Virus record (IMG/VR): IMGVR_UViG_3300029132_000006
Coordinates: 1-54,653 of that record
DNA from: a virus
DNA length: 54,653 bases
Strand: one strand, 5' to 3'
Shown: piece by piece, positions 1 to 54,653 of the stretch
Layout: each line of letters opens with the position of its first letter
How positions within the stretch are numbered: the first letter of the stretch is position 1
Program-made: the position numbers and the translations under genes
The notes under the pieces: generated by a model
The model's database searches: none
The model's input: the letters and a program-made list of their open reading frames with translations, nothing else
What the model was told of the DNA's origin: nothing

Positions 1-498
<498 letters not shown>

Positions 499-500
499 AC

Positions 501-857
501 TCACACCTCGATTTCATCATCCTGTGGGAACTGAAAAACAGCATTGTTGATAAAATCTACTTTTGACGGCTGATTTTCTGTTTGCACCATAACACCGCAC
601 TTCTTTAATCTTTCAAATTCCTTTGCCACATCGTCTGAAATATCAACATTCTGCATTACGATAGGCATACCGACATATGCTTCCCTCAGCATTTCCATAG
701 CCTTTTCAGTCTTTTCTGTGGTGGAGTATCGTGCCAATTTTCTCCCGATATATACCCCGCTAAATATACACATTATTTCTTTTTCATCTTGATACAAGAC
801 TACATTTTCGTATGGAACATCCATCGTTCCGTCCTGTGAAATTACTCTCATACTCAA
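501..857 (-). CDS. Hypothetical protein.
   Basis: Track ORF, tightly packed in the minus-strand operon. Confidence 0.6.
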   Translation of the reverse strand: MSMRVISQDGTMDVPYENVVLYQDEKEIMCIFSGVYIGRKLARYSTTEKTEKAMEMLREAYVGMPIVMQNVDISDDVAKEFERLKKCGVMVQTENQPSKVDFINNAVFQFPQDDEIEV

Positions 858-861
858 TCTC

Positions 862-1746
862 CTATTCTGCCTGCATGAATGGCGGTAATGTGCTATCTTC
901 TGTCTGCTCTTCGGTTACTTCTGTGGCTGTACCCTCGATAATGTCGCTTTCTTCAAAATCAACGCTATTTGCGTTCTGTTCAATGTCGTAAGCAACATCC
1001 TGTTCAAGCATTTTATCGTGGCTGATTTCCTCATAATCCTCATTTTCATTACCACTATGAGAATTATTGATATATTTAAGAAGCCTATTTTTAACAGTTT
1101 TCATAGCCATCTGGTCAGCAAATTTCTGATGAGCGCCATTGCCATTCTCTTTGTAGCCATATCCCTGTTTCCAAGCCTGCTTAATCTGTGCAATAGTCAT
1201 AACCTCTGCTATCTTCTCTCCGTCATCCATAATCGCCACTGCATAAGCCCCGGTAATCTTATCATTGTCAATGTTCTCAAAACTCTGTTCGTGGCAATCA
1301 ATAATTGTTTTTGCGTCCTCTTTGTGGTACTTGAATACATCCCCTTTATAAATGACCGCTGCGTTAATGTCTTTAAGTCCGAATCTCCTTGCTATACAAG
1401 TGTTTCCATACACTGACTTCTGACACTGTAGCTTGCCGCCATAAGCAACTGGGTAGCACTGTTTCTTCTGCATTGAAAGTCCGTTCGTAACCATTTCAAC
1501 AAGTGCATTCTCAATACTTGCCCTTGTGCAACTCTGTAATACAGGCTTCTTATTCATATCTACTGTGTCCTGTAAAATCAGCATTGCCGACATAAACTCG
1601 TTTGTGTAGTTGTAATCTTTAGGGAATGTCAAGCCGAATTTCTCTTTTTGCTTAATTTTAACAACCATTCCCTCTGTAAAATCTTTTGCTACAAGTTCTC
1701 TGCTTTCAGCTTCTTTCTTTTCCGCAACTGCTGTATTCTCTGCCAT
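862..1746 (-). CDS. recT: RecT-family single-strand annealing protein.
   Basis: 294 aa. The core resembles RecT (YGGKLQCQKSVYG...ITGAYAVAIMDDGE...MTIAQIKQAW) with an acidic C-terminal tail. Confidence 0.75.
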   Translation of the reverse strand: MAENTAVAEKKEAESRELVAKDFTEGMVVKIKQKEKFGLTFPKDYNYTNEFMSAMLILQDTVDMNKKPVLQSCTRASIENALVEMVTNGLSMQKKQCYPVAYGGKLQCQKSVYGNTCIARRFGLKDINAAVIYKGDVFKYHKEDAKTIIDCHEQSFENIDNDKITGAYAVAIMDDGEKIAEVMTIAQIKQAWKQGYGYKENGNGAHQKFADQMAMKTVKNRLLKYINNSHSGNENEDYEEISHDKMLEQDVAYDIEQNANSVDFEESDIIEGTATEVTEEQTEDSTLPPFMQAE

Positions 1747-1748
1747 AA

Positions 1749-2063
1749 TTATTCCTCACTTTCATTTATTATTTTTAATTCAGCTTTGAGCTTTTCAATT
1801 TTCTCTAACTTAACTGCAATCATTCGTTCCGCTCTAAGTCTAAATTTTTCTTTTGCATACTCAAAGTTAGGTTCTGTAAGAAACAGGCAATCATATTTTA
1901 ATTGTCCAACTTCGCCTTTTCTCACTATGCTAAAGTAGTTAGGGAAAGAGCCTCCAATAGCCTTATATGTCTTAGGTTTCTCTTCCGCTTCACAGAACTG
2001 TGCTGTAATTCCTGTTTTTCCGTATCTTTCATCTGTATTCAATTTGTAAAAATAAAGTTTCAT
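1749..2063 (-). CDS. Hypothetical protein.
   Basis: Track ORF in the operon. Confidence 0.6.
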   Translation of the reverse strand: MKLYFYKLNTDERYGKTGITAQFCEAEEKPKTYKAIGGSFPNYFSIVRKGEVGQLKYDCLFLTEPNFEYAKEKFRLRAERMIAVKLEKIEKLKAELKIINESEE

Positions 2064-2064
2064 A

Positions 2065-3999
2065 TTATCCCTCCATAATCTCTAATTTCTCACTGTCATT
2101 TACAATCAGCATAATCAACTGACTATCTACCATTTCAGCAACTTTCTTCTGATTGTCCGTACTAAGGCTTTCAGAATCATCTAAGATAATAGGCACTGAT
2201 ATATCGCTAATCTTCTGAATTGAACTGCAAATATCGACTCTGCCTAAAATCCTGTTACCCTTGTTAGACATAGTTGTTAAAATACTCTTTCCGTCAACAG
2301 TAGGTATACAACAGCTCTTGTAACCACCAGACTTTGTATAAGTAAACAACTGCCACTTAACTAACCCAAAATGACTGTTTACTGCTTCTGTTAAGGCTTC
2401 GTTCTTTGCCTTATCCAGTTCATCAAGTAAGTCAAGGATTTTCTCCGCATTAGTTTTATTCTGTTCAGAATCAATCCTTGTCTGCTTTAATTCTTCAAGT
2501 CGCTGTTCGTCTGCTGCCGTATCAGACTTTGCAATCTGGCTTTCACATTCTGCTAACTGCTGCCTTAAAGCTGTTTCCTGTACCTTTAATTCTGCCTTAA
2601 CTGTTGAAATATCATTAGCCTTGTGCATAGCCTGCTCTTTTTCTGCAATCTTCTGTTCAAGTGCCTTGTATTCTTCTGTGGCTGTTACATCAATTTCCTG
2701 CGGAAGTTCTGATAACTGCTTTTCAAGGTCTGTTAAATCCACTAAATGTTTTTCTAACTTCTGCTTTCTGTCAGCCAATTCCTGTTCAGCTTCAACTAAC
2801 AATTCTTTGGCTTCATCAAGCATTTTCTTAGCTGTGTTACCCTTATTAGTAATCCTGTTAAGTTCAGCTTCTTTATATGCCTTAAAATCTGTCCTTAATT
2901 CCTCTTTTTTATCTTCTGGATATTCCTGTTTGCAATAAGGACAAATAAGGCTATTCTCGTCAAATTCACGCTCTTTTTTAGCTTTCCATTCAGTTCTGCT
3001 ATCTTCAAGCGTTTTCTGATATTCTGCTATCTTATCCTTATCGAACTGAACCACACTCTCTGCATTGCTGATTGATTTCTCACTATCTTCAATCATATAA
3101 TTAAGGTTATTAATCTGTGATTCAAGATTTCTTCTAGCCTTAACATTATCCTCATTAACTTTGCGGCTCATATCACTAAGTTCAAGCTTCAAATTAAGAA
3201 TATCCGAACTAGCCTTGTCATATTCAGCCATCAGCTTGTCATTGTCGGTCTGCTTTGCCACACAATCAGCAATCTGTTCTTTAAGACTGTTTTTCTGTAA
3301 TTCAAGGTCAGATACATCAATAGCCTGTTTAAGTTGTATATCTCTTTCCTTTTCCTTAATCTGTCCGTCAAGAATCGGCAAATCCTTTGTGATTTTAGTC
3401 TTTGTAGCTTTATTCATAGCTGATAATTCTTCAACTGTATACTTATTAAGCAAAGGAACTAACTCGGCTAATTCAGCTTTCTGTGAAGCTATATCAAGGT
3501 CTGTAACATCTCCTACAAGCCCGAATAAGTATTCTCTCATTTCAGCTGGCTTCTGATTAAGAAAAGCATTTACATTACTGCACATCTTGAATACATTCAT
3601 ATCGACATCAAGGTATGCGTTGAAATCCTTAAGATTCTTTCTCACATCATTAATGTAATATGAGTTGTCATCCTTATAGCCTGTCTTATCCTTGTTATAG
3701 GTACGGACTTGTACCTTCTTCATAGTTACTTCTTTTCCGTCAACATCAAGTGTAAGTTCAACGCTTGTGTCCATATCATCAACGGATTTTCCGCCAACCT
3801 CTCGTCTTACAACCGGATTATCCTTTAATTCATAATCGCAGTTGAATAAGCACCACAGATAAGCTGTGGCAATAGTTGACTTACCCTTGCCATTCTTAGC
3901 CATAATCTTTGTAATGGCGTAAAAATCAAATTCTGCGTGTGCATAGCACATAAAGTTTTCAAGAACTACCTTTTTTAAAACTGCTCTTTCCATAAACAT
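2065..3999 (-). CDS. SMC/Rad50/SbcC-like AAA ATPase with a long coiled coil.
   Basis: Walker A AKNGKGKST near the N-terminus, a long E/K/L-rich coiled coil, a central CPYC hook-like motif, and a C-terminal DDSESL Walker-B-like motif. Confidence 0.7.
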   Translation of the reverse strand: MFMERAVLKKVVLENFMCYAHAEFDFYAITKIMAKNGKGKSTIATAYLWCLFNCDYELKDNPVVRREVGGKSVDDMDTSVELTLDVDGKEVTMKKVQVRTYNKDKTGYKDDNSYYINDVRKNLKDFNAYLDVDMNVFKMCSNVNAFLNQKPAEMREYLFGLVGDVTDLDIASQKAELAELVPLLNKYTVEELSAMNKATKTKITKDLPILDGQIKEKERDIQLKQAIDVSDLELQKNSLKEQIADCVAKQTDNDKLMAEYDKASSDILNLKLELSDMSRKVNEDNVKARRNLESQINNLNYMIEDSEKSISNAESVVQFDKDKIAEYQKTLEDSRTEWKAKKEREFDENSLICPYCKQEYPEDKKEELRTDFKAYKEAELNRITNKGNTAKKMLDEAKELLVEAEQELADRKQKLEKHLVDLTDLEKQLSELPQEIDVTATEEYKALEQKIAEKEQAMHKANDISTVKAELKVQETALRQQLAECESQIAKSDTAADEQRLEELKQTRIDSEQNKTNAEKILDLLDELDKAKNEALTEAVNSHFGLVKWQLFTYTKSGGYKSCCIPTVDGKSILTTMSNKGNRILGRVDICSSIQKISDISVPIILDDSESLSTDNQKKVAEMVDSQLIMLIVNDSEKLEIMEG

Positions 4000-4012
4000 A
4001 TCCTTTCCTTAT

Positions 4013-4213
4013 TTATATATTCATAATGAATACATCATCTTCTATTGAGAAGTTATCAACTGTCTTGTCTTCCAGATAATGCCGTCTGTCAAGTTCATCA
4101 AACGTGCCATCAAAGATAACGCCTTGAACTGGATGCCATACTTGGCAACGCTTTTCATTGTTTGCTGCCATACTAGCTAATTCTGAAACTGTAATATCAC
4201 TATTCATCAGCAT
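4013..4213 (-). CDS. Hypothetical small protein.
   Basis: Track ORF. Confidence 0.5.
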   Translation of the reverse strand: MLMNSDITVSELASMAANNEKRCQVWHPVQGVIFDGTFDELDRRHYLEDKTVDNFSIEDDVFIMNI

Positions 4214-4838
4214 TCTCCTTTTCTTCTATAATCTCAACTCTGCCTACTGATACCTCGTAAGCTGCTCTGTTTTCAACTTCATCTTCGCTTATCTTCTTTG
4301 TATAAGGTCTTGACTGGAATCTACCTGTCATTTCTATATGTGTTCCTACTGGCAAGTGACCGACAAACTTAGCTGTTCTGCCCCAAGTTATGCAAGGTAT
4401 ATAGTCAGACTTGCCATATGCTCTGTTAATAGCTATGAGAACATCTGTTATTTCTCTTCCAAGTGGCGTTACCCTGTATATAGGTTCTTTGCAAATAAAA
4501 CCTCTAAGAACTACATCATTATTAAAAGGTAGTTCTTCCTCGTTTTCATATATCTCTATATTTTCAGTAAAGATAAAAAGCTCTAACTTACTTTTTTCTC
4601 CTATGTGCAGGTTATGACTTCTTACCTGTCCTGTAATCATCACGCAATCGCCTACTTTAATTTCTTTCATATCAATAATTCTGTCAGATATAACAACTGG
4701 CAGCGTATCAAAAGTTCCGCTAGTTCTTCTAACTGTTATAAAAGTCTTATAAAAGTCCTCTCCGTTTGATTCGTGATTGAAAACTGGCTCTTCTGCAACT
4801 AACCCAAAAACTGTAATATTGTTATTTCTCTCTTTCAT
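4200..4838 (-). CDS. Putative tandem OB-fold ssDNA-binding protein (SSB-like).
   Basis: Two similar halves (ITVFGLVAEEP...ITGQVRS and VVLRGFICKEP...MTGRFQS) typical of OB-fold SSB/PriB-like proteins. No acidic tail. Confidence 0.45.
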   Translation of the reverse strand: MKERNNNITVFGLVAEEPVFNHESNGEDFYKTFITVRRTSGTFDTLPVVISDRIIDMKEIKVGDCVMITGQVRSHNLHIGEKSKLELFIFTENIEIYENEEELPFNNDVVLRGFICKEPIYRVTPLGREITDVLIAINRAYGKSDYIPCITWGRTAKFVGHLPVGTHIEMTGRFQSRPYTKKISEDEVENRAAYEVSVGRVEIIEEKENADE

Positions 4839-4840
4839 CT

Positions 4841-4969
4841 TTAGTTCTCCTCTCTCTTTTCTACAAATCCAACAACTTTACCGCCGTCAATAACTGTATA
4901 CATATCCTTTTTCTCGTACATATCAATGCAATCCTGTACTGTTATTACTTTCTCGTTTACCTGTTTCAT
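4841..4969 (-). CDS. Hypothetical 42-aa protein, below the track cutoff.
   Basis: AAAGGAAAG RBS followed by ATG. The stop overlaps the next start (TAAAGATG). Confidence 0.4.
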   Translation of the reverse strand: MKQVNEKVITVQDCIDMYEKKDMYTVIDGGKVVGFVEKREEN

Positions 4970-5071
4970 ACTGTTCTTTCCTTTCTTTTGCTTTAATCTT
5001 TAATGTTGTAACTACAATACATATAGTTTCTAGTATCATTCCGACAACAACGCCCAACATAAACCCCTGTA

Positions 5072-5353
5072 TCATAGCTTATATCTCTCTTTCATTATTG
5101 TAGGCAGTTCGTAGCAGTCGATATAATCGTGAGTGTCTGCTATGTACTTCTTTTTCAGTTCACTCAAACCACACCCGTATTCGTGCTTTAACTGCCCTAA
5201 AATATCTTTTACAACTACTCTTCTTAAGAGTTCACAATGTTTATTTCTTCCTAAGAGGTAACTTGCTCTTCTGCCAATGTGTGCCAGGATTTCAAGTTTT
5301 TCCACCTCATTAATCTGCTCTCTTTCACCTTTTTCAGAAATAATAAATATCAA
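5072..5353 (-). CDS. Hypothetical protein.
   Basis: Track ORF. Confidence 0.55.
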   Translation of the reverse strand: MIFIISEKGEREQINEVEKLEILAHIGRRASYLLGRNKHCELLRRVVVKDILGQLKHEYGCGLSELKKKYIADTHDYIDCYELPTIMKERYKL

Positions 5354-5370
5354 TCTGCTAAAACTCCTTT

Positions 5371-5559
5371 CTAATTAATAAGCTGAAATATCATTGACAC
5401 AATAAATAATATTGCTGATAACATCCATAAATATTCAGCTATCTTGCTGTCTCTCTTTGCTTTCTTGTATGCCGCAATAGAGATTTCCAAGTTGTTTCTT
5501 TCTGCAATCAGTTCTTCTACTGATATGCTATACTGTGGTGTTGCCTGTATATCTTCCAT
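5371..5559 (-). CDS. Small protein with a C-terminal transmembrane helix.
   Basis: Track ORF with a hydrophobic tail (YLWMLSAILFIVSMIFQLI). Confidence 0.5.
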   Translation of the reverse strand: MEDIQATPQYSISVEELIAERNNLEISIAAYKKAKRDSKIAEYLWMLSAILFIVSMIFQLIN

Positions 5560-5583
5560 AAACTTCTCCTTATTTTAAAAAAT

Positions 5584-5594
5584 TGTGATATAAT
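5584..5594 (+). promoter_or_regulatory. Extended -10 promoter, TGTGATATAAT.
   Basis: TGnTATAAT match about 34 nt upstream of the plus-strand mini-gene at 5628. Confidence 0.5.
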
Positions 5595-5627
5595 CCCTTT
5601 ATCTCCCTATAGAAAAGAGGTGATTTA

Positions 5628-5804
5628 ATGGATAACTCAAAGCTTGCTGAACTTTATGCTCTTGCTAAAATATGTGGTTATCAAGGTGATGTTCCTAAAT
5701 TCAAAGAAGAGTACCGCAAATACTATGATGAATTTATGAGTACTATCAAGTCGCAGCCAGCTAAAGCCACAGCAATCGGTAATCCTTTTCGCATTGGCTA
5801 TTAG
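5628..5804 (+). CDS. Hypothetical 58-aa protein on the opposite strand to the surrounding operon.
   Basis: AAAAGAGGTG RBS 6 nt before the ATG. Hand translation: MDNSKLAELYALAKICGYQGDVPKFKEEYRKYYDEFMSTIKSQPAKATAIGNPFRIGY. Confidence 0.5.
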   Translation: MDNSKLAELYALAKICGYQGDVPKFKEEYRKYYDEFMSTIKSQPAKATAIGNPFRIGY

Positions 5805-5980
5805 CATTTAATTGCCAGTAAAGCATTGGTGAGGGAATTGAGAATTCTACATTCACTCTGTATTGTCTCATTTTTCTCACCTTTTATTACATCATCAGCA
5901 ACACCTAAAGCAATCTGTTCTATATAGTCTTGCAAACTTCTTTGCTGTTCGTCACCTTTAATCACGTATGGTTCTCTCAT
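5801..5980 (-). CDS. Hypothetical 59-aa protein, one residue under the track cutoff.
   Basis: AGGAACAGGA RBS and ATG at 5980. It fills the gap after the 5993 ORF and converges on 5628..5804 with a 4-nt overlap. Confidence 0.5.
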   Translation of the reverse strand: MREPYVIKGDEQQRSLQDYIEQIALGVADDVIKGEKNETIQSECRILNSLTNALLAIKC

Positions 5981-5992
5981 TCCTGTTCCTTT

Positions 5993-6262
5993 CTAAAGTG
6001 CTGACTTGCCAACTTCCGTTGAATAGTCACGCTTTTCTTTTTCACAAGGAATATATGAAGAAGCACTAACAATAATCTTCATATATTCCAAAAAACCTTG
6101 AGCTTCCGAAGCAGATAGACCATATTGTGTGATTAATTCTTTTACAGAACCAGTTAATTCACCTATATCCTTATAGTTATGTAAACGCTTTACATAAAAC
6201 ATACAGCCTTCTGTTGTTTTTGTAAGTTCCTCTTTTATGGCATTTTCAATAAAATCTCTCAT
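5993..6262 (-). CDS. Hypothetical protein.
   Basis: Track ORF. Confidence 0.55.
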   Translation of the reverse strand: MRDFIENAIKEELTKTTEGCMFYVKRLHNYKDIGELTGSVKELITQYGLSASEAQGFLEYMKIIVSASSYIPCEKEKRDYSTEVGKSAL

Positions 6263-6519
6263 CCGTGCTCCTTTCTTTCAACTTTATTGATTGGGTTAAA
6301 ATCATTATCAATAGCATATGGCTCACCTACCTGCCATTCTCCGTCAATAAATGTTATTTCAATAGCAACATTCTTGTCATTGTAGAATTTCATAACAATC
6401 ACATCTGCCATTGAACCATCATCAGAAACAGCAATCTGTTCATATGCTTCAAGAAACTTAAAACCCTGTAATATATTAAACTCGTCTATTCTGTCCATAT
6501 ACAATCTCCTTATGCACAA
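6259..6519 (-). CDS. Hypothetical protein.
   Basis: Track ORF with a 4-nt overlap to its neighbour. Confidence 0.55.
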   Translation of the reverse strand: MCIRRLYMDRIDEFNILQGFKFLEAYEQIAVSDDGSMADVIVMKFYNDKNVAIEITFIDGEWQVGEPYAIDNDFNPINKVERKEHG

Positions 6520-7307
6520 TATTTCATAGCATATCTCTTAACAATATTCTCAAATATTGCCTTAAGCTGTGGTTTATCATAAATAACAGCAATCTTAGTT
6601 GTTGCCACTTTTATAGCTGTCTTGGTATTACCTGCCTTTTCCATTCTTGCCACCTTGTTATCCTGTAATCTCTTAAGACTGCAATGTGCGGTCATTTCCA
6701 ACTCGCCGTAAAGCTGATTGTAAAGTGCCTGATAATCAATGCCACTTTTGATAGATATTTCTCTCACTTTGGCATTAATATCATTCTTCCAATCGCCGAT
6801 AGGCTCTACGAAAATTTCTTTCATATTGTTAACAGTTGTTTCAACCTTGGCTATCTGCTCTGCCTGCTTCTTCTGTTCTATCTCTGCCTTGTTCATACTT
6901 TCAACAAGCATATTCATAAGTCTAAGCTGTGGTGAAAGCTGTGATACATCAATAGCTTTCTGCTTAACTCTTTCTTCTACTGTTGTGAAGTATTCCCTTG
7001 CTTCTTCTGCCTTTTCTGAATTACCTTTAACAGATAACTTCTTGGCGAAATGAGCTGTGAGCTTATAATCATCTCTCTTTACTATGCCACCTGTCGGTGT
7101 CTCGACATCTATGTCGAACCGCCAATAATCCTCATTTTCTGTGGCAAATTCATTATCTGTAATATTGCTTTTCACCCACCTTGAAAACTGCCCTTGTGCT
7201 AATCCTAAGAAGTTGTACAGTTTTCTTGCTGTTGTCATCCCCTCACTATCAATATCAAGGGCAACTTCAATAGGTGTTCTAAGCTCTATCGTCTTGACTT
7301 CATTCAT
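6510..7307 (-). CDS. Phage antirepressor (AntA/KilAC-type N-terminus with an ORF6C-like C-terminus).
   Basis: N-terminal TARKLYNFLGLAQGQFSRWVKSNI...YKLTAHFAKKL pattern typical of AntA/Rha-like antirepressors. Confidence 0.65.
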   Translation of the reverse strand: MNEVKTIELRTPIEVALDIDSEGMTTARKLYNFLGLAQGQFSRWVKSNITDNEFATENEDYWRFDIDVETPTGGIVKRDDYKLTAHFAKKLSVKGNSEKAEEAREYFTTVEERVKQKAIDVSQLSPQLRLMNMLVESMNKAEIEQKKQAEQIAKVETTVNNMKEIFVEPIGDWKNDINAKVREISIKSGIDYQALYNQLYGELEMTAHCSLKRLQDNKVARMEKAGNTKTAIKVATTKIAVIYDKPQLKAIFENIVKRYAMKYCA

Positions 7308-7455
7308 TAGTTTGCTCCTTTCTATCGGCTTTCTCTGATTCTCTTACCATTGCCATTCCCTCGGCGACACCAAGAATGTAATTTTTCTTGCTATCATCAA
7401 GTTTTGGTATTGTATCGGATAGCTTCTTGATGATTTCCTTTTCCTTTTCGCTCAT
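7300..7455 (-). CDS. Hypothetical 51-aa protein, first gene of the leftward early operon.
   Basis: ATG at 7455. The stop overlaps the antirepressor start (AATGAATGA). Confidence 0.45.
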   Translation of the reverse strand: MSEKEKEIIKKLSDTIPKLDDSKKNYILGVAEGMAMVRESEKADRKEQTNE

Positions 7456-7472
7456 TTAATTCACTTCCTTTC

Positions 7473-7483
7473 TGTGATATAAT
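7473..7483 (+). promoter_or_regulatory. Extended -10 promoter TGTGATATAAT in the divergent switch region 7456-7511.
   Basis: Same 11-mer as at 5584. On the opposite strand, TTGCAT-17-TTTTAA faces the 7455 gene. Confidence 0.5.
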
Positions 7484-7511
7484 GTGTTTTAAAAAACAAA
7501 GGGGTACTACT

Positions 7512-7877
7512 ATGCAATATGTTCCAAATTATCCAAACTTAGATGATATGCTTGTTAAACCAGTAATTCCGAATGTAGAAATGCCTAATTATGAAAAAGG
7601 CAAATCTCCATATGAGCTTTTAGAAAGTCAATCTGCTTATCTTGAAAAGACAAGCAAAGAACTTCACGATATGGCTCAATCCGCTAAATCTCAAGCTGAT
7701 TCCGCTAAAGAGATTGCTGAAAGTTCCAAAACGCAAGCTGATGTCGCATTAAAAACATCAAGTAAAGCCGATATTAAAGGTTGGATTTCCGTGGTTGTTT
7801 CTATCATCTGTGCTTTAATGGAATTTTCTGTACATCATTCAGAAATAATTGATTTTGTCAAAGCTTTGGCAAAATAA
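7512..7877 (+). CDS. Membrane-anchored hypothetical protein (C-terminal TM helix), a possible lysogeny-expressed exclusion factor.
   Basis: Start refined to the internal ATG behind an AAAGGGG RBS. Coiled-coil SAKSQADSAKEIAESSKTQAD is followed by the hydrophobic segment WISVVVSIICALMEF. Confidence 0.6.
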   Translation: MQYVPNYPNLDDMLVKPVIPNVEMPNYEKGKSPYELLESQSAYLEKTSKELHDMAQSAKSQADSAKEIAESSKTQADVALKTSSKADIKGWISVVVSIICALMEFSVHHSEIIDFVKALAK

Positions 7878-7962
7878 AATGACAAAAAATCTGAAACAGT
7901 AAAGTAAATATTGAAAGTACTAATGCAACATCTGAAATAGATGGTTTTTTCAATTTTTTCAT
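7858..7962 (-). CDS. 34-aa basic/hydrophobic peptide (MKKLKKPSISDVALVLSIFTLLFQIFCHFILPKL), a candidate type I toxin-like or small membrane protein.
   Basis: It has its own TTGACA-17-TATTAT promoter and an AGGAG motif (ATG directly adjacent, TTG 9 nt downstream). It is antisense to the plus-strand immunity transcript and overlaps 7512..7877 by 20 nt. Confidence 0.4.
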   Translation of the reverse strand: MKKLKKPSISDVALVLSIFTLLFQIFCHFILPKL

Positions 7963-7989
7963 CTCCTTTCTATTTGACTTTGTGTGATT

Positions 7990-8018
7990 ATAATATCATA
8001 CCCAGTAATACCTGTCAA
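7990..8018 (-). promoter_or_regulatory. Near-consensus sigma-70 type promoter (TTGACA, 17 nt, TATTAT) for the 34-aa peptide. Its -10 overlaps a plus-strand TGTGATTATAAT element (7983-7994).
   Basis: Read directly on both strands. Confidence 0.5.
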
Positions 8019-8037
8019 CATATTTTAGTAAAAAAGT

Positions 8038-8066
8038 TTGACATTGTGTGACTTTAATGTTATTGT
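8038..8066 (+). promoter_or_regulatory. Promoter TTGACA-17-TATTGT upstream of the repressor gene.
   Basis: Spacing counted by hand. The block TTTGACATTGTGTGAC resembles TTTGACTTTGTGTGAT at about 7974. Confidence 0.45.
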
Positions 8067-8089
8067 ATATATGCAGGGAGGTGAGAAGT

Positions 8090-8455
8090 GTGAACGAGCG
8101 AATAAAAGCCTTGCGAAAAGAATTAAAAATGTCGCAAGATGTATTTGCTGAAAAGCTAGGGCTTACCAAAAACTACATTTCGTTAGTTGAAAATGGCAAT
8201 AGAAATCTTTCAGAACAATCAATTAAAGTTTTATGTTCTATTCTTAATGTAAATGAAGAATGGCTGCGAACCGGAAACGGAAAAATGTTTAAATCTCGTA
8301 CAAGAGAACAAGAGATTGGTGCTTTTGTTAATGAAGTTATGGAATTAAACGATGACAGCTTTGAAAAGAAGCTTGTTAGTGCATTGGCAAGGCTTGAACC
8401 TAAAGATTGGGAATGCTTGGAAAGTATTGCAAAGAAATTGCTAGACGAAAAGTAA
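8090..8455 (+). CDS. XRE/Cro-CI family HTH transcriptional repressor (probable prophage repressor).
   Basis: GTG start 8 nt after GGGAGG. ERIKALRKELKMSQDVFAEKLGLTKNYISLVENGNRNLS is a classic HTH_3 pattern. Confidence 0.8.
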   Translation: MNERIKALRKELKMSQDVFAEKLGLTKNYISLVENGNRNLSEQSIKVLCSILNVNEEWLRTGNGKMFKSRTREQEIGAFVNEVMELNDDSFEKKLVSALARLEPKDWECLESIAKKLLDEK

Positions 8456-8456
8456 G

Positions 8457-8484
8457 AAAGAGAGGGTTTACGCCCTCTCTTTTG
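8457..8484. terminator. Bidirectional rho-independent terminator hairpin.
   Basis: AAAGAGAGGG / CCCTCTCTTT stem, 6-nt loop, T-run on the plus strand and A-run before it. Confidence 0.7.
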
Positions 8485-8584
8485 TCATATTGCATATAAA
8501 CTTAAATATTTGTTCTAATATCCAGTTATCTTCTATTTTATTAATCATTTTTGTTATCTTTTGCCTGTATTCCTCATTACTCAT
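8468..8584 (-). CDS. 38-aa hypothetical peptide (MSNEEYRQKITKMINKIEDNWILEQIFKFICNMTKERA).
   Basis: GGGGAG RBS 9 nt before the ATG. It is driven by the consensus promoter at 8635-8663. Confidence 0.35.
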   Translation of the reverse strand: MSNEEYRQKITKMINKIEDNWILEQIFKFICNMTKERA

Positions 8585-8634
8585 AAACCCGCACTCCCCT
8601 CTCTTGCCCTTGCACGTTTGATAGCGATACGATT

Positions 8635-8663
8635 ATTATAGAACACACGTTCTATAGTGTCAA
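8635..8663 (-). promoter_or_regulatory. Perfect consensus promoter (TTGACA, 17 nt, TATAAT) with an embedded 20-bp palindrome, TATAGAACACACGTTCTATA (8637-8656).
   Basis: Read on the minus strand: TTGACActatagaacgtgtgttcTATAAT. Confidence 0.6.
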
Positions 8664-8807
8664 GTGTAGCGGCGATATTGCCAACGCCAATCAAACAATA
8701 TCGCCTGCCAGAACTTGATAATGTTTAAGGGTCTTTTCTCAAAGACAAGTTTATTATACATTTATCGTTAGTATATTTCAAATACTTTCGGTCGTGTAAT
8801 TTCGACT

Positions 8808-9914
8808 TTATTCGACAACTAACTGGAACTTGTCGATTGCATTACCCATAACGCCTGCATATCCGTCCATTCCGTTGGATGTTTTATCATCTATCTGCTC
8901 TGGGTAGAAGTTGCGGTTGTTGAATACAGATACCATATACTTAGCATACTTCCAAGGCTCACCCTCTGGTGTGTAGTAGATGATTTCTACGGCATCTATC
9001 GGTGTTTTCTGGTCACCCGCAAAGCCGTTGTTGAAATCATTATAATTGAAATCTGTAACATAAGGAAGCCAATCACCATTAAGTGTATGAACTCTGTACT
9101 TAACTGAACCTCTGCTGACCTTAATAATAAGTGCTGTGATAGCTTTATTGTCGCCTGCACCAGCCCAATCTTCTCTGTCCTCTACTTCACCCCACCAACG
9201 GTCTGTATAAGCGGCATATGTAGCATATACGTGTTCATCTGTGCTATCCTCTGTGTTATCTTCTTCGCTGTTATCCTCTGTGTTATCTTCATCATTATGA
9301 AAGCCATAGAATACAGACAAGTCGCAAACTCCGTCTACTCCATCTACAACACCGCTTGATGTATACTGCCAGCCTACAAGGTTTCTAGCAACACTAGGCT
9401 TCTTATCTTCGTTAGGGTCTGTATCAAGTGTCATTTCATCATATCCAAGATAGTACCTTGCTATCCAGTAATCGCAGTTAAGAATTTCTTCGTCTGCATA
9501 TGGGGCAATGTAACTGCCATACCACGCCATACCTGTATAGATACCAAACTCGTAGCCAGCTTCCTCTATTGTGTGCTTGTACGCCTTAATTATGTCGATA
9601 AGGTCTGACCCTAAATTTTGCATACAAGTATCTTCTATATCCATCCACACCTTAACTTTACGTCCGTCAAGCACCTCTAATACCCTTTTAGCCGCCGCAA
9701 TAGCTTCTTCTACTGTTGGTGTGTAAACATAATTGTATACACCGCAGATATGCACACCTGCTAACTGACAGCCTTTCCAGTTGTTGTCAAACTGCTTATC
9801 TGGGTCAAAATCACGTCTGATAACCTTAAGAATAGCGTGAGTAAGTCCTGCCGCCTTAACTCTGTTCCAGTCAACTACACCATTCCACGCTGAAAAATCT
9901 CCACATTTAATCAT
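8808..9914 (-). CDS. Endolysin: GH25 muramidase N-terminal domain, acidic linker, and an unassigned C-terminal binding domain.
   Basis: DFSAWNGVVDWNRVKAAGLTHAILKV...GVYNYVY...DIED...GWQYTS pattern of GH25 lysozymes. Last gene of the late operon. Confidence 0.8.
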   Translation of the reverse strand: MIKCGDFSAWNGVVDWNRVKAAGLTHAILKVIRRDFDPDKQFDNNWKGCQLAGVHICGVYNYVYTPTVEEAIAAAKRVLEVLDGRKVKVWMDIEDTCMQNLGSDLIDIIKAYKHTIEEAGYEFGIYTGMAWYGSYIAPYADEEILNCDYWIARYYLGYDEMTLDTDPNEDKKPSVARNLVGWQYTSSGVVDGVDGVCDLSVFYGFHNDEDNTEDNSEEDNTEDSTDEHVYATYAAYTDRWWGEVEDREDWAGAGDNKAITALIIKVSRGSVKYRVHTLNGDWLPYVTDFNYNDFNNGFAGDQKTPIDAVEIIYYTPEGEPWKYAKYMVSVFNNRNFYPEQIDDKTSNGMDGYAGVMGNAIDKFQLVVE

Positions 9915-9916
9915 AA

Positions 9917-10210
9917 TTAAAATACCTCACTTTCTACTGTTTCTGTTGCATCTGAACTAACTGTGTTATCTTCTGTGCTGTATGTTGCCTTGTAAGTATT
10001 TTTAACGCCATCAAGAAAGCTCTTAAGTTCGCTGTCTAGTGCTATATCATTTGCTAAGTATGCCGCAAAGTCGTTAAAGCTGGCTGACATACTAACTGTG
10101 CCACTTTCGCTGATTGTGGCTGACAGATAAGCCACCTGTTTAAGTGTTCCGTCTGAATTTTGAACAGACAATGTTCCGTTCTTCTGAATTGATGAGTTAA
10201 TGTCTAACAT
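9917..10210 (-). CDS. Hypothetical protein with no TM helix.
   Basis: Track ORF between the tail fiber and the endolysin. Confidence 0.55.
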   Translation of the reverse strand: MLDINSSIQKNGTLSVQNSDGTLKQVAYLSATISESGTVSMSASFNDFAAYLANDIALDSELKSFLDGVKNTYKATYSTEDNTVSSDATETVESEVF

Positions 10211-10234
10211 TGTGTTTTACCTCCTAGTTTGCAT

Positions 10235-10260
10235 TAAAAAGGACACCCGAAGATGTCCTT
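10235..10260 (-). terminator. Rho-independent terminator after the tail fiber gene.
   Basis: AAGGACA/TGTCCTT stem followed by TTTTT on the minus strand. Confidence 0.6.
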
Positions 10261-13200
10261 AATTACTTAGTTGCTTTTCTAATTTTTTAATACGCATATT
10301 CTGCGATTGTACAGTCGCAACTAAATCCGCTATTAATTCATCATAGCGTAATGCGTATCTTGCTGTTAGTTCTTTAGTTGTATTTCCGTTTTCGTCTGAG
10401 ACTTGTGTTTCGTAGTTATCATTATTAATCTTTTTATCGATAAATAATCCCCAGTCATCTTTCATAGTTTCTTTAACCTGCTGTGCAATAAATCCGTGAT
10501 GGTAGCGATTAGAAGTACCGTTAATCATTTTAAATTCGCAAGGTTTTAAATTGTAGATAAATTCAGAAGAGTCTTCTGAATTCAATAAATGAACATCTTT
10601 TTTTACGTTCTCGTCTGAATCAGAAGCGATTGTTCCATAAATTGACCCGAAACATCGCAAATCATATCCTATGTATGTACTTCCATATACTGACAGTTCA
10701 CAGTTCTCGTAGTGTCTGTCCTCTGTATTTGTAATTCTGACATTTTGTGTGTCTTTTCCCGAATTTGGATTATAGCAATATACTGTAAGTGTCGTTGGTT
10801 TTTTAATATTGTCTTGGTAACCGCCATTCATCGAAATATTGGGCGAAAAAAACTCTAATGATTTGTTTAAATCGTCGTTTATTCTTATAATGAATTCGTA
10901 TTCCGTATTTTCTGTTTTATTCTTAGTGCAATTTATTCCGACAACATCTCCATAATCTGCATTGAGCACTAAAGCTCTTCTTACTTCATTATTGCTAGTA
11001 TAGTATCTTGTTGTAGTTATCGAACCTACATAATTTTCGTAATCGTCGACCCAAGAATAGAATTTAATGTAATTTTGGTCTATCGACATTCCTTTAATTC
11101 CATTATTTTGATATGTCGACAATATACCATTATCAATTGAGAAATTGCCAATTTGACCTTTAGAAGCATACATATATCCATCCGCACGAACGTACCAATT
11201 ACCATAATATGCCCCATCTCTTTCTTCTTGGCAAGAGAATGTCCAAGCTTCGGAATTAGCGGGTGCCTGTATATAAGTTCTATATTTGCCGTAATCTTTA
11301 TAGATAGAAGACTTGCTGATGTCCCAGCCTCCAATCGTGCCAGACGAAAAATAGCCGCTTCCTGTAATTTGTGCGTTAGTTGCATATAGTTTACCAGTTT
11401 GACTTATATAAAAATTAGGACTTTTGCTGTATCCCTCATCTTCAGTTCCGTGAAAAACCGAAAAAACATATGGTGTAATATCACCAGGTATTTGTAATGC
11501 AATTCTGAATAAGTCATTATTCTGCTTAAATATTGTACTTATTGAATCTTTAGACACTTTCCAGCCGCCAACGTTTCCGCCGTTGGCAATCAGATTGCTA
11601 CAAGTTATAGTTCCGTCTGCTGTAATGCTGGCGTTCGTGCTGTTTAATGTAAACCTGTTGCCACTTAAATTAAGCCCACCCCTTGCAGTAATATTTATTG
11701 TATCTGCAATAGCTTCGATAGCACTCTTAAGCTCGCCTGTTTTAGGGTCTTTTTTGATATATAAATCAAGGCTTGTTTTAGTTGCATAACTTTCTAAATC
11801 GCTTGACTTAGCGTAAGTTCCACTAAGCGCCAAACTAATACTTGAACCATTATCATTAATTTCCTGCGTAATTTTGTTAATCATAGTAGTTGTTGTACTA
11901 TAATTATCTGTCAGATTTTTCTTTGTCTGTGTTAATTCTGTTGATATGCTATTAAGATTAATCTTAAGACTAGCGTTTTGATTAAGCATATAAGCTAATT
12001 GTGTGTTAGATACCTCTTTCCAACCCCAATTACCTTTATCATCTTTAGCCCAACGCCAAGTTTTTTGAGCTGTTTCGTTGTATGCTATCGCTCCGCGATG
12101 TTTAGCATATTCATCATTGCTGTAAGTCCAAGTAAGATTATCACTTGGAAATAAATCGTCTGACGGATATATGGATATGAACCAGTCAACGGCTGGATAA
12201 TTATCTTTTGTAGGCGTTGCTGTTACTGTATACACCATAAAATTATCGTTCGTTTGTTGGTATAAGTCAGATAATGTTATTTCGTAGCTATCTAGCTTCT
12301 GATTAACAGTAGAAAACTTAGTCTGAATGCTTTCAGTATCAACATTGCTAGTCCACCACAACTTGTTAGTGATAAAATCACTAGCAACTTTCATCATACC
12401 GCCCCATTGAGTATAATCTTTGCCAGCACCACTTGTTATAGCTTGCATAATGACATTAAGTGTCTGTCCCTCGTTGTCCAGATAAATTTTATTGCTCTTA
12501 AGTGTATGGGTGTTATCGTTATTGATAACACTAAATAGTGTTTCAATATCCAGCTTGCTTGCATTGATATTAGCATTATCTTGAACAACATCATCACGAA
12601 CAACTTTCCTCGTAACACCTTTTTCAGTAAGTCCTAAGGCATCAAACATAAGATTGCCAGCTTTATCCCAGACATACATATTGTAGTCCGAATTAGCGTC
12701 TTTACCTATTTGAACTCTTATTCTGTCAGTATCTTTGATGATAATTGTATTGTCTTGCCAATAAGACATTCCATTTTCACTATGAACCTTAAATTTAGTA
12801 GTGTTAAGGTCAAGTGCTGTAATCTTGCTTGCAGCTATGCTGTCAATCATAGCGTCTTTAATCTGTGCATTGCCGATAACACTTACAACTGCATTAGCGA
12901 ATTCTGTTGTTAAACTTTTACCTGTCGCAGAACCAAACATTAAGGTCTTAATGTCTGCTACATCTGCATTTAACACGCCTACCTGTGCATAATCTGCTTG
13001 TAACTTAGCGATATTAGCTTCATTAATTGTAGCTTTACTTGCTGTCAAATTAACAATATCTGCTGTAATAGCTTCAATCTTATTAGCCTTTAATTGGTCG
13101 ATATACGCTTGATGTGCTTTTAAACTCTCAATATTAGCACTAGTTATATCGGCATTTTCGATAACTGCCTTGTTGATTAAGACTAAATCAGCGTAGTATC

Positions 13201-14221
13201 GTTCCATTTGCTTTGTTATCGGACCACTAGCAATATTGCTGTTTTCTGTGTCAGATTGTCCGATAGATGTAACAGTATCCATAAGTCCGCCGTCACATTC
13301 GTGCGTAATCTGCATTATAGGTACTTCGTAATCAATGCCGCCCTTATTAACAGTTATAATGTCGCCTACCTCTAATCGCCAATCACCTAAAAACTTAACT
13401 GTAAGCGGTCTAAACTGAAAGCCGCCTATCTTCTTATAAATCTCATTTAAGTTAGCTTGTGTCATAAATGGATTAGCAAAGCTAAGTCCAGTTGTACCAC
13501 TGCCGCTAGTGATTGTGCTAGTTTCCTTATCACCAGACTTTGTATTGTTACAAGTCAGCTTTCTTATCGTAAAATCTTTGCTAGTGGTAAAAGTAACCCC
13601 TTGCTGATAGTATTGATGTCCGTCAAGCACATAACCGCTATCTTTGTACCACTTTATTTCAAGGTTTCCGTCAGAATTAATAGCCGCATTTCCACCTTGT
13701 AGCATAGCCATATAACCTATCATTTCACGCATTGTATAGCCTTGCGGCTTATCTATGATTGTATGTGTGTTTGTTATGCTAGTTGCTAACTTTATGCCTA
13801 ATTTTATGCAAATCTCCTCTAAAATAGCCTTGTCTGTACTAGGATAAGTTAATTTAGAGAAGTACCCTTTTTCAGCTTTGTACATCTTGTCATAAGCTGT
13901 GTACTTAGTGTATTCGCCGTTACTTTCTTCTTTAGTTACAGTAAATATGCCTGTCTGTACATACTCAATGCCGCTATCGCCCTTAACACCCTCAAAAATG
14001 GTTATATCCTTATTTTCAAGCGTGATTTCTGGATTATAAATAGAAAAGGTAACACTACTACTGCAAGTATTACCTATCGAAATGCTATTGTTCGGATTGA
14101 TTATGTTGCTGTACTTAAACTCATTAAGTGTCTGATTGTATTCTTTTCCGTCAACTAAATATTTGCTGTAATATCTTGCATACAGCAAATTGAAATCCGC
14201 ACCCCAATTAATATTTTTCAT
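10259..14221 (-). CDS. Large tail protein / tail fiber (Tal-like N-terminus) with a C-terminal S74 intramolecular-chaperone auto-processing domain.
   Basis: 1320 aa. The C-terminal segment SDENVKKDV...HHGFIAQQV...YALRYDELIADLVATVQSQN...KLEKQL matches the endosialidase/tail-fiber chaperone (Peptidase_S74) pattern. Confidence 0.75.
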   Translation of the reverse strand: MKNINWGADFNLLYARYYSKYLVDGKEYNQTLNEFKYSNIINPNNSISIGNTCSSSVTFSIYNPEITLENKDITIFEGVKGDSGIEYVQTGIFTVTKEESNGEYTKYTAYDKMYKAEKGYFSKLTYPSTDKAILEEICIKLGIKLATSITNTHTIIDKPQGYTMREMIGYMAMLQGGNAAINSDGNLEIKWYKDSGYVLDGHQYYQQGVTFTTSKDFTIRKLTCNNTKSGDKETSTITSGSGTTGLSFANPFMTQANLNEIYKKIGGFQFRPLTVKFLGDWRLEVGDIITVNKGGIDYEVPIMQITHECDGGLMDTVTSIGQSDTENSNIASGPITKQMERYYADLVLINKAVIENADITSANIESLKAHQAYIDQLKANKIEAITADIVNLTASKATINEANIAKLQADYAQVGVLNADVADIKTLMFGSATGKSLTTEFANAVVSVIGNAQIKDAMIDSIAASKITALDLNTTKFKVHSENGMSYWQDNTIIIKDTDRIRVQIGKDANSDYNMYVWDKAGNLMFDALGLTEKGVTRKVVRDDVVQDNANINASKLDIETLFSVINNDNTHTLKSNKIYLDNEGQTLNVIMQAITSGAGKDYTQWGGMMKVASDFITNKLWWTSNVDTESIQTKFSTVNQKLDSYEITLSDLYQQTNDNFMVYTVTATPTKDNYPAVDWFISIYPSDDLFPSDNLTWTYSNDEYAKHRGAIAYNETAQKTWRWAKDDKGNWGWKEVSNTQLAYMLNQNASLKINLNSISTELTQTKKNLTDNYSTTTTMINKITQEINDNGSSISLALSGTYAKSSDLESYATKTSLDLYIKKDPKTGELKSAIEAIADTINITARGGLNLSGNRFTLNSTNASITADGTITCSNLIANGGNVGGWKVSKDSISTIFKQNNDLFRIALQIPGDITPYVFSVFHGTEDEGYSKSPNFYISQTGKLYATNAQITGSGYFSSGTIGGWDISKSSIYKDYGKYRTYIQAPANSEAWTFSCQEERDGAYYGNWYVRADGYMYASKGQIGNFSIDNGILSTYQNNGIKGMSIDQNYIKFYSWVDDYENYVGSITTTRYYTSNNEVRRALVLNADYGDVVGINCTKNKTENTEYEFIIRINDDLNKSLEFFSPNISMNGGYQDNIKKPTTLTVYCYNPNSGKDTQNVRITNTEDRHYENCELSVYGSTYIGYDLRCFGSIYGTIASDSDENVKKDVHLLNSEDSSEFIYNLKPCEFKMINGTSNRYHHGFIAQQVKETMKDDWGLFIDKKINNDNYETQVSDENGNTTKELTARYALRYDELIADLVATVQSQNMRIKKLEKQLSN

Positions 14222-14246
14222 TTATTGGATTGCTCCTTTCTGCTGA

Positions 14247-14573
14247 TTAATCGTTAATCATAAAGCTAAGTGCGATAATGTTAGCTGGCTCAATAGCTTC
14301 ACAACTATCAAATGCACTTATATCAACTTTCGTGTATTCAGATACTTCTATCTCCTGTTCTCCTAGTTCTTCAAGTTCTGATTTTATCTTATCGTTGTTA
14401 TCTTTATTTTCCTCGCGTATCTTTTCTATCGTTTCTATGACTGCCTTAAAGTGTGGCTCTAACATCTTAATGTTAGACATAATGGCAACTGCTAATCTGC
14501 CACCCATTTTAAGCTGTGCTACACTTGCAAGTGCTTCATAATGTGCTAAAACTTCATTTCCTGTTATTTTCAT
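14247..14573 (-). CDS. Hypothetical tail-module protein.
   Basis: Track ORF; assignment by position only. Confidence 0.5.
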   Translation of the reverse strand: MKITGNEVLAHYEALASVAQLKMGGRLAVAIMSNIKMLEPHFKAVIETIEKIREENKDNNDKIKSELEELGEQEIEVSEYTKVDISAFDSCEAIEPANIIALSFMIND

Positions 14574-14584
14574 AGTTAATCTCC

Positions 14585-14956
14585 TTATTTCTGAATTAAA
14601 CTTAATTTCGCTCCGACTATTAATCCATCCTCATTCTTTGCTCTTGTGAGATACGGATATGTCACATCTCCTGTGTATATTGTCATTTCCTTTTGTTGAC
14701 CGCCTAAGAACAGGACTTGTGCTGTTGGGAATGGGTTATCTATGTCGCTAATCACATTATCAAGCAATAATGCCTGTTCTCCTGTTAATGGCGGTAATTG
14801 AAGCTCTACTTTGTCTTTGATAGCTACGATTGTGCCTACCATTTCGCCATAGTCGTTCCTGCCTGTGTTTTTAGACCATATCTTATTTCTACTGTATGTG
14901 TAGCCGTTATATGCTACTGGGAATGTCACTCCCTCGATAATTACAGCACTTATCAT
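14585..14956 (-). CDS. Hypothetical tail-module protein (small distal-tail-like).
   Basis: Track ORF; assignment by position only. Confidence 0.5.
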   Translation of the reverse strand: MISAVIIEGVTFPVAYNGYTYSRNKIWSKNTGRNDYGEMVGTIVAIKDKVELQLPPLTGEQALLLDNVISDIDNPFPTAQVLFLGGQQKEMTIYTGDVTYPYLTRAKNEDGLIVGAKLSLIQK

Positions 14957-15141
14957 TCAATCGCCCCTTTCTGCCTAAAAATTGGTAACAAAAAAGAACA
15001 TATCATCTCTGATACGTTCCCTTAGTTTTATATATTTATATTTTCAAGTTGTCCCTACCACTAACATTTTATTTCAATACCCATTTTGATTTTTTATTTA
15101 TTAAGTTAATTAAACAGCAATATCTTCAATAAACATATTGC

Positions 15142-15576
15142 TTAAATAAAATAAGTGAAATTGTAATATGTTTGTCCTTGATTTGCCTCAATTTCGGTAT
15201 CACTATAAATTTGTAATGCACCATTAGGTGTCAATTGTCCATATGCCACAAACCCCGCCGGATTATATACTGTGACCGGAAATTTTATAGTTTTACTCGG
15301 TCTATATTCCTTAGGCAGAGTTGCGACTGTTGTCCAGCTCCTAATTGCTACAGTATTGGTTAGTTTAGCCGGCATTATATTTACCAGTGCCAAAGCAGGT
15401 GCGTATGTTATGATAGCATTTTCGTACGTTGTTGTTGTATTGTTGTTCAGCTCGCTTATCATATCGTTATTATTCTTAATCCCATCTTCCATATGATTAA
15501 GTCTGTCTGGGCTTATTGGAGTACCGCCACTAGTGCCAGCTTTCCACGCTTGCTTTATGTATTGTATAAAATTCAT
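15142..15576 (-). CDS. Putative small fiber / receptor-binding-like protein.
   Basis: The N-terminal motif WKAGTSGGTPISPDRLNHMEDGI resembles the conserved N-terminus of many Firmicutes phage fiber proteins. This is recalled from memory, not searched. Confidence 0.4.
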   Translation of the reverse strand: MNFIQYIKQAWKAGTSGGTPISPDRLNHMEDGIKNNNDMISELNNNTTTTYENAIITYAPALALVNIMPAKLTNTVAIRSWTTVATLPKEYRPSKTIKFPVTVYNPAGFVAYGQLTPNGALQIYSDTEIEANQGQTYYNFTYFI

Positions 15577-15592
15577 AGTAAAACCTCACTTT

Positions 15593-15627
15593 CTAAGCAC
15601 ACAAAAAGGACACCTCACGATTAAGTG
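15593..15627 (-). terminator. Rho-independent terminator after the 226-aa membrane-protein gene.
   Basis: AAGGACA...TGTCCTT stem followed by TTTTTG on the minus strand. The stem sequence is nearly the same as in the 10235 terminator. Confidence 0.6.
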
Positions 15628-15733
15628 AAATGTCCTTGTCATTTTGCTATTTATTTGTTATTATTGGTATGAGTTAATTTGCATTCACTCATACGTGCTA
15701 ATCAGAACAGGTCTACCCAACTTGTTCTGTTTT

Positions 15734-16414
15734 TTATTTATCTATTTTGCAATTATTAAGTATTAAAAACTGTCCTTTTTGAACTGTGCAATACGTCTGA
15801 TTGTCAAAGTTATCATTGCTTACAATGTGACTTTGCCTTAAATCATCATAGATACAATAATACCCTCTTGATGATGTAGCTATTAGTTTGTATTCTCCTG
15901 GTTCTATGTCAATTCCAACCTCTAACATACAATTATCAAGAGTAGTTTTGGTTGTGTAATACTGTCTGAATTCTAAAAGAGGTATCGCATTGCACTTGTT
16001 TAGTTCAAGATATTCTCCATCTTCTACACTTATCAACATATTGCCTTTGAAATTTTCATTAAACTTTATTTTGGTTTTATTGCTGTCTGCATATACGCCA
16101 AAATAAGCTGAACCTTTGCTTGTTAATGACTGCAAATAGTAATCGCCGTTTGGAATATCTTTACCCACTTTGTAAGTGCCTGCCTTATATTTTGTCAGTT
16201 TATCATATGTATCTTGTGTTGCCTTTCGTATTGTAGCCGCCGTGGTTTTTTCAGTAGCTTTTTGTGTTGTAGTTGCAGGCTGTGTATTTGCTATTGTTTT
16301 ATTATCGCTTTCAGTTATATTATTAATAATAAATAACGCTGTAACAAATACTATTCCTGCCAATACTGCAACCACTATCTCCTGTGGCTTCTTTTTGTTA
16401 TCTTTTTTATCCAT
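15734..16414 (-). CDS. N-terminally membrane-anchored protein with two similar beta-rich repeats. It behaves as a moron inside the tail module.
   Basis: TM helix IVVAVLAGIVFVTALFII, a T-rich linker, and repeated G.Y.VG.DI..G.Y motifs (GTYKVGKDIPNGDYYL and GIDIEPGEYKL). It has its own promoter and terminator. Confidence 0.6.
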   Translation of the reverse strand: MDKKDNKKKPQEIVVAVLAGIVFVTALFIINNITESDNKTIANTQPATTTQKATEKTTAATIRKATQDTYDKLTKYKAGTYKVGKDIPNGDYYLQSLTSKGSAYFGVYADSNKTKIKFNENFKGNMLISVEDGEYLELNKCNAIPLLEFRQYYTTKTTLDNCMLEVGIDIEPGEYKLIATSSRGYYCIYDDLRQSHIVSNDNFDNQTYCTVQKGQFLILNNCKIDK

Positions 16415-16447
16415 TGTAATACACCCCTGTGCTTTTATAGTGCTTAA

Positions 16448-16476
16448 AGTATATCACAATGGATTGAATTATTCAA
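16448..16476 (-). promoter_or_regulatory. Promoter TTGAAT-17-TATACT carrying a TTGTGATATACT motif, for the 15734..16414 moron.
   Basis: Read on the minus strand immediately after the tape-measure stop. Confidence 0.5.
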
Positions 16477-19400
16477 TTAAATGTTAAACGCCGGCTGTCC
16501 TGTCATAGCTGTATACTGATTGGCATATCTCTGTGTTGTTCTGAACACTTCCTGCCCGTCAATCTGTACAACAATGCTTCCGTTTTGTTGTCCTACATTT
16601 GCATTAGCAAATACCTCTGACATACCCTCAATAACAGCTTGCTTAATGCCTTGTGTTATCTGGTCGTTGTTTGCAACTGCTGTCTTACCATTGCTGAATT
16701 TGCCAATCATTTCATTATGGTTAGCAAAGAAAAGTCCGTCCTCTGGAAAACCGCCTGTTGCGTATGCTCTAGGTATTCTTATCTGAAATGCACTTCTTGA
16801 TACATTTCCCTCACTATCAAGTATTTCACCGCTAAAATTGCTTTCAAATGAGTTACTTAAAGCTCTGCGAATTCGCCAAGAATTATTATCAATGGTATCT
16901 GCCAATGAATCCATAAGTTCTGTACCAGTATCATAACCTATATCACCTGCATTAACTCTGCTGATAATTTCATTAAAGGCATCTCTAGCTCTATATGGTA
17001 TATCGTTAATATTATTGGCAAAATTGCTTGTTAATGATGAACCTGCATTAGCACCAACGCTTCCCATACGTGAGAATATATTTTCTGTGTTCGTACCTAT
17101 CGCATTTATCTTGCTGTTAATCTCGTTTTTAGCTGTTTCAAATTCTGACTTAGCCGTGTTAGCTGTGTTGCTAACTTCTTGCCGCGTCTTTTCCGCAACT
17201 TCTTGTGCAGTATTTCCCAATGCTTCATAGCAATAACGCATATCATTTGTTGCTCTATCTGCTACACCTCTTGCGTTATCAACTTCTGTCTGATTCTTTT
17301 TTACTTCGCCATTAAGTTGCCTTATTTCTACTTGCAGTCCTGCAACCGCATCTGCCTCTTGTGGTGTCATTTCTAACACAGATAATGCACCATTGTGAGT
17401 GAGTTCGTTATATTCTTGTTGCTTTTCGTTAAGTCTATCTTTGCTGTCCGCAAGTACATCTTCCATTTCTCTTAAGTTTTTCTTAGCTTTGTATTCCTCT
17501 TTTGCTAATTCAATGTATTCTTCTCTTAAAGCTTCTAATTTGTATTCTTTTTCTTTATCTTCTATAAGCTTTTCTATTTCTTGTCTATTTCCAGAATAAT
17601 ATCCTGTGTTAGTATCTATAGCTTTCGATAATTCTGGTACTTTATCAACAAGTTTACCTGCTATATCCTTAAGTAATTCTTGCTGTTCCGTTGTTAGGTT
17701 AGTTTGGTCTGCTAATTCAAAATATTTTGTCTTTAATGCTTCTATTTCATCAACAGAGGAATTATTTTTCCACGTTTCCTCTATTGAAGCTACAGACTTT
17801 TCTATTTCGCTTGTAGTCTTGCTAACTTCTTTTCTTACGCTCTCATATCCAGACAAGTAATCTGGTATTTCTTCTTGGACTTTAATAAAGCCTTTGATTG
17901 CACCTGTAATTCCCACAACTGCCGCCATAGCCAATCCTGCCGGTCCGAAAGCTGTGTATAATCCTGCCGCACCGATAGCCGCACCACCCGCTATCTTAGC
18001 TATTGAAGCTACAAGGTTGTCACTTCCTCTAACTATATCAGTAAAACCGCTCTCGATAAGTTTAAATTCTCCAAAAGCTGATACTCCGCCAAGTAATGCT
18101 TTTTGGAATAGTGTCATATTATCTCTGACAGCAGTTATTCCGCCGTTTAAAGCTGTGAATAATCCTTTATCCTTAACTACGCTTCCAAAGTCCTTAAAGC
18201 TTGTTGTGACCTTTGCAAGTTTAGGGTGAAAAGAAAGAAGTGTAGCTGCTGTTTCATCATATCCCATTTTAGATAGTTTTGTCGCTAACACTACGTCTTC
18301 TGTTGCTTTACTTAAGGAGTTGAGCTTGTTGTACGTTTTAGTTATGCTTGCTACTACACTCGAACCACCTATTGCCTTAAGTACTTTAGGAACTGCCACA
18401 AGCGATATGAGAAGTGTTTCTATAGGCGCTTTAGATAGCATACCTAAGTATAATTCAATAGCTGCCTTTAAGCCTTGCACAAGCACTTTAGCCGCCGATT
18501 TAAACACCTTAGTCCAATTAATACCTGCAAGGAAATCGCCCATTTTCTGACCGATTTTAAACCACGGAACATCATCTATAGCTTTTGCAAACCAATCAAA
18601 AATTCCTGCCACTAGGTTAGATGTATCTTGCCCCGCCTTAAAGAAATCACCAACTGCAAAATCTTTAAAAATCTGTTTAACAGGCTCGAGTGCTTTCTCT
18701 ATTCTGTCTGCCCAAGCAACTGCCGAATTTTCCATATTGGCAAACGCCTTATTCCACGCCGCTTCATATTCTGCCGCCGCCTTAGCAATATCGTCTGTCA
18801 AATCAATAGTGCTACCACCGCCACCACCACTTGAACCCTTGCTTGAGCTTGTATCGTCCTGCAATTTATTAATTTCATCAAATCCCATAAGAGATAATGT
18901 AGCTTTCTTAGCTGAATCAGCTACATCTTTGTAGCCGTCTGAAATATCTTCTAAGCCGTCTGATGTGTCTTTATAGCCGCTTTGTCCGAAGCTCTCAAAG
19001 TCAATCTTAACGCCCATTAAAGAAGCAAGGCTGACTAATAATCTTTTGATTGCAATAGCTACTCCGTTTACTATTGGCATAACCTTTGAAAGAATTGGGA
19101 TAAATAGCTGTCCTGCTACCATTCCTACCTCTTTCATATTGTTGCTGAACTGGCGTAACATATTTGATGGGCTATTAATCGTATTAGCTAAATCGCCCCA
19201 AGATACTTTACTTTGGTCTAATATTGCTAACACTCTTAATTGTTGTTTTTCCATCTGTGTCATTTCAGACACCGACTTAGAAATGCCTAAGTTGTAAGCA
19301 TACGTCGCTAATGTAGCATTGGTAATATCAATACCATATTTGTACAATGCCCTTGATTGCCCGATTAAACCGCTTTGTAAGTTCTGTGCTACTGTTGAAT

Positions 19401-20454
19401 AGTCCACATTGAAAAGTGAGCTTATATCGCCTGCAAGCATTGTCATTGACTTTGTTATTGCTGTTGTTGCTTCACCTGTCTGCCCTAATGAGTTAGTGAC
19501 AGAAGCTAACTGTGAAGCGTACTGCGTTATCTCTTGTATGTTAAGTCCTAAGTTCTTTGCTCCGCTTTCTTCAAGCAAACCACCTTGAACATTAACTTTT
19601 AAGCCAGATAGCTTTCCAAGAGTATCATTTACTCTGCTTTGAAAACTTTCTGCATATGCCGTAGCATTATCATATCCGTACTTTTCGTAATCCTTATCCC
19701 ATTCCGAACCAATCTTGCCAAACGCAACCGCTTGATAGTTGAAAGCTTCAATGTAATCTGTTGTTGACTTGATAGCTTCTATAAGTTTCTTACTGCCACG
19801 AATTACCATAAAATAAGTGGCATAAAACTTGCCTATTGCGCTTGCCAAGTTCCAACTGCTCTTAGTCGCTGTCCTGACGCTCGTAGAAACGCCATACAGT
19901 GACTTTTGAAGTGAGTTTGAAGAAGTACCCACCTTGCTACCTTGACTAGCAAGATTAGCCAATGCGTTAGTCATTTGAATAACGTTCTGACTTACTGTTG
20001 GTGCTCTTGATAGCGTTGTCATTAAGCCATTTAAAGCATTACCTAGCTTTGGAATGTTTACAACGGCATTTTCAATACTTTTACTGCCTAGCTTACCAAG
20101 TGACTTTGCAAATTCTGTGACCTGTGTTGCATTTTGCGGAATAGCTGATATGCTTGCAACTGCCTTTGTGACAGCTTGAAGTGATGTAGCTGTGTTAGTT
20201 AGTGCAACTGAATCAACAGAACCTATCTTTGTGATATTTTTGGCAAGCCTTGTAAAATCCGCTGTTCCTGCGTTCATATTCTGCATAGCAGAACCTAACT
20301 GATTAACACCACTCGCAAGACCGCTTAGTGATGAGCCATTCACAGTTGCAAGTGATGTTGACAGCCTTGTAAGCTGATTTATCAGTTTGTCAACAGAATT
20401 GATAGCTTTAGTGGCAGTACCGGTAATTTTGACTTCTAATGAATCTAATTCCAC
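16477..20454 (-). CDS. Tail tape measure protein.
   Basis: 1325 aa, alpha-helical and repetitive with Gly-rich hydrophobic segments. It follows the chaperone pair. Confidence 0.85.
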   Translation of the reverse strand: MELDSLEVKITGTATKAINSVDKLINQLTRLSTSLATVNGSSLSGLASGVNQLGSAMQNMNAGTADFTRLAKNITKIGSVDSVALTNTATSLQAVTKAVASISAIPQNATQVTEFAKSLGKLGSKSIENAVVNIPKLGNALNGLMTTLSRAPTVSQNVIQMTNALANLASQGSKVGTSSNSLQKSLYGVSTSVRTATKSSWNLASAIGKFYATYFMVIRGSKKLIEAIKSTTDYIEAFNYQAVAFGKIGSEWDKDYEKYGYDNATAYAESFQSRVNDTLGKLSGLKVNVQGGLLEESGAKNLGLNIQEITQYASQLASVTNSLGQTGEATTAITKSMTMLAGDISSLFNVDYSTVAQNLQSGLIGQSRALYKYGIDITNATLATYAYNLGISKSVSEMTQMEKQQLRVLAILDQSKVSWGDLANTINSPSNMLRQFSNNMKEVGMVAGQLFIPILSKVMPIVNGVAIAIKRLLVSLASLMGVKIDFESFGQSGYKDTSDGLEDISDGYKDVADSAKKATLSLMGFDEINKLQDDTSSSKGSSGGGGGSTIDLTDDIAKAAAEYEAAWNKAFANMENSAVAWADRIEKALEPVKQIFKDFAVGDFFKAGQDTSNLVAGIFDWFAKAIDDVPWFKIGQKMGDFLAGINWTKVFKSAAKVLVQGLKAAIELYLGMLSKAPIETLLISLVAVPKVLKAIGGSSVVASITKTYNKLNSLSKATEDVVLATKLSKMGYDETAATLLSFHPKLAKVTTSFKDFGSVVKDKGLFTALNGGITAVRDNMTLFQKALLGGVSAFGEFKLIESGFTDIVRGSDNLVASIAKIAGGAAIGAAGLYTAFGPAGLAMAAVVGITGAIKGFIKVQEEIPDYLSGYESVRKEVSKTTSEIEKSVASIEETWKNNSSVDEIEALKTKYFELADQTNLTTEQQELLKDIAGKLVDKVPELSKAIDTNTGYYSGNRQEIEKLIEDKEKEYKLEALREEYIELAKEEYKAKKNLREMEDVLADSKDRLNEKQQEYNELTHNGALSVLEMTPQEADAVAGLQVEIRQLNGEVKKNQTEVDNARGVADRATNDMRYCYEALGNTAQEVAEKTRQEVSNTANTAKSEFETAKNEINSKINAIGTNTENIFSRMGSVGANAGSSLTSNFANNINDIPYRARDAFNEIISRVNAGDIGYDTGTELMDSLADTIDNNSWRIRRALSNSFESNFSGEILDSEGNVSRSAFQIRIPRAYATGGFPEDGLFFANHNEMIGKFSNGKTAVANNDQITQGIKQAVIEGMSEVFANANVGQQNGSIVVQIDGQEVFRTTQRYANQYTAMTGQPAFNI

Positions 20455-20456
20455 GC

Positions 20457-20849
20457 TTATACCTCCGGCTTATCATTTTTAGGGTGTGTTAAATCCCAGT
20501 TTGCTTTTCGTATTTTCATATTCAAAACAAACTCTTCTCTCTTTCTTTGTATTTCATCTTTGCTGTTCTCTTTTTTGTTAATATCTCTATAAATAGGCTT
20601 GTCCGGGTATTCAAGCTCGCCTTTACCCCAAGCACCACTTCTAACACCTATCTTGATTGCTGGGAGTATGTAACTACCTATCGCAAGCCATATATCTGAA
20701 TCCATTCGTTGCCTTTCAAGTTTCTTACCCTCTACAACAGCCCATAGCTTTTTAGGTGTCATTTTAAGAAAGTCTGAATAACTAACGCCTAGTGAACTGG
20801 CTAAAACAAAGTATTCTTCCCAGATTATTTTGTGGAAGTCTGCTTTTTC
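20457..20849 (-). CDS. Tail assembly chaperone -1 frameshift extension (T part of the G-T product).
   Basis: The -1 frame is open from well upstream of the G stop down to 20457. Slippery candidates are G-AAA-AAG (20849..20843) and A-AAA-TAA (20831..20825). Confidence 0.6.
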   Translation of the reverse strand, partial: EKADFHKIIWEEYFVLASSLGVSYSDFLKMTPKKLWAVVEGKKLERQRMDSDIWLAIGSYILPAIKIGVRSGAWGKGELEYPDKPIYRDINKKENSKDEIQRKREEFVLNMKIRKANWDLTHPKNDKPEV

Positions 20850-21313
20850 TTGTGGTCTTGTGGAACTACTGTCGGCTTCTTCTGTTCCTGTGTCGCTTCT
20901 TCCACATTGTTCGCCATCTCCTCTAACATCGCTGTTATTCCCGACAGCTCGAAAAAACCATCATCTTCCATCGCTTTCTTAATCTCCTCGAACAATGTTC
21001 TATATCCGTAACTTTTATCTGTCTTTCTCTTCTCTGTAATATATGCTCTAGTGAGTTCCTTTGCTTCATCCATAGTTACAGGGTTATTGTCAATACAGCC
21101 TGCATAAATGGCTAAAATACAAATCTCTGGCACATCTGCTGTCATATTTGCTAATCCATCAAAGGAAGCCTGTGCAACGCTTTTATCCGTTTGTGCAAGT
21201 AAGTAAGAACCATTAACGACAGAAAACATTTTCTGCACAATTTCCTTGCATTCTGCTGCACCGAAGCTAAACTCAACTTTGTATTCTTTTCCGTTTACAT
21301 CAATATTCATCAT
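20825..21313 (-). CDS. Tail assembly chaperone (G).
   Basis: 162 aa between the major tail protein and the tape measure, with an acidic C-terminus. Confidence 0.7.
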   Translation of the reverse strand: MMNIDVNGKEYKVEFSFGAAECKEIVQKMFSVVNGSYLLAQTDKSVAQASFDGLANMTADVPEICILAIYAGCIDNNPVTMDEAKELTRAYITEKRKTDKSYGYRTLFEEIKKAMEDDGFFELSGITAMLEEMANNVEEATQEQKKPTVVPQDHKKKQTSTK

Positions 21314-21352
21314 AATTTTTACCCTTTCCCACCCTATCGTCCATATAGGGAA

Positions 21353-21376
21353 AGGTGCGGATTTTACACCGCACCT
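21353..21376. terminator. Hairpin AGGTGCGG/CCGCACCT between the major tail and chaperone genes (attenuator or bidirectional terminator).
   Basis: 8-bp stem, T7 run on the plus strand, only TTT on the minus strand. Confidence 0.4.
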
Positions 21377-21488
21377 ACTTTTTTTAATAATTATTCTGTT
21401 ACATCATCAAGATATGATGTGTAGTCGGCTGTTTTGGCGTTTTCTACGCTATCCGACACAGCCTTTTTTGATTTAGTCGAATAGCTCA

Positions 21489-21971
21489 TTATTCCCCCGA
21501 TGTTGGGGTTACTGCTGTATCTGTTCCTACCATATCCTCAATAATAAGGTTGATAGCCATTGTAAGAAGTGAATTTTGCTCCTTGCCTGTAATTGGCAAC
21601 TTTGAAGGCGGCTGTGCAACAAAAAACTCTGCATCTGTTATGCCCGGAGTAATTTCCTGAAACCACATTCTCTTACCGCCAGTTAAAGCCTTATATTCTG
21701 TAATAAGGTCTTTCCACTCTTTGATTGTAGCTTCTGTCTTATTAACCGTTACCGCAACTGTATCTGTAACTGTATCTCTACCTGCAATGTTTCTTGTCTG
21801 TAAATCTTCAAGTGCTGATGCATCTATAGCCTCTGGGGTTACTGTAATCTCATCAATAGAATTGATTCTATGAAGAAGTTTAAACGCTGTTGGTTTAGTA
21901 CCTGTTGTAGTTTCAACACCATAACTAAACGTGATTCCCAGTGCGCTTAATCCTGCTACTGTATCTGCCAT
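21489..21971 (-). CDS. Major tail protein.
   Basis: 160 aa, T/V-rich and beta-type; assigned by position. Confidence 0.6.
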   Translation of the reverse strand: MADTVAGLSALGITFSYGVETTTGTKPTAFKLLHRINSIDEITVTPEAIDASALEDLQTRNIAGRDTVTDTVAVTVNKTEATIKEWKDLITEYKALTGGKRMWFQEITPGITDAEFFVAQPPSKLPITGKEQNSLLTMAINLIIEDMVGTDTAVTPTSGE

Positions 21972-22023
21972 ATCTTCTTACCTCCTAAAATTTGCAAAAA
22001 AATAAGAGCATTTCTGCTCTTTG

Positions 22024-22440
22024 TTACATTAATCTGTCATTTGCCGCTATCATTCTTCTGAATCTAGCGGTACTTTTATGTACTTTATTGCTGATTGAAA
22101 ATTCCGGCATTGCGTTACCTTGAAATCTCATTGTTTTAAATGTATCTGTAATTACTGCCATAACCTTACGACAATCGGACTTGCTTGTGTTAGTGGTAAC
22201 ATCCACTTGAAATGTTGCTAACAATGCGTTAATTGTCTGTCCGTCAAGTGTTTGTCCTTGCTCAACTGCTGGCAGTAAATGAATGTATACTGTTGGGAAT
22301 GCTGCTTGACCGCTGTTTTCCCCCTCATTGGTTATGACTATCTTTGGATATGTCTTTTTAAGCTGTGTTAGGGTTTTAGCCTTGACAAGTGCTGTGACTG
22401 TATTCTCAAGGTCTATCGCCCAATCGTTTGCATTTGCCAT
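22024..22440 (-). CDS. Tail terminator / tail completion protein (by position).
   Basis: Gene order only. Confidence 0.45.
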   Translation of the reverse strand: MANANDWAIDLENTVTALVKAKTLTQLKKTYPKIVITNEGENSGQAAFPTVYIHLLPAVEQGQTLDGQTINALLATFQVDVTTNTSKSDCRKVMAVITDTFKTMRFQGNAMPEFSISNKVHKSTARFRRMIAANDRLM

Positions 22441-22976
22441 TAACTAAACACCTCTCTTGCTATCCGCTTATACTGATTAATAATCTCTATTGTGGCGTTG
22501 TACATAGGCATTGTAGCTTTAACGCCGTGCGTGTAGTGCCATTGATTATCGTTACCTAAGTAGTACCAACCGTCGCTGAATGCGTGGATTTGTCCTGGAT
22601 ATGTTCCTACGCCCAAGCCGAAATCATTAGCCTTTGGGTTCTCGTTGCCGCTGTTGTAATAAATACCAGCACCAAATTCAATCGCTAATAGTGTGTAAAA
22701 TGGTTCTCTATCTTCTACCTCAACAGTTTTACCGGTAGCAATCAAAATAGCTTGGTAGCCATCTTGAATAGGCTTTCTGTCAACTCTCAATGTTACTGTC
22801 CTACCTAATGGACTTTCATTAACACTTATAATTGCTGCTTTGTCGCCTAATTCTGCTAGTCGTTCAACAAGCAATTCGCATTTATACTGTAAACTCTGCT
22901 TATACTGTTGTAGCTGTCTGATAGCTTCATTTACAGACTTTTCAGACAAAGATATATTAATTGTATGTCTTGCCAT
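22440..22976 (-). CDS. Neck / head-tail joining protein (by position).
   Basis: Gene order only. Confidence 0.45.
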   Translation of the reverse strand: MARHTINISLSEKSVNEAIRQLQQYKQSLQYKCELLVERLAELGDKAAIISVNESPLGRTVTLRVDRKPIQDGYQAILIATGKTVEVEDREPFYTLLAIEFGAGIYYNSGNENPKANDFGLGVGTYPGQIHAFSDGWYYLGNDNQWHYTHGVKATMPMYNATIEIINQYKRIAREVFS

Positions 22977-22983
22977 AATGCAC

Positions 22984-23442
22984 CTACTTTACAACTGCTT
23001 TAAGCATATACTTAGTTGAATATAATGCTGGCTTAATACCTACAATCGTGAAGTCTGCTGATGTTTCATCAACAAGACTGTCAGATGTGTATGTAGGCTT
23101 GCTATCAAGCCATATAAGGTCGCCTTTTTGAATAGGTAATGTATCCCTATCTGTCAGCAAAATAGCGTCAAAATCAGCCGTATCAAAGCCGTATTCTTTG
23201 CTTTGTGCTTCTCCGCCGCTGAATGATATGTTTGCTTTGAAATCGACCGGCTCTGAAAAACCTGTTTTCTCTTCAAGAACTTTGGGTATCTTATTTCCCT
23301 CATCATCAAGATAAGGAATGAAGTTGCCATCTGTGTCGGTATATCCCTCATATAGAATATTGCCGTCTTCATCTCTTTCATAGATGGTTACTGTCTGTCC
23401 TTGAAGTGAATACTTCATAGCCTGCTTATTAATGTCAAGCAT
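22984..23442 (-). CDS. Head closure / adaptor protein (by position).
   Basis: Gene order only. Confidence 0.4.
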   Translation of the reverse strand: MLDINKQAMKYSLQGQTVTIYERDEDGNILYEGYTDTDGNFIPYLDDEGNKIPKVLEEKTGFSEPVDFKANISFSGGEAQSKEYGFDTADFDAILLTDRDTLPIQKGDLIWLDSKPTYTSDSLVDETSADFTIVGIKPALYSTKYMLKAVVK

Positions 23443-23704
23443 TGTTCTTTACCTGCTTATAAATCTGATTAATGCCTGTGCTTGATAATCCGGACACAAT
23501 TCCTACTGCGATTGCATTAAGAATGTCATTTGCCGGAAAGTCCGGTATTACATACATACCTACAACGCCTAAGATACCGCCTGCAACGCCTACGATTATA
23601 GGAATGTAATTATCCTTAATGTGTGGAATTGCTTTGGCTCCTAAACCTATCAGATATGTTATTACAACGATTGCAACTACTGTTGATACTGATGTTATAT
23701 CCAT
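23435..23704 (-). CDS. Holin (A118/Phage_holin_1-like, about 3 TM segments).
   Basis: Start refined to the ATG 9 nt after AAGGAGG. AIVVITYLIGLGAKAIP...YIPIIVGVAGGILGVVG...AVGIVSGLSSTGINQIYKQ resembles the Listeria A118-type holin. Confidence 0.6.
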   Translation of the reverse strand: MDITSVSTVVAIVVITYLIGLGAKAIPHIKDNYIPIIVGVAGGILGVVGMYVIPDFPANDILNAIAVGIVSGLSSTGINQIYKQVKNNA

Positions 23705-23708
23705 TCTG

Positions 23709-24032
23709 CTATACCTCCTTATCTTCATTAAGTCGTGCTTCCAATCCGTCTATTCGGTGGTGTGCCGACTTTACACTTTCCTCAACCTTAATAATCCTGT
23801 TATCGTGAGAATTAAGTTCTTTTCTCATTTCTGTAACTTCATTCTTTATCTCTGTTGTATTGCTTGATATTGTGTCAAGTTTCATATTTATGCGTGTATT
23901 TTCCTTTACACGCTCTGTAAGTTCTGCATTGTCAGACTTTTTGTTGTTCTTAAGATTAAATCCCAACGTAAACAGTCCGAAAAAGACGGAAAAAGCAACT
24001 GAAATAATGCTTATAATTACTGCTATTGGCAT
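23709..24032 (-). CDS. XhlA-like membrane/coiled-coil lysis-associated protein.
   Basis: Start refined to MPIAVIISIISVAF behind an AAAGGCGG RBS. One TM helix is followed by the coiled coil LDTISSNTTEIKNEVTEMRKEL...RIDGLE. Confidence 0.45.
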   Translation of the reverse strand: MPIAVIISIISVAFSVFFGLFTLGFNLKNNKKSDNAELTERVKENTRINMKLDTISSNTTEIKNEVTEMRKELNSHDNRIIKVEESVKSAHHRIDGLEARLNEDKEV

Positions 24033-24178
24033 TGATATACCGCCTTTCATAATTAATAATGGCACACCGCCCACCACCCTTAATGTGTGCCGCCTGCTAC
24101 CATATTGGTAACGCACAATCTTCTATAGCCTTATCTGCATTACAGATAATTTACTTTTTCTACAACTTGGTAGATAAG

Positions 24179-24556
24179 CTATAACACTTTGGCAAACGGA
24201 AATACCCCAACAAATAAGCTGTCTCTATTTCTCCAAGTTCTGTTGACACCACCCTCGCTTAAGGCAGACATAAAGTTTTCGCCTGCTTGTGAATGGTCGT
24301 AGACAGCCAGATTAACGATAACACTCTCAAATTTCTTCAAGTCCTCGGTTATCATTTCATCTGTGTAGCTGTCGGGATAACACCTCTTTGCTTTTACATC
24401 TTCTGTAGCCTGTTTAATAAGCTGTTCGATTACTGGATTATCTTCTTTGTTATCGAACACTACCACATCAGATGTTGTATCATCATCATTTGTGACTGTC
24501 TCAATATGAAATTGTTTAAGTCTGATTTTAACTTGCTCTAATGTGGTGTATTCCAT
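24179..24556 (-). CDS. Head-tail connector protein (gp6-like).
   Basis: N-terminal TLEQVKIRLKQ...D...IEQLIKQATEDV pattern, and position after the capsid module. Confidence 0.55.
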   Translation of the reverse strand: MEYTTLEQVKIRLKQFHIETVTNDDDTTSDVVVFDNKEDNPVIEQLIKQATEDVKAKRCYPDSYTDEMITEDLKKFESVIVNLAVYDHSQAGENFMSALSEGGVNRTWRNRDSLFVGVFPFAKVL

Positions 24557-24567
24557 AATTTCAGCTC

Positions 24568-24846
24568 CTATAACCCTAATTTCTCAATTAACAGTTCTTT
24601 AAGTTCTGCTCCTGTAAGCTCCATTGCGTTCTCAATACCTTGTTCTAAGGCAAGTGTCTGCAAGTCCGCTGTTGGCATACGCTTAATAGCTGTCTTTGTG
24701 TAATCGCTTGTAGGTTGAGCAGGGAACTTGTCCTGCTCTTCCTCATATTTAAGCTCATCTCCATAAACAGCTTCCTGTCTTACATTATCCGCTGTTACTT
24801 CTTCGCTCTGCTTTGCGGCGTTGATTTTATGTCGTCTTAATAACAT
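24568..24846 (-). CDS. Small head-module protein with a C-terminal SAP/Rho-N-like helix-extension-helix.
   Basis: C-terminal LTGAELKELLIEKLGL. Confidence 0.45.
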   Translation of the reverse strand: MLLRRHKINAAKQSEEVTADNVRQEAVYGDELKYEEEQDKFPAQPTSDYTKTAIKRMPTADLQTLALEQGIENAMELTGAELKELLIEKLGL

Positions 24847-24857
24847 ATAAACACCTC

Positions 24858-25889
24858 TTACTTTCCGAACTTAGCAAGAACAACCTTTGAATCGTTGCTT
24901 AAGACTGCTGTATAGTGTTCATCGCCAGAGATAACAGTTGTCTTTGCAAGAATATCTCTGTCCGATTCAATCTCAACGCTTCTCTTCATATAGATTGTAA
25001 GTGCGTTCTCTTCCTCTGATACGCCATCTGCACCTGTGTCCTCGTTAGGGTCTTCTGCTGATACAATAACAATAGGACAAGCGTAGAACTCTGTTGTAAC
25101 AGCCTTTAACTTGCTACCTACCTTGATTTCCTTGTCCTTTGGCTTAAGCGTATGTGCAAGTGCTGTGTCAAGGTGAACATTAGTTGCATCCTCGCTTGTT
25201 GTATCAGCTACAACATTGATTGTTCCTGTTGAATCATCAAACTCATACTTAACTAACTTAACTTTCTTTGACTTAACAACCTGCGCTCCCGCAATAGAAC
25301 CGATAGTTCCATTCATAATTACATTAAGTGGGTACTTGTCATTGCTCTTGAAATCATCGTCATTAAGTAATGTAGCTTCCTGCGCCGGATTAATGAACAA
25401 TATCTTTGTAAGTGATGAATCTGATTCATCATCAAACTTGCTATTAGCCGCTACAACTGCTGAATAGCTGATAGGTGCTGCTGTTCCATCGTGATCAATA
25501 GGTGCTGTGCAAAGTGCGTCATAGCTGTCATTATCAACCTTTGCAGCGATTGACATAGCAATCTGATTGATAGCTGTACCAAGTGGGTCGCCATAACCAG
25601 ATAACACTGATTCGTCTGTAAGTTCTACTGCCTTACCTGCTTTCTTAACCTTTGCTTCTGTTGTAGATGTTGTAAGTACTGTTGTACCCATAGCAACACC
25701 TTCTGCTACATCCTGTGCATCACCTATATAAGCGTATTTTGGGACAACAATAGTGCTTCCCGGTCTGCCTACAAGTGTTGTATCAACTCTTGCAATAGGC
25801 GAAAACTTAATTTTCTTTGGTAACTTAGCTGATACCATATCAGCCATTACCTGTGGGTCTACTAAATTTGCTAACTTAGTCTGTGGCAT
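24858..25889 (-). CDS. Major capsid protein.
   Basis: 343 aa immediately after the scaffold gene, with a typical LANLVDPQVMADMV N-terminus. Confidence 0.75.
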   Translation of the reverse strand: MPQTKLANLVDPQVMADMVSAKLPKKIKFSPIARVDTTLVGRPGSTIVVPKYAYIGDAQDVAEGVAMGTTVLTTSTTEAKVKKAGKAVELTDESVLSGYGDPLGTAINQIAMSIAAKVDNDSYDALCTAPIDHDGTAAPISYSAVVAANSKFDDESDSSLTKILFINPAQEATLLNDDDFKSNDKYPLNVIMNGTIGSIAGAQVVKSKKVKLVKYEFDDSTGTINVVADTTSEDATNVHLDTALAHTLKPKDKEIKVGSKLKAVTTEFYACPIVIVSAEDPNEDTGADGVSEEENALTIYMKRSVEIESDRDILAKTTVISGDEHYTAVLSNDSKVVLAKFGK

Positions 25890-25909
25890 AGTTTGTTTAC
25901 CTCCGTTTT

Positions 25910-26488
25910 CTACTCTGTGAACTTCTTATAAAGTTCTGGATTCTTATTTTTGAATTCCACTCTTTCGTGGTAATTCATCTTATTGAACTGTTCCTGTGTT
26001 ATCGTGCTTTCTTCTCCACCGCCTGCATTAATAGCCGGTCTTGATTTAAGCCACTCTGCCTTAGCTTCTTTAACCTGTCTTTGCACTTCATTAGCAATTA
26101 CAGTTGCTATAAGGCTATGGTCTGCATCTGTAACCGCCTCAATCAAAGAATCAATATCCTTTCCATCACCTATAACTTTCTGATAAGCATTGACAGCTTT
26201 CATATGATTAAGTTCTTTGCTCATGTTCTCGAACTTTTCGGCCTGCAACTTTTCAGCTTCCGCCTTTGCTTCCGCTTCCTGTTCTTCTGCTGTCTGCTTC
26301 GAGCGAAGTTCTTTCTTGTACTTAGCTGCTTCTGAACTGGCTTTATCAGAAGCATTCTTATACTTCTCTTTTTCAGCTCTTTCACTAGCAAGCTGTGCCA
26401 TAAGTTCTTCTACGCTAGGTGTCTGTTCTTCATTCTGTGGCTCATTGTTAGTTGTTGGTTCTGTTGTTGTGTTAGTTACATCTGCCAT
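25910..26488 (-). CDS. Scaffolding protein.
   Basis: Start refined to MADVTNTT. Highly charged E/K/A coiled coil between the portal and capsid genes. Confidence 0.65.
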   Translation of the reverse strand: MADVTNTTTEPTTNNEPQNEEQTPSVEELMAQLASERAEKEKYKNASDKASSEAAKYKKELRSKQTAEEQEAEAKAEAEKLQAEKFENMSKELNHMKAVNAYQKVIGDGKDIDSLIEAVTDADHSLIATVIANEVQRQVKEAKAEWLKSRPAINAGGGEESTITQEQFNKMNYHERVEFKNKNPELYKKFTE

Positions 26489-26614
26489 AATTTCTTTACC
26501 TCTGCTTTCTGCGTTTTTTGTTGTTCTCTCAACTTCTTGCGATATTTGTATTGCCCTTTCTCTAGGGCATATAAAAAGCCGCAAGGCATTTCTACCCTGT
26601 GGCTCAATATCAAT

Positions 26615-28207
26615 TTATTTATCTGTTCTGCTCTTATCTATAACTGGACTATTTTCTGTCTGGTCTGATAAGTCTTGCATTGTGCGGTCTTTGTTAGGCG
26701 ATTGTTCGCCATCTCCGCCCTCTGCTTGGTTCTGTGTGTCTTTGTTAATTATACTGTCTTGATATGCCTTAACCATCTTTCCGCTTCTCGCTACAACATC
26801 GTTAGGGTCATCAAAAAATGGAATTGCATCAACTGTATCTTTAAGACTAAATCCGTGGCTTATCAATGTCGCCATAGCATTAACCTTGGTTGACATTTCA
26901 TAAGTTTTTTGCCGTTTAATGTTAGGCTTTACATCTCTTGCCTTTAATTTAAGTAATGGGTTACTGCTACCAACATTGTTTGACAGCTTGATAGCTGCAA
27001 GAACAACTTTTATCTCTTCCATTTTGCAGCCATCAGTAATTAATTGCTGTTTTGCCGCTGCTGTTTCAGCCTGTGACCAGCCTGTCGCGTCCGACATTGC
27101 AACTCCTGTACTGCCACCGCTATTATCATTTCGTTGTGGCACATTACATTTCTGCAAGATTATCTGTCGCCTTGATTGGATATTGTTAAGCATACCTGTG
27201 TAATCGTAATTAATTGCAAGTGGCTCAACTATTGGAGTTTTGCCATCTGCTGATGTGTAGGTCTGCATCCATTCTCCAGATTTTGGTTTCCTTACTTTTT
27301 CAGTGATATGTGGTGTTCCGTCTTTATCAACTGTTGTTTCCTGTTCAACTGGGAAATCAACATCATTTGTGTGCCATACCGCCTGTGTGTTCTGTTCGAC
27401 ATCATTGGTAAAATCTGAAATGAGTAGGTTTAAGTTATCCATTTCAGATATTTGCCGTTCAAAACAGCCCATTCTATCAAATGACCTTGTATATTCAATA
27501 ATAGGAATTTTATGTAATGGATTCTCTTCCCCACTTCTCTCTAAAAATCCCCATTTTGTTTTTCCTTTTTCTGGTCCGTTTGTGATTTTTATCCCATCCG
27601 TAATTTCATAACGAATATCTTTTGTAAAACAGGTGTAATATCTTGCACCGTTATGTTTGTCTTTGATATAAGTGCCTGCAAGAATAACCCTCTTGTCACT
27701 ATAAGCTGTTGACCTTACAACAAATGTTGTTCTTGGGTCTAATACATCATATGTGAAATAGCTTTCCCCATCTTCATATTCTGTATTCACATCAATAAGG
27801 ACATAGCCAACACCGCCGATTTCAACATATCTTGCAAGCTCCTGTTGCTTTTGTCTTGCGTTCTGTGATTCGTAACAACTGTTTAATTCTGCTATAGCTT
27901 CTGTGAAATTAGAATCCTCATTGTCGCCATTTTGAACTAGCGTTATAGGATTTCCCCACTTAAAACCTAAATTAAACTCTGTGACCTCGTTAGCCACATT
28001 GTCACAGCACTCACAGTCAATGTCTGGTCTGTAAGTCTTTGGGTTCTTCCTAACTATTGGCTGTATTCCTGCGTCATAATCAAGAAGAAACTGTATTCTG
28101 TTGGAATTAATATCATGTTCCAAAATTGCTTCACGCAAAATTGGTATTATATTGTCAGGTGTTATTTCTTTTGCACCTGTATAAATAGCAATTCTTCCTG
28201 TCTGCAT
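26615..28207 (-). CDS. Portal protein (SPP1 gp6-like size class).
   Basis: 530 aa, positioned after terL. Confidence 0.75.
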   Translation of the reverse strand: MQTGRIAIYTGAKEITPDNIIPILREAILEHDINSNRIQFLLDYDAGIQPIVRKNPKTYRPDIDCECCDNVANEVTEFNLGFKWGNPITLVQNGDNEDSNFTEAIAELNSCYESQNARQKQQELARYVEIGGVGYVLIDVNTEYEDGESYFTYDVLDPRTTFVVRSTAYSDKRVILAGTYIKDKHNGARYYTCFTKDIRYEITDGIKITNGPEKGKTKWGFLERSGEENPLHKIPIIEYTRSFDRMGCFERQISEMDNLNLLISDFTNDVEQNTQAVWHTNDVDFPVEQETTVDKDGTPHITEKVRKPKSGEWMQTYTSADGKTPIVEPLAINYDYTGMLNNIQSRRQIILQKCNVPQRNDNSGGSTGVAMSDATGWSQAETAAAKQQLITDGCKMEEIKVVLAAIKLSNNVGSSNPLLKLKARDVKPNIKRQKTYEMSTKVNAMATLISHGFSLKDTVDAIPFFDDPNDVVARSGKMVKAYQDSIINKDTQNQAEGGDGEQSPNKDRTMQDLSDQTENSPVIDKSRTDK

Positions 28208-28218
28208 TATCTACACCT

Positions 28219-28428
28219 CTAATAAAATGTCATACCGCTTGAACTTCTGCTTTGTGGTATTTCCTTAATTTGAAAATCATCATCATCGTTAGGTACATAC
28301 CATATCCATTTGTGGCAATGCTTGCACGCTAATTTATGTGTTCGTGGGTCTTTGCTGTCTGCCTTAGTCAAAAACTTATGGCAATTCGGACACATAATTG
28401 ACTTGTCTTTGTTTGTATAAAAAATCAT
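28219..28428 (-). CDS. Zinc-ribbon mini-protein.
   Basis: CPNC...CKHC. Confidence 0.5.
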   Translation of the reverse strand: MIFYTNKDKSIMCPNCHKFLTKADSKDPRTHKLACKHCHKWIWYVPNDDDDFQIKEIPQSRSSSGMTFY

Positions 28429-28449
28429 ATTGTTACCTCGTTACATAGT

Positions 28450-28483
28450 AAAAGCACCGCCATAATTAAATGACGATGCTTTT
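28450..28483 (-). terminator. Terminator-like hairpin.
   Basis: AAAAGCAnCG...CGnTGCTTTT. Confidence 0.4.
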
Positions 28484-28565
28484 CGATAAGGATTATACAT
28501 GTTTATGAAATTTGCTTTGCTCATTGTAATAATACATAATTTTTTCGTCACAATCGTAACATCTT

Positions 28566-29000
28566 TTAATTTTTTTCAATAAATCTTTGAAAAGCCATTT
28601 TTACACTACTTTCTGTGTTGCCACCTATGATATGTGCTATCTGAATCCAAGTCTTATTTTCTAAAAATCTAAGATTGATTATTCTTCTTATTCTACTATC
28701 GTCAACGCTTGCAATAAATTCTTCAACCTCATTGGTTTTTTCCAACAAATCATCTTCAAGCAACTGCAATGTGGCTTTTCTAGCATAAAGAAGTGTTTTC
28801 TTTCTGCTGTACTCTGGAAATGGTATGCCTTCAATCTTAAAATGCTGTTTGCCACCATTGCCACCGCTAACAGAATCTATAACCATTTCTCCAGCTTCAA
28901 TTTTACTTATATCTTTTTCAAGTCGTTCTATCTTTAGTCTTACTTCTTTTACTTCTTCCTGTAAGTCGCAATACTGTGATAAAACTTCCTTTGTTACCAT
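28566..29000 (-). CDS. Sigma-70 region-4-like / DUF1492-type putative late transcription regulator.
   Basis: C-terminal IINLRFLENKTWIQIAHIIGGNTESSVKMAFQRFI resembles sigma region 4. An N-terminal coiled coil is present. Confidence 0.45.
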   Translation of the reverse strand: MVTKEVLSQYCDLQEEVKEVRLKIERLEKDISKIEAGEMVIDSVSGGNGGKQHFKIEGIPFPEYSRKKTLLYARKATLQLLEDDLLEKTNEVEEFIASVDDSRIRRIINLRFLENKTWIQIAHIIGGNTESSVKMAFQRFIEKN

Positions 29001-29013
29001 AAATTCCCTCCTG

Positions 29014-30741
29014 TTATACTGGACTTGACATAATTACTGTCTTTTTTACTCTATTTCCTCTTTTCATTCTTAATGCAAAATTTGAAAAAACATCCGGTAC
29101 ATCATCGTGCAAATTTTTACCAGATACTGAATATTTCAATAACCAACTCATCATCTCTGCATAATCGCTCTTGGGTTCATATAGGCTTCTATCTTTAAAC
29201 ACAATATGTTGCAATACCCAACTAGAACATTGAAATATTCTTGCTTCTTTGTTTGTTTCAGTTGCAGTGTCTGATATATTGCATAACCAGCCTTTTTCTT
29301 CTACTCGTTTTCTGACTTCATTTGCAACTCTATCTCCGCCTTGATTAGCTTCAAAATCGCAATCTTGTATTTCATTATCGACAATTAAATTTGCTGAATT
29401 TTCATATTGTTTTTCGTAATCTGCCGAATTGTTGCATATAGTATCAGTGCAGTAATACGTTCCCTCATATCCTTCAAATTCAACCAGGCAAGGGAACACA
29501 TAAAAATCAGTACCAGAGGATTTCGTGTCACATTGTCCAGTAATTCTTTTAATTCGTGTTTTAGGAAGTTCTTTATATCTCATTATTTTGTTTTCTGGAT
29601 AAAGCAATCCCTCACGTTCTATTGGATCTTGCTTATAAAGACATCTATAAGATATATCATCCATTGTCAGTGCTTGATCATTAAAAAATTCCACCGACAT
29701 TCCATTATATTCATAGTCAAAATTACTTTTCCCTGTTTTAGGGTCAATATCTGGAATCGAAATAATTTTTAACTTTGGGTCGTTTCCATAAAGCTCAATA
29801 ATATGTCCAATAATGTCTTTTGTGCTCCATCTGGTCATTATAATTATTTCTTTTACTTGTTCGTTTAGCTTTCTTTGCTTTAAATCGACTCCATAAATTC
29901 TCCATATTTTTTCAAGAATTATTGGATTAAGTGCTTCTTCAATAGAACCTATAAGGTCATCACAATATAAATAACGGTTAGTTCTAACCTTACCAGCATT
30001 CTTAGCTCCTATTGATGAGCATTGAATACTTGAAAATGCTTTGTATTTACCGAAATTAGCTTCTTGTGCCTGTGCATTTGTGCTTTGTAATGGTAAATTA
30101 GGGAAAATAACATTCCATTTATATTCTTTATCATCTGTTGTTATGTCAAGCACTCCTTTATAAAACTTTCCTGTAATTTCGTTGCTGTGAGAAAAGAAAA
30201 GGCTGTAATCTTTAGGGTGCTTGCCAATTATCCAAGAGCAAAAAAATTTTTCTAGTGTAGTTTTTTGCGTTCCTGGTGGCATAGAAATACATAATCTATT
30301 ATATTTGTCGTCTTCCAAATCTTGCATAGCTTGAATAAGCCCGTATTTATTAAGCTGTTTCATTTTTGGCTGATAAAATCTTTCACTCTCTTCTCTGTCT
30401 TTTTCAAGATAAAGCAAATAGCTGTGAAATAAGTGCGGAGCTTCAAGTAATAAGGTATCAAAATATCTATTAACTAAATCATTGTCTATATTGTTGTTGA
30501 ATGTATATTTTTCAAGTTCAAAAATATCTATGCCTATATCACGCATACAAGCCTTTTCTATGAGTTCTTTTGCCCTAGCCGTACATTTTAACATTGTGTC
30601 AATTTCGCCCTCATTCTTGGCAAGCTGGCACACGTTGTAGTAGGTTTCTATAATATTTTCATCTATTCCATTTTGGGATATGTATTTTTCGCAATCATCT
30701 ATCAGTTGATTTAATTCAGAATTCAAGAAAAGCACCTCCAC
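29014..30741 (-). CDS. terL: Terminase large subunit.
   Basis: Walker A PPGTQKTT, Walker B LYCDDL, and a TRW coupling motif. The true start may be the TTG at 30726, 8 nt after GGAGGTG. Confidence 0.85.
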   Translation of the reverse strand: MEVLFLNSELNQLIDDCEKYISQNGIDENIIETYYNVCQLAKNEGEIDTMLKCTARAKELIEKACMRDIGIDIFELEKYTFNNNIDNDLVNRYFDTLLLEAPHLFHSYLLYLEKDREESERFYQPKMKQLNKYGLIQAMQDLEDDKYNRLCISMPPGTQKTTLEKFFCSWIIGKHPKDYSLFFSHSNEITGKFYKGVLDITTDDKEYKWNVIFPNLPLQSTNAQAQEANFGKYKAFSSIQCSSIGAKNAGKVRTNRYLYCDDLIGSIEEALNPIILEKIWRIYGVDLKQRKLNEQVKEIIIMTRWSTKDIIGHIIELYGNDPKLKIISIPDIDPKTGKSNFDYEYNGMSVEFFNDQALTMDDISYRCLYKQDPIEREGLLYPENKIMRYKELPKTRIKRITGQCDTKSSGTDFYVFPCLVEFEGYEGTYYCTDTICNNSADYEKQYENSANLIVDNEIQDCDFEANQGGDRVANEVRKRVEEKGWLCNISDTATETNKEARIFQCSSWVLQHIVFKDRSLYEPKSDYAEMMSWLLKYSVSGKNLHDDVPDVFSNFALRMKRGNRVKKTVIMSSPV

Positions 30742-30795
30742 TTTTAAAAAGCAAAGGTGCTTATAGACCTCTGCCTATAACTGTTTTAGGGTAGC

Positions 30796-30822
30796 GACTA
30801 ACTCTATTTGTTAGCCGGTAAT
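30796..30822. repeat. 27-nt element GACTAACTCTATTTGTTAGCCGGTAAT, copy 1.
   Basis: 25/27 identical to 31379-31405. Both copies end 5 nt downstream of a minus-strand stop codon. Confidence 0.7.
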
Positions 30823-30827
30823 TTTGC

Positions 30828-31151
30828 TTATTTTAATTCATCTGCTGTAACTATATGTAAAATTCCATAATTACCTTTATCAAAACTGTCTCTTGCACTT
30901 TCGTGACATCTTGTGCGTAGTACATTTAATGCACTTTTAATATTGCTATTGCAAATAGCCTTAGCAATGTCAGAAAATGGTTGTGGGTTGTCTAGTCTTG
31001 AATTAGCTTCTGCTATAGAACAATGCTTATATTGTATTATTGCGTCCATTGCAAAGTCTCTGTCCAAATTAACACCCAAAAATCTGTCCGTAACTGTATT
31101 CCATATAGCATATAGGTTATCTACATCATCTTGTAATGCGACTATTAACAT
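30828..31151 (-). CDS. Hypothetical protein.
   Basis: Track ORF. Confidence 0.55.
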   Translation of the reverse strand: MLIVALQDDVDNLYAIWNTVTDRFLGVNLDRDFAMDAIIQYKHCSIAEANSRLDNPQPFSDIAKAICNSNIKSALNVLRTRCHESARDSFDKGNYGILHIVTADELK

Positions 31152-31157
31152 ATAATC

Positions 31158-31352
31158 TCACTCCTTGTTCAGTTCATCCGCATATCTTGTCATTTCAATC
31201 TGTGTTCCGTTTTCATCCCTTGCACCGACAGTTACACATCTGTCACAGCCACCACTTGGTATATTGCCAAGTCTTATTTCCGTTTTATCATCCTCAAACT
31301 TGTAACACTCACGCATTTTCTCAATGCAGTTATTCATTTCTGATATTTTCAT
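31158..31352 (-). CDS. Hypothetical protein.
   Basis: Track ORF with an AAGGAG RBS. Confidence 0.55.
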   Translation of the reverse strand: MKISEMNNCIEKMRECYKFEDDKTEIRLGNIPSGGCDRCVTVGARDENGTQIEMTRYADELNKE

Positions 31353-31378
31353 AATCTCGCTCCTTAAAGTAATGTAAT

Positions 31379-31405
31379 GACTAGCTCCATTTGTTAGCCG
31401 GTAAT
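31379..31405. repeat. 27-nt element GACTAGCTCCATTTGTTAGCCGGTAAT, copy 2.
   Basis: See 30796-30822. Confidence 0.7.
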
Positions 31406-31409
31406 ATCA

Positions 31410-31619
31410 TTAAATTATTTTATAATTTCTTCTTCCAATTTCCCACTTATGAAAAACAATAAATGTCATAAATAAAACTGTATCTCCATTTTTCATTTCA
31501 ACTAATATTGGTAATCCTCTTCTGTCAATTTTTAATATATCATTTTTATTTTCTGACAAAAATTTATTCAATTCCCATTGTAATGTTCTTACTGTCTGTT
31601 CATTATGTACATATATCAT
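31410..31619 (-). CDS. Hypothetical protein.
   Basis: Start refined to MIYVHNEQ behind GAAAGG, which removes the overlap with the upstream ORF. Confidence 0.5.
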   Translation of the reverse strand: MIYVHNEQTVRTLQWELNKFLSENKNDILKIDRRGLPILVEMKNGDTVLFMTFIVFHKWEIGRRNYKII

Positions 31620-31621
31620 CT

Positions 31622-31945
31622 TCACAAAACGCCTTTCCGCTTCTGATATTTGCATTTATAACGACCGCACATATATTTATGTATTCCTTTGCTAATATCT
31701 TCAAATGAGGAATATTCAACAGCAAATCCACAAGTTTCAGGGTCGCACTCACAATTAGGATTTGTGTCGCAAACATTAAATGGATTTTTCTTCTTAATCC
31801 ATTGATTATCTGGTGCTTCTATATCAGCCAAACCATCAATCATCAGCACAGCCTTTGAAACTCTTACACATTCTTCTCTCTTTTCCTCATTCGTGCATTT
31901 TCCGTCTGCATTGTATCGGCAAGTGGTAAGATTACAATTATTCAT
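31622..31945 (-). CDS. Cys-rich hypothetical protein.
   Basis: Track ORF with many Cys residues (CRYNADGKC...CECDPETC). Confidence 0.5.
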   Translation of the reverse strand: MNNCNLTTCRYNADGKCTNEEKREECVRVSKAVLMIDGLADIEAPDNQWIKKKNPFNVCDTNPNCECDPETCGFAVEYSSFEDISKGIHKYMCGRYKCKYQKRKGVL

Positions 31946-32177
31946 TCTTCATAAACCTCTCAAATTCTCTCCTGCACTTAAAACATAAATCATATCTGTG
32001 TTCGTTTCTCCATATAGCCATTGGGAGTGTTTGTTTTGCTAAATCCTCTGCCGTGTATGTAGTTTTCTCGTGTAAAGGCTCTAATTCTTCTGTTTTAAAA
32101 TGAGCGTATTTCTCATTGTAAAATGTCATTTCTTTCCCGCACCTGTCACAAGTGTGCCATTCTTTTTGATGTTTCAT
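31938..32177 (-). CDS. Zinc-ribbon mini-protein.
   Basis: CDRCGK...CFKC. Confidence 0.5.
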   Translation of the reverse strand: MKHQKEWHTCDRCGKEMTFYNEKYAHFKTEELEPLHEKTTYTAEDLAKQTLPMAIWRNEHRYDLCFKCRREFERFMKNE

Positions 32178-32214
32178 AGTAATCCCCCTTTTGCAAAATT
32201 AGTAAACTCTTCGG

Positions 32215-32385
32215 TTATTCTTTAAAAAGTACTTCTTTCACTAAAAAAGTAAGTTGTATCTTTTTCATTCCTGACTCATCGTCTGTAATGCCATCTACAG
32301 TATATATACTATCAACTGGGTTACCATCAAAGAAAACTTTGACATATCCTTTTGAACTGTCCAACAATGCTTCTTTAATCATCAT
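32215..32385 (-). CDS. Hypothetical 56-aa protein, below the track cutoff.
   Basis: GGTGGA RBS and ATGATG start; it fills an otherwise empty gap. Confidence 0.4.
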   Translation of the reverse strand: MMIKEALLDSSKGYVKVFFDGNPVDSIYTVDGITDDESGMKKIQLTFLVKEVLFKE

Positions 32386-32398
32386 TCCACCAACCTTT

Positions 32399-32746
32399 TC
32401 AAACTAACCCTAGCATACATAAAATATCAAGCCCCGATATTCTCTCCGCACCCTCTCTTGTATGCATAAGAATTTCTTTAAGCTTTTCATTTTCTGTGTT
32501 GCTGTATTTATTTCTATCATACGCTTCTGAAAAGCAATAATATTTGCAATATCCGTAGCCTACACCAAGCATATTTCCATGAATACTCTTCCCGACAATA
32601 TCGTAATATTTGGGGACTTTTAAAATATCGTGTTTTTCATCTAGGGTACATTCCCTTTGCTCTGCTTTTAGCTTTGATTGAAGATATTTCAGAAAGCTTC
32701 GTATATCCTGTTCTGATTTTGAAATATATAAAATAGTTTCATTCAT
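32399..32746 (-). CDS. Hypothetical protein.
   Basis: Track ORF. Confidence 0.55.
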   Translation of the reverse strand: MNETILYISKSEQDIRSFLKYLQSKLKAEQRECTLDEKHDILKVPKYYDIVGKSIHGNMLGVGYGYCKYYCFSEAYDRNKYSNTENEKLKEILMHTREGAERISGLDILCMLGLV

Positions 32747-32964
32747 TCTTTCACTAACTTTCTACCGCAGATAGGGCAAAACACAATATTAAAATATCCC
32801 ATAGCCGCTGTGTGTGCAATAATAACAACACTCGGTTTATCGTCTCCTGTGTTCTTCAAAATCCGTGCTTCTGTCAAATTTGTTTCATTTGCGCATTTAT
32901 GAATTTTTATGTCTGCTCCGCAAATTGTATTTTTGTCATGCCAGTTTTTGCAAAATTCGCACAT
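32743..32964 (-). CDS. Zinc-ribbon mini-protein.
   Basis: Start refined to MCEFCKNW; CEFC...CPICGRK. Confidence 0.5.
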   Translation of the reverse strand: MCEFCKNWHDKNTICGADIKIHKCANETNLTEARILKNTGDDKPSVVIIAHTAAMGYFNIVFCPICGRKLVKE

Positions 32965-32965
32965 A

Positions 32966-33154
32966 TCACTTCTTCCCCCATAAATTATCCGGTAATTCCT
33001 CGCCGCCATATATCTTGTTAGCATATTTCTTAAATGTCGGCACGCTGCAACCTGCTACTTTTGCCGCCTTTACCTGTGAAGCCTGCCCCGATATGTATAA
33101 GTTAATCGCTTCATAAAACTTATCTTTGTTTAGTGGGTGTACTCCCATAGCCAT
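32966..33154 (-). CDS. Small HTH DNA-binding protein.
   Basis: Start refined behind AAGGAGTG. QVKAAKVAGCSVPTFKKY is a helix-turn-helix pattern. Confidence 0.5.
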   Translation of the reverse strand: MAMGVHPLNKDKFYEAINLYISGQASQVKAAKVAGCSVPTFKKYANKIYGGEELPDNLWGKK

Positions 33155-33159
33155 AATAA

Positions 33160-34113
33160 TCACTCCTTACTTTCGCACCAACTGCTCTTACAAGTGTGGT
33201 TCATAATATTAATCAAAACCTTTTCAGAAGAAAAGTGAACTAAGCTGTAATCACATTGTGCTGAAAACTTTGTATTGAAATATTCATCAACTAACATCTT
33301 GTAGTCTGTATTATCGTCCATATCACTTATAGCCGCATAATAGGTATCTGTATATCCGTCACGCTCTATGTCGGTTTCTTTTGTTAAATTATCTACCACT
33401 CTTGATAGAACCTTGTCCGTTAATGGGTAATGATATTTCCCAGTACATTCTCCGTGTTTATCTAAAAAGTATTTAAAGAATGCTTCTACATTTTCTTTGA
33501 GCGTTTTATCATTAGTCCAATCATAAGCTATCTTGCCAGCTCTACTTATCATTCTTTCCTCGGCAACTTCCCAATCACTTTGAGAGTATTCGCTTATCGG
33601 CTTAAACTCTTTCGCTTTTTTATCTTTGGGTAAAAAAGAATTGCACTGTTCTCTGTTAAGAGAATTACTTTTAGTATTTAATTCATTAGTATTTTGTATA
33701 TTAATATTTAATTCATCAGTACTTAATTCATTAGTATTTAATTGTCCGTGGTTTTCTACCTGTTGACATTCAACCCCTAGATTTTCTGTATCTTGTTTTT
33801 CTATTTTCTGTTTATATGGTTCTTCGTAAACCTCGTAGGTGTACTTTATTCTTCCACCATTGCTTTTTGTCGGGTTTTCCTTAGTAACCACAACATAATT
33901 ATTATCCCTTAACTCATTTAAAGCCGATTTAACAGCTGTTTCATTCTCTTTACTTATTGCAACTAACCCAGCTATTGAATAATCCCAATTATCGGGCAAT
34001 GAAAGCATTACAGACAATAATCCTTTTGCTTTCAAGCTTAAGCTCTTATCCCTTAAATGAGTATTACTCATAACTGTGTAATTTTTTGTTTTATGCACTC
34101 TGATTGTTGCCAT
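33160..34113 (-). CDS. Winged-helix DNA-binding protein, replication-initiator-like, carrying internal iteron-like DNA repeats.
   Basis: N-terminal YTVMSNTHLRDKSLSLKAKGLLSVMLSLPDNWDYSIAGL...ALNELRDNNYV pattern seen in Firmicutes Rep/DnaD-like wHTH proteins. Three copies of TAATTCATYAGTA lie at about 33679-33740. Confidence 0.5.
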   Translation of the reverse strand: MATIRVHKTKNYTVMSNTHLRDKSLSLKAKGLLSVMLSLPDNWDYSIAGLVAISKENETAVKSALNELRDNNYVVVTKENPTKSNGGRIKYTYEVYEEPYKQKIEKQDTENLGVECQQVENHGQLNTNELSTDELNINIQNTNELNTKSNSLNREQCNSFLPKDKKAKEFKPISEYSQSDWEVAEERMISRAGKIAYDWTNDKTLKENVEAFFKYFLDKHGECTGKYHYPLTDKVLSRVVDNLTKETDIERDGYTDTYYAAISDMDDNTDYKMLVDEYFNTKFSAQCDYSLVHFSSEKVLINIMNHTCKSSWCESKE

Positions 34114-34236
34114 ATTGAATACCTCCGCTTGATATTATTTATGTATGCCTGTGATACACACTCCGCTTAATCAATAAAAACAACAAACAGGCACAGCGGA
34201 AGTGCTTTTCGGTCTGCATCACCTAGTTTGTTGTAA

Positions 34237-34308
34237 TCGGATAGACAGGACTTGAACCTGTGACTACTTGAATAAATCAAGCGTTACTCCCAACTGAACT
34301 ACTATCCG
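34237..34308 (-). tRNA. tRNA with anticodon UUA (reads UAA; suppressor-type), or a degenerate tRNA.
   Basis: Hand fold: acceptor CGGATAG/CTATCCG plus A73; anticodon stem GCTTG/CAAGT; loop ATTTATT; T-arm ACAGG-TTCAAGT-CCTGT. Atypical features are an imperfect D-stem (GTTC...GTAAC) and U at position 37. Confidence 0.55.
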
Positions 34309-34746
34309 TCAACTTGTAAGAATTTCTGACAAGTTGAAATAAAAAAGACTAGCACAGAGAGATTAAACAATTCACATTTATAAATCACTTTGGAGGTCAT
34401 TTATACGCTTAAAAATATTGTTTTGAGTGGATATAAAGTGCTAGTCTTAACAGCAGTATAGGCTATGACACCTATAACAGGTCGTGGCAAAGCTGGATGG
34501 AAGTGATTACGCCCGTGCAGTTTGGCTGTTCAAAGAAAGTGGCTTCGCTCGCTGTCTATCCCTTAAGGATAACTGCTGATTATGAAATATTTGAAATAAT
34601 TACTACGCATATTTGTGTGGGATATGCGTAAAACCTCACGGACTTTCTGACGGTCCTTAACAGCTCTTGCTATGAGGTGAAAGGAGAACTTAATGCTAGT
34701 AAACCAATAAGTCCTGTAAAGGCACAAGTGTAATTAAACACTTGAA
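34309..34746 (-). ncRNA. ORF-free, helix-rich 438-nt spacer between two tRNAs; a candidate large structured ncRNA.
   Basis: At least nine helices of 5-11 bp can be drawn, including nested long-range pairs (listed in the findings). No credible ORF on either strand. Confidence 0.35.
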
Positions 34747-34818
34747 CTACCCCTGTGGGATTTGAACCCACGATACAGGAATCAAAATCCTGTGCCTTGA
34801 CCACTTGGCTAAGGGGCA
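34747..34818 (-). tRNA. tRNA-Gln (anticodon UUG).
   Basis: Hand fold: acceptor TGCCCCT/AGGGGTA with U1-A72 and G73 (Gln-like); anticodon arm CAGGA-TTTTGAT-TCCTG; T-arm GTGGG-TTCAAAT-CCCAC. Confidence 0.8.
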
Positions 34819-34823
34819 ATATG

Positions 34824-34994
34824 CTATTCTTTTGTTTCAAAGAGTACTGCATTTTTATTTGCTGTTTCAAGCTCTGTGAAGTTATCCTTGCCTTTTACAA
34901 CATTTGGATTGCCATTACAGGCATTACAAGGCTTTTCACAATATAACTTATGTCTATGTTTGCACTGGTAACAGTGCTTATCCTGATTACCCAT
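34824..34994 (-). CDS. 56-aa Cys-rich mini-protein (MGNQDKHCYQCKHRHKLYCEKPCNACNG...), translationally coupled to mazG.
   Basis: The ATG overlaps the mazG stop (TAATG). It ends 5 nt before tRNA-Gln. Confidence 0.4.
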   Translation of the reverse strand: MGNQDKHCYQCKHRHKLYCEKPCNACNGNPNVVKGKDNFTELETANKNAVLFETKE

Positions 34995-35410
34995 TATTTA
35001 TCACCTGCCTGTCTGTGATTAGCTCTGTAAGTGTCAAAACCGTCCGGATAACGTGCTATAAGTTTATCTATGTTTGTCTGCATTACATCATCAAGATTAA
35101 AACCGCAAGCTTCACAAATCATAGCAACGTACCATAAAACATCGCCACACTCTTTCTTAAGATGTTCTAAGTCTATGCCTTTTTCGTGGAATATACCCTT
35201 TTTAACAAGGTCTGATACTTCTCCAGCTTCACCAGTTAAGCCTAAGACACCATTAAGAAGTCCTGCTATGTCATTTATGTTGCTACACTTAGCATTGCTT
35301 TCTGCTAGAGGGCTAAGCGAAAACTTACCAGTCAATTCAGTACTTAATCTATGATGAGCCATTTTATCGTTAGTACGCATTGCCAATTTTTGGTATTCAT
35401 TGCCCTGCAT
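34994..35410 (-). CDS. mazG: MazG-like nucleotide pyrophosphohydrolase.
   Basis: YQKLAMRT...LTGEAGEV...ECGDVLWYVAMICEACGFNLDDVMQTNIDKL, the all-alpha NTP-PPase pattern. Confidence 0.8.
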   Translation of the reverse strand: MQGNEYQKLAMRTNDKMAHHRLSTELTGKFSLSPLAESNAKCSNINDIAGLLNGVLGLTGEAGEVSDLVKKGIFHEKGIDLEHLKKECGDVLWYVAMICEACGFNLDDVMQTNIDKLIARYPDGFDTYRANHRQAGDK

Positions 35411-35845
35411 TTATAACTCCTAACTCTTTTTCTGTTTTTTAAAATTTTTTGGAATTTATTCAGCCGACTAGCTGATTCTCTGATGTGTTTATTGAATATC
35501 TTGTGATTAATTAATATGTGTCTATTATACACCTAATTAGCTTAAATGTATAGATGTTAATTGGATTATTTTTAATTAAATATATAAGTGATTTATTAGT
35601 ATTAATTATATGATTAATAGTTAGGTATTATTTATATATAATTATATAATATGTGTATTATGTGGTGATAATAATATAAATATATATTAATATATAAGGG
35701 CTTTTTGTTATTTTGGATAATTGAGCGACTTAGTTGGGGCGTGTTCCGGAGGTAAATAAACCCCCTCCGCCCTTATCCGTGTAATCGTGTCTATTTTATG
35801 CCATATTCTCAAACAATTAACACAATTAACACAATATCCATACAA

Positions 35846-35877
35846 TAACGCCGATAAACCTTAATTTATCAGCGTTA
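35846..35877 (-). terminator. 13-bp inverted repeat (TAACGCCGATAAA / TTTATCAGCGTTA) downstream of terS.
   Basis: 12/13 complementary with a 6-nt loop. The U tract is weak. Confidence 0.35.
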
Positions 35878-35928
35878 TCTAAATGCTTAGCACTCACAAA
35901 CCCAGTATTTAAGCGGTTTTCAAGTGGT

Positions 35929-36615
35929 TTAAATTGTGTCTGAATTGTTTACAGCGTTTATCTGCTGTTTATCGGTTAATTGTGTATTGTTTTGGCTCAA
36001 TTGCTGGCGTATTTCTGCGGCTGTAAGAGGTGTTTTATTGCTGCTTTCTCTGCTGACGCCTGGAAGATTCCAACCAAAACGACGATTCATGACCGCAAGC
36101 TGTCCGACTGGGTTCTTACCGGACCAGAGCCGAGCCTCTCCACTAGATTCATAATCTTTTGACAGTTTTTGATATAAATTGTTTGCCGATGTACTTAGTT
36201 GTGGCGTTCTGCTCTCATTTCCCCAATTATATACAATATCTTCTCTTATACCAGTTAATTTACAATATCCTGATATAGTACATATTTTATTATACTTATA
36301 ACACATATATATATAATAATCTGCTATATAATTAAGATACTCATAATTATAACTATTACAATTACTATTATTTATATTACTATATTGATTATTATAATTA
36401 TTATTATTATATCCCTGTAATTTACCCTTTAATTTTAACCTATTAGTGCCTTTAAAAGTATTGTTATATACATAAATCAAGGCGGCATAAAAAAGGGATT
36501 GCGGAGCCGCTGCCATATCTTCAACGTTTTCATCTTTGCAAAATCTTTTGAAATACATATCAATTTCATTTTCAAAAATTTCTTGACTTTCTGGTGCTTC
36601 CTGTACTTTCTCCAT
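35929..36615 (-). CDS. terS: Terminase small subunit-like protein with an N/Y-rich low-complexity insertion.
   Basis: Start refined to MEKVQEAP behind AAAGGGGAA. ISGYCKLTGIREDIVYNW and GKNPVGQLAVMNRRFGWNL resemble conserved TerS blocks (recalled from memory). Confidence 0.55.
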   Translation of the reverse strand: MEKVQEAPESQEIFENEIDMYFKRFCKDENVEDMAAAPQSLFYAALIYVYNNTFKGTNRLKLKGKLQGYNNNNYNNQYSNINNSNCNSYNYEYLNYIADYYIYMCYKYNKICTISGYCKLTGIREDIVYNWGNESRTPQLSTSANNLYQKLSKDYESSGEARLWSGKNPVGQLAVMNRRFGWNLPGVSRESSNKTPLTAAEIRQQLSQNNTQLTDKQQINAVNNSDTI

Positions 36616-36832
36616 CTGTTCCCCTTTCTGCTGGAGCTTATCCAGCTTATTGTAATATATACTAATAACATAAAAATAACCCAATAATATTTTTAATATT
36701 ATCGGGTGTAAATCTTATATATTTAATTATTAAAATAATATAGCATAAATATATTATAAAGTCAATTTTAATTTTAAGCTTGACATAATGTAAAAATCTG
36801 TTTATTATGTTAAGCATAAACAGTAACAAAAA

Positions 36833-36912
36833 ATGTATTGAAATATGCTATTTTGTATTTTTAAACAATAACATCGGATGTATTGAAATATACGTTTTTG
36901 TATTTTTTTAAC
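36833..36912. repeat. Two 34-35-nt direct repeats, ATGTATTGAAATAT(N4-5)TTTTGTATTTTT(TT)AAC, at 36833-36866 and 36878-36912.
   Basis: Aligned by eye, about 29/34 identical with a 45-nt period, in the AT-rich region upstream of terS. Confidence 0.7.
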
Positions 36913-36930
36913 CGCAACGCAAGGCGTGCA

Positions 36931-36958
36931 AAAAAGGGGAACTTAACGCTCCCCTTTT
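36931..36958. terminator. Bidirectional terminator (GGGGA/TCCCC flanked by A- and T-runs).
   Basis: AAAAAAGGGGAacttaacgcTCCCCTTTTAATTTT. Confidence 0.6.
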
Positions 36959-36976
36959 AATTTTATCTATTCAATT

Positions 36977-37312
36977 TTAAAACTCTTTCTTGATTATCTC
37001 TAAGGCTTTATTGTAAGCCTGTGCCAAATTTTTGTATCCGTTCTCTGTAGATATAACAACTTTATCCCCAGTATCAAGAACTTCTCCAAAATAATAATCG
37101 CATCCGCCGGATTTCTCCGCCTTTGTTGCTATTTTAAACGTATATCCAATAAATTCCTTGCCGGCGTTCTTTGTTTCCTCCACTGCAAATAAATAACTAT
37201 CATAATCTGCATATTTTCCCACGTTTTCACTCGTAAAGAACTTTTTAAGGCTCTTTAAATCTGTTTTATTTGGTTCTCCGTTCTTGTTTCTTCTAACTGT
37301 TAAATATCTCAT
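36977..37312 (-). CDS. Hypothetical protein.
   Basis: Track ORF. Confidence 0.55.
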   Translation of the reverse strand: MRYLTVRRNKNGEPNKTDLKSLKKFFTSENVGKYADYDSYLFAVEETKNAGKEFIGYTFKIATKAEKSGGCDYYFGEVLDTGDKVVISTENGYKNLAQAYNKALEIIKKEF

Positions 37313-37359
37313 AATTTTTATCCTCCAATTTTAAGGCTATATTAATAAATATATTAATT

Positions 37360-37554
37360 TTACTCTTCTAAGCTTGTATCTTCGTCCTCATAGATGCAGT
37401 TATCAGCATCATCAAAGATACAGTCTTCATATTCTAAAATTTCTGTCCCATCTTCTAATGTGACAATATCACCTGTAGCGTGAACAAATCCGTCTTCGTC
37501 GTTGTACTTATCAAATGGCATTTCTGCCAATCTGGTTCTTTTAATAGCTTTCAT
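37360..37554 (-). CDS. Small, highly acidic hypothetical protein.
   Basis: Track ORF with a D/E-rich C-terminus. Confidence 0.5.
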   Translation of the reverse strand: MKAIKRTRLAEMPFDKYNDEDGFVHATGDIVTLEDGTEILEYEDCIFDDADNCIYEDEDTSLEE

Positions 37555-37653
37555 ATATCCACCTTTTCAGCCTTTCGGCTGCCCTTTCTTTGTTTCTGCC
37601 ATTATAATAAACCATTTATCGTTTATTGTCAACACTTTTTAAACTTTTTTGGT

Positions 37654-37860
37654 TTATTTTTTCTCTACATATTTAATGATGTTTCCCGGTTGCATATCCA
37701 ACAACTCACATAGCTTTTCTATTGTCTTAATTCCCACCATTTCATTTTTGCGTATCTTCTGCACTGCTGATTGGCTGATTAAGTTCTCTTTTAATATGCG
37801 TGTGGAATTATAGCCACTTTCTTTAAGCGTATCAAGCACATCTATTTTATATACAAGCAT
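37654..37860 (-). CDS. XRE-family HTH regulator (Cro-like).
   Basis: LISQSAVQKIRKNEMVGIKTIEKLCELLDMQPGNII is an HTH_26/XRE pattern. Confidence 0.7.
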   Translation of the reverse strand: MLVYKIDVLDTLKESGYNSTRILKENLISQSAVQKIRKNEMVGIKTIEKLCELLDMQPGNIIKYVEKK

Positions 37861-37955
37861 AGCTTTGTACCCTCCTATATTTTTTTCTTACATTATATAA
37901 TTTGTGGCTTATAAAGTCAATTAAAAAATAATCTAAAAAAAGTTTATTTTAGCTA

Positions 37956-37984
37956 TTGACTTTAAACCGTTTTAGGTTTATTAT
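37956..37984 (+). promoter_or_regulatory. Promoter TTGACT-17-TATTAT, divergent from the 37860 HTH gene.
   Basis: Spacing counted by hand. Confidence 0.55.
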
Positions 37985-38099
37985 AATAACTGTCAAGAGG
38001 ACATACAAAAAGGCGGTCACTCCTACCAAGAACGAACCGCCACCAATCAAAAAGAAAGGTAAGCCGATTATATCACAGTCGGCGAAATGGTACAAGGTT

Positions 38100-38369
38100 A
38101 TGAAAAAGATTAATGAATTGGAAATTTTTGGAAAAAGATGGTTTCAGAAGTCGTATGGCAACACATACCACACCACAACAGTTATTGTAAATGGTGAAGA
38201 ATTCAAAAGCAGCATTAAATACGGTTATGGAAACGCTTATTTGCAGACCGCCGCAGACCTTCTCCGCGTGAATGGTTATGAAGTCCCAGAAGATAATGGC
38301 GAGGCTTTCCATACAATGTGCGGATATTCGCACAGCGTAGAAGATGTAGGTAGAAAAAAAGATTTGTAA
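38100..38369 (+). CDS. Hypothetical 89-aa protein (conserved GKRWFQKSYGNTYHT...YGYGNAYLQTA type).
   Basis: Internal ATG chosen because the track start coincides with the promoter -35. The RBS is weak. Confidence 0.5.
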   Translation: MKKINELEIFGKRWFQKSYGNTYHTTTVIVNGEEFKSSIKYGYGNAYLQTAADLLRVNGYEVPEDNGEAFHTMCGYSHSVEDVGRKKDL

Positions 38370-38372
38370 AAT

Positions 38373-38422
38373 CAAGCAGACATAGGCGGTGCGGTTCCGG
38401 GGTTCGATTCCCCGGCTTGCTA
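38373..38422 (+). ncRNA. tRNA-like element 1: canonical T-arm plus a short acceptor-like stem (partial tRNA or minihelix).
   Basis: CCGGGG-TTCGATT-CCCCGG; 5' CAAGC (38373-38377) pairs with GCTTG (38415-38419); followed by CTA. No D or anticodon arm. Confidence 0.45.
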
Positions 38423-38428
38423 AAATAA

Positions 38429-38459
38429 AAGAGAGGAAGTACAATATACTTCCTCTCTT
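38429..38459. terminator. 13-bp perfect hairpin (AAGAGAGGAAGTA / TACTTCCTCTCTT).
   Basis: The A/T-rich run lies on the upstream (plus-strand) side, so the U-tract is better for minus-strand transcripts. Confidence 0.55.
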
Positions 38460-38555
38460 ACCATTCAAAATAGCACTTGTCCTAAAAATATACAACAACA
38501 AATGTCTTTGTTATAATAGCATATAAAATATAAAAAGTAAAGGAGATTTAAAAAG

Positions 38556-39278
38556 ATGGCAGGATATTATAAAAATCAAATGAGTAACAACGCCGTTTGG
38601 GCGTATTCGCAAGGTGAAAAACCTATGTATAAGTGGACTAAAACCACTATTTTAGAAGAGATAGATAACATTTTTTGGCACGCTGATAAAAAAACAGAAA
38701 TGGATTTTAAAAAAATGACATTAAAAGAATTGAAAGAGAATTTTCTGGTGTGGTCTTCCTGGCATCATACAGGAAAAATTTACAATGAAACAGATTTTTA
38801 TTGTATAGAAGAAAATGCAGTATTAAACTTTACGGTTAAAGAATTCGATGAAATTATATCTAACAGAAAAAAGAGAACGTATACAAGAAGAACTGCGGCA
38901 GAGTTAGAACAGATTAAAGCAGAAAAAGAAAAAGATATATTGCTTACCGAGAGAAGCAAAGAAATTTATAGAAAATTATATATAATTTATATATATAAAT
39001 CAGATTTAAAAACCTTTAAGGGTTTAATAAACAGGTTTTTGAATGATAAAATAAATATAGAAAAAGATTTTGCCGAAAGTGTAGAAATCGCAAGGCAAAA
39101 AGAAGAGCACAGAATAAAATGCTGGCAAGGAGATGTAAACGACTGGCACAACAGAGAAGGAATTGTTGATTTGTATTATAAAGACATAAGTACCTATGTC
39201 TTAAAAATGCGAGGAGTGGAAAATTATCAAATTGATAAAAAGCTTTTAAAACAAATAAAAAACAAAATAATGAATTAG
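38556..39278 (+). CDS. Hypothetical protein (N-terminal MSNNAVWAYSQGEKPMYKWTK motif family).
   Basis: Track ORF with AAAGGAG RBS and a TGTTATAAT extended -10 upstream. Confidence 0.65.
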   Translation: MAGYYKNQMSNNAVWAYSQGEKPMYKWTKTTILEEIDNIFWHADKKTEMDFKKMTLKELKENFLVWSSWHHTGKIYNETDFYCIEENAVLNFTVKEFDEIISNRKKRTYTRRTAAELEQIKAEKEKDILLTERSKEIYRKLYIIYIYKSDLKTFKGLINRFLNDKINIEKDFAESVEIARQKEEHRIKCWQGDVNDWHNREGIVDLYYKDISTYVLKMRGVENYQIDKKLLKQIKNKIMN

Positions 39279-39284
39279 CTTTTT

Positions 39285-39311
39285 AAGGGCGTACAATCTG
39301 CGCCCTTTTTG
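39285..39311 (+). terminator. Rho-independent terminator.
   Basis: AAGGGCG-tacaatctg-CGCCCTT followed by TTT. Confidence 0.7.
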
Positions 39312-39351
39312 GCTTGCTCTGGTTTGGCTGGTTCGATTCCAGCCGCAAGCA
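39312..39351 (+). ncRNA. tRNA-like element 2: acceptor stem plus T-arm minihelix.
   Basis: GCTTGC - tctggttt - GGCTGG-TTCGATT-CCAGCC - GCAAGC - A. Two perfect 6-bp stems and a canonical T-loop. Confidence 0.5.
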
Positions 39352-39388
39352 CTAAGCGTATATATTTATATGCTTTTCTTTATGTACC

Positions 39389-39417
39389 TTGAAAAATTAA
39401 TATAACAATGCTATGCT
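39389..39417 (+). promoter_or_regulatory. Possible promoter TTGAAA-17-TATGCT facing the ORF-free region.
   Basis: Pattern match only. Confidence 0.3.
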
Positions 39418-39627
39418 TATATATAAGACTTTGTGCCTTTTTAGGTGTACAAGTGTACCCAGTTGGGGCGGCGTGCGTTCTGTTGAATTCTCCAGAACTG
39501 GCGACAGCTTCCACGACTTGCAAGGGCATATTATCCCCATTTTATGCAACGCTGCCAAAGGCGTTTTAAGGCTGTTTTGTTCTGTAGGCTTATAAGTCTA
39601 CACCGACACAATAAAACCGCCGCACAG

Positions 39628-39942
39628 GTCAAATCACAAAGTCACAAAGTCAAAACAAGCACGAATCGCAGCCGGTCAAGTTTATATAATGCACTTTAAT
39701 CTGTTAAAGTTTTTCATCAATTTTTCAGGGCAAATCCGAACGAAATCGGGAGCAAAAATTAAAATTCTGTGTAACCGATTTTTGGATTTCAAAATTGCAT
39801 ATGACGGGGGTTTCAAAAATTTCACATTATATTTTGTGGGAAAATTTTTTCAATTTTTTAAATAGGATTTGAACGAAATCTGAACCGAATTTTAAAAATT
39901 GTCAAAATCGTTTTTTCTGAATATCAAAGATGTATCCGGGGG
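39628..39942. repeat. Repeat-dense ORF-free DNA: GTCACAAAG-type short tandem repeats (39628-39659) and two 80-nt segments (39731-39810, 39863-39942) sharing ordered blocks.
   Basis: Shared blocks are GAACGAAATC, AAAAATT, CG(A/T)TTTTT, AT(T/A)TCAAA and CGGGGG, in the same order with a 132-nt period. Confidence 0.5.
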
Positions 39943-39956
39943 AGGTATCAAATGCG

Positions 39957-40103
39957 TTACCCCGAAATTTTTTGGCAACATTTTTCTGTATAAATCAATG
40001 CTTTACTTGAATACCGGCATTGACTAAGCTCATATATCAATAATTCTTTTGTCATAGTCGGATTAGTCTTTTGAATTATCTTTAACAACTCATCAATGCT
40101 CAT
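39957..40103 (-). CDS. Hypothetical 48-aa protein, last gene of the cargo operon.
   Basis: The ATG overlaps the upstream stop (TAATG); GGAGAGTGGG lies upstream. Confidence 0.4.
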   Translation of the reverse strand: MSIDELLKIIQKTNPTMTKELLIYELSQCRYSSKALIYTEKCCQKISG

Positions 40104-40423
40104 TATCCCACTCTCCTAACTGCTCCAAGCACCATATCAACAATGTCAAATACTTCATCTCCATAAGTTGCCACAAAATCGCACAATATTTCTTCCTGTT
40201 CGATAGGCAAATACACATCATAGGACATACAGATTGCGTGGCATACTTCGTGTATCAGCACTTTGCGTTGCATAAATCCACGCAAGGCATTTGACAGATA
40301 AATTGTATGCGTATTTCTATCTGTTACGCCTAGCACAAAAACATTGTCTGACCGCTTTAATTCACCCGAATTTGAATTTTTATATTGTACTCGCCACATT
40401 GTACCATTAATGTTAAAAATCAT
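40103..40423 (-). CDS. Small HExxH zinc-metallopeptidase-like protein (SprT/ImmA-like).
   Basis: Start refined behind GAAAGGAG. The motif is KVLIHEVCHAI. Confidence 0.55.
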   Translation of the reverse strand: MIFNINGTMWRVQYKNSNSGELKRSDNVFVLGVTDRNTHTIYLSNALRGFMQRKVLIHEVCHAICMSYDVYLPIEQEEILCDFVATYGDEVFDIVDMVLGAVRRVG

Positions 40424-40482
40424 CTGTATGCTCCTTTCTGAATGAAATAGGCTATGAATATTGCTACCCATAGCCCTTAAAA

Positions 40483-41097
40483 TCATATCTTAGATACAAG
40501 AGTACTTAACTTTGTTCTAAGCAAGTTCTTCTCTTCTGCCGACATATCAGCTACCATACCTGTAATATCGCTTGCAAGTTCCTTGGTGTAGCTGTCAAGC
40601 GACTTCATCTTGTGTTCCTTATCTTCTGGTGTATTAGCCTTGTGCATTTCCTTAGTTTCTGTGTAGTTTCTCTTTGCTCTGTCGTAATTACTTTCAGACA
40701 TTGGCTCTGTATAGTACATCTTGCCATAATCTCTATCCATATCCCTCATATGCTCTGCTTCTGGGTACATATGGTAATATGGCGGCTCTTCATATCCTCT
40801 GCGGTATGTTCCTTTGCCTTTTGGGGCAAATCTGCCATTTGCATAGCGGTAGTGGTCATAGTATCTTCTGTCCGGATAATCTTCGTACTGTTCAAGCATA
40901 CGCATAATATCCTCATTATCTTCTGACTTTTCCATAGCTTCAACAATTCTGTAATCCTTGTCAAAGCAAGCTATGTTCTTCGCTATTTCTGTAAAGTCCT
41001 TTAAATCGTCAAGGTTCTGCCCCTCAAAGCTATCTAATCCGATTGCTTCAACTTTTGCCTTGACACATTCCATAATCTGTTTAGCCCATTTGTGCAT
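40483..41097 (-). CDS. Tyr/Asp/Arg/Glu-rich hypothetical protein.
   Basis: Central segment YEDYPDRRYYDHYRYANGRF...YRRGYEEPPYYHMYPEAEHMRDMDRDYGKMYY. Confidence 0.55.
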   Translation of the reverse strand: MHKWAKQIMECVKAKVEAIGLDSFEGQNLDDLKDFTEIAKNIACFDKDYRIVEAMEKSEDNEDIMRMLEQYEDYPDRRYYDHYRYANGRFAPKGKGTYRRGYEEPPYYHMYPEAEHMRDMDRDYGKMYYTEPMSESNYDRAKRNYTETKEMHKANTPEDKEHKMKSLDSYTKELASDITGMVADMSAEEKNLLRTKLSTLVSKI

Positions 41098-41101
41098 AAT
41101 A

Positions 41102-41521
41102 TCAAGCCTCCCTTACTGCAATCAAATTACTGTTCTGTACTTCAATAGCCTGTGTAGATGTATTCTGTACCGCTACTGTACTGCAACAGCCACAAGGTAC
41201 ATCAACGTATGCCTGTGAACTAATATTCTGTAAATTTTGTGCTGCGGCTGGTGTTACAATCATTCGTGTTGACTGTAAAGGCTCTCCGTCTACTGCAATG
41301 GCAAGTGAAATAGCTCCAACTGTACCACCTGTCGGAATCTGAATGTTGCCGGAATACGATACCAAAAATCTAGCCTTGCACTGATTTGTGATACCTCTTA
41401 GCTTGATAATTCCGCTTCCCTGTCTGTGTACTATACATTTGCTACCGCATACCGGTGTTTCTGTAAATGCAACATCTTCTCCGGCGGCAACTGTTTGTAA
41501 TGCAATTCCTGTTATTTCCAT
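41102..41521 (-). CDS. All-beta protein, possibly a BclA-C-terminal/C1q-like jelly roll.
   Basis: Start refined to MEITGIALQ behind AGAGAGGT. The pattern of alternating hydrophobic residues and the VPCGCC motif resemble exosporium C1q-like domains. This is recalled from memory and is weak. Confidence 0.35.
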   Translation of the reverse strand: MEITGIALQTVAAGEDVAFTETPVCGSKCIVHRQGSGIIKLRGITNQCKARFLVSYSGNIQIPTGGTVGAISLAIAVDGEPLQSTRMIVTPAAAQNLQNISSQAYVDVPCGCCSTVAVQNTSTQAIEVQNSNLIAVREA

Positions 41522-41550
41522 TATCTTTACCTCTCTTTCAAAAAAATAAG

Positions 41551-41582
41551 GGCAAACATTATAGTCTGCCCTTTGATTATAA
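41551..41582 (-). terminator. Internal attenuator/terminator of the cargo operon.
   Basis: AAGGGCA/TGCCCTT stem followed by TATTTTTTT on the minus strand. Confidence 0.55.
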
Positions 41583-41643
41583 GTAATACTGCTTAGCAGA
41601 CATAATCGAGTTAAACTCAATTAAGATACTCAATTATTCAGTT

Positions 41644-42414
41644 TTAGCAGCCGCATCCTGTATTGCAACCACATCCATAAACATAAGCATTAGGATTAGG
41701 CACAACATAAGCTGGAATAGCCGTAGGATTTACAGAGTTGATAATCTGCTGTGTCTGAGCTGCCATCTGAGTTGTAAGAAGTGCGTTCTGTCTATCCTGT
41801 GATGCGGCTCTGCGTAAATCGTTGTTCTCTGCTGTAAGTGTTGCTATCTTATCATTTGTTAAGAAATCAAGGATAGCTCTCGTTCCTGCCTGCTGGCTGT
41901 CGATAATATCTCTTGTGTTGTTGCACATTGTGTTCTGTAAAGCACAAGTGTTAGTTGCCATGTTGTAGTTTACGCCTTGAATAGCTTCTCTTGTCTCACA
42001 GCAACAGTTAGCAAGCTGTGCCTGTAATGCGTTTGTATTCTGCATATTAGCGACTGTATCAGCGTTAATAGCTTGCTGGATACCGAATCCGGTCTGCATG
42101 ATATTTGTGTTAATACCATTGAAACCTGTGAGCATACTATTGTTCATAGCATAGAAGCCGTCACAAAGTCCGTTAGAAATGCCATCTAACTTGCTGATAA
42201 CTGCCTGATTGTCAAAACCTCTTTGTATAGCTGAATCAGTGTAGCCTGCGCCGTTGCCATTTCCACCGAAACCGCCCCAGCCGTTATTGCCCCAGCCAAA
42301 GATTAAGAGAATTACAATCCACCATGCACCATCGCCCCACATACCATCGTTATTACGATTATTGCCTGTTACTGCGGCAATATCTGCGAGACTAACTCCG
42401 TTTGAATTAAACAT
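41644..42414 (-). CDS. Membrane protein with a G/N/W-rich segment, an N/Q-rich helical region, a CCCE motif and a C-terminal GCGCNTGCGC tail.
   Basis: Start refined to MFNSNGVS, 7 nt after GGAGGT. TM helix AWWIVILLIFGWG is followed by NNGWGGFGGNGNG. Confidence 0.6.
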   Translation of the reverse strand: MFNSNGVSLADIAAVTGNNRNNDGMWGDGAWWIVILLIFGWGNNGWGGFGGNGNGAGYTDSAIQRGFDNQAVISKLDGISNGLCDGFYAMNNSMLTGFNGINTNIMQTGFGIQQAINADTVANMQNTNALQAQLANCCCETREAIQGVNYNMATNTCALQNTMCNNTRDIIDSQQAGTRAILDFLTNDKIATLTAENNDLRRAASQDRQNALLTTQMAAQTQQIINSVNPTAIPAYVVPNPNAYVYGCGCNTGCGC

Positions 42415-42485
42415 CTTGTTTACCTCCATTTATTTTATTAACAAATGGGATAACCGGTCATTATGTGCGCACAACCCAAAATGTC

Positions 42486-42713
42486 CTAATTCATCATACC
42501 CTTAATATCATTAAGGTTTATTCCTTGTGTATTCATAAAATTACTTAAAATTTGCTCTGCGCCTTGCGTGTTTCCACTGTTTATCTGATTAAGCAAGTTT
42601 TTTGCCATAGGATTTCCACGCTGTGCCGACTGTTGTAAACAATTCATTGCCATTTGCTGTGGATTCCGAATTGACTTAAGTTGATTTATAGTTTGAATTA
42701 ACTGCTGATTCAT
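42486..42713 (-). CDS. Q/N-rich 75-aa protein.
   Basis: Track ORF with an ATGA overlap to the upstream gene. Confidence 0.55.
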   Translation of the reverse strand: MNQQLIQTINQLKSIRNPQQMAMNCLQQSAQRGNPMAKNLLNQINSGNTQGAEQILSNFMNTQGINLNDIKGMMN

Positions 42714-43255
42714 TCTTCATCACCGCCCTTACTTTGAGTTCTTGATGTTTTTCTCTGTGTTCCTAAAGATTTATCAAATCTATTTTCCAACTGCCCTATT
42801 TTCTCCGATAATTCCTCAAACTTATTCAGAAATAGCTGTGTGCTTTCGTCTGATAGGGTAAATTTAGCGTTTTCTGTATTAGCCATAGAATTTACTGTCT
42901 GATTATCTTTAGGGGCTGTATAAGGCTTATACACAACTGTCTTAATTGTTCCGTCAGCATTCCAACCCTTAACATAAATTTCCGACATATCCTGCTTAGG
43001 GAAAAATGCCATTGAGCCATCCATAGGCACTTCATTTGCATTAATATTTTCAACTGTCTGTACTATTCTTCCGTTAATGCCTGCTATCTGTTGTGGCATA
43101 ACCTGTTGATTTGCTAAGGACATTTGTGTCCCTGCCACTGGCTGCTGTAAGCTCTGCTGATAATTTTGTAAAAAGTTCATTCTATCCATATATGGATTTT
43201 GAGATTGCATATAAGAATTATTCATCATAGGCATTGCTTGATAAGGATTGTTCAT
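42710..43255 (-). CDS. Protein with a prion-like Q/N/M/P-rich N-terminus and a globular C-terminal half.
   Basis: MNNPYQAMPMMNNSYMQSQNPYMDRMNFLQNYQQSLQQ... followed by INGRIVQTVENINANEVPMDGSMAFFP...IYVKGWNADGT. Confidence 0.6.
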   Translation of the reverse strand: MNNPYQAMPMMNNSYMQSQNPYMDRMNFLQNYQQSLQQPVAGTQMSLANQQVMPQQIAGINGRIVQTVENINANEVPMDGSMAFFPKQDMSEIYVKGWNADGTIKTVVYKPYTAPKDNQTVNSMANTENAKFTLSDESTQLFLNKFEELSEKIGQLENRFDKSLGTQRKTSRTQSKGGDEE

Positions 43256-43379
43256 TGTCTGCCTCCTCTAAAACTTCCTCGATTGCGTGGATAACAAGAG
43301 ATAATGTCACTAAGTCAAGTTTCTGCAATTCTTCTTTGCTTAAGATTTTTTCTCTAACTTCATCAGAAAACATTCGCAT
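43218..43379 (-). CDS. Hypothetical 53-aa protein, possibly the first gene of the cargo operon.
   Basis: ATG just after GAGAGGT (short spacing) and a TATAAT at 43394-43399. It overlaps the next gene by 38 nt. Confidence 0.3.
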   Translation of the reverse strand: MRMFSDEVREKILSKEELQKLDLVTLSLVIHAIEEVLEEADNEQSLSSNAYDE

Positions 43380-43408
43380 TACCTCTCTTTCTGATTATAT
43401 TTTTGCAT

Positions 43409-43441
43409 AAAAAAAGAGAAGAACATTATCAAGTTCTTCTC
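43409..43441 (-). terminator. Integrase transcript terminator.
   Basis: GAGAAGAAC/GTTCTTCTC stem followed by T7 on the minus strand. Confidence 0.65.
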
Positions 43442-43482
43442 ATATTTATGTCATACATCAAGGCTTTATTTAGTTTTAATTT

Positions 43483-43759
43483 ACTACACACTTTTAATCC
43501 TGTCACTACACACTTACTACACACTTTTGCTATTGAAATACATAGAAATACATAGAAATATGTGGAAATTGATAATCAGTCCAATGCCACTTAAAAACCC
43601 TTAAATACCGCATTTATCGTGCTTTTTGTTAAGTTCATAAGGAGTTGTCTGATATACGTAATAAGTTTTCCAAGTTAAATATATTATACATCTTAACCCC
43701 CATTGTTTTGTGGTTTTTTTCAATTTTAATGTGTGTAGTACTACACACTTACTACACAG
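43483..43759. other. Probable attP region with arm-type repeats.
   Basis: ACTACACACTT occurs at 43483, 43505, 43516 and 43740. ACTACACAG is at 43751, inverted GTGTGTAGT at 43731, and GAAATACATA tandem repeats at 43535-43564. The region directly abuts the int 3' end. Confidence 0.55.
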
Positions 43760-44939
43760 CACTTTTTTTAAAATCAACAATGTTGTCCTTGTCTTTCACA
43801 ATTCTTTCAATATCTACTGCCGCTCTTTCTTCTGTTACGTGTGTATATAAATCCATTGTCATTTTAAGAGTTGCATGACCTAAATATGATTGAACAACTT
43901 TCGGCTCTATGCCCGACTCAAAACATCTTGTCGCAAACGTATGTCTTAAAGTATGTCCACTAAACACAGGAAATTCGTTATCAAAACTTCTTGCAAGATT
44001 TATCTGCTTAACAATAGCTTTAATTGAATCTGAATAAATCTGCGAATTGAGAGGCGTGTTATAACTTGTCACAAACAAATAATTGTTCTGCTCTTTAGGT
44101 CTTTTGCACTTTACAATATCCTTTAATTCGAACTGCTTTTCAAGATATTTAATGCATTCGCTGTTAATAGGTACTTGTCTATAACTCTGTTTGGTTTTAG
44201 GCGGCTCAATGTGAAAAGTTTTGCACTTATCATCAAGGTATTTTTGATACACAAGTGTCTTATTAACATCAATATACCCCTCATCTAAGTGTATATCATT
44301 AGGTGTAAGTGCAAACAGTTCTCCTGGGCGCAAGCCTGTATTAACTGCCACATTATACAAATTATCGTAAAATGTCCCTTTACTTGCTTCTAAAAACTCT
44401 ATCTGTTGTTTTGCTGTTAGTGTGAAAGCTTTAAGTTCTTTATCAGCCCTAAGCTTTACACCTTTTGCTGGATTTTTAATCATTAAGTCATCTTCTATTG
44501 CTCTACTGAACATATCATTAAGTATAACCTTAATCTTGTTCTGCCGTTCATATTTATAATTGTCATCAGCTATTTTATCAATTAGTGTTTGAATATCTGA
44601 TTTAACAAAGGAATTTATGTTGCGATTTCCTAAAAAAGGTGATATATTTTTATTGTATATGTGAGTGTATTCTCTAAGGGTATTAGGGCGTACACTTTTC
44701 TTTTTGTACACTTCTATCCAACGATTAAACCAATCGTCCAGCTTAATATCATCTCTAATGCTTGTAAATTGAATATTTTCTGCTATTGCAACAGCCAATT
44801 CTTTTTTAACTTCTGATAACTTTGTGCCATAAATATATTTAATCTTATTAAATCTATCTTTATATCTCCCTTGATACACACCGTCCTTTCGCTGCGACAA
44901 TCCTACACCTAGTTCTTTACCTTTTAAATCTTTTCCCAT
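43752..44939 (-). CDS. int: Tyrosine recombinase / phage integrase.
   Basis: C-terminal HTLRHTFATRCFESGIEPKVVQSYLGHATLKMTMDLYTHV (R..H..R..Y catalytic signature). Confidence 0.9.
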   Translation of the reverse strand: MGKDLKGKELGVGLSQRKDGVYQGRYKDRFNKIKYIYGTKLSEVKKELAVAIAENIQFTSIRDDIKLDDWFNRWIEVYKKKSVRPNTLREYTHIYNKNISPFLGNRNINSFVKSDIQTLIDKIADDNYKYERQNKIKVILNDMFSRAIEDDLMIKNPAKGVKLRADKELKAFTLTAKQQIEFLEASKGTFYDNLYNVAVNTGLRPGELFALTPNDIHLDEGYIDVNKTLVYQKYLDDKCKTFHIEPPKTKQSYRQVPINSECIKYLEKQFELKDIVKCKRPKEQNNYLFVTSYNTPLNSQIYSDSIKAIVKQINLARSFDNEFPVFSGHTLRHTFATRCFESGIEPKVVQSYLGHATLKMTMDLYTHVTEERAAVDIERIVKDKDNIVDFKKSAV

Positions 44940-45021
44940 TCAAAAGCTCCTTTCTTTTGAAAAAAGCCTTGATATAGACAACCACATATTACTACATCAA
45001 GGCATATATTTCAATATATCT

Positions 45022-45420
45022 CTATATTTCGTTACTTTTTTCTATATAGTGCTCAAACTCCTTACGCTTAACAAGCCTCTTATTCCCAACTCTTAAAACA
45101 AATGGACAGCTAATTTCATTAAGCATACTGCTGATTCTATTAATTCCGATATTGCTATATTCGGACGCTTCTTCAACTGTTAATGTAACTTTTTCCCATA
45201 TAGGAATTGTTTTAACCATGTCATCAGTCCTTTCTATCTTGATTTTCATATCCTTAATTCTTCTTGAAATTGTTGCTTTGGATAACATAAGTCTTTGGCT
45301 AACCTGTTCTAAGCTCATATTACCCACAAGCAACTTGAAAATTCTTAGTTCTTCTTCTGTAAAATTGGCATTTTTAATTATCTCATCAAGTTCCGGCTTA
45401 GTCAGTTCTGAAAACTTCAT
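45022..45420 (-). CDS. xis: Fusion of a sigma-70 region-4/LuxR-like HTH and an excisionase-type (MerR-like) HTH.
   Basis: N-terminus FTEEELRIFKLLVGNMSLEQVSQRLMLSKATISRRIKDM. C-terminus LTVEEASEYSNIGINRISSML...FVLRVGNKRLVKRKEFEHYI. Confidence 0.55.
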   Translation of the reverse strand: MKFSELTKPELDEIIKNANFTEEELRIFKLLVGNMSLEQVSQRLMLSKATISRRIKDMKIKIERTDDMVKTIPIWEKVTLTVEEASEYSNIGINRISSMLNEISCPFVLRVGNKRLVKRKEFEHYIEKSNEI

Positions 45421-45432
45421 AAGCCTATCTCC

Positions 45433-45711
45433 TTATTTAAACTTAATATGTTCTATTCCTGTTTCTTCGTATAACTGATTAACAAGCTCTTCTGCTGTGA
45501 ATAATCCGTCATTATAGTTATCTATAAGCACTTTGAGTTCTCTCTGTACTTTTGTTAATCTCTGTTGTCCGAAACCGAACTTATCGTGCAGCACCCATAA
45601 AATTAATATTAATGCTGATTCAAAATTTTTCTTCTGCTGTTCATTGCTAATTCTATTCATCTGAACACGTAACATTTGTTCCTTAAACTTTTTCTGTTCT
45701 GACTTACTCAT
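45433..45711 (-). CDS. Hypothetical protein.
   Basis: Track ORF. Confidence 0.55.
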   Translation of the reverse strand: MSKSEQKKFKEQMLRVQMNRISNEQQKKNFESALILILWVLHDKFGFGQQRLTKVQRELKVLIDNYNDGLFTAEELVNQLYEETGIEHIKFK

Positions 45712-45720
45712 ACATACTCC

Positions 45721-45867
45721 TTATTTATCAAGTATTTTGACAATTTTCTTTATTATTTCTTGTACTGAAACTTGGTTTTGAACATTTTCTTCTAAAACTT
45801 TTTGCATTTCTTTCAGAATTAAAGTGTGGATATGCATTGAGTACTCTAATTCTTGTATTCTTTGCAT
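45721..45867 (-). CDS. Hypothetical 48-aa protein.
   Basis: Fills the gap, with a purine-rich RBS region. Confidence 0.35.
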   Translation of the reverse strand: MQRIQELEYSMHIHTLILKEMQKVLEENVQNQVSVQEIIKKIVKILDK

Positions 45868-45895
45868 AATTTCATCTTTCTCTTCTTCCGTTTGT

Positions 45896-46540
45896 TCACC
45901 GCTTTCTTAAAAATTGATTATCATACCGCCATAAATGCTTGTTATTGTCATTCTTAAGACTTTTACCTCTTTCGTAGTCTGTCTGCCAGCATTTCTGACA
46001 TAATTGTCCTTGTGGTCTGTCAATAGGTTCTCCACAACGATAGCACAAGTGATTTTCTTTGCGATATTCTTTTATATTTTGCCTATTTTCAGTTCTTTTT
46101 CTGTGGATAGCATTATCTTTACTCTGGCATATAAAACACTTTGCTTTGCCCTCAACAGCTTTAGTCTTGCCGCATCTAACACATATGCCAGCTTTTCTAC
46201 GTTCAGCGTATAAGTTTTTTGAATATTGTTTAAATGCTTCATTGTTTTTTCTTCGCTTATCATCACTTAATGGGTGATTAGCTCTATATTCAGCTTTGTT
46301 AGCCAAACATTCCGGACATATCTTTTCATCACCCACAAGTTTATTTTTGCGACATTCCGGGCAGATTTTAAACTGCCTGCAAAGTTCTCTAGTTTCTCTA
46401 CTGTAAGTCGTTTGCTTCTCCCTACATTCTTCACAATAAAAGCCTTTTCTATCAAGCGGCTTGCCGCATTTAGGGCACAATCCATTCTCTCGGCGGTAAT
46501 TATATAATTTCTTCTGCGGACTAATTGGCGTTGTCTCCAT
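45896..46540 (-). CDS. Protein built of four tandem zinc-ribbon modules.
   Basis: CPKCGK..(9)..CEEC; CPEC..(9)..CPEC; CVRCGK..(9)..CFIC; CYRCGE..(8)..CQKC. Each module is followed by a basic stretch. Confidence 0.6.
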   Translation of the reverse strand: METTPISPQKKLYNYRRENGLCPKCGKPLDRKGFYCEECREKQTTYSRETRELCRQFKICPECRKNKLVGDEKICPECLANKAEYRANHPLSDDKRRKNNEAFKQYSKNLYAERRKAGICVRCGKTKAVEGKAKCFICQSKDNAIHRKRTENRQNIKEYRKENHLCYRCGEPIDRPQGQLCQKCWQTDYERGKSLKNDNNKHLWRYDNQFLRKR

Positions 46541-46546
46541 TGAAAA

Positions 46547-47227
46547 TCAACCTCTCATTCTGTCAATTCTATCTTGCACTTCTTTAGGTGCTTCAATATA
46601 TTCTTCTGCGTTTGTATTTTGACCAATAAGGACATTTTCTTTGATTGTAGGTGTATTTATATCTCTTTGGAATTTTTGCTCGATTTGAGCCTTATACGAA
46701 TTAGTATTCGTCTTTTCGATAAGTGATTTAATGTCGTCTGGCATACGATTTATTTCATTTGCACGCTTAACAACCGTTTCGTAGGTTCTTAGAAAATTTG
46801 ATTGTATTACTGTTTCTATCGTCTGATAGTCTGATGTCGCCCAGTTTTTAAGGTTATCTGGCATACCAACCGCCTGCCTGATAAGTGGCGGTAGTTTGTT
46901 GAATTCTTCAACCGCTCCATATGTGCCATTCCGTAACGCTTTGCTGACTAACCCCCAAGCTGCCATTCCGTCAAGTTCCTGTGGCTGTGATATAGTCTGT
47001 ATCTTGCTCATTATCTGTCCTACATCTGGTGCAAAACCGCTAGTATTAGTTGCAATACAAGCCCTTAACGCCTGTAAAACTAATTCTTCTGGATATTCAG
47101 CAAGCATTACATACCAAGCGTTAATAGCAATCTTTTTATCTGGCGGATTGTAATTGGGATAATAAGCCTGTATTGTCATTAAAAGTTTGCCAACCTGTTC
47201 TTTTGTCATTCTATCGCCTCTTTCCAT
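46547..47227 (-). CDS. G39P-like helicase loader/inhibitor family protein.
   Basis: N-terminal TKEQVGKLLMTIQAYYPNYNPPDKKIAINAWYVMLAEYPEELVLQAL resembles SPP1 G39P-type proteins (recalled from memory). Confidence 0.5.
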   Translation of the reverse strand: MERGDRMTKEQVGKLLMTIQAYYPNYNPPDKKIAINAWYVMLAEYPEELVLQALRACIATNTSGFAPDVGQIMSKIQTISQPQELDGMAAWGLVSKALRNGTYGAVEEFNKLPPLIRQAVGMPDNLKNWATSDYQTIETVIQSNFLRTYETVVKRANEINRMPDDIKSLIEKTNTNSYKAQIEQKFQRDINTPTIKENVLIGQNTNAEEYIEAPKEVQDRIDRMRG

Positions 47228-47991
47228 TCATCAAATACATTTTTCTTGCCTTGTTGCTTATTAGAATTATCTTCTTTCAGTTCAAATAATCCTTGCCAAC
47301 AATGGTCTACTGACTGATTAAGAATTTTAACAGCCAAGTCATTATCTCCACCCGACAGCTTTTCAAGAGTGTTCATAGCCCTATGTAATGCCTTGTCGGT
47401 GCATATAGGTTTTTTAATTCTCTTACGCATTGTCACATACTCGTTAAATGCTTCATCAAGCAATTCGTCATCTGGATAATAACTTTTCTTTTTGGATATT
47501 ACGTTAGTAATATCTTTTTCCATATTCTTATCTTCTTTAATTTCTTCTGTTCTTTCATTCTTACTTTCTTTTAATATAGAGTTTGTTAATAGAATGTTAT
47601 CTGCTTGCTGATTGTTTGTTAAGTTGCTTGTTATTTGTTTGTTATCTTGCTTGTTATCCGTTTGATACAAATTGTAGTTAACTACAGTAAATATCGTGAA
47701 TTTGTTTGTTGCTTTGCTTGTTATTTCGCCTGTTAATTGTAAGTGTTTTAGTGAGGTACGAATTTCCATTACAGACAAATTAGTTTCTTTTGATAATTCA
47801 GATATTGAAGAGGGGAAAGACCCTCTTTCAATTATCTTGCCTTTATAATTTCCGTCTTTCCAATAGGCACTTATCAACATATACATAAAAAGTCTGAATG
47901 TATTAATATCGCTCCACCATTCCCACTTTAAAATCTTTCTGTCAATTTTAATAAAATTGCCTGCCATAATTACCTCTTCAAGTTCTGTCAC
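47206..47991 (-). CDS. Replisome organizer / DnaD-like replication initiator with internal iterons.
   Basis: N-terminal GNFIKIDRKILKWEWWSD...SFPSSISELSKETNLSVMEIRTSLKHLQLTGEI wHTH pattern. TTGCTTGTTAT occurs three times, and the palindrome TGTAGTTAACTACA lies inside the gene. Confidence 0.6.
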   Translation of the reverse strand: MTELEEVIMAGNFIKIDRKILKWEWWSDINTFRLFMYMLISAYWKDGNYKGKIIERGSFPSSISELSKETNLSVMEIRTSLKHLQLTGEITSKATNKFTIFTVVNYNLYQTDNKQDNKQITSNLTNNQQADNILLTNSILKESKNERTEEIKEDKNMEKDITNVISKKKSYYPDDELLDEAFNEYVTMRKRIKKPICTDKALHRAMNTLEKLSGGDNDLAVKILNQSVDHCWQGLFELKEDNSNKQQGKKNVFDEWKEAIE

Positions 47992-47995
47992 ATTG

Positions 47996-48190
47996 TTACT
48001 TCACTAAATCGTTGATATTAACTCTAAATCCGTCAAATTCCTTACCTTTACTTCTAACATAGGCAGATGTATCAAAGAACATCAAGTTGCCACTATTGTC
48101 GGTTGCCATACTTACACCATTTCTCGTAAGACTGCCTTTGAGTAGGTCAAGTAAAATCTGTATTTCCTGCTTTGTTTCGTCTTTCATCAC
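47996..48190 (-). CDS. Hypothetical protein.
   Basis: Track ORF. Confidence 0.5.
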   Translation of the reverse strand: MMKDETKQEIQILLDLLKGSLTRNGVSMATDNSGNLMFFDTSAYVRSKGKEFDGFRVNINDLVK

Positions 48191-48444
48191 TCACTTTCCT
48201 TTCTCAAATAGTTCATATATCCCATAGACTGATTAAGAACATACACCGATACAGCATTTGTGAGCCTTTCAACAAGTTCTCCACTATCTTTTTCACGATT
48301 GTAAACTTCTTCTATAATCTCGCCAATCTGTGAATACTGTGCCTTGCCTTGACTATTTATCCAATCTGTCAAGTCCATAACAGATTTACTCTCAATCTTC
48401 TTACCTAAAAAGTCGGTTAATTCAAATTGTCCGTCCTGTGTCAT
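48187..48444 (-). CDS. Hypothetical protein.
   Basis: Track ORF. Confidence 0.5.
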   Translation of the reverse strand: MTQDGQFELTDFLGKKIESKSVMDLTDWINSQGKAQYSQIGEIIEEVYNREKDSGELVERLTNAVSVYVLNQSMGYMNYLRKESE

Positions 48445-49220
48445 ACTGTATCTCCTATAAAATCGCTTATATTCATTTGACTGTCCTTTTCAAATACAAG
48501 CATTTCATTCTTTGCTATATTAAAATACTTTTCATCAATTTCAATTCCTATGAATTTTCTATTTTCTTGTAAACAAGCAATTCCGGTAGAGCCTATCCCC
48601 ATAAAAGGGTCTAAAACAATCTGATTTTCTAATGATGAATTCTCAATTAATATTTTCATCAGCGCTACTGGCTTTTCGGTATCGTGGAGATTTTTACCAT
48701 TTGCATCTTTTCTTTTTATATTGGGAATCGACAATATATCGCTTGTGCCACAATTATTTATTTTTATCCCTTTCCCTTTTCTAAAAAAGAGGATATATTC
48801 AAATTGCGACATATAAAATTGCCCCATAATTTTATTTCCCTTGTTCCAAATTAAAGACTTAATAAAATGAAATCCGTATTGCTTAATACCATTCTTTTTT
48901 TCGTCCTCTGTTCTTAAATCCGTAAAACTGTTAAGCATTTTTATAAGATTAATATGATTAGTCATAACATAACAATGGCTACCATTTTTTAATATGCGGT
49001 AAAATTCAGATGCATACATATCGCAATCTATATTGTTATAATTAAAAACTTTTCCTTGTTTATTTATCTTCTTTTGAAACATTCCACCACTGTTTCCCGC
49101 ATTTCCCCTAGATGTTGTTGGGTATGGTGGGTCGGTAACAATTAAATCAATGCTTTCATCAGCTATATTTTTAACAATATTTAAAAAATCATCATTAAAA
49201 ATTTTTACTTTTTCTTCCAT
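48441..49220 (-). CDS. Orphan DNA methyltransferase (beta-class N6A/N4C type).
   Basis: DPPY motif (LIVTDPPYP) precedes the SAM-binding motif VLDPFMGIGSTG. The MEEKVKIF start is preferred; the track start is 49268. Confidence 0.75.
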   Translation of the reverse strand: MEEKVKIFNDDFLNIVKNIADESIDLIVTDPPYPTTSRGNAGNSGGMFQKKINKQGKVFNYNNIDCDMYASEFYRILKNGSHCYVMTNHINLIKMLNSFTDLRTEDEKKNGIKQYGFHFIKSLIWNKGNKIMGQFYMSQFEYILFFRKGKGIKINNCGTSDILSIPNIKRKDANGKNLHDTEKPVALMKILIENSSLENQIVLDPFMGIGSTGIACLQENRKFIGIEIDEKYFNIAKNEMLVFEKDSQMNISDFIGDTV

Positions 49221-49287
49221 TTTAAATCTACCAAAAGGAAACCTCGGTTTTATGTGCGCACAACCCATTCCTTTCTTTGATTTTTAG

Positions 49288-49503
49288 TTAATTAAATCTG
49301 TTTCTCGGAAGAGCAAAATCTATTCTCTGGCCGCAGTTATAGCACCACTTGTAAGAGTATTTAATAATATCTTCACCTGTAAAAATCTGACCGCATACAG
49401 GACATTTATAATCATCTTCGCTATCCTGTACGGCAATTATATCTTTTTCTTTCAGCTTTTCTTTCAAGTGACCTAATACCTCTATGCAATCATTTCTTTT
49501 CAT
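49288..49503 (-). CDS. Zinc-ribbon mini-protein.
   Basis: CPVCGQ...CYNCGQ. Confidence 0.5.
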   Translation of the reverse strand: MKRNDCIEVLGHLKEKLKEKDIIAVQDSEDDYKCPVCGQIFTGEDIIKYSYKWCYNCGQRIDFALPRNRFN

Positions 49504-49509
49504 TCTGAA

Positions 49510-49785
49510 TCACTCGCTTTCTTTCCTCTCAAAATTCTCGCAAGACACATCAAGCAAGCAACCACACTGTTCAACTTCTCCCATTCCCATATAAGTTCTG
49601 TATCTGTAAGAATTTTTACAGTCGAAGCAAAATTGACTACCTTTATTCAGCCTGCAACCGGTCTTATTATCTTCCAACTTTTTTCCGATGCTCTCATTTA
49701 TCCTTTTGAGTTCCTCGACCTTTTTCTGCAATTCCTCAAAATCTTCAATGAGTTTGTTGTATTTCTTCTTGCTTAAAATCTTCAT
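49510..49785 (-). CDS. Hypothetical Cys-containing protein.
   Basis: Track ORF. Confidence 0.5.
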   Translation of the reverse strand: MKILSKKKYNKLIEDFEELQKKVEELKRINESIGKKLEDNKTGCRLNKGSQFCFDCKNSYRYRTYMGMGEVEQCGCLLDVSCENFERKESE

Positions 49786-50372
49786 TCTGAACCACCCACT
49801 TTCAATAAATCCATAAATTTCTCATACTGTTTCTGCGACACCTTATTATTGGCCTTATCGTCTCTAATTTCGATTTTAAGGTGCTTTTCAGCGATAGAGG
49901 ATAATTGCCTTGCTAACACCTTTTTGCCTTGCTGTATGCCGTCACGATAACCTTTAGAGGGTTTAAATTCATTTATCTTCTCCTTGCCCTCTCCTTGACC
50001 GCCTGCTGTCTTGTTATATCTACACTGATAACCTTTCTTGGTGTACTCCAAAATCCAGTACTGTTCCCATTTATCAAGCTCATTTGCTGGATAATGAATG
50101 AAATTAAGTTTCCAGCCATAGGGATTTTCTTCACTGTAAAATCCTCTTTTCTTGATTGATAAATCTATGTGCTGATACCCTACAAGGTGTCCACACATCC
50201 TCTGCGATAGGTGTAGTGCTTGCCCGATGTAAAAATAAGGAATGCCATTCTCGTCAATTCTAGTTAAAAAGTAAATGCCGCTCTCGTCATCAAGTTGTGG
50301 ATTTATCTTTAGTAGCCTTTGCCTATTACTTTTCTCTATCGCCTTGACTCTTGCTATGTTCTGATAACTCAA
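49782..50372 (-). CDS. GIY-YIG nuclease domain protein (free-standing homing-endonuclease-like).
   Basis: SGIYFLTR...PYFYIGQA...R...H...E pattern. Confidence 0.6.
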   Translation of the reverse strand: MSYQNIARVKAIEKSNRQRLLKINPQLDDESGIYFLTRIDENGIPYFYIGQALHLSQRMCGHLVGYQHIDLSIKKRGFYSEENPYGWKLNFIHYPANELDKWEQYWILEYTKKGYQCRYNKTAGGQGEGKEKINEFKPSKGYRDGIQQGKKVLARQLSSIAEKHLKIEIRDDKANNKVSQKQYEKFMDLLKVGGSE

Positions 50373-50551
50373 GAATTGCCACCTGCCTTTGCTTCAAAAG
50401 GATTTATAAAATTATCAATAGGTTTAGCTCCCATACTAAAAGCCGTTGGTTGCTCATCAATGATAGTTTCAAATATTTCAGATAAAGCCTTATTGATATA
50501 ATTTCTTTTGTGAATATCCTCAATTAGTTTATCTGCGTCAATCAATCTCAT
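50369..50551 (-). CDS. Hypothetical protein.
   Basis: Track ORF. Confidence 0.45.
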   Translation of the reverse strand: MRLIDADKLIEDIHKRNYINKALSEIFETIIDEQPTAFSMGAKPIDNFINPFEAKAGGNS

Positions 50552-50916
50552 TCTTCATCACTCCAATCAAATTTACAACCGCAATTACTACAGTAATTTG
50601 GCGCATTGTTGTTATCCATTATCCCTATATCGTGACTGACTTTAATTGTGTTTCCACATTCACAATGGAATACAGAAAGAGTATCACTAAGGTTATGGTT
50701 AAATATAGGTTTCTTCGCCGTCTGCTTAACCGCCGCCGCCCTACATTCTTCCGGCGTGCCGATTTCCCGGTACTGTTGTACTTTTTCAAGTGCCTGTATT
50801 GCCATTTCATTAGCTTTGTAATCATCTTCTGTAAACTTGAAGTCGTTGCCCTTGTCCTCAATCTGCATAAACAACCGCATATTTTTCAGTTTTTCTATTG
50901 CCTCATTCTCTGTCAT
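50548..50916 (-). CDS. Hypothetical protein with a C-terminal zinc ribbon.
   Basis: CECGN...CSNCGC. Confidence 0.5.
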   Translation of the reverse strand: MTENEAIEKLKNMRLFMQIEDKGNDFKFTEDDYKANEMAIQALEKVQQYREIGTPEECRAAAVKQTAKKPIFNHNLSDTLSVFHCECGNTIKVSHDIGIMDNNNAPNYCSNCGCKFDWSDEE

Positions 50917-50927
50917 ACTTACACCTC

Positions 50928-51359
50928 TTAATTAAATGGTAATCCCTCGTCAGCCACATTATCTGGAATTGACATAATGCTGTCTGAACTAGCATTACCG
51001 CCCATAATTCCATTACTGTTATTGCTCTGCTGATTAGCACGGCTTTCGCAAAATTCGTGTCTTTCAACAACACAATCATTAGTGTAAACTTTCTGTCCGT
51101 CTTTGTTAGTGTAATTGCCTGTCTGCCATCTACCCTCAACAATAATCTTAGTTCCTTGATGTAAATACTTCTCTGCAAACTCTCCGTTCTTGCCAAATGC
51201 AATACAGTTAATAAAGTCTGCTGCCTGTTCGCCCTCTTTCTTAAAAGCTCTGTCAACAGCTAATGTGTATCTTGCTACTGCCATACTTCCGTTTACTGTC
51301 TGTGAATATCTAATCTCTGGCTCTCTAACAACTCTTCCACATAAAATTATACGATTCAT
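50928..51359 (-). CDS. ssb: Single-stranded DNA-binding protein.
   Basis: MNRIILCGRVVREPEIRYS...FINCIAFGKNGEFAEKYLHQGTKIIVEGRWQTGNY, with the acidic tail DEGLPFN. Confidence 0.9.
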   Translation of the reverse strand: MNRIILCGRVVREPEIRYSQTVNGSMAVARYTLAVDRAFKKEGEQAADFINCIAFGKNGEFAEKYLHQGTKIIVEGRWQTGNYTNKDGQKVYTNDCVVERHEFCESRANQQSNNSNGIMGGNASSDSIMSIPDNVADEGLPFN

Positions 51360-51375
51360 TACTTTTCCTCACTTT

Positions 51376-51660
51376 CTAATACCTTGATATTTCTATCTCA
51401 CTGTTCAATATAGAATTAAGTTCCTTGCTAAGTAAATCAAGCTCCCGTTTCACCAATAATTGAGCTTCGCTTATCGCACTCATTATAGATGTACTGTTTA
51501 ATTTTCTATCCACAATACCTAGTGTCTGACAATTCATATATAGTGTTTCTCCACAACCACATAGTGTATGAACACATATACCTAATCTTTTATTGTCGCC
51601 TCTGTAGATAGTTCCTGTTTCAACTGGCTCTCCATATTTTGCATTACTTATATACTTCAT
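51376..51660 (-). CDS. Hypothetical protein.
   Basis: Start refined behind GGAGAG. Confidence 0.5.
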   Translation of the reverse strand: MKYISNAKYGEPVETGTIYRGDNKRLGICVHTLCGCGETLYMNCQTLGIVDRKLNSTSIMSAISEAQLLVKRELDLLSKELNSILNSEIEISRY

Positions 51661-51668
51661 ATTCTCTC

Positions 51669-52016
51669 CTATTCCGCTTCTGATTGAAGCCAATCCATAC
51701 AACTAGCTTCTCCTTCGTATTCCTCCCCGAATGCGTTTTTAAATCCGACAAGAAATTCTGCCAACTCTTCATCCGACATATTCCTTATCCTGTCGGCATT
51801 GGTTGTTGTGAATTTAGATGAGGTAATCTCCATCGTCACATCCGTAATAAGTCCATCTCCATAACCATCTAGCTTTACAGATTCAATACTGCCAGCAAAA
51901 ATGCCATTTAAAGATAAATCCAACATTCTCGGTTTTCCTGTAGCACCATATCTATTTTCTTTTGTATCAAGAATTTTTATCAAATCACTAACTGTTAAAA
52001 TTTTCACTTTTCTCAC
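51669..52016 (-). CDS. Hypothetical protein.
   Basis: Track ORF. Confidence 0.5.
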   Translation of the reverse strand: MRKVKILTVSDLIKILDTKENRYGATGKPRMLDLSLNGIFAGSIESVKLDGYGDGLITDVTMEITSSKFTTTNADRIRNMSDEELAEFLVGFKNAFGEEYEGEASCMDWLQSEAE

Positions 52017-52438
52017 TCCTCTCTATCACTTTCCACAAGTTCAAAACACTCATCACGCCATTTCAATACATTATCAATATTGAATGAACTGTAACCTATA
52101 TGATAATAATATTCGCCGACTTTTTTGTACTTGATTTCGTAATATGGCTTGTTGTCTATCATCCTTACAATAATTTCCAGAGATGTAACTTTGTTTTTTG
52201 TATCATCATTTTCTGAAACTTTACTATCACACCTGCAACAAGGCTCATTGCCCCTTGAATTGTTGTTATGCTTGCAGTTGCAGGTGTGAACATCATCAAC
52301 CCCACTTCTTAATTCAGCTAACTTGTTGTAAAAATGCCTGACATATTCATCTGTATAATTGCCATATATCTTTTTAAATTTATTAAATTCATATATAGCA
52401 TTGTCTTCTGCTAGTTCTCTTATATCTTCTTTACTCAT
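52013..52438 (-). CDS. Hypothetical protein.
   Basis: Track ORF. Confidence 0.5.
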   Translation of the reverse strand: MSKEDIRELAEDNAIYEFNKFKKIYGNYTDEYVRHFYNKLAELRSGVDDVHTCNCKHNNNSRGNEPCCRCDSKVSENDDTKNKVTSLEIIVRMIDNKPYYEIKYKKVGEYYYHIGYSSFNIDNVLKWRDECFELVESDREE

Positions 52439-52450
52439 TTTCTCAACCTC

Positions 52451-52594
52451 TCAATTCCTGTTAATTAACTCTTCGACTTCGCACTCATCGCTTTCGCTGT
52501 TATAAGGACACACTTCACAGCCACAAGGCGTGTCTGAAACTGTGTCGCATAATATCCTTATTATCTCAATTAAATTTTCTTTGCTATCTTCCAT
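52451..52594 (-). CDS. Hypothetical 47-aa Cys-containing acidic protein.
   Basis: GAGAGGTGA RBS; fills the gap. Confidence 0.45.
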   Translation of the reverse strand: MEDSKENLIEIIRILCDTVSDTPCGCEVCPYNSESDECEVEELINRN

Positions 52595-52596
52595 TT

Positions 52597-52767
52597 CTAT
52601 TCACCTCTCAATTCTTTCAGTTTTGCTTCCGCTTCTTCCTTAACATTTACAGTACCATCGGCAATAGCTTCTTTAATAATCAAAGTATTGTATCTTTCAA
52701 GGCTGATTGTTATTGCTTTATCCTCACACTCTCTTGTGTTTCCTAAAATATCTTTGTATTTAGCCAT
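52597..52767 (-). CDS. Hypothetical 56-aa protein.
   Basis: Start refined to MAKYKDIL behind AAAGGAG, which removes the overlap with 52781..53110. Confidence 0.45.
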   Translation of the reverse strand: MAKYKDILGNTRECEDKAITISLERYNTLIIKEAIADGTVNVKEEAEAKLKELRGE

Positions 52768-52780
52768 ATCTTGCTCCTTT

Positions 52781-53110
52781 CTAAAACGGACACGCATTTT
52801 TACTTTGCATTTCATTAAGCATATCTTCCATTTCTTTAATAAATCCATCAAAGCAATGCTTTATAAATTTTTCTTCTTCCGAAGTGTACGATTTTCTTAA
52901 ACCACAATACCCAAAATCTTCATACTGGCATTTATAGCAGTAATCAACGTGAAGTATCTTTGTTGCCTGCGAATACAATTCCCACATTTCCTCGAAATTA
53001 TTTCTACACTTTGATTTCTTGGCTTTAGAGATGTAATGCCTTAATGCGTTTTGTTCTGTCATATATTTTTCGCCTGTAATCAAGTTTGTATATCTACTCA
53101 AAACAGACAT
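52781..53110 (-). CDS. Hypothetical protein.
   Basis: Track ORF. Confidence 0.5.
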   Translation of the reverse strand: MSVLSRYTNLITGEKYMTEQNALRHYISKAKKSKCRNNFEEMWELYSQATKILHVDYCYKCQYEDFGYCGLRKSYTSEEEKFIKHCFDGFIKEMEDMLNEMQSKNACPF

Positions 53111-53829
53111 TCATCTCCTTTCCTTAAAATCCAACTCTTGCCCTGTTCTGCAACATCTACATTCACCCCATTTACGGCATTTTTCATCTTCTCGATAAAA
53201 CTATCCTTATCAGCATTTTCACTTGACAAATGACACATTATGACATTCTGCAAGCTGTCTGAATCGTTAGCTTTAACAAAATCGCAAGCGGTATCAATGG
53301 ATAAGTGACCTCTGAAAACGTGGTTAGCTTTGCCTGTGTTGTCTCTGTCGATTAAATTCTTGTCATAATTCACACCTAAGAGAATGTGGTTTATGTCTTT
53401 AAACTTCCACTTGACAACCTCGCAATCGGTTATGTAAAGCATTCTTCCCATTTCGTTGTGTGTAATCAGAAAGCCGAATATCGGGCAAGGTGTTCCATCT
53501 GCATTTGTATGCGTCCAGCTTCCATCTATCGTTGTTAGGTCAAACGCTCTTACAGTAAAATAAGAATTTGCTAGAAACTGATTCATAAGTAAAGTTTCGT
53601 ATGGCTTACATACGGGAATACCCATAGTTTCAAAATCTTTTAATGACTTGCTGTGGTCAAGGTGCTTATGGGTGCATAAGACACCCACAACATCTTTAAT
53701 ATTCCAATCTAAGCCTTTTTTAATCTCCTTAATCGGTATTCCACAATCAAGGATAAGTGTTTCTCCGCTGTTGGAAGTTAGCAGATAGCAATTTCCGGCT
53801 GATGATGAGCCTAAACATTTTAGCTTCAT
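53098..53829 (-). CDS. Metallo-beta-lactamase-fold hydrolase/nuclease.
   Basis: LGSSSAGNCYLL...ILDCG...THKHLDH (HxHxDH motif). Confidence 0.8.
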   Translation of the reverse strand: MKLKCLGSSSAGNCYLLTSNSGETLILDCGIPIKEIKKGLDWNIKDVVGVLCTHKHLDHSKSLKDFETMGIPVCKPYETLLMNQFLANSYFTVRAFDLTTIDGSWTHTNADGTPCPIFGFLITHNEMGRMLYITDCEVVKWKFKDINHILLGVNYDKNLIDRDNTGKANHVFRGHLSIDTACDFVKANDSDSLQNVIMCHLSSENADKDSFIEKMKNAVNGVNVDVAEQGKSWILRKGDECLF

Positions 53830-53841
53830 AAAATTACTTCC

Positions 53842-54653
<812 letters not shown>

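What the first reader, a model, noticed from the sequence alone, without database searches (positions are those of the whole stretch)
34237..34308. Phage tRNA with a UUA anticodon (ochre-suppressor type) in a genome that uses TAA as a normal stop
- **Fold.** The 72-nt sequence folds as a cloverleaf: a 7-bp acceptor stem (CGGATAG/CTATCCG), discriminator A, a 5-bp anticodon stem, and a canonical T-arm (ACAGG-TTCAAGT-CCTGT).
- **Anticodon.** The 7-nt anticodon loop is A-U-U-U-A-U-U, so positions 34-36 are UUA, complementary to the UAA stop codon.
- **Coding context.** The genome itself is clearly standard-code. Long intact ORFs such as the 1325-aa and 1320-aa tail proteins, and many other genes, end in TAA.
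- **Possible readings.** It is therefore not simple genome-wide recoding. It could be a timed read-through device, a tool against host or competitor translation, or a decaying tRNA.
- **Oddities.** The D-stem is imperfect (GTTC...GTAAC) and position 37 is U rather than a purine.
Basis: seen in the sequence. Interest (0 to 1): 0.65.

Follow-up and report, generated by a model that had tools for sequence, protein, structure and literature searches.

The report
Phage tRNA-like gene, collapsed anticodon loop
A conserved tRNA-shaped gene in a temperate gut phage is called an ochre suppressor only because its anticodon arm is two bases short; nothing in the phage or about 200 relatives is recoded to match it, so it is most likely a former decoding tRNA kept as a structural RNA module.

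Summary
The object is real. It lies at 34308->34237 on the minus strand. ARAGORN calls it tRNA-Stop(UUA) and Rfam scores it 51.6 bits as a tRNA.

Its anticodon arm has 15 nt instead of 17. Rfam's alignment, homology with related tRNAs and thermodynamics all give a 5-bp stem (CUUGA/UCAAG) with a 5-nt loop (UUUAU). The 7-nt loop with UUA needs nucleotides 26 and 44 recruited as a base pair.

The gene is not a decaying singleton. Hundreds of related loci from a human-gut phage family (probable host Lachnospiraceae) carry it, and a T-stem pair changes in a compensated way.

The central loop bases vary among near-identical phages:
- UUA about 65%
- UCA about 21%
- UUG and UAA rare
- about 8% have a long, non-anticodon arm on the same acceptor, D and T scaffold

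The genome uses the standard code, with TAA ending 40 of 83 genes. No conserved gene carries an in-frame stop, and no gene's stop codon tracks the loop type.

The gene is always fused, through a UUA spacer, to an int-alpA-like structured leader/terminator. In other relatives that leader follows other tRNA-like ends instead, one class being a bare acceptor-plus-T-arm minihelix.

My best reading is a non-decoding tRNA-like module (0.45). A weak, polymorphic suppressor remains possible (0.25).

The parts
34237..34308 (-). 72-nt tRNA-like gene. ARAGORN calls it tRNA-Stop(UUA). Acceptor 34308-34302 / 34244-34238, discriminator A at 34237, no encoded CCA.
   Evidence: ARAGORN. Rfam tRNA 51.6 bits. 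Conserved in relatives with a compensated T-stem pair.
34266..34282 (-). Anticodon arm, GCUUGA-UUUAU-UCAAGU. The five loop bases are 34276-34272. ARAGORN's 'UUA' is 34275-34273. The polymorphic bases are 34274 (U, C or A) and 34273 (A or G).
   Evidence: Rfam alignment with 2 loop positions deleted. MFE and pair probabilities. Variant table. Coordinates.
34165..34233 (-). int-alpA-like structured RNA, 3 nt after the tRNA 3' end. P1 34233-34226 / 34188-34181 followed by a U run. P2 34223-34211. Conserved CGAAAAGC. P3 34205-34191 (loop 34201-34195).
   Evidence: Rfam RF02996, 46.1 bits against 35.8. Allelic covariation in P2 and P3 among relatives. Always preceded by a tRNA-like 3' end.
34123..34168 (-). 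5' UTR of the next gene with two copies of AAGCGGAG (34168-34161 and 34130-34123). Both are complementary to the P3 loop. The second overlaps the Shine-Dalgarno GGAGG (34126-34122).
   Evidence: 94 of 96 unique leaders have a hexamer complementary to their own P3 loop and 63 of 96 have two. With mismatched alleles the counts are 110 of 480 and 14 of 480.
33160..34113 (-). Downstream ORF of 317 aa: a winged-helix / DnaD-like 'replication initiation' type protein. This slot is mosaic in relatives.
   Evidence: PHROGs and Pfam HTH_36. Alternative alleles (HNH, GIY-YIG-like, small Cys-rich) sit behind the same leader.
34746..34819 (-). Canonical tRNA-Gln(UUG), the first gene of the phage tRNA cassette.
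   Evidence: ARAGORN. Rfam 66.3 bits.
34309..34745 (-). 437-nt spacer between the two tRNAs. Relatives carry tRNA-Tyr(GUA) and/or tRNA-Ser(GCU) here. It holds a 14-nt-arm hairpin at 34309-34337 abutting the tRNA 5' end.
   Evidence: tRNA repertoires of relatives. No Rfam hit here at E <= 1. Inverted repeat I1.

Best explanation
The gene is a tRNA-derived RNA that has lost canonical decoding.

**What it is**
- Its acceptor stem and T arm resemble the tRNA-Ile(UAU) that holds the same last-before-packaging position in the nearest GenBank relative.
- Its anticodon stem, variable loop and T arm match a tRNA-Asn(GUU) of close relatives.
- Its anticodon loop has shrunk from 7 to 5 nt.
- The 'UUA' is simply the middle of that small loop, read on the assumption of a symmetric 7-nt loop.

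**What selection keeps (shown)**
Selection keeps the tRNA body, above all the acceptor/T-arm domain. That domain is joined by a UUA spacer to an int-alpA-like leader/terminator that controls the next gene.

**Proposed mechanism (inferred, not shown)**
- The tRNA-like unit is transcribed together with the leader.
- The host tRNA-processing enzymes cut it out. RNase P cuts at the 5' end. RNase Z cuts after the discriminator, where the U-rich, CCA-less trailer fits a Firmicute RNase Z site (from general knowledge of RNase Z).
- This cut defines the 5' end of the leader RNA.
- The central loop bases are then free to vary.
For: 1. **Arm anatomy.** The arm has 15 nt. Rfam deletes two loop positions. 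The ensemble strongly favours the 5-nt loop. The 27-43 contact behaves like 26.44. U stands where purine 37 should be.
2. **Ancestry.** The nearest annotated phage tRNAs are mostly tRNA-Asn. The arm, variable loop and T arm match a relative's tRNA-Asn(GUU), which has a normal 7-nt loop. The acceptor stem and T arm match the Dulem virus 39 tRNA-Ile(UAU), loop CUUAUAA.
3. **No footprint of suppression.** Coding density is 0.88 under the standard code, and stops are TAA 40, TGA 24, TAG 19. Conserved genes carry no in-frame stops. No gene's stop codon follows the loop type across about 85% of the genome. Only k-mers inside the loop associate with loop type over 22 kb.
4. **Non-decoding alleles at the same locus.** Long-arm variants of 80-84 nt share the acceptor, D and T scaffold.
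5. **Constant neighbour.** All 244 int-alpA-like leaders found follow a T arm, a 3' acceptor strand, a discriminator and a UUA or UUG spacer. Upstream elements include a degenerate Cys(ACA) tRNA, a 106-nt tRNA-like element with a 7-bp acceptor, and a 42-nt acceptor-plus-T-arm minihelix. Rfam does not call several of these classes tRNA.
6. **Conservation across mosaic flanks.** Nucleotide diversity is 0.024 in the gene and 0.12-0.5 in the flanks. This sample was conditioned on the tRNA sequence.
Against: 1. ARAGORN's cloverleaf has helices of standard length and a 7-nt loop with U33. Natural tRNAs with an A32-U38 combination still keep open loops, so decoding is not physically excluded.
2. Within the loop only the two central positions vary. 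About 90% of 72-nt copies carry a stop anticodon.
3. UCA occurs on at least 10 sequence backgrounds, whereas the sense variant UUG occurs on one. That one lineage also carries G19A, which would break the G19-C56 elbow contact. This asymmetry is what one would expect if a charged, decoding tRNA tolerated stop anticodons but not sense ones.
4. Processing by RNase P and RNase Z, co-transcription, and absence of aminoacylation are all inferred. No RNA data could be consulted.
5. Three upstream classes (27 loci) have only weak 5' acceptor pairing. The constant T-arm neighbour could therefore partly reflect recombination junctions inside tRNA genes.
6. The relatives are very close (97% mean column identity), so the power to see constraint is low.
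Confidence: 0.45

Rival explanations
1. It is a real but weak nonsense suppressor. The A-U pair at the loop base opens, UUA pairs with UAA (and UAG by wobble), and a host synthetase charges the tRNA. Low-level read-through results. Close relatives have switched specificity to UGA (UCA allele). The target is not the phage's own gene ends but nonsense damage, host genes or co-infecting elements.
For: - ARAGORN's model has standard helices and an invariant U33.
- Variation is limited to the two central bases, and about 90% of copies are stop anticodons.
- UCA appears on at least 10 backgrounds. The only sense-anticodon lineage of any size (UUG) also has G19A.
- It sits in a cassette of otherwise ordinary tRNAs.
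- Suppressor tRNAs have been reported in standard-code phages close to recoded ones (bioRxiv 10.1101/2021.08.26.457843).
Against: - The loop is 5 nt by homology and by thermodynamics, and purine 37 is missing.
- TAA ends 48% of genes, including 14 late genes in a row, with no enrichment of back-up stops.
- Switching UUA to UCA leaves no trace in stop-codon usage.
- U34 to C (amber) is never seen.
- About 8% of relatives carry an arm that cannot decode, and others lack the gene.
- No TAA reassignment is known in phages (PMC13037316).
Confidence: 0.25
2. It is an anti-defence RNA: a tRNA mimic that titrates or misdirects a host tRNA-targeting nuclease or modification enzyme. The central loop bases would be under diversifying selection.
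For: - The tRNA cassette varies in content among close relatives (Gln, Tyr, Ser, Asn, Cys, Trp and others), including unusual anticodons such as AUU, AAU, AAC and ACA.
- The nearest GenBank relative carries an RtcB RNA ligase next to its tRNA cluster.
- The U/C polymorphism is shuffled onto many backgrounds.
- Phage tRNAs are known to counter anticodon nucleases (PMC10264068, PMC11464382, PMC11555353; listed).
Against: - The known cases are functional sense tRNAs that replace a cleaved host tRNA. This one matches no sense tRNA loop.
- No nuclease or partner gene was identified in the window.
- Long-arm and minihelix alleles would not mimic an anticodon loop.
- This idea was not tested directly.
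Confidence: 0.12
3. It is a functionless relic of a tRNA gene, carried along because it lies between a useful tRNA cassette and a useful leader.
For: The anticodon loop is collapsed, the D stem is imperfect, purine 37 is absent, and other relatives show truncated or degenerate tRNAs at the same place.
Against: - There are 211 copies in 34 variants with 94% of stem cells paired, and stem changes are mostly G-U-compatible or compensated (49-63 C-G to U-A).
- G18, U8, A14 and the core T-loop bases are invariant, and G19 is nearly so.
- It is retained next to several different flanking alleles.
Confidence: 0.12
4. It is part of a recoding or programmed read-through system acting on the phage's own genes: either TAA read as sense genome-wide, or one gene extended past its TAA at a set time.
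For: - The anticodon call is complementary to TAA.
- Some same-frame gene pairs are separated by one TAA, for example portal and the next gene at 26615.
Against: - Standard-code coding density is 0.88, against 0.94 if TAA is read as sense. The size of that gain was not tested against chance; TAA is the commonest stop.
- Conserved genes carry no in-frame stops.
- The portal, capsid, tail and lysin genes end in TAA in both UUA-type and UCA-type phages. UCA-type phages still end genes in TGA.
Confidence: 0.03

Closest known systems
Phage-encoded suppressor tRNAs of stop-codon-recoded gut phages (crAss-like, Lak, Agate, Jade and others; TAG to Gln, TGA to Trp)
   Same: A phage tRNA-cassette gene that tRNA finders call complementary to a stop codon, in a low-GC gut phage. 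Suppressor tRNAs also occur in some standard-code relatives of recoded phages.
   Different: - The cognate stop here is TAA, which no phage is known to reassign and which is this genome's commonest terminator.
- There are no in-frame stops.
- The triplet is polymorphic.
- The loop is two bases short and lacks purine 37.
Classical bacterial ochre suppressors (mutant tRNA-Lys, Gln, Tyr or Leu with anticodon UUA; general knowledge)
   Same: The UUA triplet preceded by U33, and the expectation of weak, tolerated read-through.
   Different: Those keep a 17-nt arm, a modified purine 37 and the identity elements of their parent tRNA. This RNA has none of these in recognisable form.
Non-decoding tRNA-like elements used as processing or structural modules (for example mascRNA at the MALAT1 3' end, tRNA-linked spacer RNAs, the Bacillus cereus pseudo-tRNA 'tRNA-Other'; recalled from general knowledge)
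   Same: A tRNA-shaped fold joined to another functional RNA. The acceptor/T-arm domain is conserved while the anticodon region is free or aberrant.
   Different: Processing has not been shown here. The partner is a phage leader/terminator of the int-alpA family, and most alleles still look like almost complete tRNAs.
Phage tRNAs with altered anticodon loops that evade host anticodon nucleases (PMC10264068)
   Same: A phage tRNA cassette in which loop positions differ from the norm.
   Different: Those retain 7-nt loops and sense anticodons and still decode. This one has a 5-nt loop and no sense identity.
tRNA-Ile(UAU) of Dulem virus 39 (PP511791), the last tRNA before the packaging genes
   Same: The position in the genome. 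Acceptor stem CGGAAAG/CUUUCCG+A against CGGAUAG/CUAUCCG+A. T arm AUAGG-UUCGAGU-CCUAU, identical stem to that of some relatives' alleles.
   Different: The Dulem tRNA is canonical (73 bits, loop CUUAUAA). The window's copy has a different anticodon stem and a loop of 5 nt.

Membership tests
Canonical elongator tRNA (Rfam RF00005) | Score above the family gathering threshold; cloverleaf with a 7-bp acceptor stem and a 5-bp T stem with a 7-nt T loop | tested here: met
   51.6 bits against 29. ARAGORN call. 94% of stem cells paired in 34 variants, with one compensated pair.
Canonical elongator tRNA (Rfam RF00005) | Conserved core nucleotides: U8, A14, G18 G19, U54 U55 C56, G53-C61, G15-C48 | tested here: met
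   Read directly from the sequence in Rfam's register. Invariant or nearly so in relatives.
Canonical elongator tRNA (Rfam RF00005) | 17-nt anticodon arm: 5-bp stem and 7-nt loop with U33 and purine 37 | tested here: not met
   The arm is 15 nt. Rfam deletes two loop positions. The 5-nt-loop form is favoured, with the closing pair at p = 0.98. U stands at the position 37 of the ARAGORN register.
Canonical elongator tRNA (Rfam RF00005) | Regular 4-bp D stem | tested here: not met
   There are three pairs, then either a C.U mismatch or a bulged U (GUUC...G-U-AAC). Pair 13-23 is unpaired in 34 of 34 variants. Long-arm relatives have a perfect GUUC/GAAC.
Canonical elongator tRNA (Rfam RF00005) | Aminoacylation and use on the ribosome | not testable with these tools
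   No RNA or charging data.
Suppressor tRNA serving stop-codon reassignment in a phage | Anticodon complementary to a stop codon | tested here: inconclusive
   True only in ARAGORN's symmetric 7-nt register. Other homology registers read UAU (Ile) or UUU with A37.
Suppressor tRNA serving stop-codon reassignment in a phage | In-frame cognate stop codons in conserved genes, with low coding density under the standard code | tested here: not met
   Coding fraction is 0.88 under the standard code. No internal stops were found in real genes across the relatives' loci examined.
Suppressor tRNA serving stop-codon reassignment in a phage | The cognate stop is avoided as a terminator | tested here: not met
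   TAA ends 40 of 83 genes, including 14 consecutive late genes.
Suppressor tRNA serving stop-codon reassignment in a phage | Anticodon conserved among relatives, or co-varying with their stop usage | tested here: not met
   UUA 34, UCA 11, UUG 2, UAA 1 and long arm 4 in 52 portal-defined relatives. No covariation with any gene's stop codon.
int-alpA RNA (Rfam RF02996), the adjacent element | Score above the gathering threshold, with helices supported by covariation | tested here: met
   46.1 bits in the window and 45-54 bits in relatives, against 35.8. P2 and P3 have several compensated alleles.
int-alpA RNA (Rfam RF02996), the adjacent element | Genomic association with integrase or alpA genes in proteobacterial islands or prophages | tested here: not met
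   Here it lies between a tRNA-like gene and a winged-helix ORF in a Firmicute-type phage. The integrase is 9.5 kb away, with its own arm-type repeats. An E. coli example lies just 3' of a tyrosine integrase gene.
Anti-defence phage tRNA (nuclease-resistant replacement tRNA) | Sense anticodon matching a host tRNA that a defence nuclease cleaves, with a functional 7-nt loop | tested here: not met
   The loop is 5 nt, and the majority triplets are UUA and UCA.

The most novel reading that the evidence does not exclude
The RNA is an active stop-codon-reading tRNA whose specificity toggles between UAA and UGA among otherwise near-identical temperate phages. It would act not on the phage's own gene ends but on host or competitor translation termination, or on nonsense damage to the phage. 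That would make it a polymorphic 'termination-interference' device in a standard-code virus.
Probability: 0.15. Interest if true: 0.8.

Novelty: new variant of a known kind. Interest (0 to 1): 0.45.

Why it matters
- **Annotation.** Automatic tRNA finders label this gene 'tRNA-Stop' or 'tRNA-SeC' in hundreds of gut-phage contigs. Surveys that count suppressor tRNAs to infer code change or its precursors will count it. This analysis shows the call rests on a loop two bases short and has no genomic footprint, so such calls need a check of loop length and register.
- **RNA architecture.** The locus shows a recurrent arrangement: a tRNA-like acceptor/T-arm domain fused to an int-alpA-type leader. 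The leader's hairpin loop co-varies with sites at the ribosome-binding site of the next gene. If the tRNA-like part serves as a processing or stability module, this would be a bacterial-virus counterpart of tRNA-like processing signals known elsewhere. It would also give the orphan int-alpA motif a testable function.
- **If it suppresses after all.** It would be the first natural UAA-reading tRNA maintained in a standard-code phage lineage.

Tried and rejected
1. **Genome-wide or gene-specific recoding.** I compared ORF statistics under four codes and listed same-frame ORF pairs across single stops. I ran tblastn of all window proteins against the fetched related loci, scoring internal stops and terminal stop codons by tRNA loop type. 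Nothing covaries. Apparent internal stops fell in spurious small ORFs or in the false N-terminal extension of ORF 35929-36684.
2. **A cis partner for the polymorphic loop base.** A 15-mer association scan over 22-kb loci found only the loop itself. Counts of loop-complementary hexamers in the flanks were confounded by a start-codon allele.
3. **The tRNA as the phage attP.** Rejected. Arm-type repeats (AGTGTGTAGTA, four copies) lie beside the integrase at about 43.5-43.75 kb. No second copy of the tRNA 3' end exists in the window.
4. **tRNA adjacency as a general property of int-alpA RNAs.** Not so in the E. coli example examined.
5. **A bacterial tRNA with the same 3' half.** The only hit among species-representative genomes is a related phage contig in a Lachnospiraceae MAG.
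6. **Remnant tRNAs in the 437-nt spacer.** None found at E <= 1. The 9-10-nt inverted matches to the tRNA 3' end upstream are about the size my own rough estimate gives for chance matches in this region.
7. **tRNA-related enzymes among neighbouring ORFs.** None found by Pfam, NCBIfam or PDB sequence search. ORF 35929-36684 remains unassigned.
9. **T-box induction, reverse-transcription priming and frameshift suppression.** Considered and dropped. No sense specifier, no reverse transcriptase and no candidate site were found.
10. **Early-region test.** This had little power, because that gene module is mosaic and no UCA-type locus was recovered.
Full report
**1. The observation**

The window carries two tRNA genes, both on the minus strand. 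They are tRNA-Stop(tta) at 34308->34237 and tRNA-Gln(ttg) at 34819->34746. Rfam scores them 51.6 and 66.3 bits against a threshold of 29.

The 72-nt RNA reads CGGAUAGUAGUUCAGUUGGGAGUAACGCUUGAUUUAUUCAAGUAGUCACAGGUUCAAGUCCUGUCUAUCCGA.

The two programs draw the anticodon arm differently.
- ARAGORN pairs GCUUG with CAAGU and leaves the loop AUUUAUU. That gives no nucleotide 26 and a 4-nt variable loop.
- Rfam keeps G26, pairs CUUGA with UCAAG, leaves a 5-nt loop UUUAU (two model positions deleted) and a 5-nt variable loop UAGUC. In that register G15-C48 and G46 fall at their canonical places.

Three lines of evidence favour the Rfam register.
- The minimum-free-energy fold is a 6-bp stem with a 5-nt loop.
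- The A-U pair that must open to expose seven bases has probability 0.98, and the open form is 2.4 kcal/mol less stable.
- Among 34 sequence variants the ARAGORN-specific 'pair' 27-43 is G.U 28, A-U 3 and non-pair 3. This is typical of the 26.44 contact rather than of a helix.

The object is therefore real, but it is two bases short in the anticodon arm. The UUA reading depends on one register.

**2. The genome**

The window is a temperate siphovirus-type genome of about 55 kb, with almost all genes on the minus strand. The assigned genes are:

| Gene | Coordinates |
|---|---|
| Large terminase | 29014-30741 |
| Portal | 26615-28207 |
| Capsid | 24858-25889 |
| Large tail proteins | 16477-20454 and 10259-14221 |
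| Endolysin | 8808-9914 |
| Repressor-like genes (plus strand) | 7482-8455 |
| Anti-repressor | 6510-7307 |
| RecT | 862-1746 |
| SbcC-like | 2065-3999 |
| Tyrosine integrase | 43752-44939 |

- Arm-type repeats beside the integrase mark the attachment site there, not at the tRNA.
- The nearest GenBank record is Dulem virus 39, from lemur faeces (terminase 55% identical).
- IMG/VR holds hundreds of close relatives, most from one metagenome record set (3300045988) that I take to be human gut; GenBank terminase relatives come from human fecal samples.
- The only match among species-representative genomes is a related phage contig in a Lachnospiraceae MAG.
- The code is standard. The coding fraction is 0.88, and stops are TAA 40, TGA 24 and TAG 19. 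Fourteen consecutive late genes end in TAA.

**3. The gene in relatives**

The same gene occurs in 211 fetched loci as 34 sequence variants. The loci are not dereplicated by contig. It is the last gene of a variable cassette: Gln(UUG), then optionally Tyr(GUA), then optionally Ser(GCU), then this gene.

The cloverleaf is maintained.
- 94% of stem cells are paired.
- Most stem changes are G-U-compatible.
- T-stem pair 49-63 switches from C-G to U-A.

In a sample conditioned on the tRNA sequence, diversity inside the gene (0.024) is far below that of its mosaic flanks (0.12-0.5).

The most variable position of the gene is the centre of the loop. In an unbiased sample of 80 loci chosen by their portal gene, 52 carried the gene:

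| Loop type | Loci |
|---|---|
| UUA | 34 |
| UCA | 11 |
| UUG | 2 |
| UAA | 1 |
| 80-84-nt form with a long irregular hairpin in place of the anticodon arm | 4 |

- The long forms keep the same acceptor, D and T arms. Their arms have terminal loops such as GGUAAUG or AAUA and cannot present an anticodon.
- UCA sits on at least 10 different tRNA backgrounds. It occurs with all three alleles of a hairpin 55 nt away. This points to recurrent change or an old shuffled polymorphism.
- UUG sits on one background, which also carries A9G and G19A.

**4. Tests for recoding or programmed read-through**

I translated all 83 window ORFs against the related loci fetched in five IMG/VR scans. Those scans were anchored on the rep-like gene, the tRNA 3' half, the portal gene, an early gene and the endolysin gene. 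I recorded internal stops and the terminal stop codon for each tRNA loop type.

- Conserved genes carry no in-frame stops. The few apparent ones lie in spurious ORFs or in a false N-terminal extension.
- No gene's terminator follows the loop type. The portal, capsid, tail and lysin genes end in TAA in both UUA-type and UCA-type phages. UCA-type phages still end several genes in TGA.
- A 15-mer association scan over 22 kb (31 UUA against 11 UCA) recovers only the loop itself.

Coverage is about 85% of the genome. Power is weak in the mosaic early region. In the tail and lysis region, tRNA type was assigned by k-mer linkage between loci rather than by contig name.

**5. Ancestry**

- By blastn the nearest annotated phage tRNAs are mostly tRNA-Asn.
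- A tRNA-Asn(GUU) present in some relatives has the identical anticodon stem (CUUGA/UCAAG), a near-identical variable loop and T arm, and a normal loop CUGUUAA.
- The acceptor stem and T arm also closely match the canonical tRNA-Ile(UAU) of Dulem virus 39. That tRNA occupies the same last-before-packaging position (CGGAAAG...CUUUCCGA, loop CUUAUAA).

Either way, the ancestor had a 7-nt loop, and this lineage has five.

Three homology registers are possible, and each tells a different story. The stem is symmetric about the central base, so none of them can be presented canonically.

| Register | Triplets read |
|---|---|
| Symmetric 7-nt loop | UUA and UCA (stop) |
| Aligned on the Ile(UAU) loop, CUUAU(AA) | UAU, CAU and AAU (all isoleucine-type) |
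| Anticodon followed by a purine at 37 | UUU and UUC, with A or G at 37 |

**6. The constant neighbour**

Three nucleotides after the discriminator begins an RNA that Rfam assigns to the int-alpA family. It scores 46 bits in the window and 45-54 bits in relatives, against a threshold of 35.8. Its parts are:
- P1, CAACAAAC/GUUUGUUG, followed by a U run;
- two internal hairpins, which exist in several compensated alleles;
- a conserved CGAAAAGC.

Every one of the 244 copies found in the fetched loci is preceded by a T arm, a 3' acceptor strand, a discriminator and a UUA or UUG spacer. The upstream element varies:

| Upstream element | Loci |
|---|---|
| The 72-nt gene | about 190 |
| Long-arm form | about 7 |
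| Degenerate tRNA-Cys(ACA) | 7 |
| 106-nt tRNA-like element with a 7-bp acceptor stem | 7 |
| 42-nt acceptor-plus-T-arm minihelix | 3 |
| Three classes with a T arm but weak 5' pairing | 27 |

Rfam does not call several of these classes tRNA.

The gene after the leader is mosaic: winged-helix 'replication initiator'-like, HNH, GIY-YIG-like or a small Cys-rich protein.

The P3 loop of the leader co-varies with two hexamers in the following 5' UTR, and the second hexamer abuts the Shine-Dalgarno sequence. There are five specificities: AGCGGA, TAAGGC, TCGTGG, TCACAG and TCGTAG. 94 of 96 unique leaders have at least one matching site and 63 of 96 have two. With mismatched alleles the counts are 110 of 480 and 14 of 480. 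In the window these sites are at 34168-34161 and 34130-34123.

**7. Interpretation**

*Shown*
- The gene is conserved and tRNA-shaped.
- Its anticodon arm is aberrant.
- Its 'anticodon' is polymorphic without any genomic counterpart.
- Non-decoding alleles replace it at the same locus.
- A tRNA-like 3' domain always precedes the leader.

*Inferred*
- The unit works as a tRNA-like processing or stability module for the leader. RNase P would cut at the 5' end, and RNase Z would cut after A73, ahead of a U-rich, CCA-less trailer.
- Decoding has been lost.

I put this reading at 0.45.

The main rival is a weak true suppressor, at 0.25. It draws on three things: the restriction of variation to the two central bases, the predominance of stop triplets, and the damaged state of the one sense-triplet lineage.

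The remaining readings are:
- an anti-defence decoy, at 0.12, which is in keeping with the variable tRNA cassette and with the RtcB ligase beside the tRNA cluster of Dulem virus 39;
- an inert relic, at 0.12;
- recoding of phage genes, at 0.03.

**8. Comparison with what is known, and novelty**

Surveys of gut phages report TAG and TGA reassignment with matching suppressor tRNAs. They also report occasional suppressor tRNAs in standard-code relatives, and no TAA reassignment.

This gene fails the defining tests of that class apart from the nominal triplet. It also fails the anticodon-arm criterion of a canonical tRNA. It works more like the tRNA-like processing or structural elements known from other systems, but membership there is untested.

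I rate it a new variant of a known kind and moderately interesting. It has practical value as a warning about automatic 'suppressor tRNA' calls, and it offers a side lead on the function of int-alpA-type RNAs.

Noticed in passing
window 34165-34233 (-) with targets at 34168-34161 and 34130-34123; relatives L001-L357: The int-alpA-like RNA has a P3 hairpin loop that co-varies, across five specificities, with two hexamers in the downstream 5' UTR. The second hexamer abuts the Shine-Dalgarno sequence (94 of 96 leaders match, against 23% for mismatched alleles). This suggests antisense or anti-RBS control of whichever gene follows. I know of no function assigned to this Rfam family; the two papers that mention it were not read. 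It has not been reported in Firmicute-type phages to my knowledge.
   Followed up: partly
relatives, e.g. L029 5780-5882, L060 1090-1133, L162 300-406: In some relatives, tRNA-like elements that neither ARAGORN nor Rfam calls precede the same leader. They include a 42-nt acceptor-plus-T-arm minihelix and a 106-nt element with a 7-bp acceptor stem and a large insert.
   Followed up: partly
relatives, e.g. L012, L056, L129: The tRNA cassette of this phage family holds other tRNAs with unusual anticodons. One Asn-type body carries AUU, AAU or AAC. A Cys-type body carries ACA with a disrupted anticodon stem. A Cys(GCA) has C instead of U at position 33.
   Followed up: no
window 34309-34745 (-): The window lacks the tRNA-Tyr(GUA) and tRNA-Ser(GCU) that many relatives carry between tRNA-Gln and this gene. 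The 437-nt spacer has no Rfam hit. It ends in a 14-nt-arm hairpin (34309-34337) that abuts the tRNA 5' end.
   Followed up: partly
window 43480-43750 (-): Four copies of AGTGTGTAGTA, one of them in a palindrome, lie just downstream of the integrase gene. They are probably arm-type integrase sites of attP.
   Followed up: no
window 8808-22976 versus 40000-54000: Stop-codon usage differs by module. Fourteen consecutive late (tail and lysis) genes all end in TAA, whereas early genes use TGA much more often.
   Followed up: no
L439 (Dulem virus 39, PP511791, 51000-59751): The nearest GenBank relative has, upstream of its terminase, tRNAs Gln(UUG), Ser(GCU), Ser(UGA) and Ile(UAU). It also has an RtcB RNA ligase gene, a type II hammerhead ribozyme (59 bits) and a RAGATH-27 RNA (77 bits).
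   Followed up: no
window 33160-34113 and the equivalent slot in relatives: The slot behind the leader is a mosaic hot spot. It holds several unrelated N-terminal winged-helix domains on a shared C-terminal domain, or HNH, GIY-YIG-like or small Cys-rich genes.
   Followed up: partly
window 35929-36684 (-): This conserved ORF has no match in PHROGs, Pfam, NCBIfam or PDB. Its listed TTG start is false, because relatives have stops in the first 23 codons. The true start is probably the Met at codon 24.
   Followed up: partly

What the first reader, a model, noticed from the sequence alone, without database searches (positions are those of the whole stretch)
34309..34746. 438-nt ORF-free, helix-dense spacer sandwiched between two tRNAs: candidate large structured ncRNA
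**No coding signal.** Neither strand has a credible ORF here. The only track ORFs overlap the tRNA genes.

**Helices.** Read on the minus strand (the transcribed one), the spacer can be drawn with many helices:
- 34744-34738 with 34731-34725 (7 bp, directly after tRNA-Gln);
- 34678-34673 with 34638-34633;
- 34630-34622 with 34612-34604 (9 bp);
- a long-range pair 34578-34572 with 34457-34451 (7 bp);
- nested inside that pair, 34556-34552 with 34480-34476, 34548-34542 with 34493-34487 (7 bp), and 34475-34471 with 34462-34458;
- an 11-bp pair 34448-34438 with 34355-34345, followed by a U-run;
- an 8-9-bp hairpin 34336-34329 with 34317-34310, abutting the 5' end of the UUA tRNA.

**Context.** Large ornate RNAs of unknown function (the ROOL and GOLLD classes) are characteristically found in Firmicutes prophages next to tRNA genes. 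This locus has the same context but is shorter, so it may be a different or new class.
Basis: partly seen in the sequence, partly recalled or inferred. Interest (0 to 1): 0.7.

Follow-up and report, generated by a model that had tools for sequence, protein, structure and literature searches.

The report
Structured RNA spacer in phage tRNA array
The 437-base gap between two tRNA genes of this gut phage is a real, conserved, non-coding folded RNA made of separate modules, one of which is a small three-armed motif, absent from Rfam, that sits at the head of tRNA clusters in hundreds of related phages.

Summary
The spacer (34309-34745, minus strand) has no conserved ORF. It folds better than all 100 shuffles (z = -4.4).

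It is not ROOL, GOLLD, raiA, a group I intron or an HDV-like ribozyme; no Rfam family matches it. It is also not one indivisible large RNA. Related human-gut phages show a mosaic of modules:

1. **Three-way junction (34634-34677).** It follows a single-stranded, anti-Shine-Dalgarno-like CCUUUC. It occurs once per array, almost always 40-73 nt after tRNA-Gln, in more than 200 contigs, a lemur phage and Bacillota MAGs. In 65 distinct sequences 99.9% of cells pair, and 10 of 13 pairs show compensatory changes.
2. **Four-way junction (34451-34578).** It is confined to one lineage, and its covariation support is weaker.
3. **Long hairpin plus U-run (34337-34448).** It exists in three compensating sequence versions.
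4. **Hairpins flush against both tRNAs.**

Most likely the spacer is cut out of the tRNA precursor by RNase Z and RNase P as a stable RNA. Its function is not established. The three-way-junction motif appears undescribed. Interest is moderate.

The parts
34746..34819 (-). tRNA-Gln (anticodon UUG), no encoded CCA. It starts 5 nt after the stop codon of the upstream 56-codon ORF.
   Evidence: ARAGORN; Rfam tRNA 66.3 bits; sequence.
34725..34744 (-). Hairpin A (CAAGUGU/ACACUUG), starting 1 nt after the tRNA-Gln 3' end.
   Evidence: MFE. The alternative class-1 version GCAAGUA/UACUUGC also pairs. In 125 of 142 distinct tRNA-Gln trailers a hairpin starts 0-3 nt after the tRNA.
34686..34714 (-). Hairpin A2 (GGACUUA/UAAGUUC), ending directly at the CU-rich tract.
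   Evidence: MFE. The other class-1 version has GAACUUA/UAAGUUC. Analogous hairpins precede the CU tract in the other classes.
34678..34690 (-). CU-rich tract AGUUCUCCUUUCA. The CCUUUC core is nearly invariant, and most relatives read CCUCCUUUC, identical to the anti-Shine-Dalgarno core of the 16S rRNA 3' end.
   Evidence: Alignments A4 and A7. Mean unpaired probability 0.60, against 0.44 for all positions.
34630..34677 (-). Three-way junction followed by UUUU: P1 CCUCAU/GUGAGG, P2 AGC/GCU, junction GUUAA, P3 GGAC/GUCC.
   Evidence: CM R1, 80.9 bits, the single copy in the window. 99.8-99.9% of cells paired, with 9 of 15 and 10 of 13 pairs showing compensatory changes.
34604..34630 (-). Hairpin B (UACGCAUAU/AUAUGCGUA).
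   Evidence: MFE. Compensating versions ACGUGU/ACACGU and GCGUAUU/AAUACGC: 3 pairs changed on both sides.
34451..34578 (-). Four-way-junction domain: closing helix CAGCAGU/ACUGCUG, hairpin UAUCC/GGAUA, and a long arm (GACAG/CUGUU, then GCGAAGC/GCUUUGC, then an apical hairpin with conserved loop AACUGCAC) that carries conserved internal loops, plus hairpin AUAGG/CCUAU.
   Evidence: CM R2, 165 bits. 47 distinct sequences, 91.9% paired, 6 of 31 pairs compensatory. The 70%-identical L067 type folds on its own into the same architecture.
34337..34448 (-). Domain D: an 11-bp long-range helix (34438-34448 with 34345-34355) encloses an AU-rich rod whose apical loop shows GACCUCCAAAG. It is followed by UUUUUUAUUU and is terminator-like.
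   Evidence: MFE. Three sequence versions keep a 10-16-bp outer helix (7-8 bp in two of 22 variant groups), followed by a U-run of 4-7 U in all but one sequence (L055). The terminator scan does not call it because the loop is too large.
34310..34336 (-). Hairpin E (CAACUUGU/ACAAGUUG), ending 1 nt before the 5' end of the UUA tRNA.
   Evidence: MFE. Present in the relatives where tRNA-Sup directly follows. No covariation available.
34237..34308 (-). tRNA with anticodon UUA (would read the UAA stop codon), no encoded CCA.
   Evidence: ARAGORN; Rfam tRNA 51.6 bits. UUA and UCA alleles occur in the same tRNA body.
34165..34233 (-). int-alpA RNA motif (flanking context, not part of the spacer), upstream of the HTH_36 replication-initiator-like gene at 33160-34113.
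   Evidence: Rfam RF02996, 46.1 bits against a gathering score of 35.8; Pfam and PHROGs.

Best explanation
The spacer is a transcribed, non-coding, modular structured RNA that forms part of a polycistronic phage tRNA precursor.

**Shown.**
- It contains a widely conserved three-way-junction (3WJ) motif preceded by an exposed CCUUUC tract.
- It also contains a hairpin (B), a lineage-specific four-way-junction (4WJ) domain, and a long hairpin with a U-run.
- Stable hairpins lie flush against the 3' end of tRNA-Gln and the 5' end of the next tRNA.

**Inferred.**
- Both flanking tRNAs lack an encoded CCA, and there is no room for promoters between the elements.
- The spacer is therefore probably released by the ordinary tRNA-processing enzymes: RNase Z after the tRNA-Gln discriminator and RNase P at the 5' end of tRNA-Sup.
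- That would leave an RNA of about 437 nt, or sub-fragments, whose ends are protected by hairpins A and E against RNase J1 and 3' exonucleases.
- This resembles the stable RNAs encoded in the T4 tRNA cluster and the tRNA-spacer-derived small RNAs of E. coli.
- The conserved functional core would be the CU tract plus 3WJ. The 4WJ and domain D would be add-on domains.
- The most likely activity is sequence-specific binding through the displayed anti-Shine-Dalgarno-like C/U-rich loops (CCUCCUUUC, GACCUCC). The partner would be purine-rich RNA or a protein, so this would be a phage regulatory RNA made together with its tRNAs.
For: **Structure and conservation.**
- MFE z = -4.4.
- No conserved ORF.
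- 3WJ: one copy per array in 78 of 80 related loci. It is also in Dulem virus 39, in more than 120 further IMG/VR contigs and in 9 Bacillota genome contigs. 99.9% of cells pair, 10 of 13 pairs show compensatory changes, and slid controls pair at 35-47%.
- 4WJ: the same architecture forms in sequences only 70% identical, including a base-pair insertion in one helix.
- Domain D: three compensating versions keep the U-run.

**Transcription and processing.**
- tRNA-Gln starts 5 nt after an ORF stop, all genes are co-oriented, and no convincing promoter or terminator lies inside the spacer.
- A hairpin starts 0-3 nt after tRNA-Gln in 125 of 142 distinct trailers, although its sequence differs between classes.

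**CU tract.**
- CCUUUC stays invariant while the neighbouring helices covary.
- It is more often unpaired than the average position.

**Precedents.**
- Structured RNAs next to phage tRNAs are known: ROOL and GOLLD (PMC12286853) and theta ribozymes (PMC10879173).
- From my own knowledge: the T4 species 1 and 2 RNAs and E. coli 3'ETS-leuZ.
Against: - No expression or end-mapping data exist. Processing by RNase Z and RNase P is inferred only from the anatomy.
- Domain D looks like an intrinsic terminator. If it works as one, it would cut off the downstream tRNA. That fits a regulatory cis role better than simple excision.
- The modules recombine independently, so 'one 437-nt RNA' may not be the functional unit.
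- The 4WJ domain alone folds only marginally better than shuffles (z -0.8 to -2.0). Its covariation rests mainly on one divergent lineage.
- The anti-Shine-Dalgarno resemblance is a sequence observation. No target was identified.
Confidence: 0.45

Rival explanations
1. The spacer is a cis-acting control element for transcription through the array. The CU tract plus 3WJ, placed at the head of the array, would act like a nut/put-type processive antitermination signal or as part of an attenuator. It would govern read-through of the terminator-like domain D and of the int-alpA hairpin. This would gate expression of the downstream tRNAs, including the potentially toxic stop-codon-reading tRNA, and of the replication gene.
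For: - The 3WJ always lies upstream of the variable part of the array.
- Domain D keeps a strong stem and a U-run in three sequence versions and sits immediately before the next tRNA, with no room for a promoter.
- int-alpA, a stem plus U-run, follows tRNA-Sup.
- The 4WJ's highly conserved internal loops lie directly before a terminator-like stem, which resembles an aptamer followed by an expression platform.
Against: - The 3WJ follows the first tRNA rather than preceding it.
- The U-tract after the 3WJ is not conserved.
- Array classes 2 and 3 lack both the 4WJ and a clear U-run terminator.
- No alternative (antiterminator) pairing was found.
- No antiterminator protein was identified nearby.
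Confidence: 0.2
2. The spacer is processing scaffold or evolutionary debris of a fast-evolving tRNA array. The helices would be leader and trailer hairpins and degenerate tRNA-derived folds. The 4WJ, with its 7-bp closing stem next to a 5-bp hairpin, would mimic the acceptor/T-arm stack. Such structures would persist only because they help RNase P, RNase Z or exonucleases mature the neighbouring tRNAs, with no independent function.
For: - The arrays are extremely mosaic.
- Other spacers contain tRNA-like genes with long insertions that ARAGORN misses.
- The 4WJ has tRNA-like helix lengths and no linkers.
- Hairpins abut the tRNA ends.
Against: - Debris would not keep invariant single-stranded sequences (CCUUUC, GUUAA, AACUGCAC, ACUUUCUUUG) while the helices covary across distant phages.
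- The Rfam tRNA model and ARAGORN give no signal in the 4WJ, even at E <= 10.
- The 3WJ is kept once per array across phages whose terminases are only 55% identical.
Confidence: 0.17
3. The spacer is a single large ornate RNA in the manner of ROOL or GOLLD. The whole 437 nt would fold as one unit, possibly multimerising.
For: - The genomic setting is the same.
- Helix density is high and the MFE z-score is strong.
Against: - No Rfam similarity.
- The spacer is shorter than GOLLD, many members of which exceed 800 nt (PMC12286853), and shorter than ROOL (several hundred nt, from my own knowledge).
- No inter-domain pairs are supported.
- Close relatives delete or replace whole domains.
Confidence: 0.06
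4. The spacer contains a self-cleaving ribozyme that matures the tRNA 3' end, either theta/HDV-like or a new class residing in the 3WJ.
For: - Theta ribozymes sit within +/-5 nt of phage tRNA 3' ends in gut phages (PMC10879173).
- The 3WJ has an invariant U.G pair at the junction and an invariant GUUAA strand.
Against: - The element abutting the tRNA is a plain 7-bp hairpin with a 6-nt loop. That is incompatible with an HDV-like nested double pseudoknot.
- No HDV, hammerhead, twister, pistol or hatchet hit at E <= 10.
- The 3WJ lies 40-73 nt from the tRNA end and lacks the junction strands of a hammerhead.
Confidence: 0.04
5. The spacer is a decayed or recoded protein-coding gene.
For: - Short ORFs exist.
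- A tRNA reading the UAA stop codon is adjacent.
Against: - ORF frames and extents are not conserved, and indels are not multiples of three.
- Reading TAA as sense does not open a frame.
- The phage genes use TAA as a normal stop codon in 32 of 68 ORFs.
Confidence: 0.01

Closest known systems
ROOL and GOLLD large ornate RNAs (Rfam; PMC12286853)
   Same: Non-coding, highly structured RNAs of unknown function, encoded by phages and prophages, often next to or inside tRNA islands.
   Different: - No sequence or structure similarity (the Rfam covariance models give nothing).
- The spacer is 437 nt and modular. Many GOLLD members exceed 800 nt (PMC12286853); ROOL is several hundred nt (my own knowledge).
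- No evidence of pseudoknots or of a single global fold.
- Domains are gained and lost between close relatives.
Theta (minimal HDV-like) ribozymes next to gut-phage tRNAs (PMC10879173)
   Same: Structured RNA immediately 3' of tRNAs in gut Caudoviricetes, often beside suppressor tRNAs. tRNAs next to theta ribozymes mostly lack an encoded CCA, as here.
   Different: - No HDV-like double pseudoknot and no catalytic-C architecture.
- The conserved motif lies 40-73 nt from the tRNA end.
- Hosts here are Bacillota; about 90% of theta-ribozyme hosts are Bacteroidota.
Stable RNAs and small RNAs derived from tRNA-operon spacers (T4 species 1 and 2 RNAs; E. coli 3'ETS-leuZ). Cited from my own knowledge.
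   Same: RNA encoded between or after tRNAs in one transcript and released by the tRNA-processing enzymes. This is the mechanism proposed here.
   Different: No sequence relationship. Release and stability are not shown here. This spacer is larger and multi-domain.
int-alpA RNA motif (Rfam RF02996)
   Same: A described phage-associated RNA motif present in the same locus (34165-34233). It passes the Rfam gathering score.
   Different: It lies outside the spacer, after the second tRNA, and is unrelated in sequence and structure to the spacer modules.
Bulk catalogues of candidate structured RNAs from IMG/VR and human microbiomes (PMC10690425, PMC8040213)
   Same: Same data sources and same type of object: short covarying intergenic motifs in gut phages, including tRNA-like ones.
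   Different: I could not establish whether the 3WJ or the 4WJ is among the unnamed candidates. The supplements of PMC10690425 are not held. The first 200 of 408 files of PMC8040213 contain neither signature sequence.

Membership tests
ROOL (Rfam) | Match to the ROOL covariance model. | tested here: not met
   No hit at gathering score in the whole window or at E <= 10 in 34000-35000.
ROOL / GOLLD | Encoded in a phage or prophage near tRNA genes. | tested here: met
   The window is a temperate siphovirus-like phage with integrase, terminase, portal and tape-measure genes. The spacer lies between two tRNAs. The contextual criterion comes from PMC12286853.
GOLLD (Rfam) | Match to the GOLLD covariance model; many members exceed 800 nt. 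| tested here: not met
   No Rfam hit. The element is 437 nt.
raiA RNA / group I intron (Rfam) | Match to the family covariance model. | tested here: not met
   No hit at E <= 10.
Theta / HDV-like ribozyme | Cleavage site within +/-5 nt of the tRNA 3' end, with P1 strands separated by P2/P3 (nested double pseudoknot) and a catalytic C in J4/2. | tested here: not met
   The element at the tRNA end is a simple 7-bp hairpin with a 6-nt loop. No HDV-family hit. The descriptor comes from PMC10879173.
tRNA / tRNA-like element (for the 4WJ domain) | Cloverleaf with a D loop, T loop and anticodon loop recognised by ARAGORN or the Rfam tRNA model. | tested here: not met
   ARAGORN finds only the two flanking tRNAs. 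No tRNA-clan hit in 34451-34578 at E <= 10.
tRNA / tRNA-like element (for the 4WJ domain) | A 7-bp closing stem coaxial with a 5-bp hairpin (acceptor/T-arm-like 12-bp stack). | tested here: inconclusive
   The helix lengths fit (6-7 bp plus 5-6 bp, no linker) in four independent folds. The loop lacks the T-loop consensus and no CCA or discriminator context exists.
Intrinsic (Rho-independent) terminator (for domain D) | G+C-rich stem immediately followed by a U-run. | tested here: met
   11-bp stem followed by UUUUUUAUUU. The stem and U-run are kept in three sequence versions.
Intrinsic (Rho-independent) terminator (for domain D) | Short loop (3-8 nt), as in the consensus scan. | tested here: not met
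   The stem encloses about 83 nt. The scan finds no terminator in 33900-35500.
tRNA-operon spacer-derived stable RNA (T4 species 1/2, 3'ETS type) | Encoded between tRNAs on the same strand, with no promoter of its own. | tested here: met
tRNA-operon spacer-derived stable RNA (T4 species 1/2, 3'ETS type) | Released by RNase P, RNase Z or RNase E, and accumulates as a discrete RNA. | not testable with these tools
   Needs RNA-seq, Northern blots or end mapping.

The most novel reading that the evidence does not exclude
The CU tract plus 3WJ is a new class of phage RNA that displays a mimic of the 16S rRNA anti-Shine-Dalgarno tail (CCUCCUUUC) on a rigid three-way junction. It would be made together with tRNA-Gln at the head of hypervariable tRNA arrays rich in suppressor tRNAs. 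It would act in trans by occupying Shine-Dalgarno sites or a ribosome-associated or defence factor. Alternatively, it would act as an RNA-only antitermination signal that licenses expression of the array. The 4WJ and domain D would be lineage-specific effector or sensor domains.
Probability: 0.12. Interest if true: 0.8.

Novelty: new variant of a known kind. Interest (0 to 1): 0.55.

Why it matters
Phage tRNA clusters are increasingly seen as tools for counter-defence and for reprogramming translation. The known structured RNAs that travel with them (ROOL, GOLLD, theta ribozymes) are either functionally unexplained or tied to tRNA maturation.

This work defines a small, very well supported motif: the CCUUUC tract plus a three-way junction. 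It marks the head of hypervariable tRNA arrays in a large group of human-gut Bacillota phages. It also shows that the long 'spacers' in these arrays are conserved structured domains rather than filler.

The result gives concrete, short constructs (61 nt, 128 nt and 437 nt) for biochemical testing. It also gives a covariance model that can be used to annotate gut viromes.

Tried and rejected
**Known families and coding.**
- Rfam at gathering score on the whole window, at E <= 10 on 34000-35000, and at E <= 1 on six diverse loci carrying the motif. Only tRNAs and int-alpA were found.
- Coding: six-frame translation, TAA recoding and ORF conservation across 32 homologues. Rejected.
- HDV-like or theta ribozyme at the tRNA end, and a hammerhead reading of the 3WJ. 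Rejected on architecture.

**Searches for further homologues.**
- BLASTN against 50,697 deposited phage genomes found only tRNA-Gln similarity, so there is no close cultured relative.
- A pattern for the 4WJ core in GTDB genomes gave 0 hits. In IMG/VR, 12 of 115 hits were chance matches in coding DNA. In metagenomes, 1 of 40 was a chance match.
- CM R2 on 98 loci of other array types. The 4WJ is present in only 3, all class 1, so no distant homologues were found.

**Structure and partners.**
- The CM-based alignment did not re-register the divergent L067-type helices. I therefore judged them from independent folds and by eye.
- A pseudoknot between the CU tract and the P2/P3 loops, and pairing between the 4WJ loops and the 3WJ. 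No complementarity is consistent across classes (by inspection).
- A protein partner or RNA-repair genes near the array. None was found in the window. RtcB occurs only in Dulem virus 39.

**Literature.**
- Supplements of the two bulk catalogues of candidate structured RNAs were either not held or gave no match in the part that was searchable.

Full report
**Setting.** The window is a roughly 55-kb temperate siphovirus-like phage genome. It has 36% G+C and almost all genes lie on the minus strand. It encodes a terminase, portal protein, major head protein, tape-measure protein, endolysin and integrase. The nearest deposited relative is a lemur-gut virus whose terminase is 55% identical. ARAGORN and Rfam place tRNA-Gln(UUG) at 34746-34819 and a tRNA with anticodon UUA at 34237-34308, both on the minus strand. 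An Rfam int-alpA motif follows at 34165-34233, and then an HTH_36 replication-initiator-like gene. tRNA-Gln begins 5 nt after the stop codon of a 56-codon ORF that follows a MazG gene. The array is therefore embedded in a long co-oriented transcription unit.

**Checking the observation.** The spacer is 34309-34745, 437 nt. Its MFE is -110.3 kcal/mol, against -86.1 +/- 5.5 for dinucleotide shuffles (z = -4.4; none of 100 shuffles folds as well). Short ORFs of 23-54 codons exist, but none is conserved. Frames and lengths differ among 32 homologues, indels of 1, 7, 8 and 9 nt occur, and the most recurrent ORF is cut after six codons in the divergent L067 type. Reading TAA as sense does not open a frame. 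The phage uses TAA as an ordinary stop codon in 32 of 68 ORFs. Rfam gives nothing in the spacer at gathering score or at E <= 10.

**Homologues.** The downstream protein retrieved 80 IMG/VR loci. DNA patterns retrieved about 100 more from IMG/VR, 39 from human-gut metagenomes and 9 from Bacillota MAGs or contigs in GTDB. These phages carry an extraordinarily mosaic tRNA array: Gln, then optionally Tyr, Ser, Asn, Arg, Glu, Ile, Trp, Met, and so on, then often a stop-codon-reading tRNA. The sequence after tRNA-Gln falls into at least three classes among the first 80 loci, and more appear beyond them. Many close relatives share window positions 34439-34745, then carry tRNA-Tyr and tRNA-Ser where the window has 34310-34438. 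The spacer is therefore modular.

**Module 1, the CU tract plus three-way junction (34630-34690).** All classes share the same layout:
- a hairpin;
- a single-stranded (C)CUCCUUUC;
- helix P1 (CCUCAU/GUGAGG in the window);
- a short P2 hairpin;
- an invariant GUUAA junction strand;
- a P3 hairpin;
- the return strand of P1.

On a 32-sequence MAFFT alignment, 99.8% of cells pair and 9 of 15 pairs show changes on both sides. A covariance model (R1) finds exactly one copy in the window (80.9 bits) and one in each of 78 of 80 loci. It also finds one in Dulem virus 39, there after tRNA-Ser(UGA) (62 bits). On the model-based alignment of 65 distinct sequences, 99.9% of cells pair and 10 of 13 pairs have compensatory changes. 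With the 3' partners slid by 1-3 columns, only 35-47% pair. The inner U.G pair of P1, one G-C pair of P2, GUUAA and CCUUUC are invariant or nearly so. The U.G pair fixes the functional strand.

The motif lies 40-73 nt after tRNA-Gln in nearly all arrays. The apparent exceptions are preceded by tRNA-like genes that ARAGORN misses. No Rfam family touches it in six diverse loci. Host assignments of the genome hits are Lachnospiraceae, Hungatella, Bariatricus and other Bacillota. This agrees with the GGAGG ribosome-binding sites in the window.

**Module 2, hairpin B (34604-34630).** Three sequence versions all pair, and three pairs are changed on both sides.

**Module 3, the four-way junction (34451-34578).** Its parts are:
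- a 6-7-bp closing helix;
- a 5-bp hairpin;
- a long arm built from GACAG/CUGUU, an internal loop, GCGAAGC/GCUUUGC, a large conserved internal loop and an apical hairpin with loop AACUGCAC;
- a 5-bp hairpin.

There are no linkers at the junction. Model R2 finds it only in the class-1 lineage: 3 of 98 loci of other types, all class 1. Among 47 distinct sequences, 91.9% of cells pair and 6 of 31 pairs are compensatory. That count understates the support, because the 70%-identical L067 type is out of register in the alignment. Folded on its own, the L067 type gives the same four-way architecture with different helix sequences and one extra A-U pair inserted on both strands of one helix. The domain alone folds only slightly better than shuffles (z -0.8 to -2.0). 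Its reality therefore rests on conservation and on the parallel fold. The evidence is good but thinner than for the 3WJ.

**Module 4, domain D (34337-34448).** An outer helix of 10-16 bp in nearly all variants (7-8 bp in two of 22) encloses 60-118 nt and is followed by a U-run of 4-7 U in all but one sequence. It exists in three sequence versions: GACUAGCAC/GUGCUAGUC, GACUAGCAUUGU/ACAAUGCUAGUC and ACUGGCACUUUGU/ACAAAGUGUCAGU. Its apex displays another CCUCC. It looks like an intrinsic terminator with an oversized structured loop, and the consensus scan does not call it.

**Modules 0 and 5, the terminal hairpins.** Hairpin A starts 1 nt after tRNA-Gln. In 125 of 142 distinct trailers a hairpin starts within 0-3 nt, although its sequence differs between classes. 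Hairpin E ends 1 nt before the next tRNA.

**Mechanism.** What is shown is a non-coding, strand-specific, conserved, covarying and modular RNA structure within a tRNA transcription unit. The rest is inferred.
- Both tRNAs lack an encoded CCA. In Bacillota this implies RNase Z cleavage after the discriminator (established knowledge). RNase P must cut at the 5' end of the next tRNA.
- The spacer would thus be released with hairpins at both ends. That arrangement suits survival against RNase J1 and 3' exonucleases.
- The invariant single-stranded CCUUUC / CCUCCUUUC is identical to the anti-Shine-Dalgarno core of 16S rRNA. It is presented between two helices and is predicted to be unpaired more often than average.
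- Together with the CCUCC loop of domain D, this suggests binding of purine-rich RNA or of a protein.
- I rate 'excised stable regulatory RNA' at about 0.45.
- The main rival (0.2) is a cis role in transcription control, either antitermination or attenuation across domain D and int-alpA. This would neatly explain a terminator-like element placed just before a stop-codon-reading tRNA.
- A pure 'processing scaffold or tRNA-derived debris' reading (0.17) struggles with the invariant loop sequences.
- The ROOL/GOLLD-like single large RNA, ribozyme and coding readings are largely excluded.

**Comparison with known systems.** The context matches ROOL and GOLLD (PMC12286853) and theta ribozymes (PMC10879173). 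Membership tests for both fail. The proposed mode of biogenesis matches the T4 tRNA-cluster stable RNAs and E. coli tRNA-spacer small RNAs (my own knowledge), but it is untested here. Two bulk catalogues of candidate structured RNAs from the same data sources exist (PMC10690425, PMC8040213). I could not verify whether these motifs are listed there.

**Verdict.** Its interpretation is right in kind (a new structured non-coding RNA beside phage tRNAs) and wrong in unit (modules, not one large RNA). The most valuable product is the CU-tract plus three-way-junction motif, which appears undescribed and is very well supported. Interest is moderate (0.55).

Noticed in passing
window 34237-34308 (-); L006, L034, L036, L056 and others: The stop-codon-reading tRNA occurs as two alleles in an otherwise near-identical 72-nt body. 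The anticodon is UUA in the window and in most loci, and UCA (a single T-to-C change) in others. A third form keeps the acceptor, D and T arms but has a class-II anticodon and variable arm reading CAA or UAA. The window's own genes use TAA as a normal stop codon (32 of 68 ORFs), so there is no sign of genome recoding.
   Followed up: partly
related loci, e.g. L017, L029, L041, L046, L293 (second tRNA of the array): One tRNA body (CGGCATGTAGCTCAGTGGTAGAGCAGTCGGCT[NNN]AGCTGATTTG...) is found with anticodons ATT, AAT, AAC and AGT, all with A at position 34. The anticodon appears to be the variable part of a conserved scaffold.
   Followed up: partly
L243, L269, L270 (spacers after the 3WJ); L240, L257 (upstream of the 3WJ): These loci hold tRNA-like genes with a 7-bp acceptor stem and a canonical T arm (GGTTCAAATCC) but insertions of about 60-130 nt. 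ARAGORN does not call them, so 'long spacers' in these arrays partly hide unusual tRNA-like RNAs.
   Followed up: no
window 34165-34233 (-): The Rfam int-alpA motif (46.1 bits, gathering score 35.8) lies 3 nt after the UUA tRNA and about 50 nt before the replication-initiator-like HTH_36 gene. The same arrangement recurs in related loci such as L031.
   Followed up: partly
L338:1754-1889, L340:4668-4815 (Bacillota MAG contigs): Two tandem copies of the three-way-junction motif occur here. The upstream copy has the junction strand GACAA instead of GUUAA.
   Followed up: no
L236 (Dulem virus 39, PP511791) 9610-9671 and 11460-12665: In this lemur-gut phage the 3WJ follows tRNA-Ser(UGA), not tRNA-Gln. 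An RtcB RNA ligase gene lies 1.8 kb downstream. No RNA-repair gene was found near the window's array.
   Followed up: partly
window 34824-34994 (-): A 56-codon Cys-rich (zinc-ribbon-like) ORF ends 5 nt before tRNA-Gln. It has no Pfam match. It is conserved upstream only in the class-1 arrays.
   Followed up: no

What the first reader, a model, noticed from the sequence alone, without database searches (positions are those of the whole stretch)
38373..39351. Two tRNA-like T-arm/acceptor minihelices flanking a plus-strand gene cassette
- **Element 2 (39312-39351).** It reads GCTTGC-tctggttt-GGCTGG-TTCGATT-CCAGCC-GCAAGC-A. This is a perfect acceptor-like stem stacked on a perfect T-arm with the canonical GGTTCGATTCC T-loop, but with the D and anticodon arms replaced by 8 nt.
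- **Element 1 (38373-38422).** It has the same T-loop (CCGGGG-TTCGATT-CCCCGG), followed by GCTTGCT-A. A 5-bp partner (CAAGC) lies 20 nt upstream.
- **Not chance.** The 11-mer GGTTCGATTCC occurring twice within 1 kb of non-tRNA DNA is not expected by chance.
- **Shared octamer.** Both elements share GGCTTGCT: it is the 3' end of element 1 and the 5' end of element 2. Together they bracket the gene 38556..39278 with its own promoter and terminator.
- **Possible explanations.** (a) Relics or functional cores of tRNA-targeting integration (att-like sites) flanking a mobile cassette. (b) tRNA-mimic RNA ends that recruit RNase P, CCA-adding enzyme or other tRNA-binding factors; element 1 lies inside the 3' UTR of 38100..38369, before the hairpin. 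(c) Decoys for tRNA-directed host nucleases.
Basis: seen in the sequence. Interest (0 to 1): 0.65.

Follow-up and report, generated by a model that had tools for sequence, protein, structure and literature searches.

The report
tRNA-like minihelices punctuating phage operons
The two elements belong to a large, apparently undescribed family of anticodon-less "mini-tRNAs" that sit between genes of phage operons, in the same slots that self-cleaving hammerhead ribozymes occupy in related phages. They are therefore most likely signals for cutting long phage messages into single-gene pieces.

Summary
E2 (39312-39351) is a perfect 6+6 bp acceptor/T-arm minihelix. E1 (38371-38422) has the same T-arm, but its acceptor stem is decayed.

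They are not tRNA genes, not att relics and not chance. No bacterial tRNA gene shares their 3' halves. The integrase lies 4.4 kb away.

They are two members of a family found in over 100 related gut (Lachnospiraceae-type) phage contigs and, with at least 10 copies, in Mycobacterium phage Cuke. The family shows:
- strong covariation in both stems;
- a helix stack most often 12 bp long;
- a tRNA-type T-loop and a D-loop-like GG linker;
- no encoded CCA;
- the same orientation as the genes.

An element starts 0-9 nt after a stop codon. A small hairpin usually follows 3-4 nt later, then an RBS and the next gene.

At orthologous junctions, relatives carry a type II hammerhead ribozyme in place of a minihelix. 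Next to an int-alpA RNA, a true tRNA takes its place.

Best reading (about 0.55): intercistronic RNA-processing signals cut by host RNase P and RNase Z, a phage analogue of mitochondrial tRNA punctuation and plant t-elements. No transcript data could be obtained.

The parts
37956..37984 (+). Sigma-70-type promoter-like site (TTGACT-17-TATTAT) of the plus-strand early operon, divergent from the Cro/C1-type HTH gene 37654-37860(-)
38100..38369 (+). 89-aa gene (phrog_6246, function unknown). Its stop codon TAA 38367-38369 lies 1 nt before E1. Its orthologues in relatives are followed by a perfect minihelix or by a hammerhead ribozyme.
38371..38422 (+). E1: tRNA-like minihelix, decayed copy. Its parts are 5' strand ATCAAG(C) 38371-38377, a 19-20 nt linker, T-stem 38397-38402/38410-38415, T-loop TTCGATT 38403-38409 and 3' strand CTTGCT 38416-38421.
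   Evidence: (covariance model 29 bits, E 3e-6)
38429..38459 (.). 14-bp hairpin that follows E1 in the 240-aa cassette type. It reads as an intrinsic terminator on the minus strand only. It replaces the small hairpin plus RBS that follows E1 in other cassette types.
38489..38517 (+). Promoter-like site (TATACA-17-TATAAT with an extended TG) in front of the 240-aa ORF
38556..39278 (+). 240-aa ORF with no Pfam or PHROG match and few homologues. It is one of at least 8 alternative gene sets found between E1 and E2 in relatives.
39285..39310 (+). Intrinsic terminator-like hairpin plus T-run directly upstream of E2. It is conserved together with E2 across cassette types.
39312..39351 (+). E2: perfect tRNA-like minihelix with a 6-bp acceptor-like stem, an 8-nt D-loop-like linker (TCTGGTTT), a 6-bp T-stem, T-loop TTCGATT and a trailing A
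   Evidence: (33.3 bits, E 1.4e-7)
39354..39383 (+). AT-rich 9-bp hairpin (AAGCGTATA/TATATGCTT) starting 3 nt after E2, followed by a T-rich run. It is the counterpart of the 'second hairpin' that follows family members.

Best explanation
E1 and E2 are members of a family of anticodon-less tRNA mimics. Each has an acceptor-like stem stacked on a T-arm, joined by a short stem-less D-loop-like linker. They are transcribed as part of polycistronic phage mRNAs.

The proposed mechanism is that the host's tRNA-processing enzymes recognise them. RNase P would cut at the 5' edge, which abuts the upstream stop codon. RNase Z would cut after the 3' strand. This would split the operon transcript at defined points. 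The upstream message would end at or just before the minihelix. The downstream message would begin 3-5 nt ahead of a small hairpin that precedes its ribosome-binding site, a position suited to protecting the new 5' end.

A side effect is that the conserved elements are islands of homology at which gene modules are exchanged. E2 marks the end of the variable early operon. E1 in this window is a partly decayed copy, and its downstream neighbour has acquired its own promoter.

Shown here: the structure, its covariation, its strand, its placement and its interchange with hammerhead ribozymes and tRNAs. Inferred: transcription of the elements, cleavage, and which enzymes act.
For: **1. Family and structure.**
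- Covariance model R1 finds only E1 and E2 in the window.
- It finds 125 matches in 100 related loci.
- 97.3% of cells are paired, against 70.5% when shuffled.
- 10 of 12 pairs show changes on both sides.
- The covariation score is 0.631, against 0.145 when shuffled and at most 0.126 when slid.

**2. tRNA-specific features.**
- The stack length is most often 12 bp (36 of 84), and 11-13 bp in 68 of 84.
- The T-loop varies only where tRNA T-loops vary.
- GG is present in the linker in 73 of 84.
- An encoded CCA is present in 1 of 84.

**3. Sense-strand RNA.** G.U/U.G cells number 37 against 8 A.C/C.A. 93 of 98 distinct copies have a co-oriented ORF ending within 120 nt upstream, and 83 of 98 have an RBS plus ORF downstream.

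**4. Placement.** For E1-type copies the helix starts -1 to +6 nt from the stop codon. A hairpin starts 3-4 nt after the element in 50 of 90, against about 12 of 90 in shuffles.

**5. Interchange with hammerhead ribozymes.**
- 40 distinct hammerhead contexts in the same operons also abut a stop codon and precede an RBS.
- The orthologue of window gene 38100-38369 is followed by a hammerhead in L207 and by minihelices in L191 and L192.
- One downstream gene is preceded by a hammerhead in L204 and by minihelices in 9 other loci.

**6. Interchange with a tRNA.** A tRNA lies 3 nt before the int-alpA RNA in the window and in 8 relatives. A minihelix holds that slot, 1 nt before the int-alpA RNA, in L046.

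**7. Repetition in an unrelated phage.** Mycobacterium phage Cuke has at least 10 copies. All are on the gene strand, nearly all lie in intergenic gaps (two overlap annotated CDS that are probably over-called), and all have different stems.

**8. Precedents.** Plant mitochondrial t-elements were found with the same GGTTCRANYCC motif and are cut by RNase P and RNase Z (PMC1920247). Prophage hammerheads flanking genes have been proposed to process long phage transcripts (PMC3088659).
Against: - There are no transcript data.
- E2 lies behind a terminator-like hairpin, so it would be transcribed only by read-through.
- E1 in this window does not fold into the full minihelix.
- The positions flanking the helix are not those I recall as best for bacterial RNase P (U at -1, G1:C72, 3' RCCA). 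This was not tested.
- RNase P cleavage right after a stop codon would leave the upstream message without a protective 3' structure.
- The covariation counts were made on an alignment fitted to the model, which leans towards the structure.
- The E1 sequence is more conserved across phages than structure alone requires.
Confidence: 0.55

Rival explanations
1. The excised minihelices themselves are the product. They would be small, stable, possibly CCA-tailed mini-tRNAs that titrate or decoy tRNA-binding host factors, such as defence effectors that attack tRNA acceptor ends or tRNA-modifying enzymes.
For: - The tRNA elbow and the 12-bp stack are kept.
- E1's sequence, not just its structure, is strongly conserved across many phages with different neighbours.
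- The elements lie in early, accessory-gene regions.
- E2 has no downstream gene to serve.
Against: - In phage Cuke every copy has a different acceptor stem. That fits a structural signal better than a specific decoy.
- The tight coupling to stop codons, the second hairpin and the RBS is not needed for a decoy.
- The swap with hammerhead ribozymes, which release no tRNA-like product, is not explained.
Confidence: 0.12
2. The elements are DNA-level recombination sites that bound mobile gene cassettes. They would be either relics or cores of tRNA-targeted integration (att sites), or folded single-strand sites in the manner of integron attC.
For: - The gene content between E1 and E2, and upstream of E1, is highly polymorphic. 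There are 50 upstream and 66 downstream flank clusters, giving 95 combinations in 114 contexts.
- Some breakpoints fall inside E1.
- E1 and E2 share GGCTTGCT.
- A tyrosine integrase is present in the window.
Against: - No host tRNA gene carries either 3' half.
- The integrase is 4.4 kb away.
- There is no conserved core at the base of the stems. The 9 Cuke copies examined all differ there, and only the linker and T-loop are conserved.
- The tRNA-type pattern of T-loop conservation and the excess of G.U over A.C pairs point to sense-strand RNA.
- Hammerhead ribozymes and tRNAs occupy the same slots.
- Ordinary homologous exchange at conserved islands, with RecT encoded at 862-1746, is enough to explain the mosaicism.
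Confidence: 0.08
3. The element is an RNA that acts on translation or transcription without being cleaved. For example, it could couple termination of the upstream ORF to initiation of the next. Alternatively, it could bind a phage or host protein, in the manner of a nut/boxB site for antitermination.
For: - The helix abuts or overlaps the stop codon, so a terminating ribosome must unfold it.
- A small hairpin, often with a GNRA-like loop, and an A-rich RBS region follow at a fixed distance.
- The elements lie in the early operon next to a Cro-like gene.
Against: - Nothing in such a role requires a tRNA-type T-loop, a D-loop-like GG or a 12-bp stack.
- Interchange with a self-cleaving ribozyme points to cleavage as the shared property.
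- E2 has no downstream ORF.
Confidence: 0.12
4. The minihelix plus the following hairpin is a self-cleaving RNA of a new class that works without host enzymes.
For: - It is positionally interchangeable with hammerhead ribozymes.
- The linker is conserved, as are the short sequences between the helix and the second hairpin: AACGGTTTTCG and A-CG in Cuke, YTTAC in the gut phages.
Against: The conserved positions are those of a tRNA T-loop and D-loop, which is what RNase P, RNase Z and the CCA enzyme read. No further invariant core is shared between the gut-phage and Cuke versions.
Confidence: 0.05
5. The elements are non-functional debris of deleted phage tRNA genes.
For: - The phages carry real tRNA genes.
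- Some copies are broken: E1 in the window is decayed, and in L016 and L025 only the 3' half remains.
Against: - Covariation is seen in both stems.
- Stack length is constant.
- Placement relative to stop codon, hairpin and RBS is fixed.
- Many independent copies with unrelated stems occur in one genome.
Confidence: 0.03

Closest known systems
Plant mitochondrial t-elements (tRNA-like processing signals; Forner et al. 2007, PMC1920247)
   Same: - Non-tRNA sequences carry the GGTTCRANYCC T-arm motif and an acceptor-like stem.
- They lie next to coding regions.
- RNase P and RNase Z use them to create mRNA 3' and 5' ends.
- They can abut or even lie inside reading-frame ends.
   Different: - t-elements have (non-canonical) cloverleaf-like folds of about 74 nt and occur in organelles. 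The elements here are about 40-nt minihelices with only a D-loop-like linker.
- These elements occur in phages of Firmicutes and Actinobacteria.
- They are serially repeated between cistrons and are paired with a second hairpin and an RBS.
- Cleavage has not been shown here.
Mitochondrial tRNA punctuation; MALAT1 mascRNA / MEN-beta tRNA-like ends (from established knowledge)
   Same: tRNA-shaped structures embedded in long transcripts are excised by RNase P and RNase Z and so define the ends of the neighbouring RNAs. Coding regions can end right at the tRNA.
   Different: Those are full tRNAs or cloverleaf mimics in eukaryotic systems. Here the elements lack the D-stem and the anticodon arm and sit in bacterial-virus operons.
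Type II hammerhead ribozymes flanking genes in prophages (Perreault et al. 2011, PMC3088659; Rfam RF02276)
   Same: - They occupy the same operons, the same stop-codon-abutting intercistronic slot and the same orientation.
- They swap with minihelices at orthologous junctions.
- The proposed role is the same: cutting long phage transcripts into gene-length mRNAs.
   Different: The minihelices have no hammerhead catalytic core. Cleavage would depend on host tRNA-processing enzymes.
tRNA-like domain of tmRNA
   Same: An acceptor stem stacked on a T-arm, with a stem-less D-loop analogue and no anticodon arm.
   Different: There is no mRNA-like part, tag reading frame or pseudoknots. There is no G3:U70 and no encoded CCA. 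ARAGORN and Rfam do not call the elements tmRNA.
Integron attC sites / phage attP cores in tRNA genes
   Same: Structured, sequence-variable elements lie directly after stop codons at the borders of exchangeable gene cassettes. In attP cores the tRNA 3' half is present.
   Different: - There is no conserved recombination core.
- There is no match to any host tRNA gene.
- The elements are not adjacent to the integrase.
- The conservation pattern is that of a folded sense-strand RNA.

Membership tests
Canonical tRNA gene | Cloverleaf with D-arm and anticodon arm, detectable by tRNA finders | tested here: not met
   ARAGORN calls only 34237-34308 and 34746-34819. Rfam's tRNA model does not hit E1 or E2 even at E<=10. 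An 8-20 nt linker replaces both arms.
Canonical tRNA gene | T-arm with the G53 T54 T55 C56 R57 A58 N N C61 pattern, stacked on the acceptor stem to give about 12 bp | tested here: met
   T-loop variants are TTCGATT, TTCAACT, TTCGAAT and TTTGATT. The G52G53/C61C62 pairs are invariant. The stack length is most often 12 bp.
tmRNA (standard or permuted) | tRNA-like domain plus tag ORF and pseudoknots | tested here: not met
   ARAGORN finds no tmRNA. Rfam's tmRNA and permuted-tmRNA models match only the 17-nt T-arm, at 8-13 bits against a 47-bit cut-off.
attP/attB core of tRNA-targeted integration | Sequence identity with the 3' part of a host tRNA gene | tested here: not met
   GGTTCGATTCCAGCCGCAAGC has 0 hits in 185,579 species genomes. 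GGTTCGATTCCCCGGCTTGCT has 5 hits, none at a called tRNA gene; four lie after a gene and before a hairpin plus RBS, as in the phage operons.
attP/attB core of tRNA-targeted integration | Location next to the integrase gene, at the prophage border | tested here: not met
   The integrase is at 43752-44939(-), 4.4 kb from E2 with five genes in between.
Integron attC-like folded recombination site | Conserved inverse core sites at the base of the stem, and a dedicated IntI-type recombinase | tested here: not met
   Stem bases differ among the 9 copies examined in phage Cuke and among gut-phage types. Only the linker and T-loop are conserved. No test for an IntI-type recombinase was made beyond Pfam on the window's larger ORFs.
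t-element-like tRNA-mimic processing signal | tRNA-like acceptor/T-arm fold with GGTTCRANYCC, in the sense strand of a transcript next to coding regions | tested here: met
t-element-like tRNA-mimic processing signal | Transcript 5'/3' ends coincide with the element's edges; cleavage by RNase P and RNase Z; CCA addition | not testable with these tools
There are no in-vitro data. The only indirect support is the interchange with hammerhead ribozymes and tRNAs.
Hammerhead or other known self-cleaving ribozyme; any Rfam family | Match to a curated covariance model | tested here: not met
   No Rfam family reaches its threshold on E1 or E2. The best match is a 28-bit antisense hit to a plastid UTR model whose cut-off is 65.7 bits.

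The most novel reading that the evidence does not exclude
The minihelix plus its trailing hairpin is a self-contained cleavage module, that is, a new class of self-cleaving RNA built on a T-loop/D-loop scaffold. This would explain why it swaps one-for-one with hammerhead ribozymes. A related variant is that the excised, CCA-tailed mini-tRNAs double as decoys for defence enzymes that target tRNA ends.
Probability: 0.07. Interest if true: 0.9.

Novelty: new variant of a known kind. Interest (0 to 1): 0.72.

Why it matters
If the elements are cut by RNase P and RNase Z, temperate phages of at least two bacterial phyla run a "tRNA punctuation" system like that of mitochondria. They would use dedicated anticodon-less mini-tRNAs and switch freely between this host-enzyme-dependent solution and self-cleaving hammerhead ribozymes.

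- **Prophage hammerheads.** Their role has long been unclear. The same logic would assign them one.
- **Phage tRNA genes.** Some of them may also serve as processing signals.
- **Mosaic boundaries.** The recurrent boundaries in the variable early, accessory-gene regions would be explained.
- **Annotation.** Genome annotators would gain a new feature to mask. In phage Cuke, predicted ORFs run through the elements.
- **Synthetic biology.** The elements would offer compact parts of about 40 nt for insulating genes within an operon.
- **Testability.** The idea can be tested directly in a cultured system, Mycobacterium smegmatis with phage Cuke.

Tried and rejected
- **BLASTN of 37900-39700 against 50,697 GenBank phage records:** no match. 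The window's lineage is known only from metagenomes.
- **Rfam at permissive E-values:** only T-arm fragments of the tmRNA and mascRNA models, plus an antisense plastid UTR hit.
- **Pfam and PHROGs on the 240-aa ORF, then a search of 5.8 billion proteins:** 13 unnamed relatives and no domain. The bracketed gene gives no clue.
- **MAFFT on elements with different linker lengths:** the 5' strands were misaligned. The model was therefore built from members of equal length.
- **Host tRNA origin / att hypothesis:** rejected after two whole-collection scans.
- **Literature, eight full-text searches** (tRNA-like/minihelix/phage; int-alpA; RNase P/intergenic; Fowlmouth/mycobacteriophage; mycobacteriophage repeats; RNase Z; prophage hammerheads; ribozyme-associated motifs): no description of such phage elements was found. 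The library is incomplete, so a prior description cannot be excluded.
- **Long-range pairing between E1 and E2 through the flipped GCTTGC/GCAAGC stems:** considered and not pursued. E1's stem varies in relatives while E2's stays the same.
Full report
**1. The observation.**

The window is a roughly 55-kb temperate siphophage-like genome. It encodes a portal, a terminase, a capsid protein, RecT, SSB, a tyrosine integrase at 43752-44939(-), and Cro/C1-type and ImmA-like genes. Most genes are on the minus strand.

A short plus-strand island starts at a sigma-70-type promoter (37956-37984), divergent from the HTH gene 37654-37860(-). The island contains:
- an 89-aa gene (38100-38369, phrog_6246);
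- E1;
- a 14-bp hairpin;
- a promoter-like site;
- a 240-aa orphan ORF (38556-39278);
- a terminator (39285-39307);
- E2;
- an AT-rich hairpin with a T-run;
- about 700 nt of conserved non-coding DNA.

GGTTCGATTCC occurs nowhere else in the window, even with one mismatch allowed, against an expectation of 0.27. E2 folds exactly as drawn. E1's T-arm forms, but its acceptor-like stem is not the predicted fold. Neither is a tRNA or tmRNA gene by ARAGORN or Rfam.

**2. They are not relics of a host tRNA or att sites.**

The 21-nt 3' half of E2 has no exact match in one genome from each of 185,579 bacterial and archaeal species. The 3' half of E1 matches five contigs: Lachnospiraceae, Clostridium sp. 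CAG:510 and two probably mis-binned MAGs. In four of them it lies in a phage-operon context, after a gene and before a hairpin plus RBS. In none is a tRNA gene called there. The integrase is 4.4 kb away. This also suggests that the hosts are Lachnospiraceae-type Firmicutes.

**3. They belong to a large family.**

Scans of IMG/VR brought in about 190 related loci.

In most relatives E1 is a perfect minihelix: AGCAAG-GTTGGCGCTT-CCGGGG-TTCGATT-CCCCGG-CTTGCT. The stems covary across relatives:
- acceptor-like stem: AGCAAG:CTTGCT, GGCAAG:CTTGCC, AGCAAC:GTTGCT, GGTAA:TTACC;
- entirely different elements: AGTGAC/GTCACT, TCCGTT/GACGGA, TGCTAT/ATAGCA, AGCGGT/GCCGCT, GCAACC/GGTTGT and others.

A covariance model was built from 14 equal-length members. 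It finds only E1 and E2 in the window and 125 matches in 100 loci. On that alignment:
- 97.3% of cells are paired, against 70.5% when shuffled;
- 10 of 12 pairs change on both sides;
- the covariation score is 0.631, against 0.145 when shuffled and at most 0.126 when slid.

One caveat applies: the alignment was fitted to the model.

Further family features:
- The two innermost T-stem pairs (GG/CC) never vary.
- The T-loop varies only as tRNA T-loops do.
- The coaxial stack is most often 12 bp.
- The linker carries GG in 73 of 84 members and resembles a stem-less D-loop (AACGGTTT, GTTGGCG, TCTGGTTT).
- CCA is encoded in 1 of 84.
- G.U/U.G cells outnumber A.C/C.A by 37 to 8, as expected for folding of the gene-sense RNA.

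**4. Placement.**

Of 98 distinct copies, 93 have a co-oriented ORF ending just upstream and 83 have an RBS plus ORF 25-50 nt downstream. For E1-type copies the helix begins -1 to +6 nt from the stop codon (TAA-TT-AGCAAG, or TAG overlapping GGCAAG). A small hairpin, often with a GNRA-like loop, begins 3-4 nt after the element in 50 of 90 copies, against about 12 of 90 in shuffles. An A-rich stretch and the RBS follow it.

One fetched locus (L162) turned out to be Mycobacterium phage Cuke. This phage has at least 10 copies, all on the gene strand, between record positions 30.0 and 37.4 kb. Nearly all lie in gaps of about 90 nt between small genes; two overlap annotated CDS (gp43, gp44) that are probably over-called. 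In the nine copies read in detail, each has a different pair of stems and a conserved linker AACGGTTTTCG (one copy has AAGGGTATAA). Each is followed by a covarying second hairpin and the RBS GGATGGAA. The family therefore spans phages of Firmicutes and Actinobacteria. Nothing is annotated at these sites in GenBank.

**5. The cassette idea.**

At least eight different gene sets, 243-896 nt long, lie between E1 and E2. At least five different genes lie upstream of E1. Around the E1-type T-arm there are 50 upstream and 66 downstream flank clusters, in 95 combinations among 114 contexts. A few relatives have breakpoints inside E1.

There is, however, no shared crossover core among family members. 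The pattern is what homologous exchange at short conserved islands would give, and the phage encodes RecT. The window's own E1 is a decayed version of the element that follows the orthologous gene in L191 (GGCAAG-TGCAGACGGTGAAGCGTT-CCGGGG...). Its usual trailing hairpin and RBS have been replaced by a moron-like unit: a minus-strand terminator, a promoter and the 240-aa ORF.

**6. The decisive comparative evidence.**

First, the same early operons of relatives contain type II hammerhead ribozymes (Rfam RF02276 hits of 49-64 bits). A pattern search finds 40 distinct contexts. In all those printed, the ribozyme starts at or within two nucleotides of a stop codon (..TAG|CCGAAAC, TAA-G|CCGAAAC, TAA-AG|CCGAAAC). 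In most, it ends about 15-25 nt before an RBS and ATG. This is the same slot and orientation as the minihelices.

At orthologous junctions the two are interchangeable:
- The gene orthologous to window 38100-38369 (..EDVKRKKDL*) is followed by a hammerhead in L207, by minihelices in L191 and L192, and by E1 in the window.
- A downstream gene (MIKIDMWYGDKPEQ..) is preceded by a hammerhead in L204 and by E1-type minihelices in nine other loci.

Self-cleavage of these hammerheads would leave stem III at the 3' end of the upstream RNA and stem I one nucleotide from the 5' end of the downstream RNA. A cut at the 3' edge of a minihelix would give the same geometry: minihelix at the 3' end, second hairpin 3-5 nt from the new 5' end. 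From general knowledge, 5'-proximal hairpins protect bacterial mRNAs from 5'-end-dependent decay. This was not tested here.

Second, the Rfam int-alpA RNA lies 3 nt after a real tRNA in the window (34165-34233, after the tRNA at 34237-34308) and in eight relatives. In L046 a minihelix holds that position, 1 nt before the int-alpA RNA.

A self-cleaving ribozyme and a tRNA share one property: each specifies a precise RNA cut.

**7. Interpretation.**

The best-supported reading is that E1 and E2 are tRNA-elbow mimics that act as intercistronic RNA-processing signals for host RNase P and RNase Z. The closest analogues are plant mitochondrial t-elements, which were found with the same GGTTCRANYCC motif and are cleaved by these enzymes (PMC1920247), and mitochondrial tRNA punctuation. 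Perreault et al. proposed the same role for hammerheads flanking prophage genes, including in a Clostridium scindens prophage (PMC3088659).

I put about 0.85 on [quoted passage not shown] and about 0.55 on the specific RNase P/Z punctuation mechanism.

Open points:
- E2 lies behind a terminator and has no downstream gene. It may trim read-through transcripts or cap the operon.
- The E1 sequence is more conserved than structure alone demands.
- No transcript data could be obtained.

Rivals are listed separately: released mini-tRNA decoys, DNA recombination sites, uncleaved translational or antitermination elements, a new ribozyme class, and dead tRNA debris.

**8. Novelty.**

Eight full-text literature searches and Rfam 15 give no description of such phage elements. 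The principle is known from organelles and from MALAT1. The phage family, its minihelix form, its serial intercistronic use and its interchange with hammerheads appear to be new. The hypothesis can be tested directly with phage Cuke in M. smegmatis.

Noticed in passing
Relatives L046 4949-5018(-), L133 5346-5413(-), L071 6426-6495(-), L077 4522-4590(-); 40 contexts in all (none in the window): Type II hammerhead ribozymes lie in the early operons of related phages. In the contexts printed, each starts at or within 2 nt of a stop codon. Most are followed within about 20 nt by an RBS and start codon.
   Followed up: yes
window 34165-34233 (-), next to the tRNA at 34237-34308 (-): An Rfam int-alpA RNA (46 bits) lies 3 nt downstream of a tRNA, just ahead of the replication-initiator-like gene 33160-34113. 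The same tRNA/int-alpA pairing recurs in 8 relatives. In L046 a minihelix replaces the tRNA.
   Followed up: partly
window 34237-34308 (-): ARAGORN calls this tRNA a suppressor (anticodon tta). Read canonically, however, the 7-nt loop TTTATAA gives anticodon TAT (Ile, AUA). The suppressor call is doubtful. The same gene type recurs in L097 and L148.
   Followed up: partly
window 39390-40100: About 700 nt of non-coding DNA downstream of E2 is 85-95% conserved among relatives whose flanking genes differ. It contains short direct repeats (GAACGAAATC twice, CACAAAGTCA twice) and promoter-like sites on both strands. It could be an origin or a non-coding RNA locus.
   Followed up: partly
window 38429-38459, and 39826-39853 (-): The hairpin after E1 is a terminator only for the minus strand. 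A strong minus-strand promoter-like site (TTGAAA-16-TATAAT) lies at 39853-39826. Together they suggest antisense transcription across the 240-aa ORF.
   Followed up: no
window 38012-38041 (+): The 5' leader of gene 38100-38369 holds a conserved hairpin (GGCGGT...ACCGCC). In relatives L191-L197 this leader follows directly after a hammerhead ribozyme instead of a promoter.
   Followed up: partly
window 53098-53829 (-): A 243-aa metallo-beta-lactamase-fold protein (Pfam Lactamase_B / Lactamase_B_2). From memory, RNase Z has this fold. The gene lies next to a PAPS-reductase-like gene and the RecT/SSB module. It is more likely a DNA nuclease, but is worth checking given the tRNA-like elements.
   Followed up: no
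L190 (Mycobacterium phage Cuke, NC_048696) 4430-4994, genes gp43 and gp44: These annotated CDS run through minihelices. The peptide GSIP is GGTTCGATTCC translated. The ORFs are probably over-called.
   Followed up: partly
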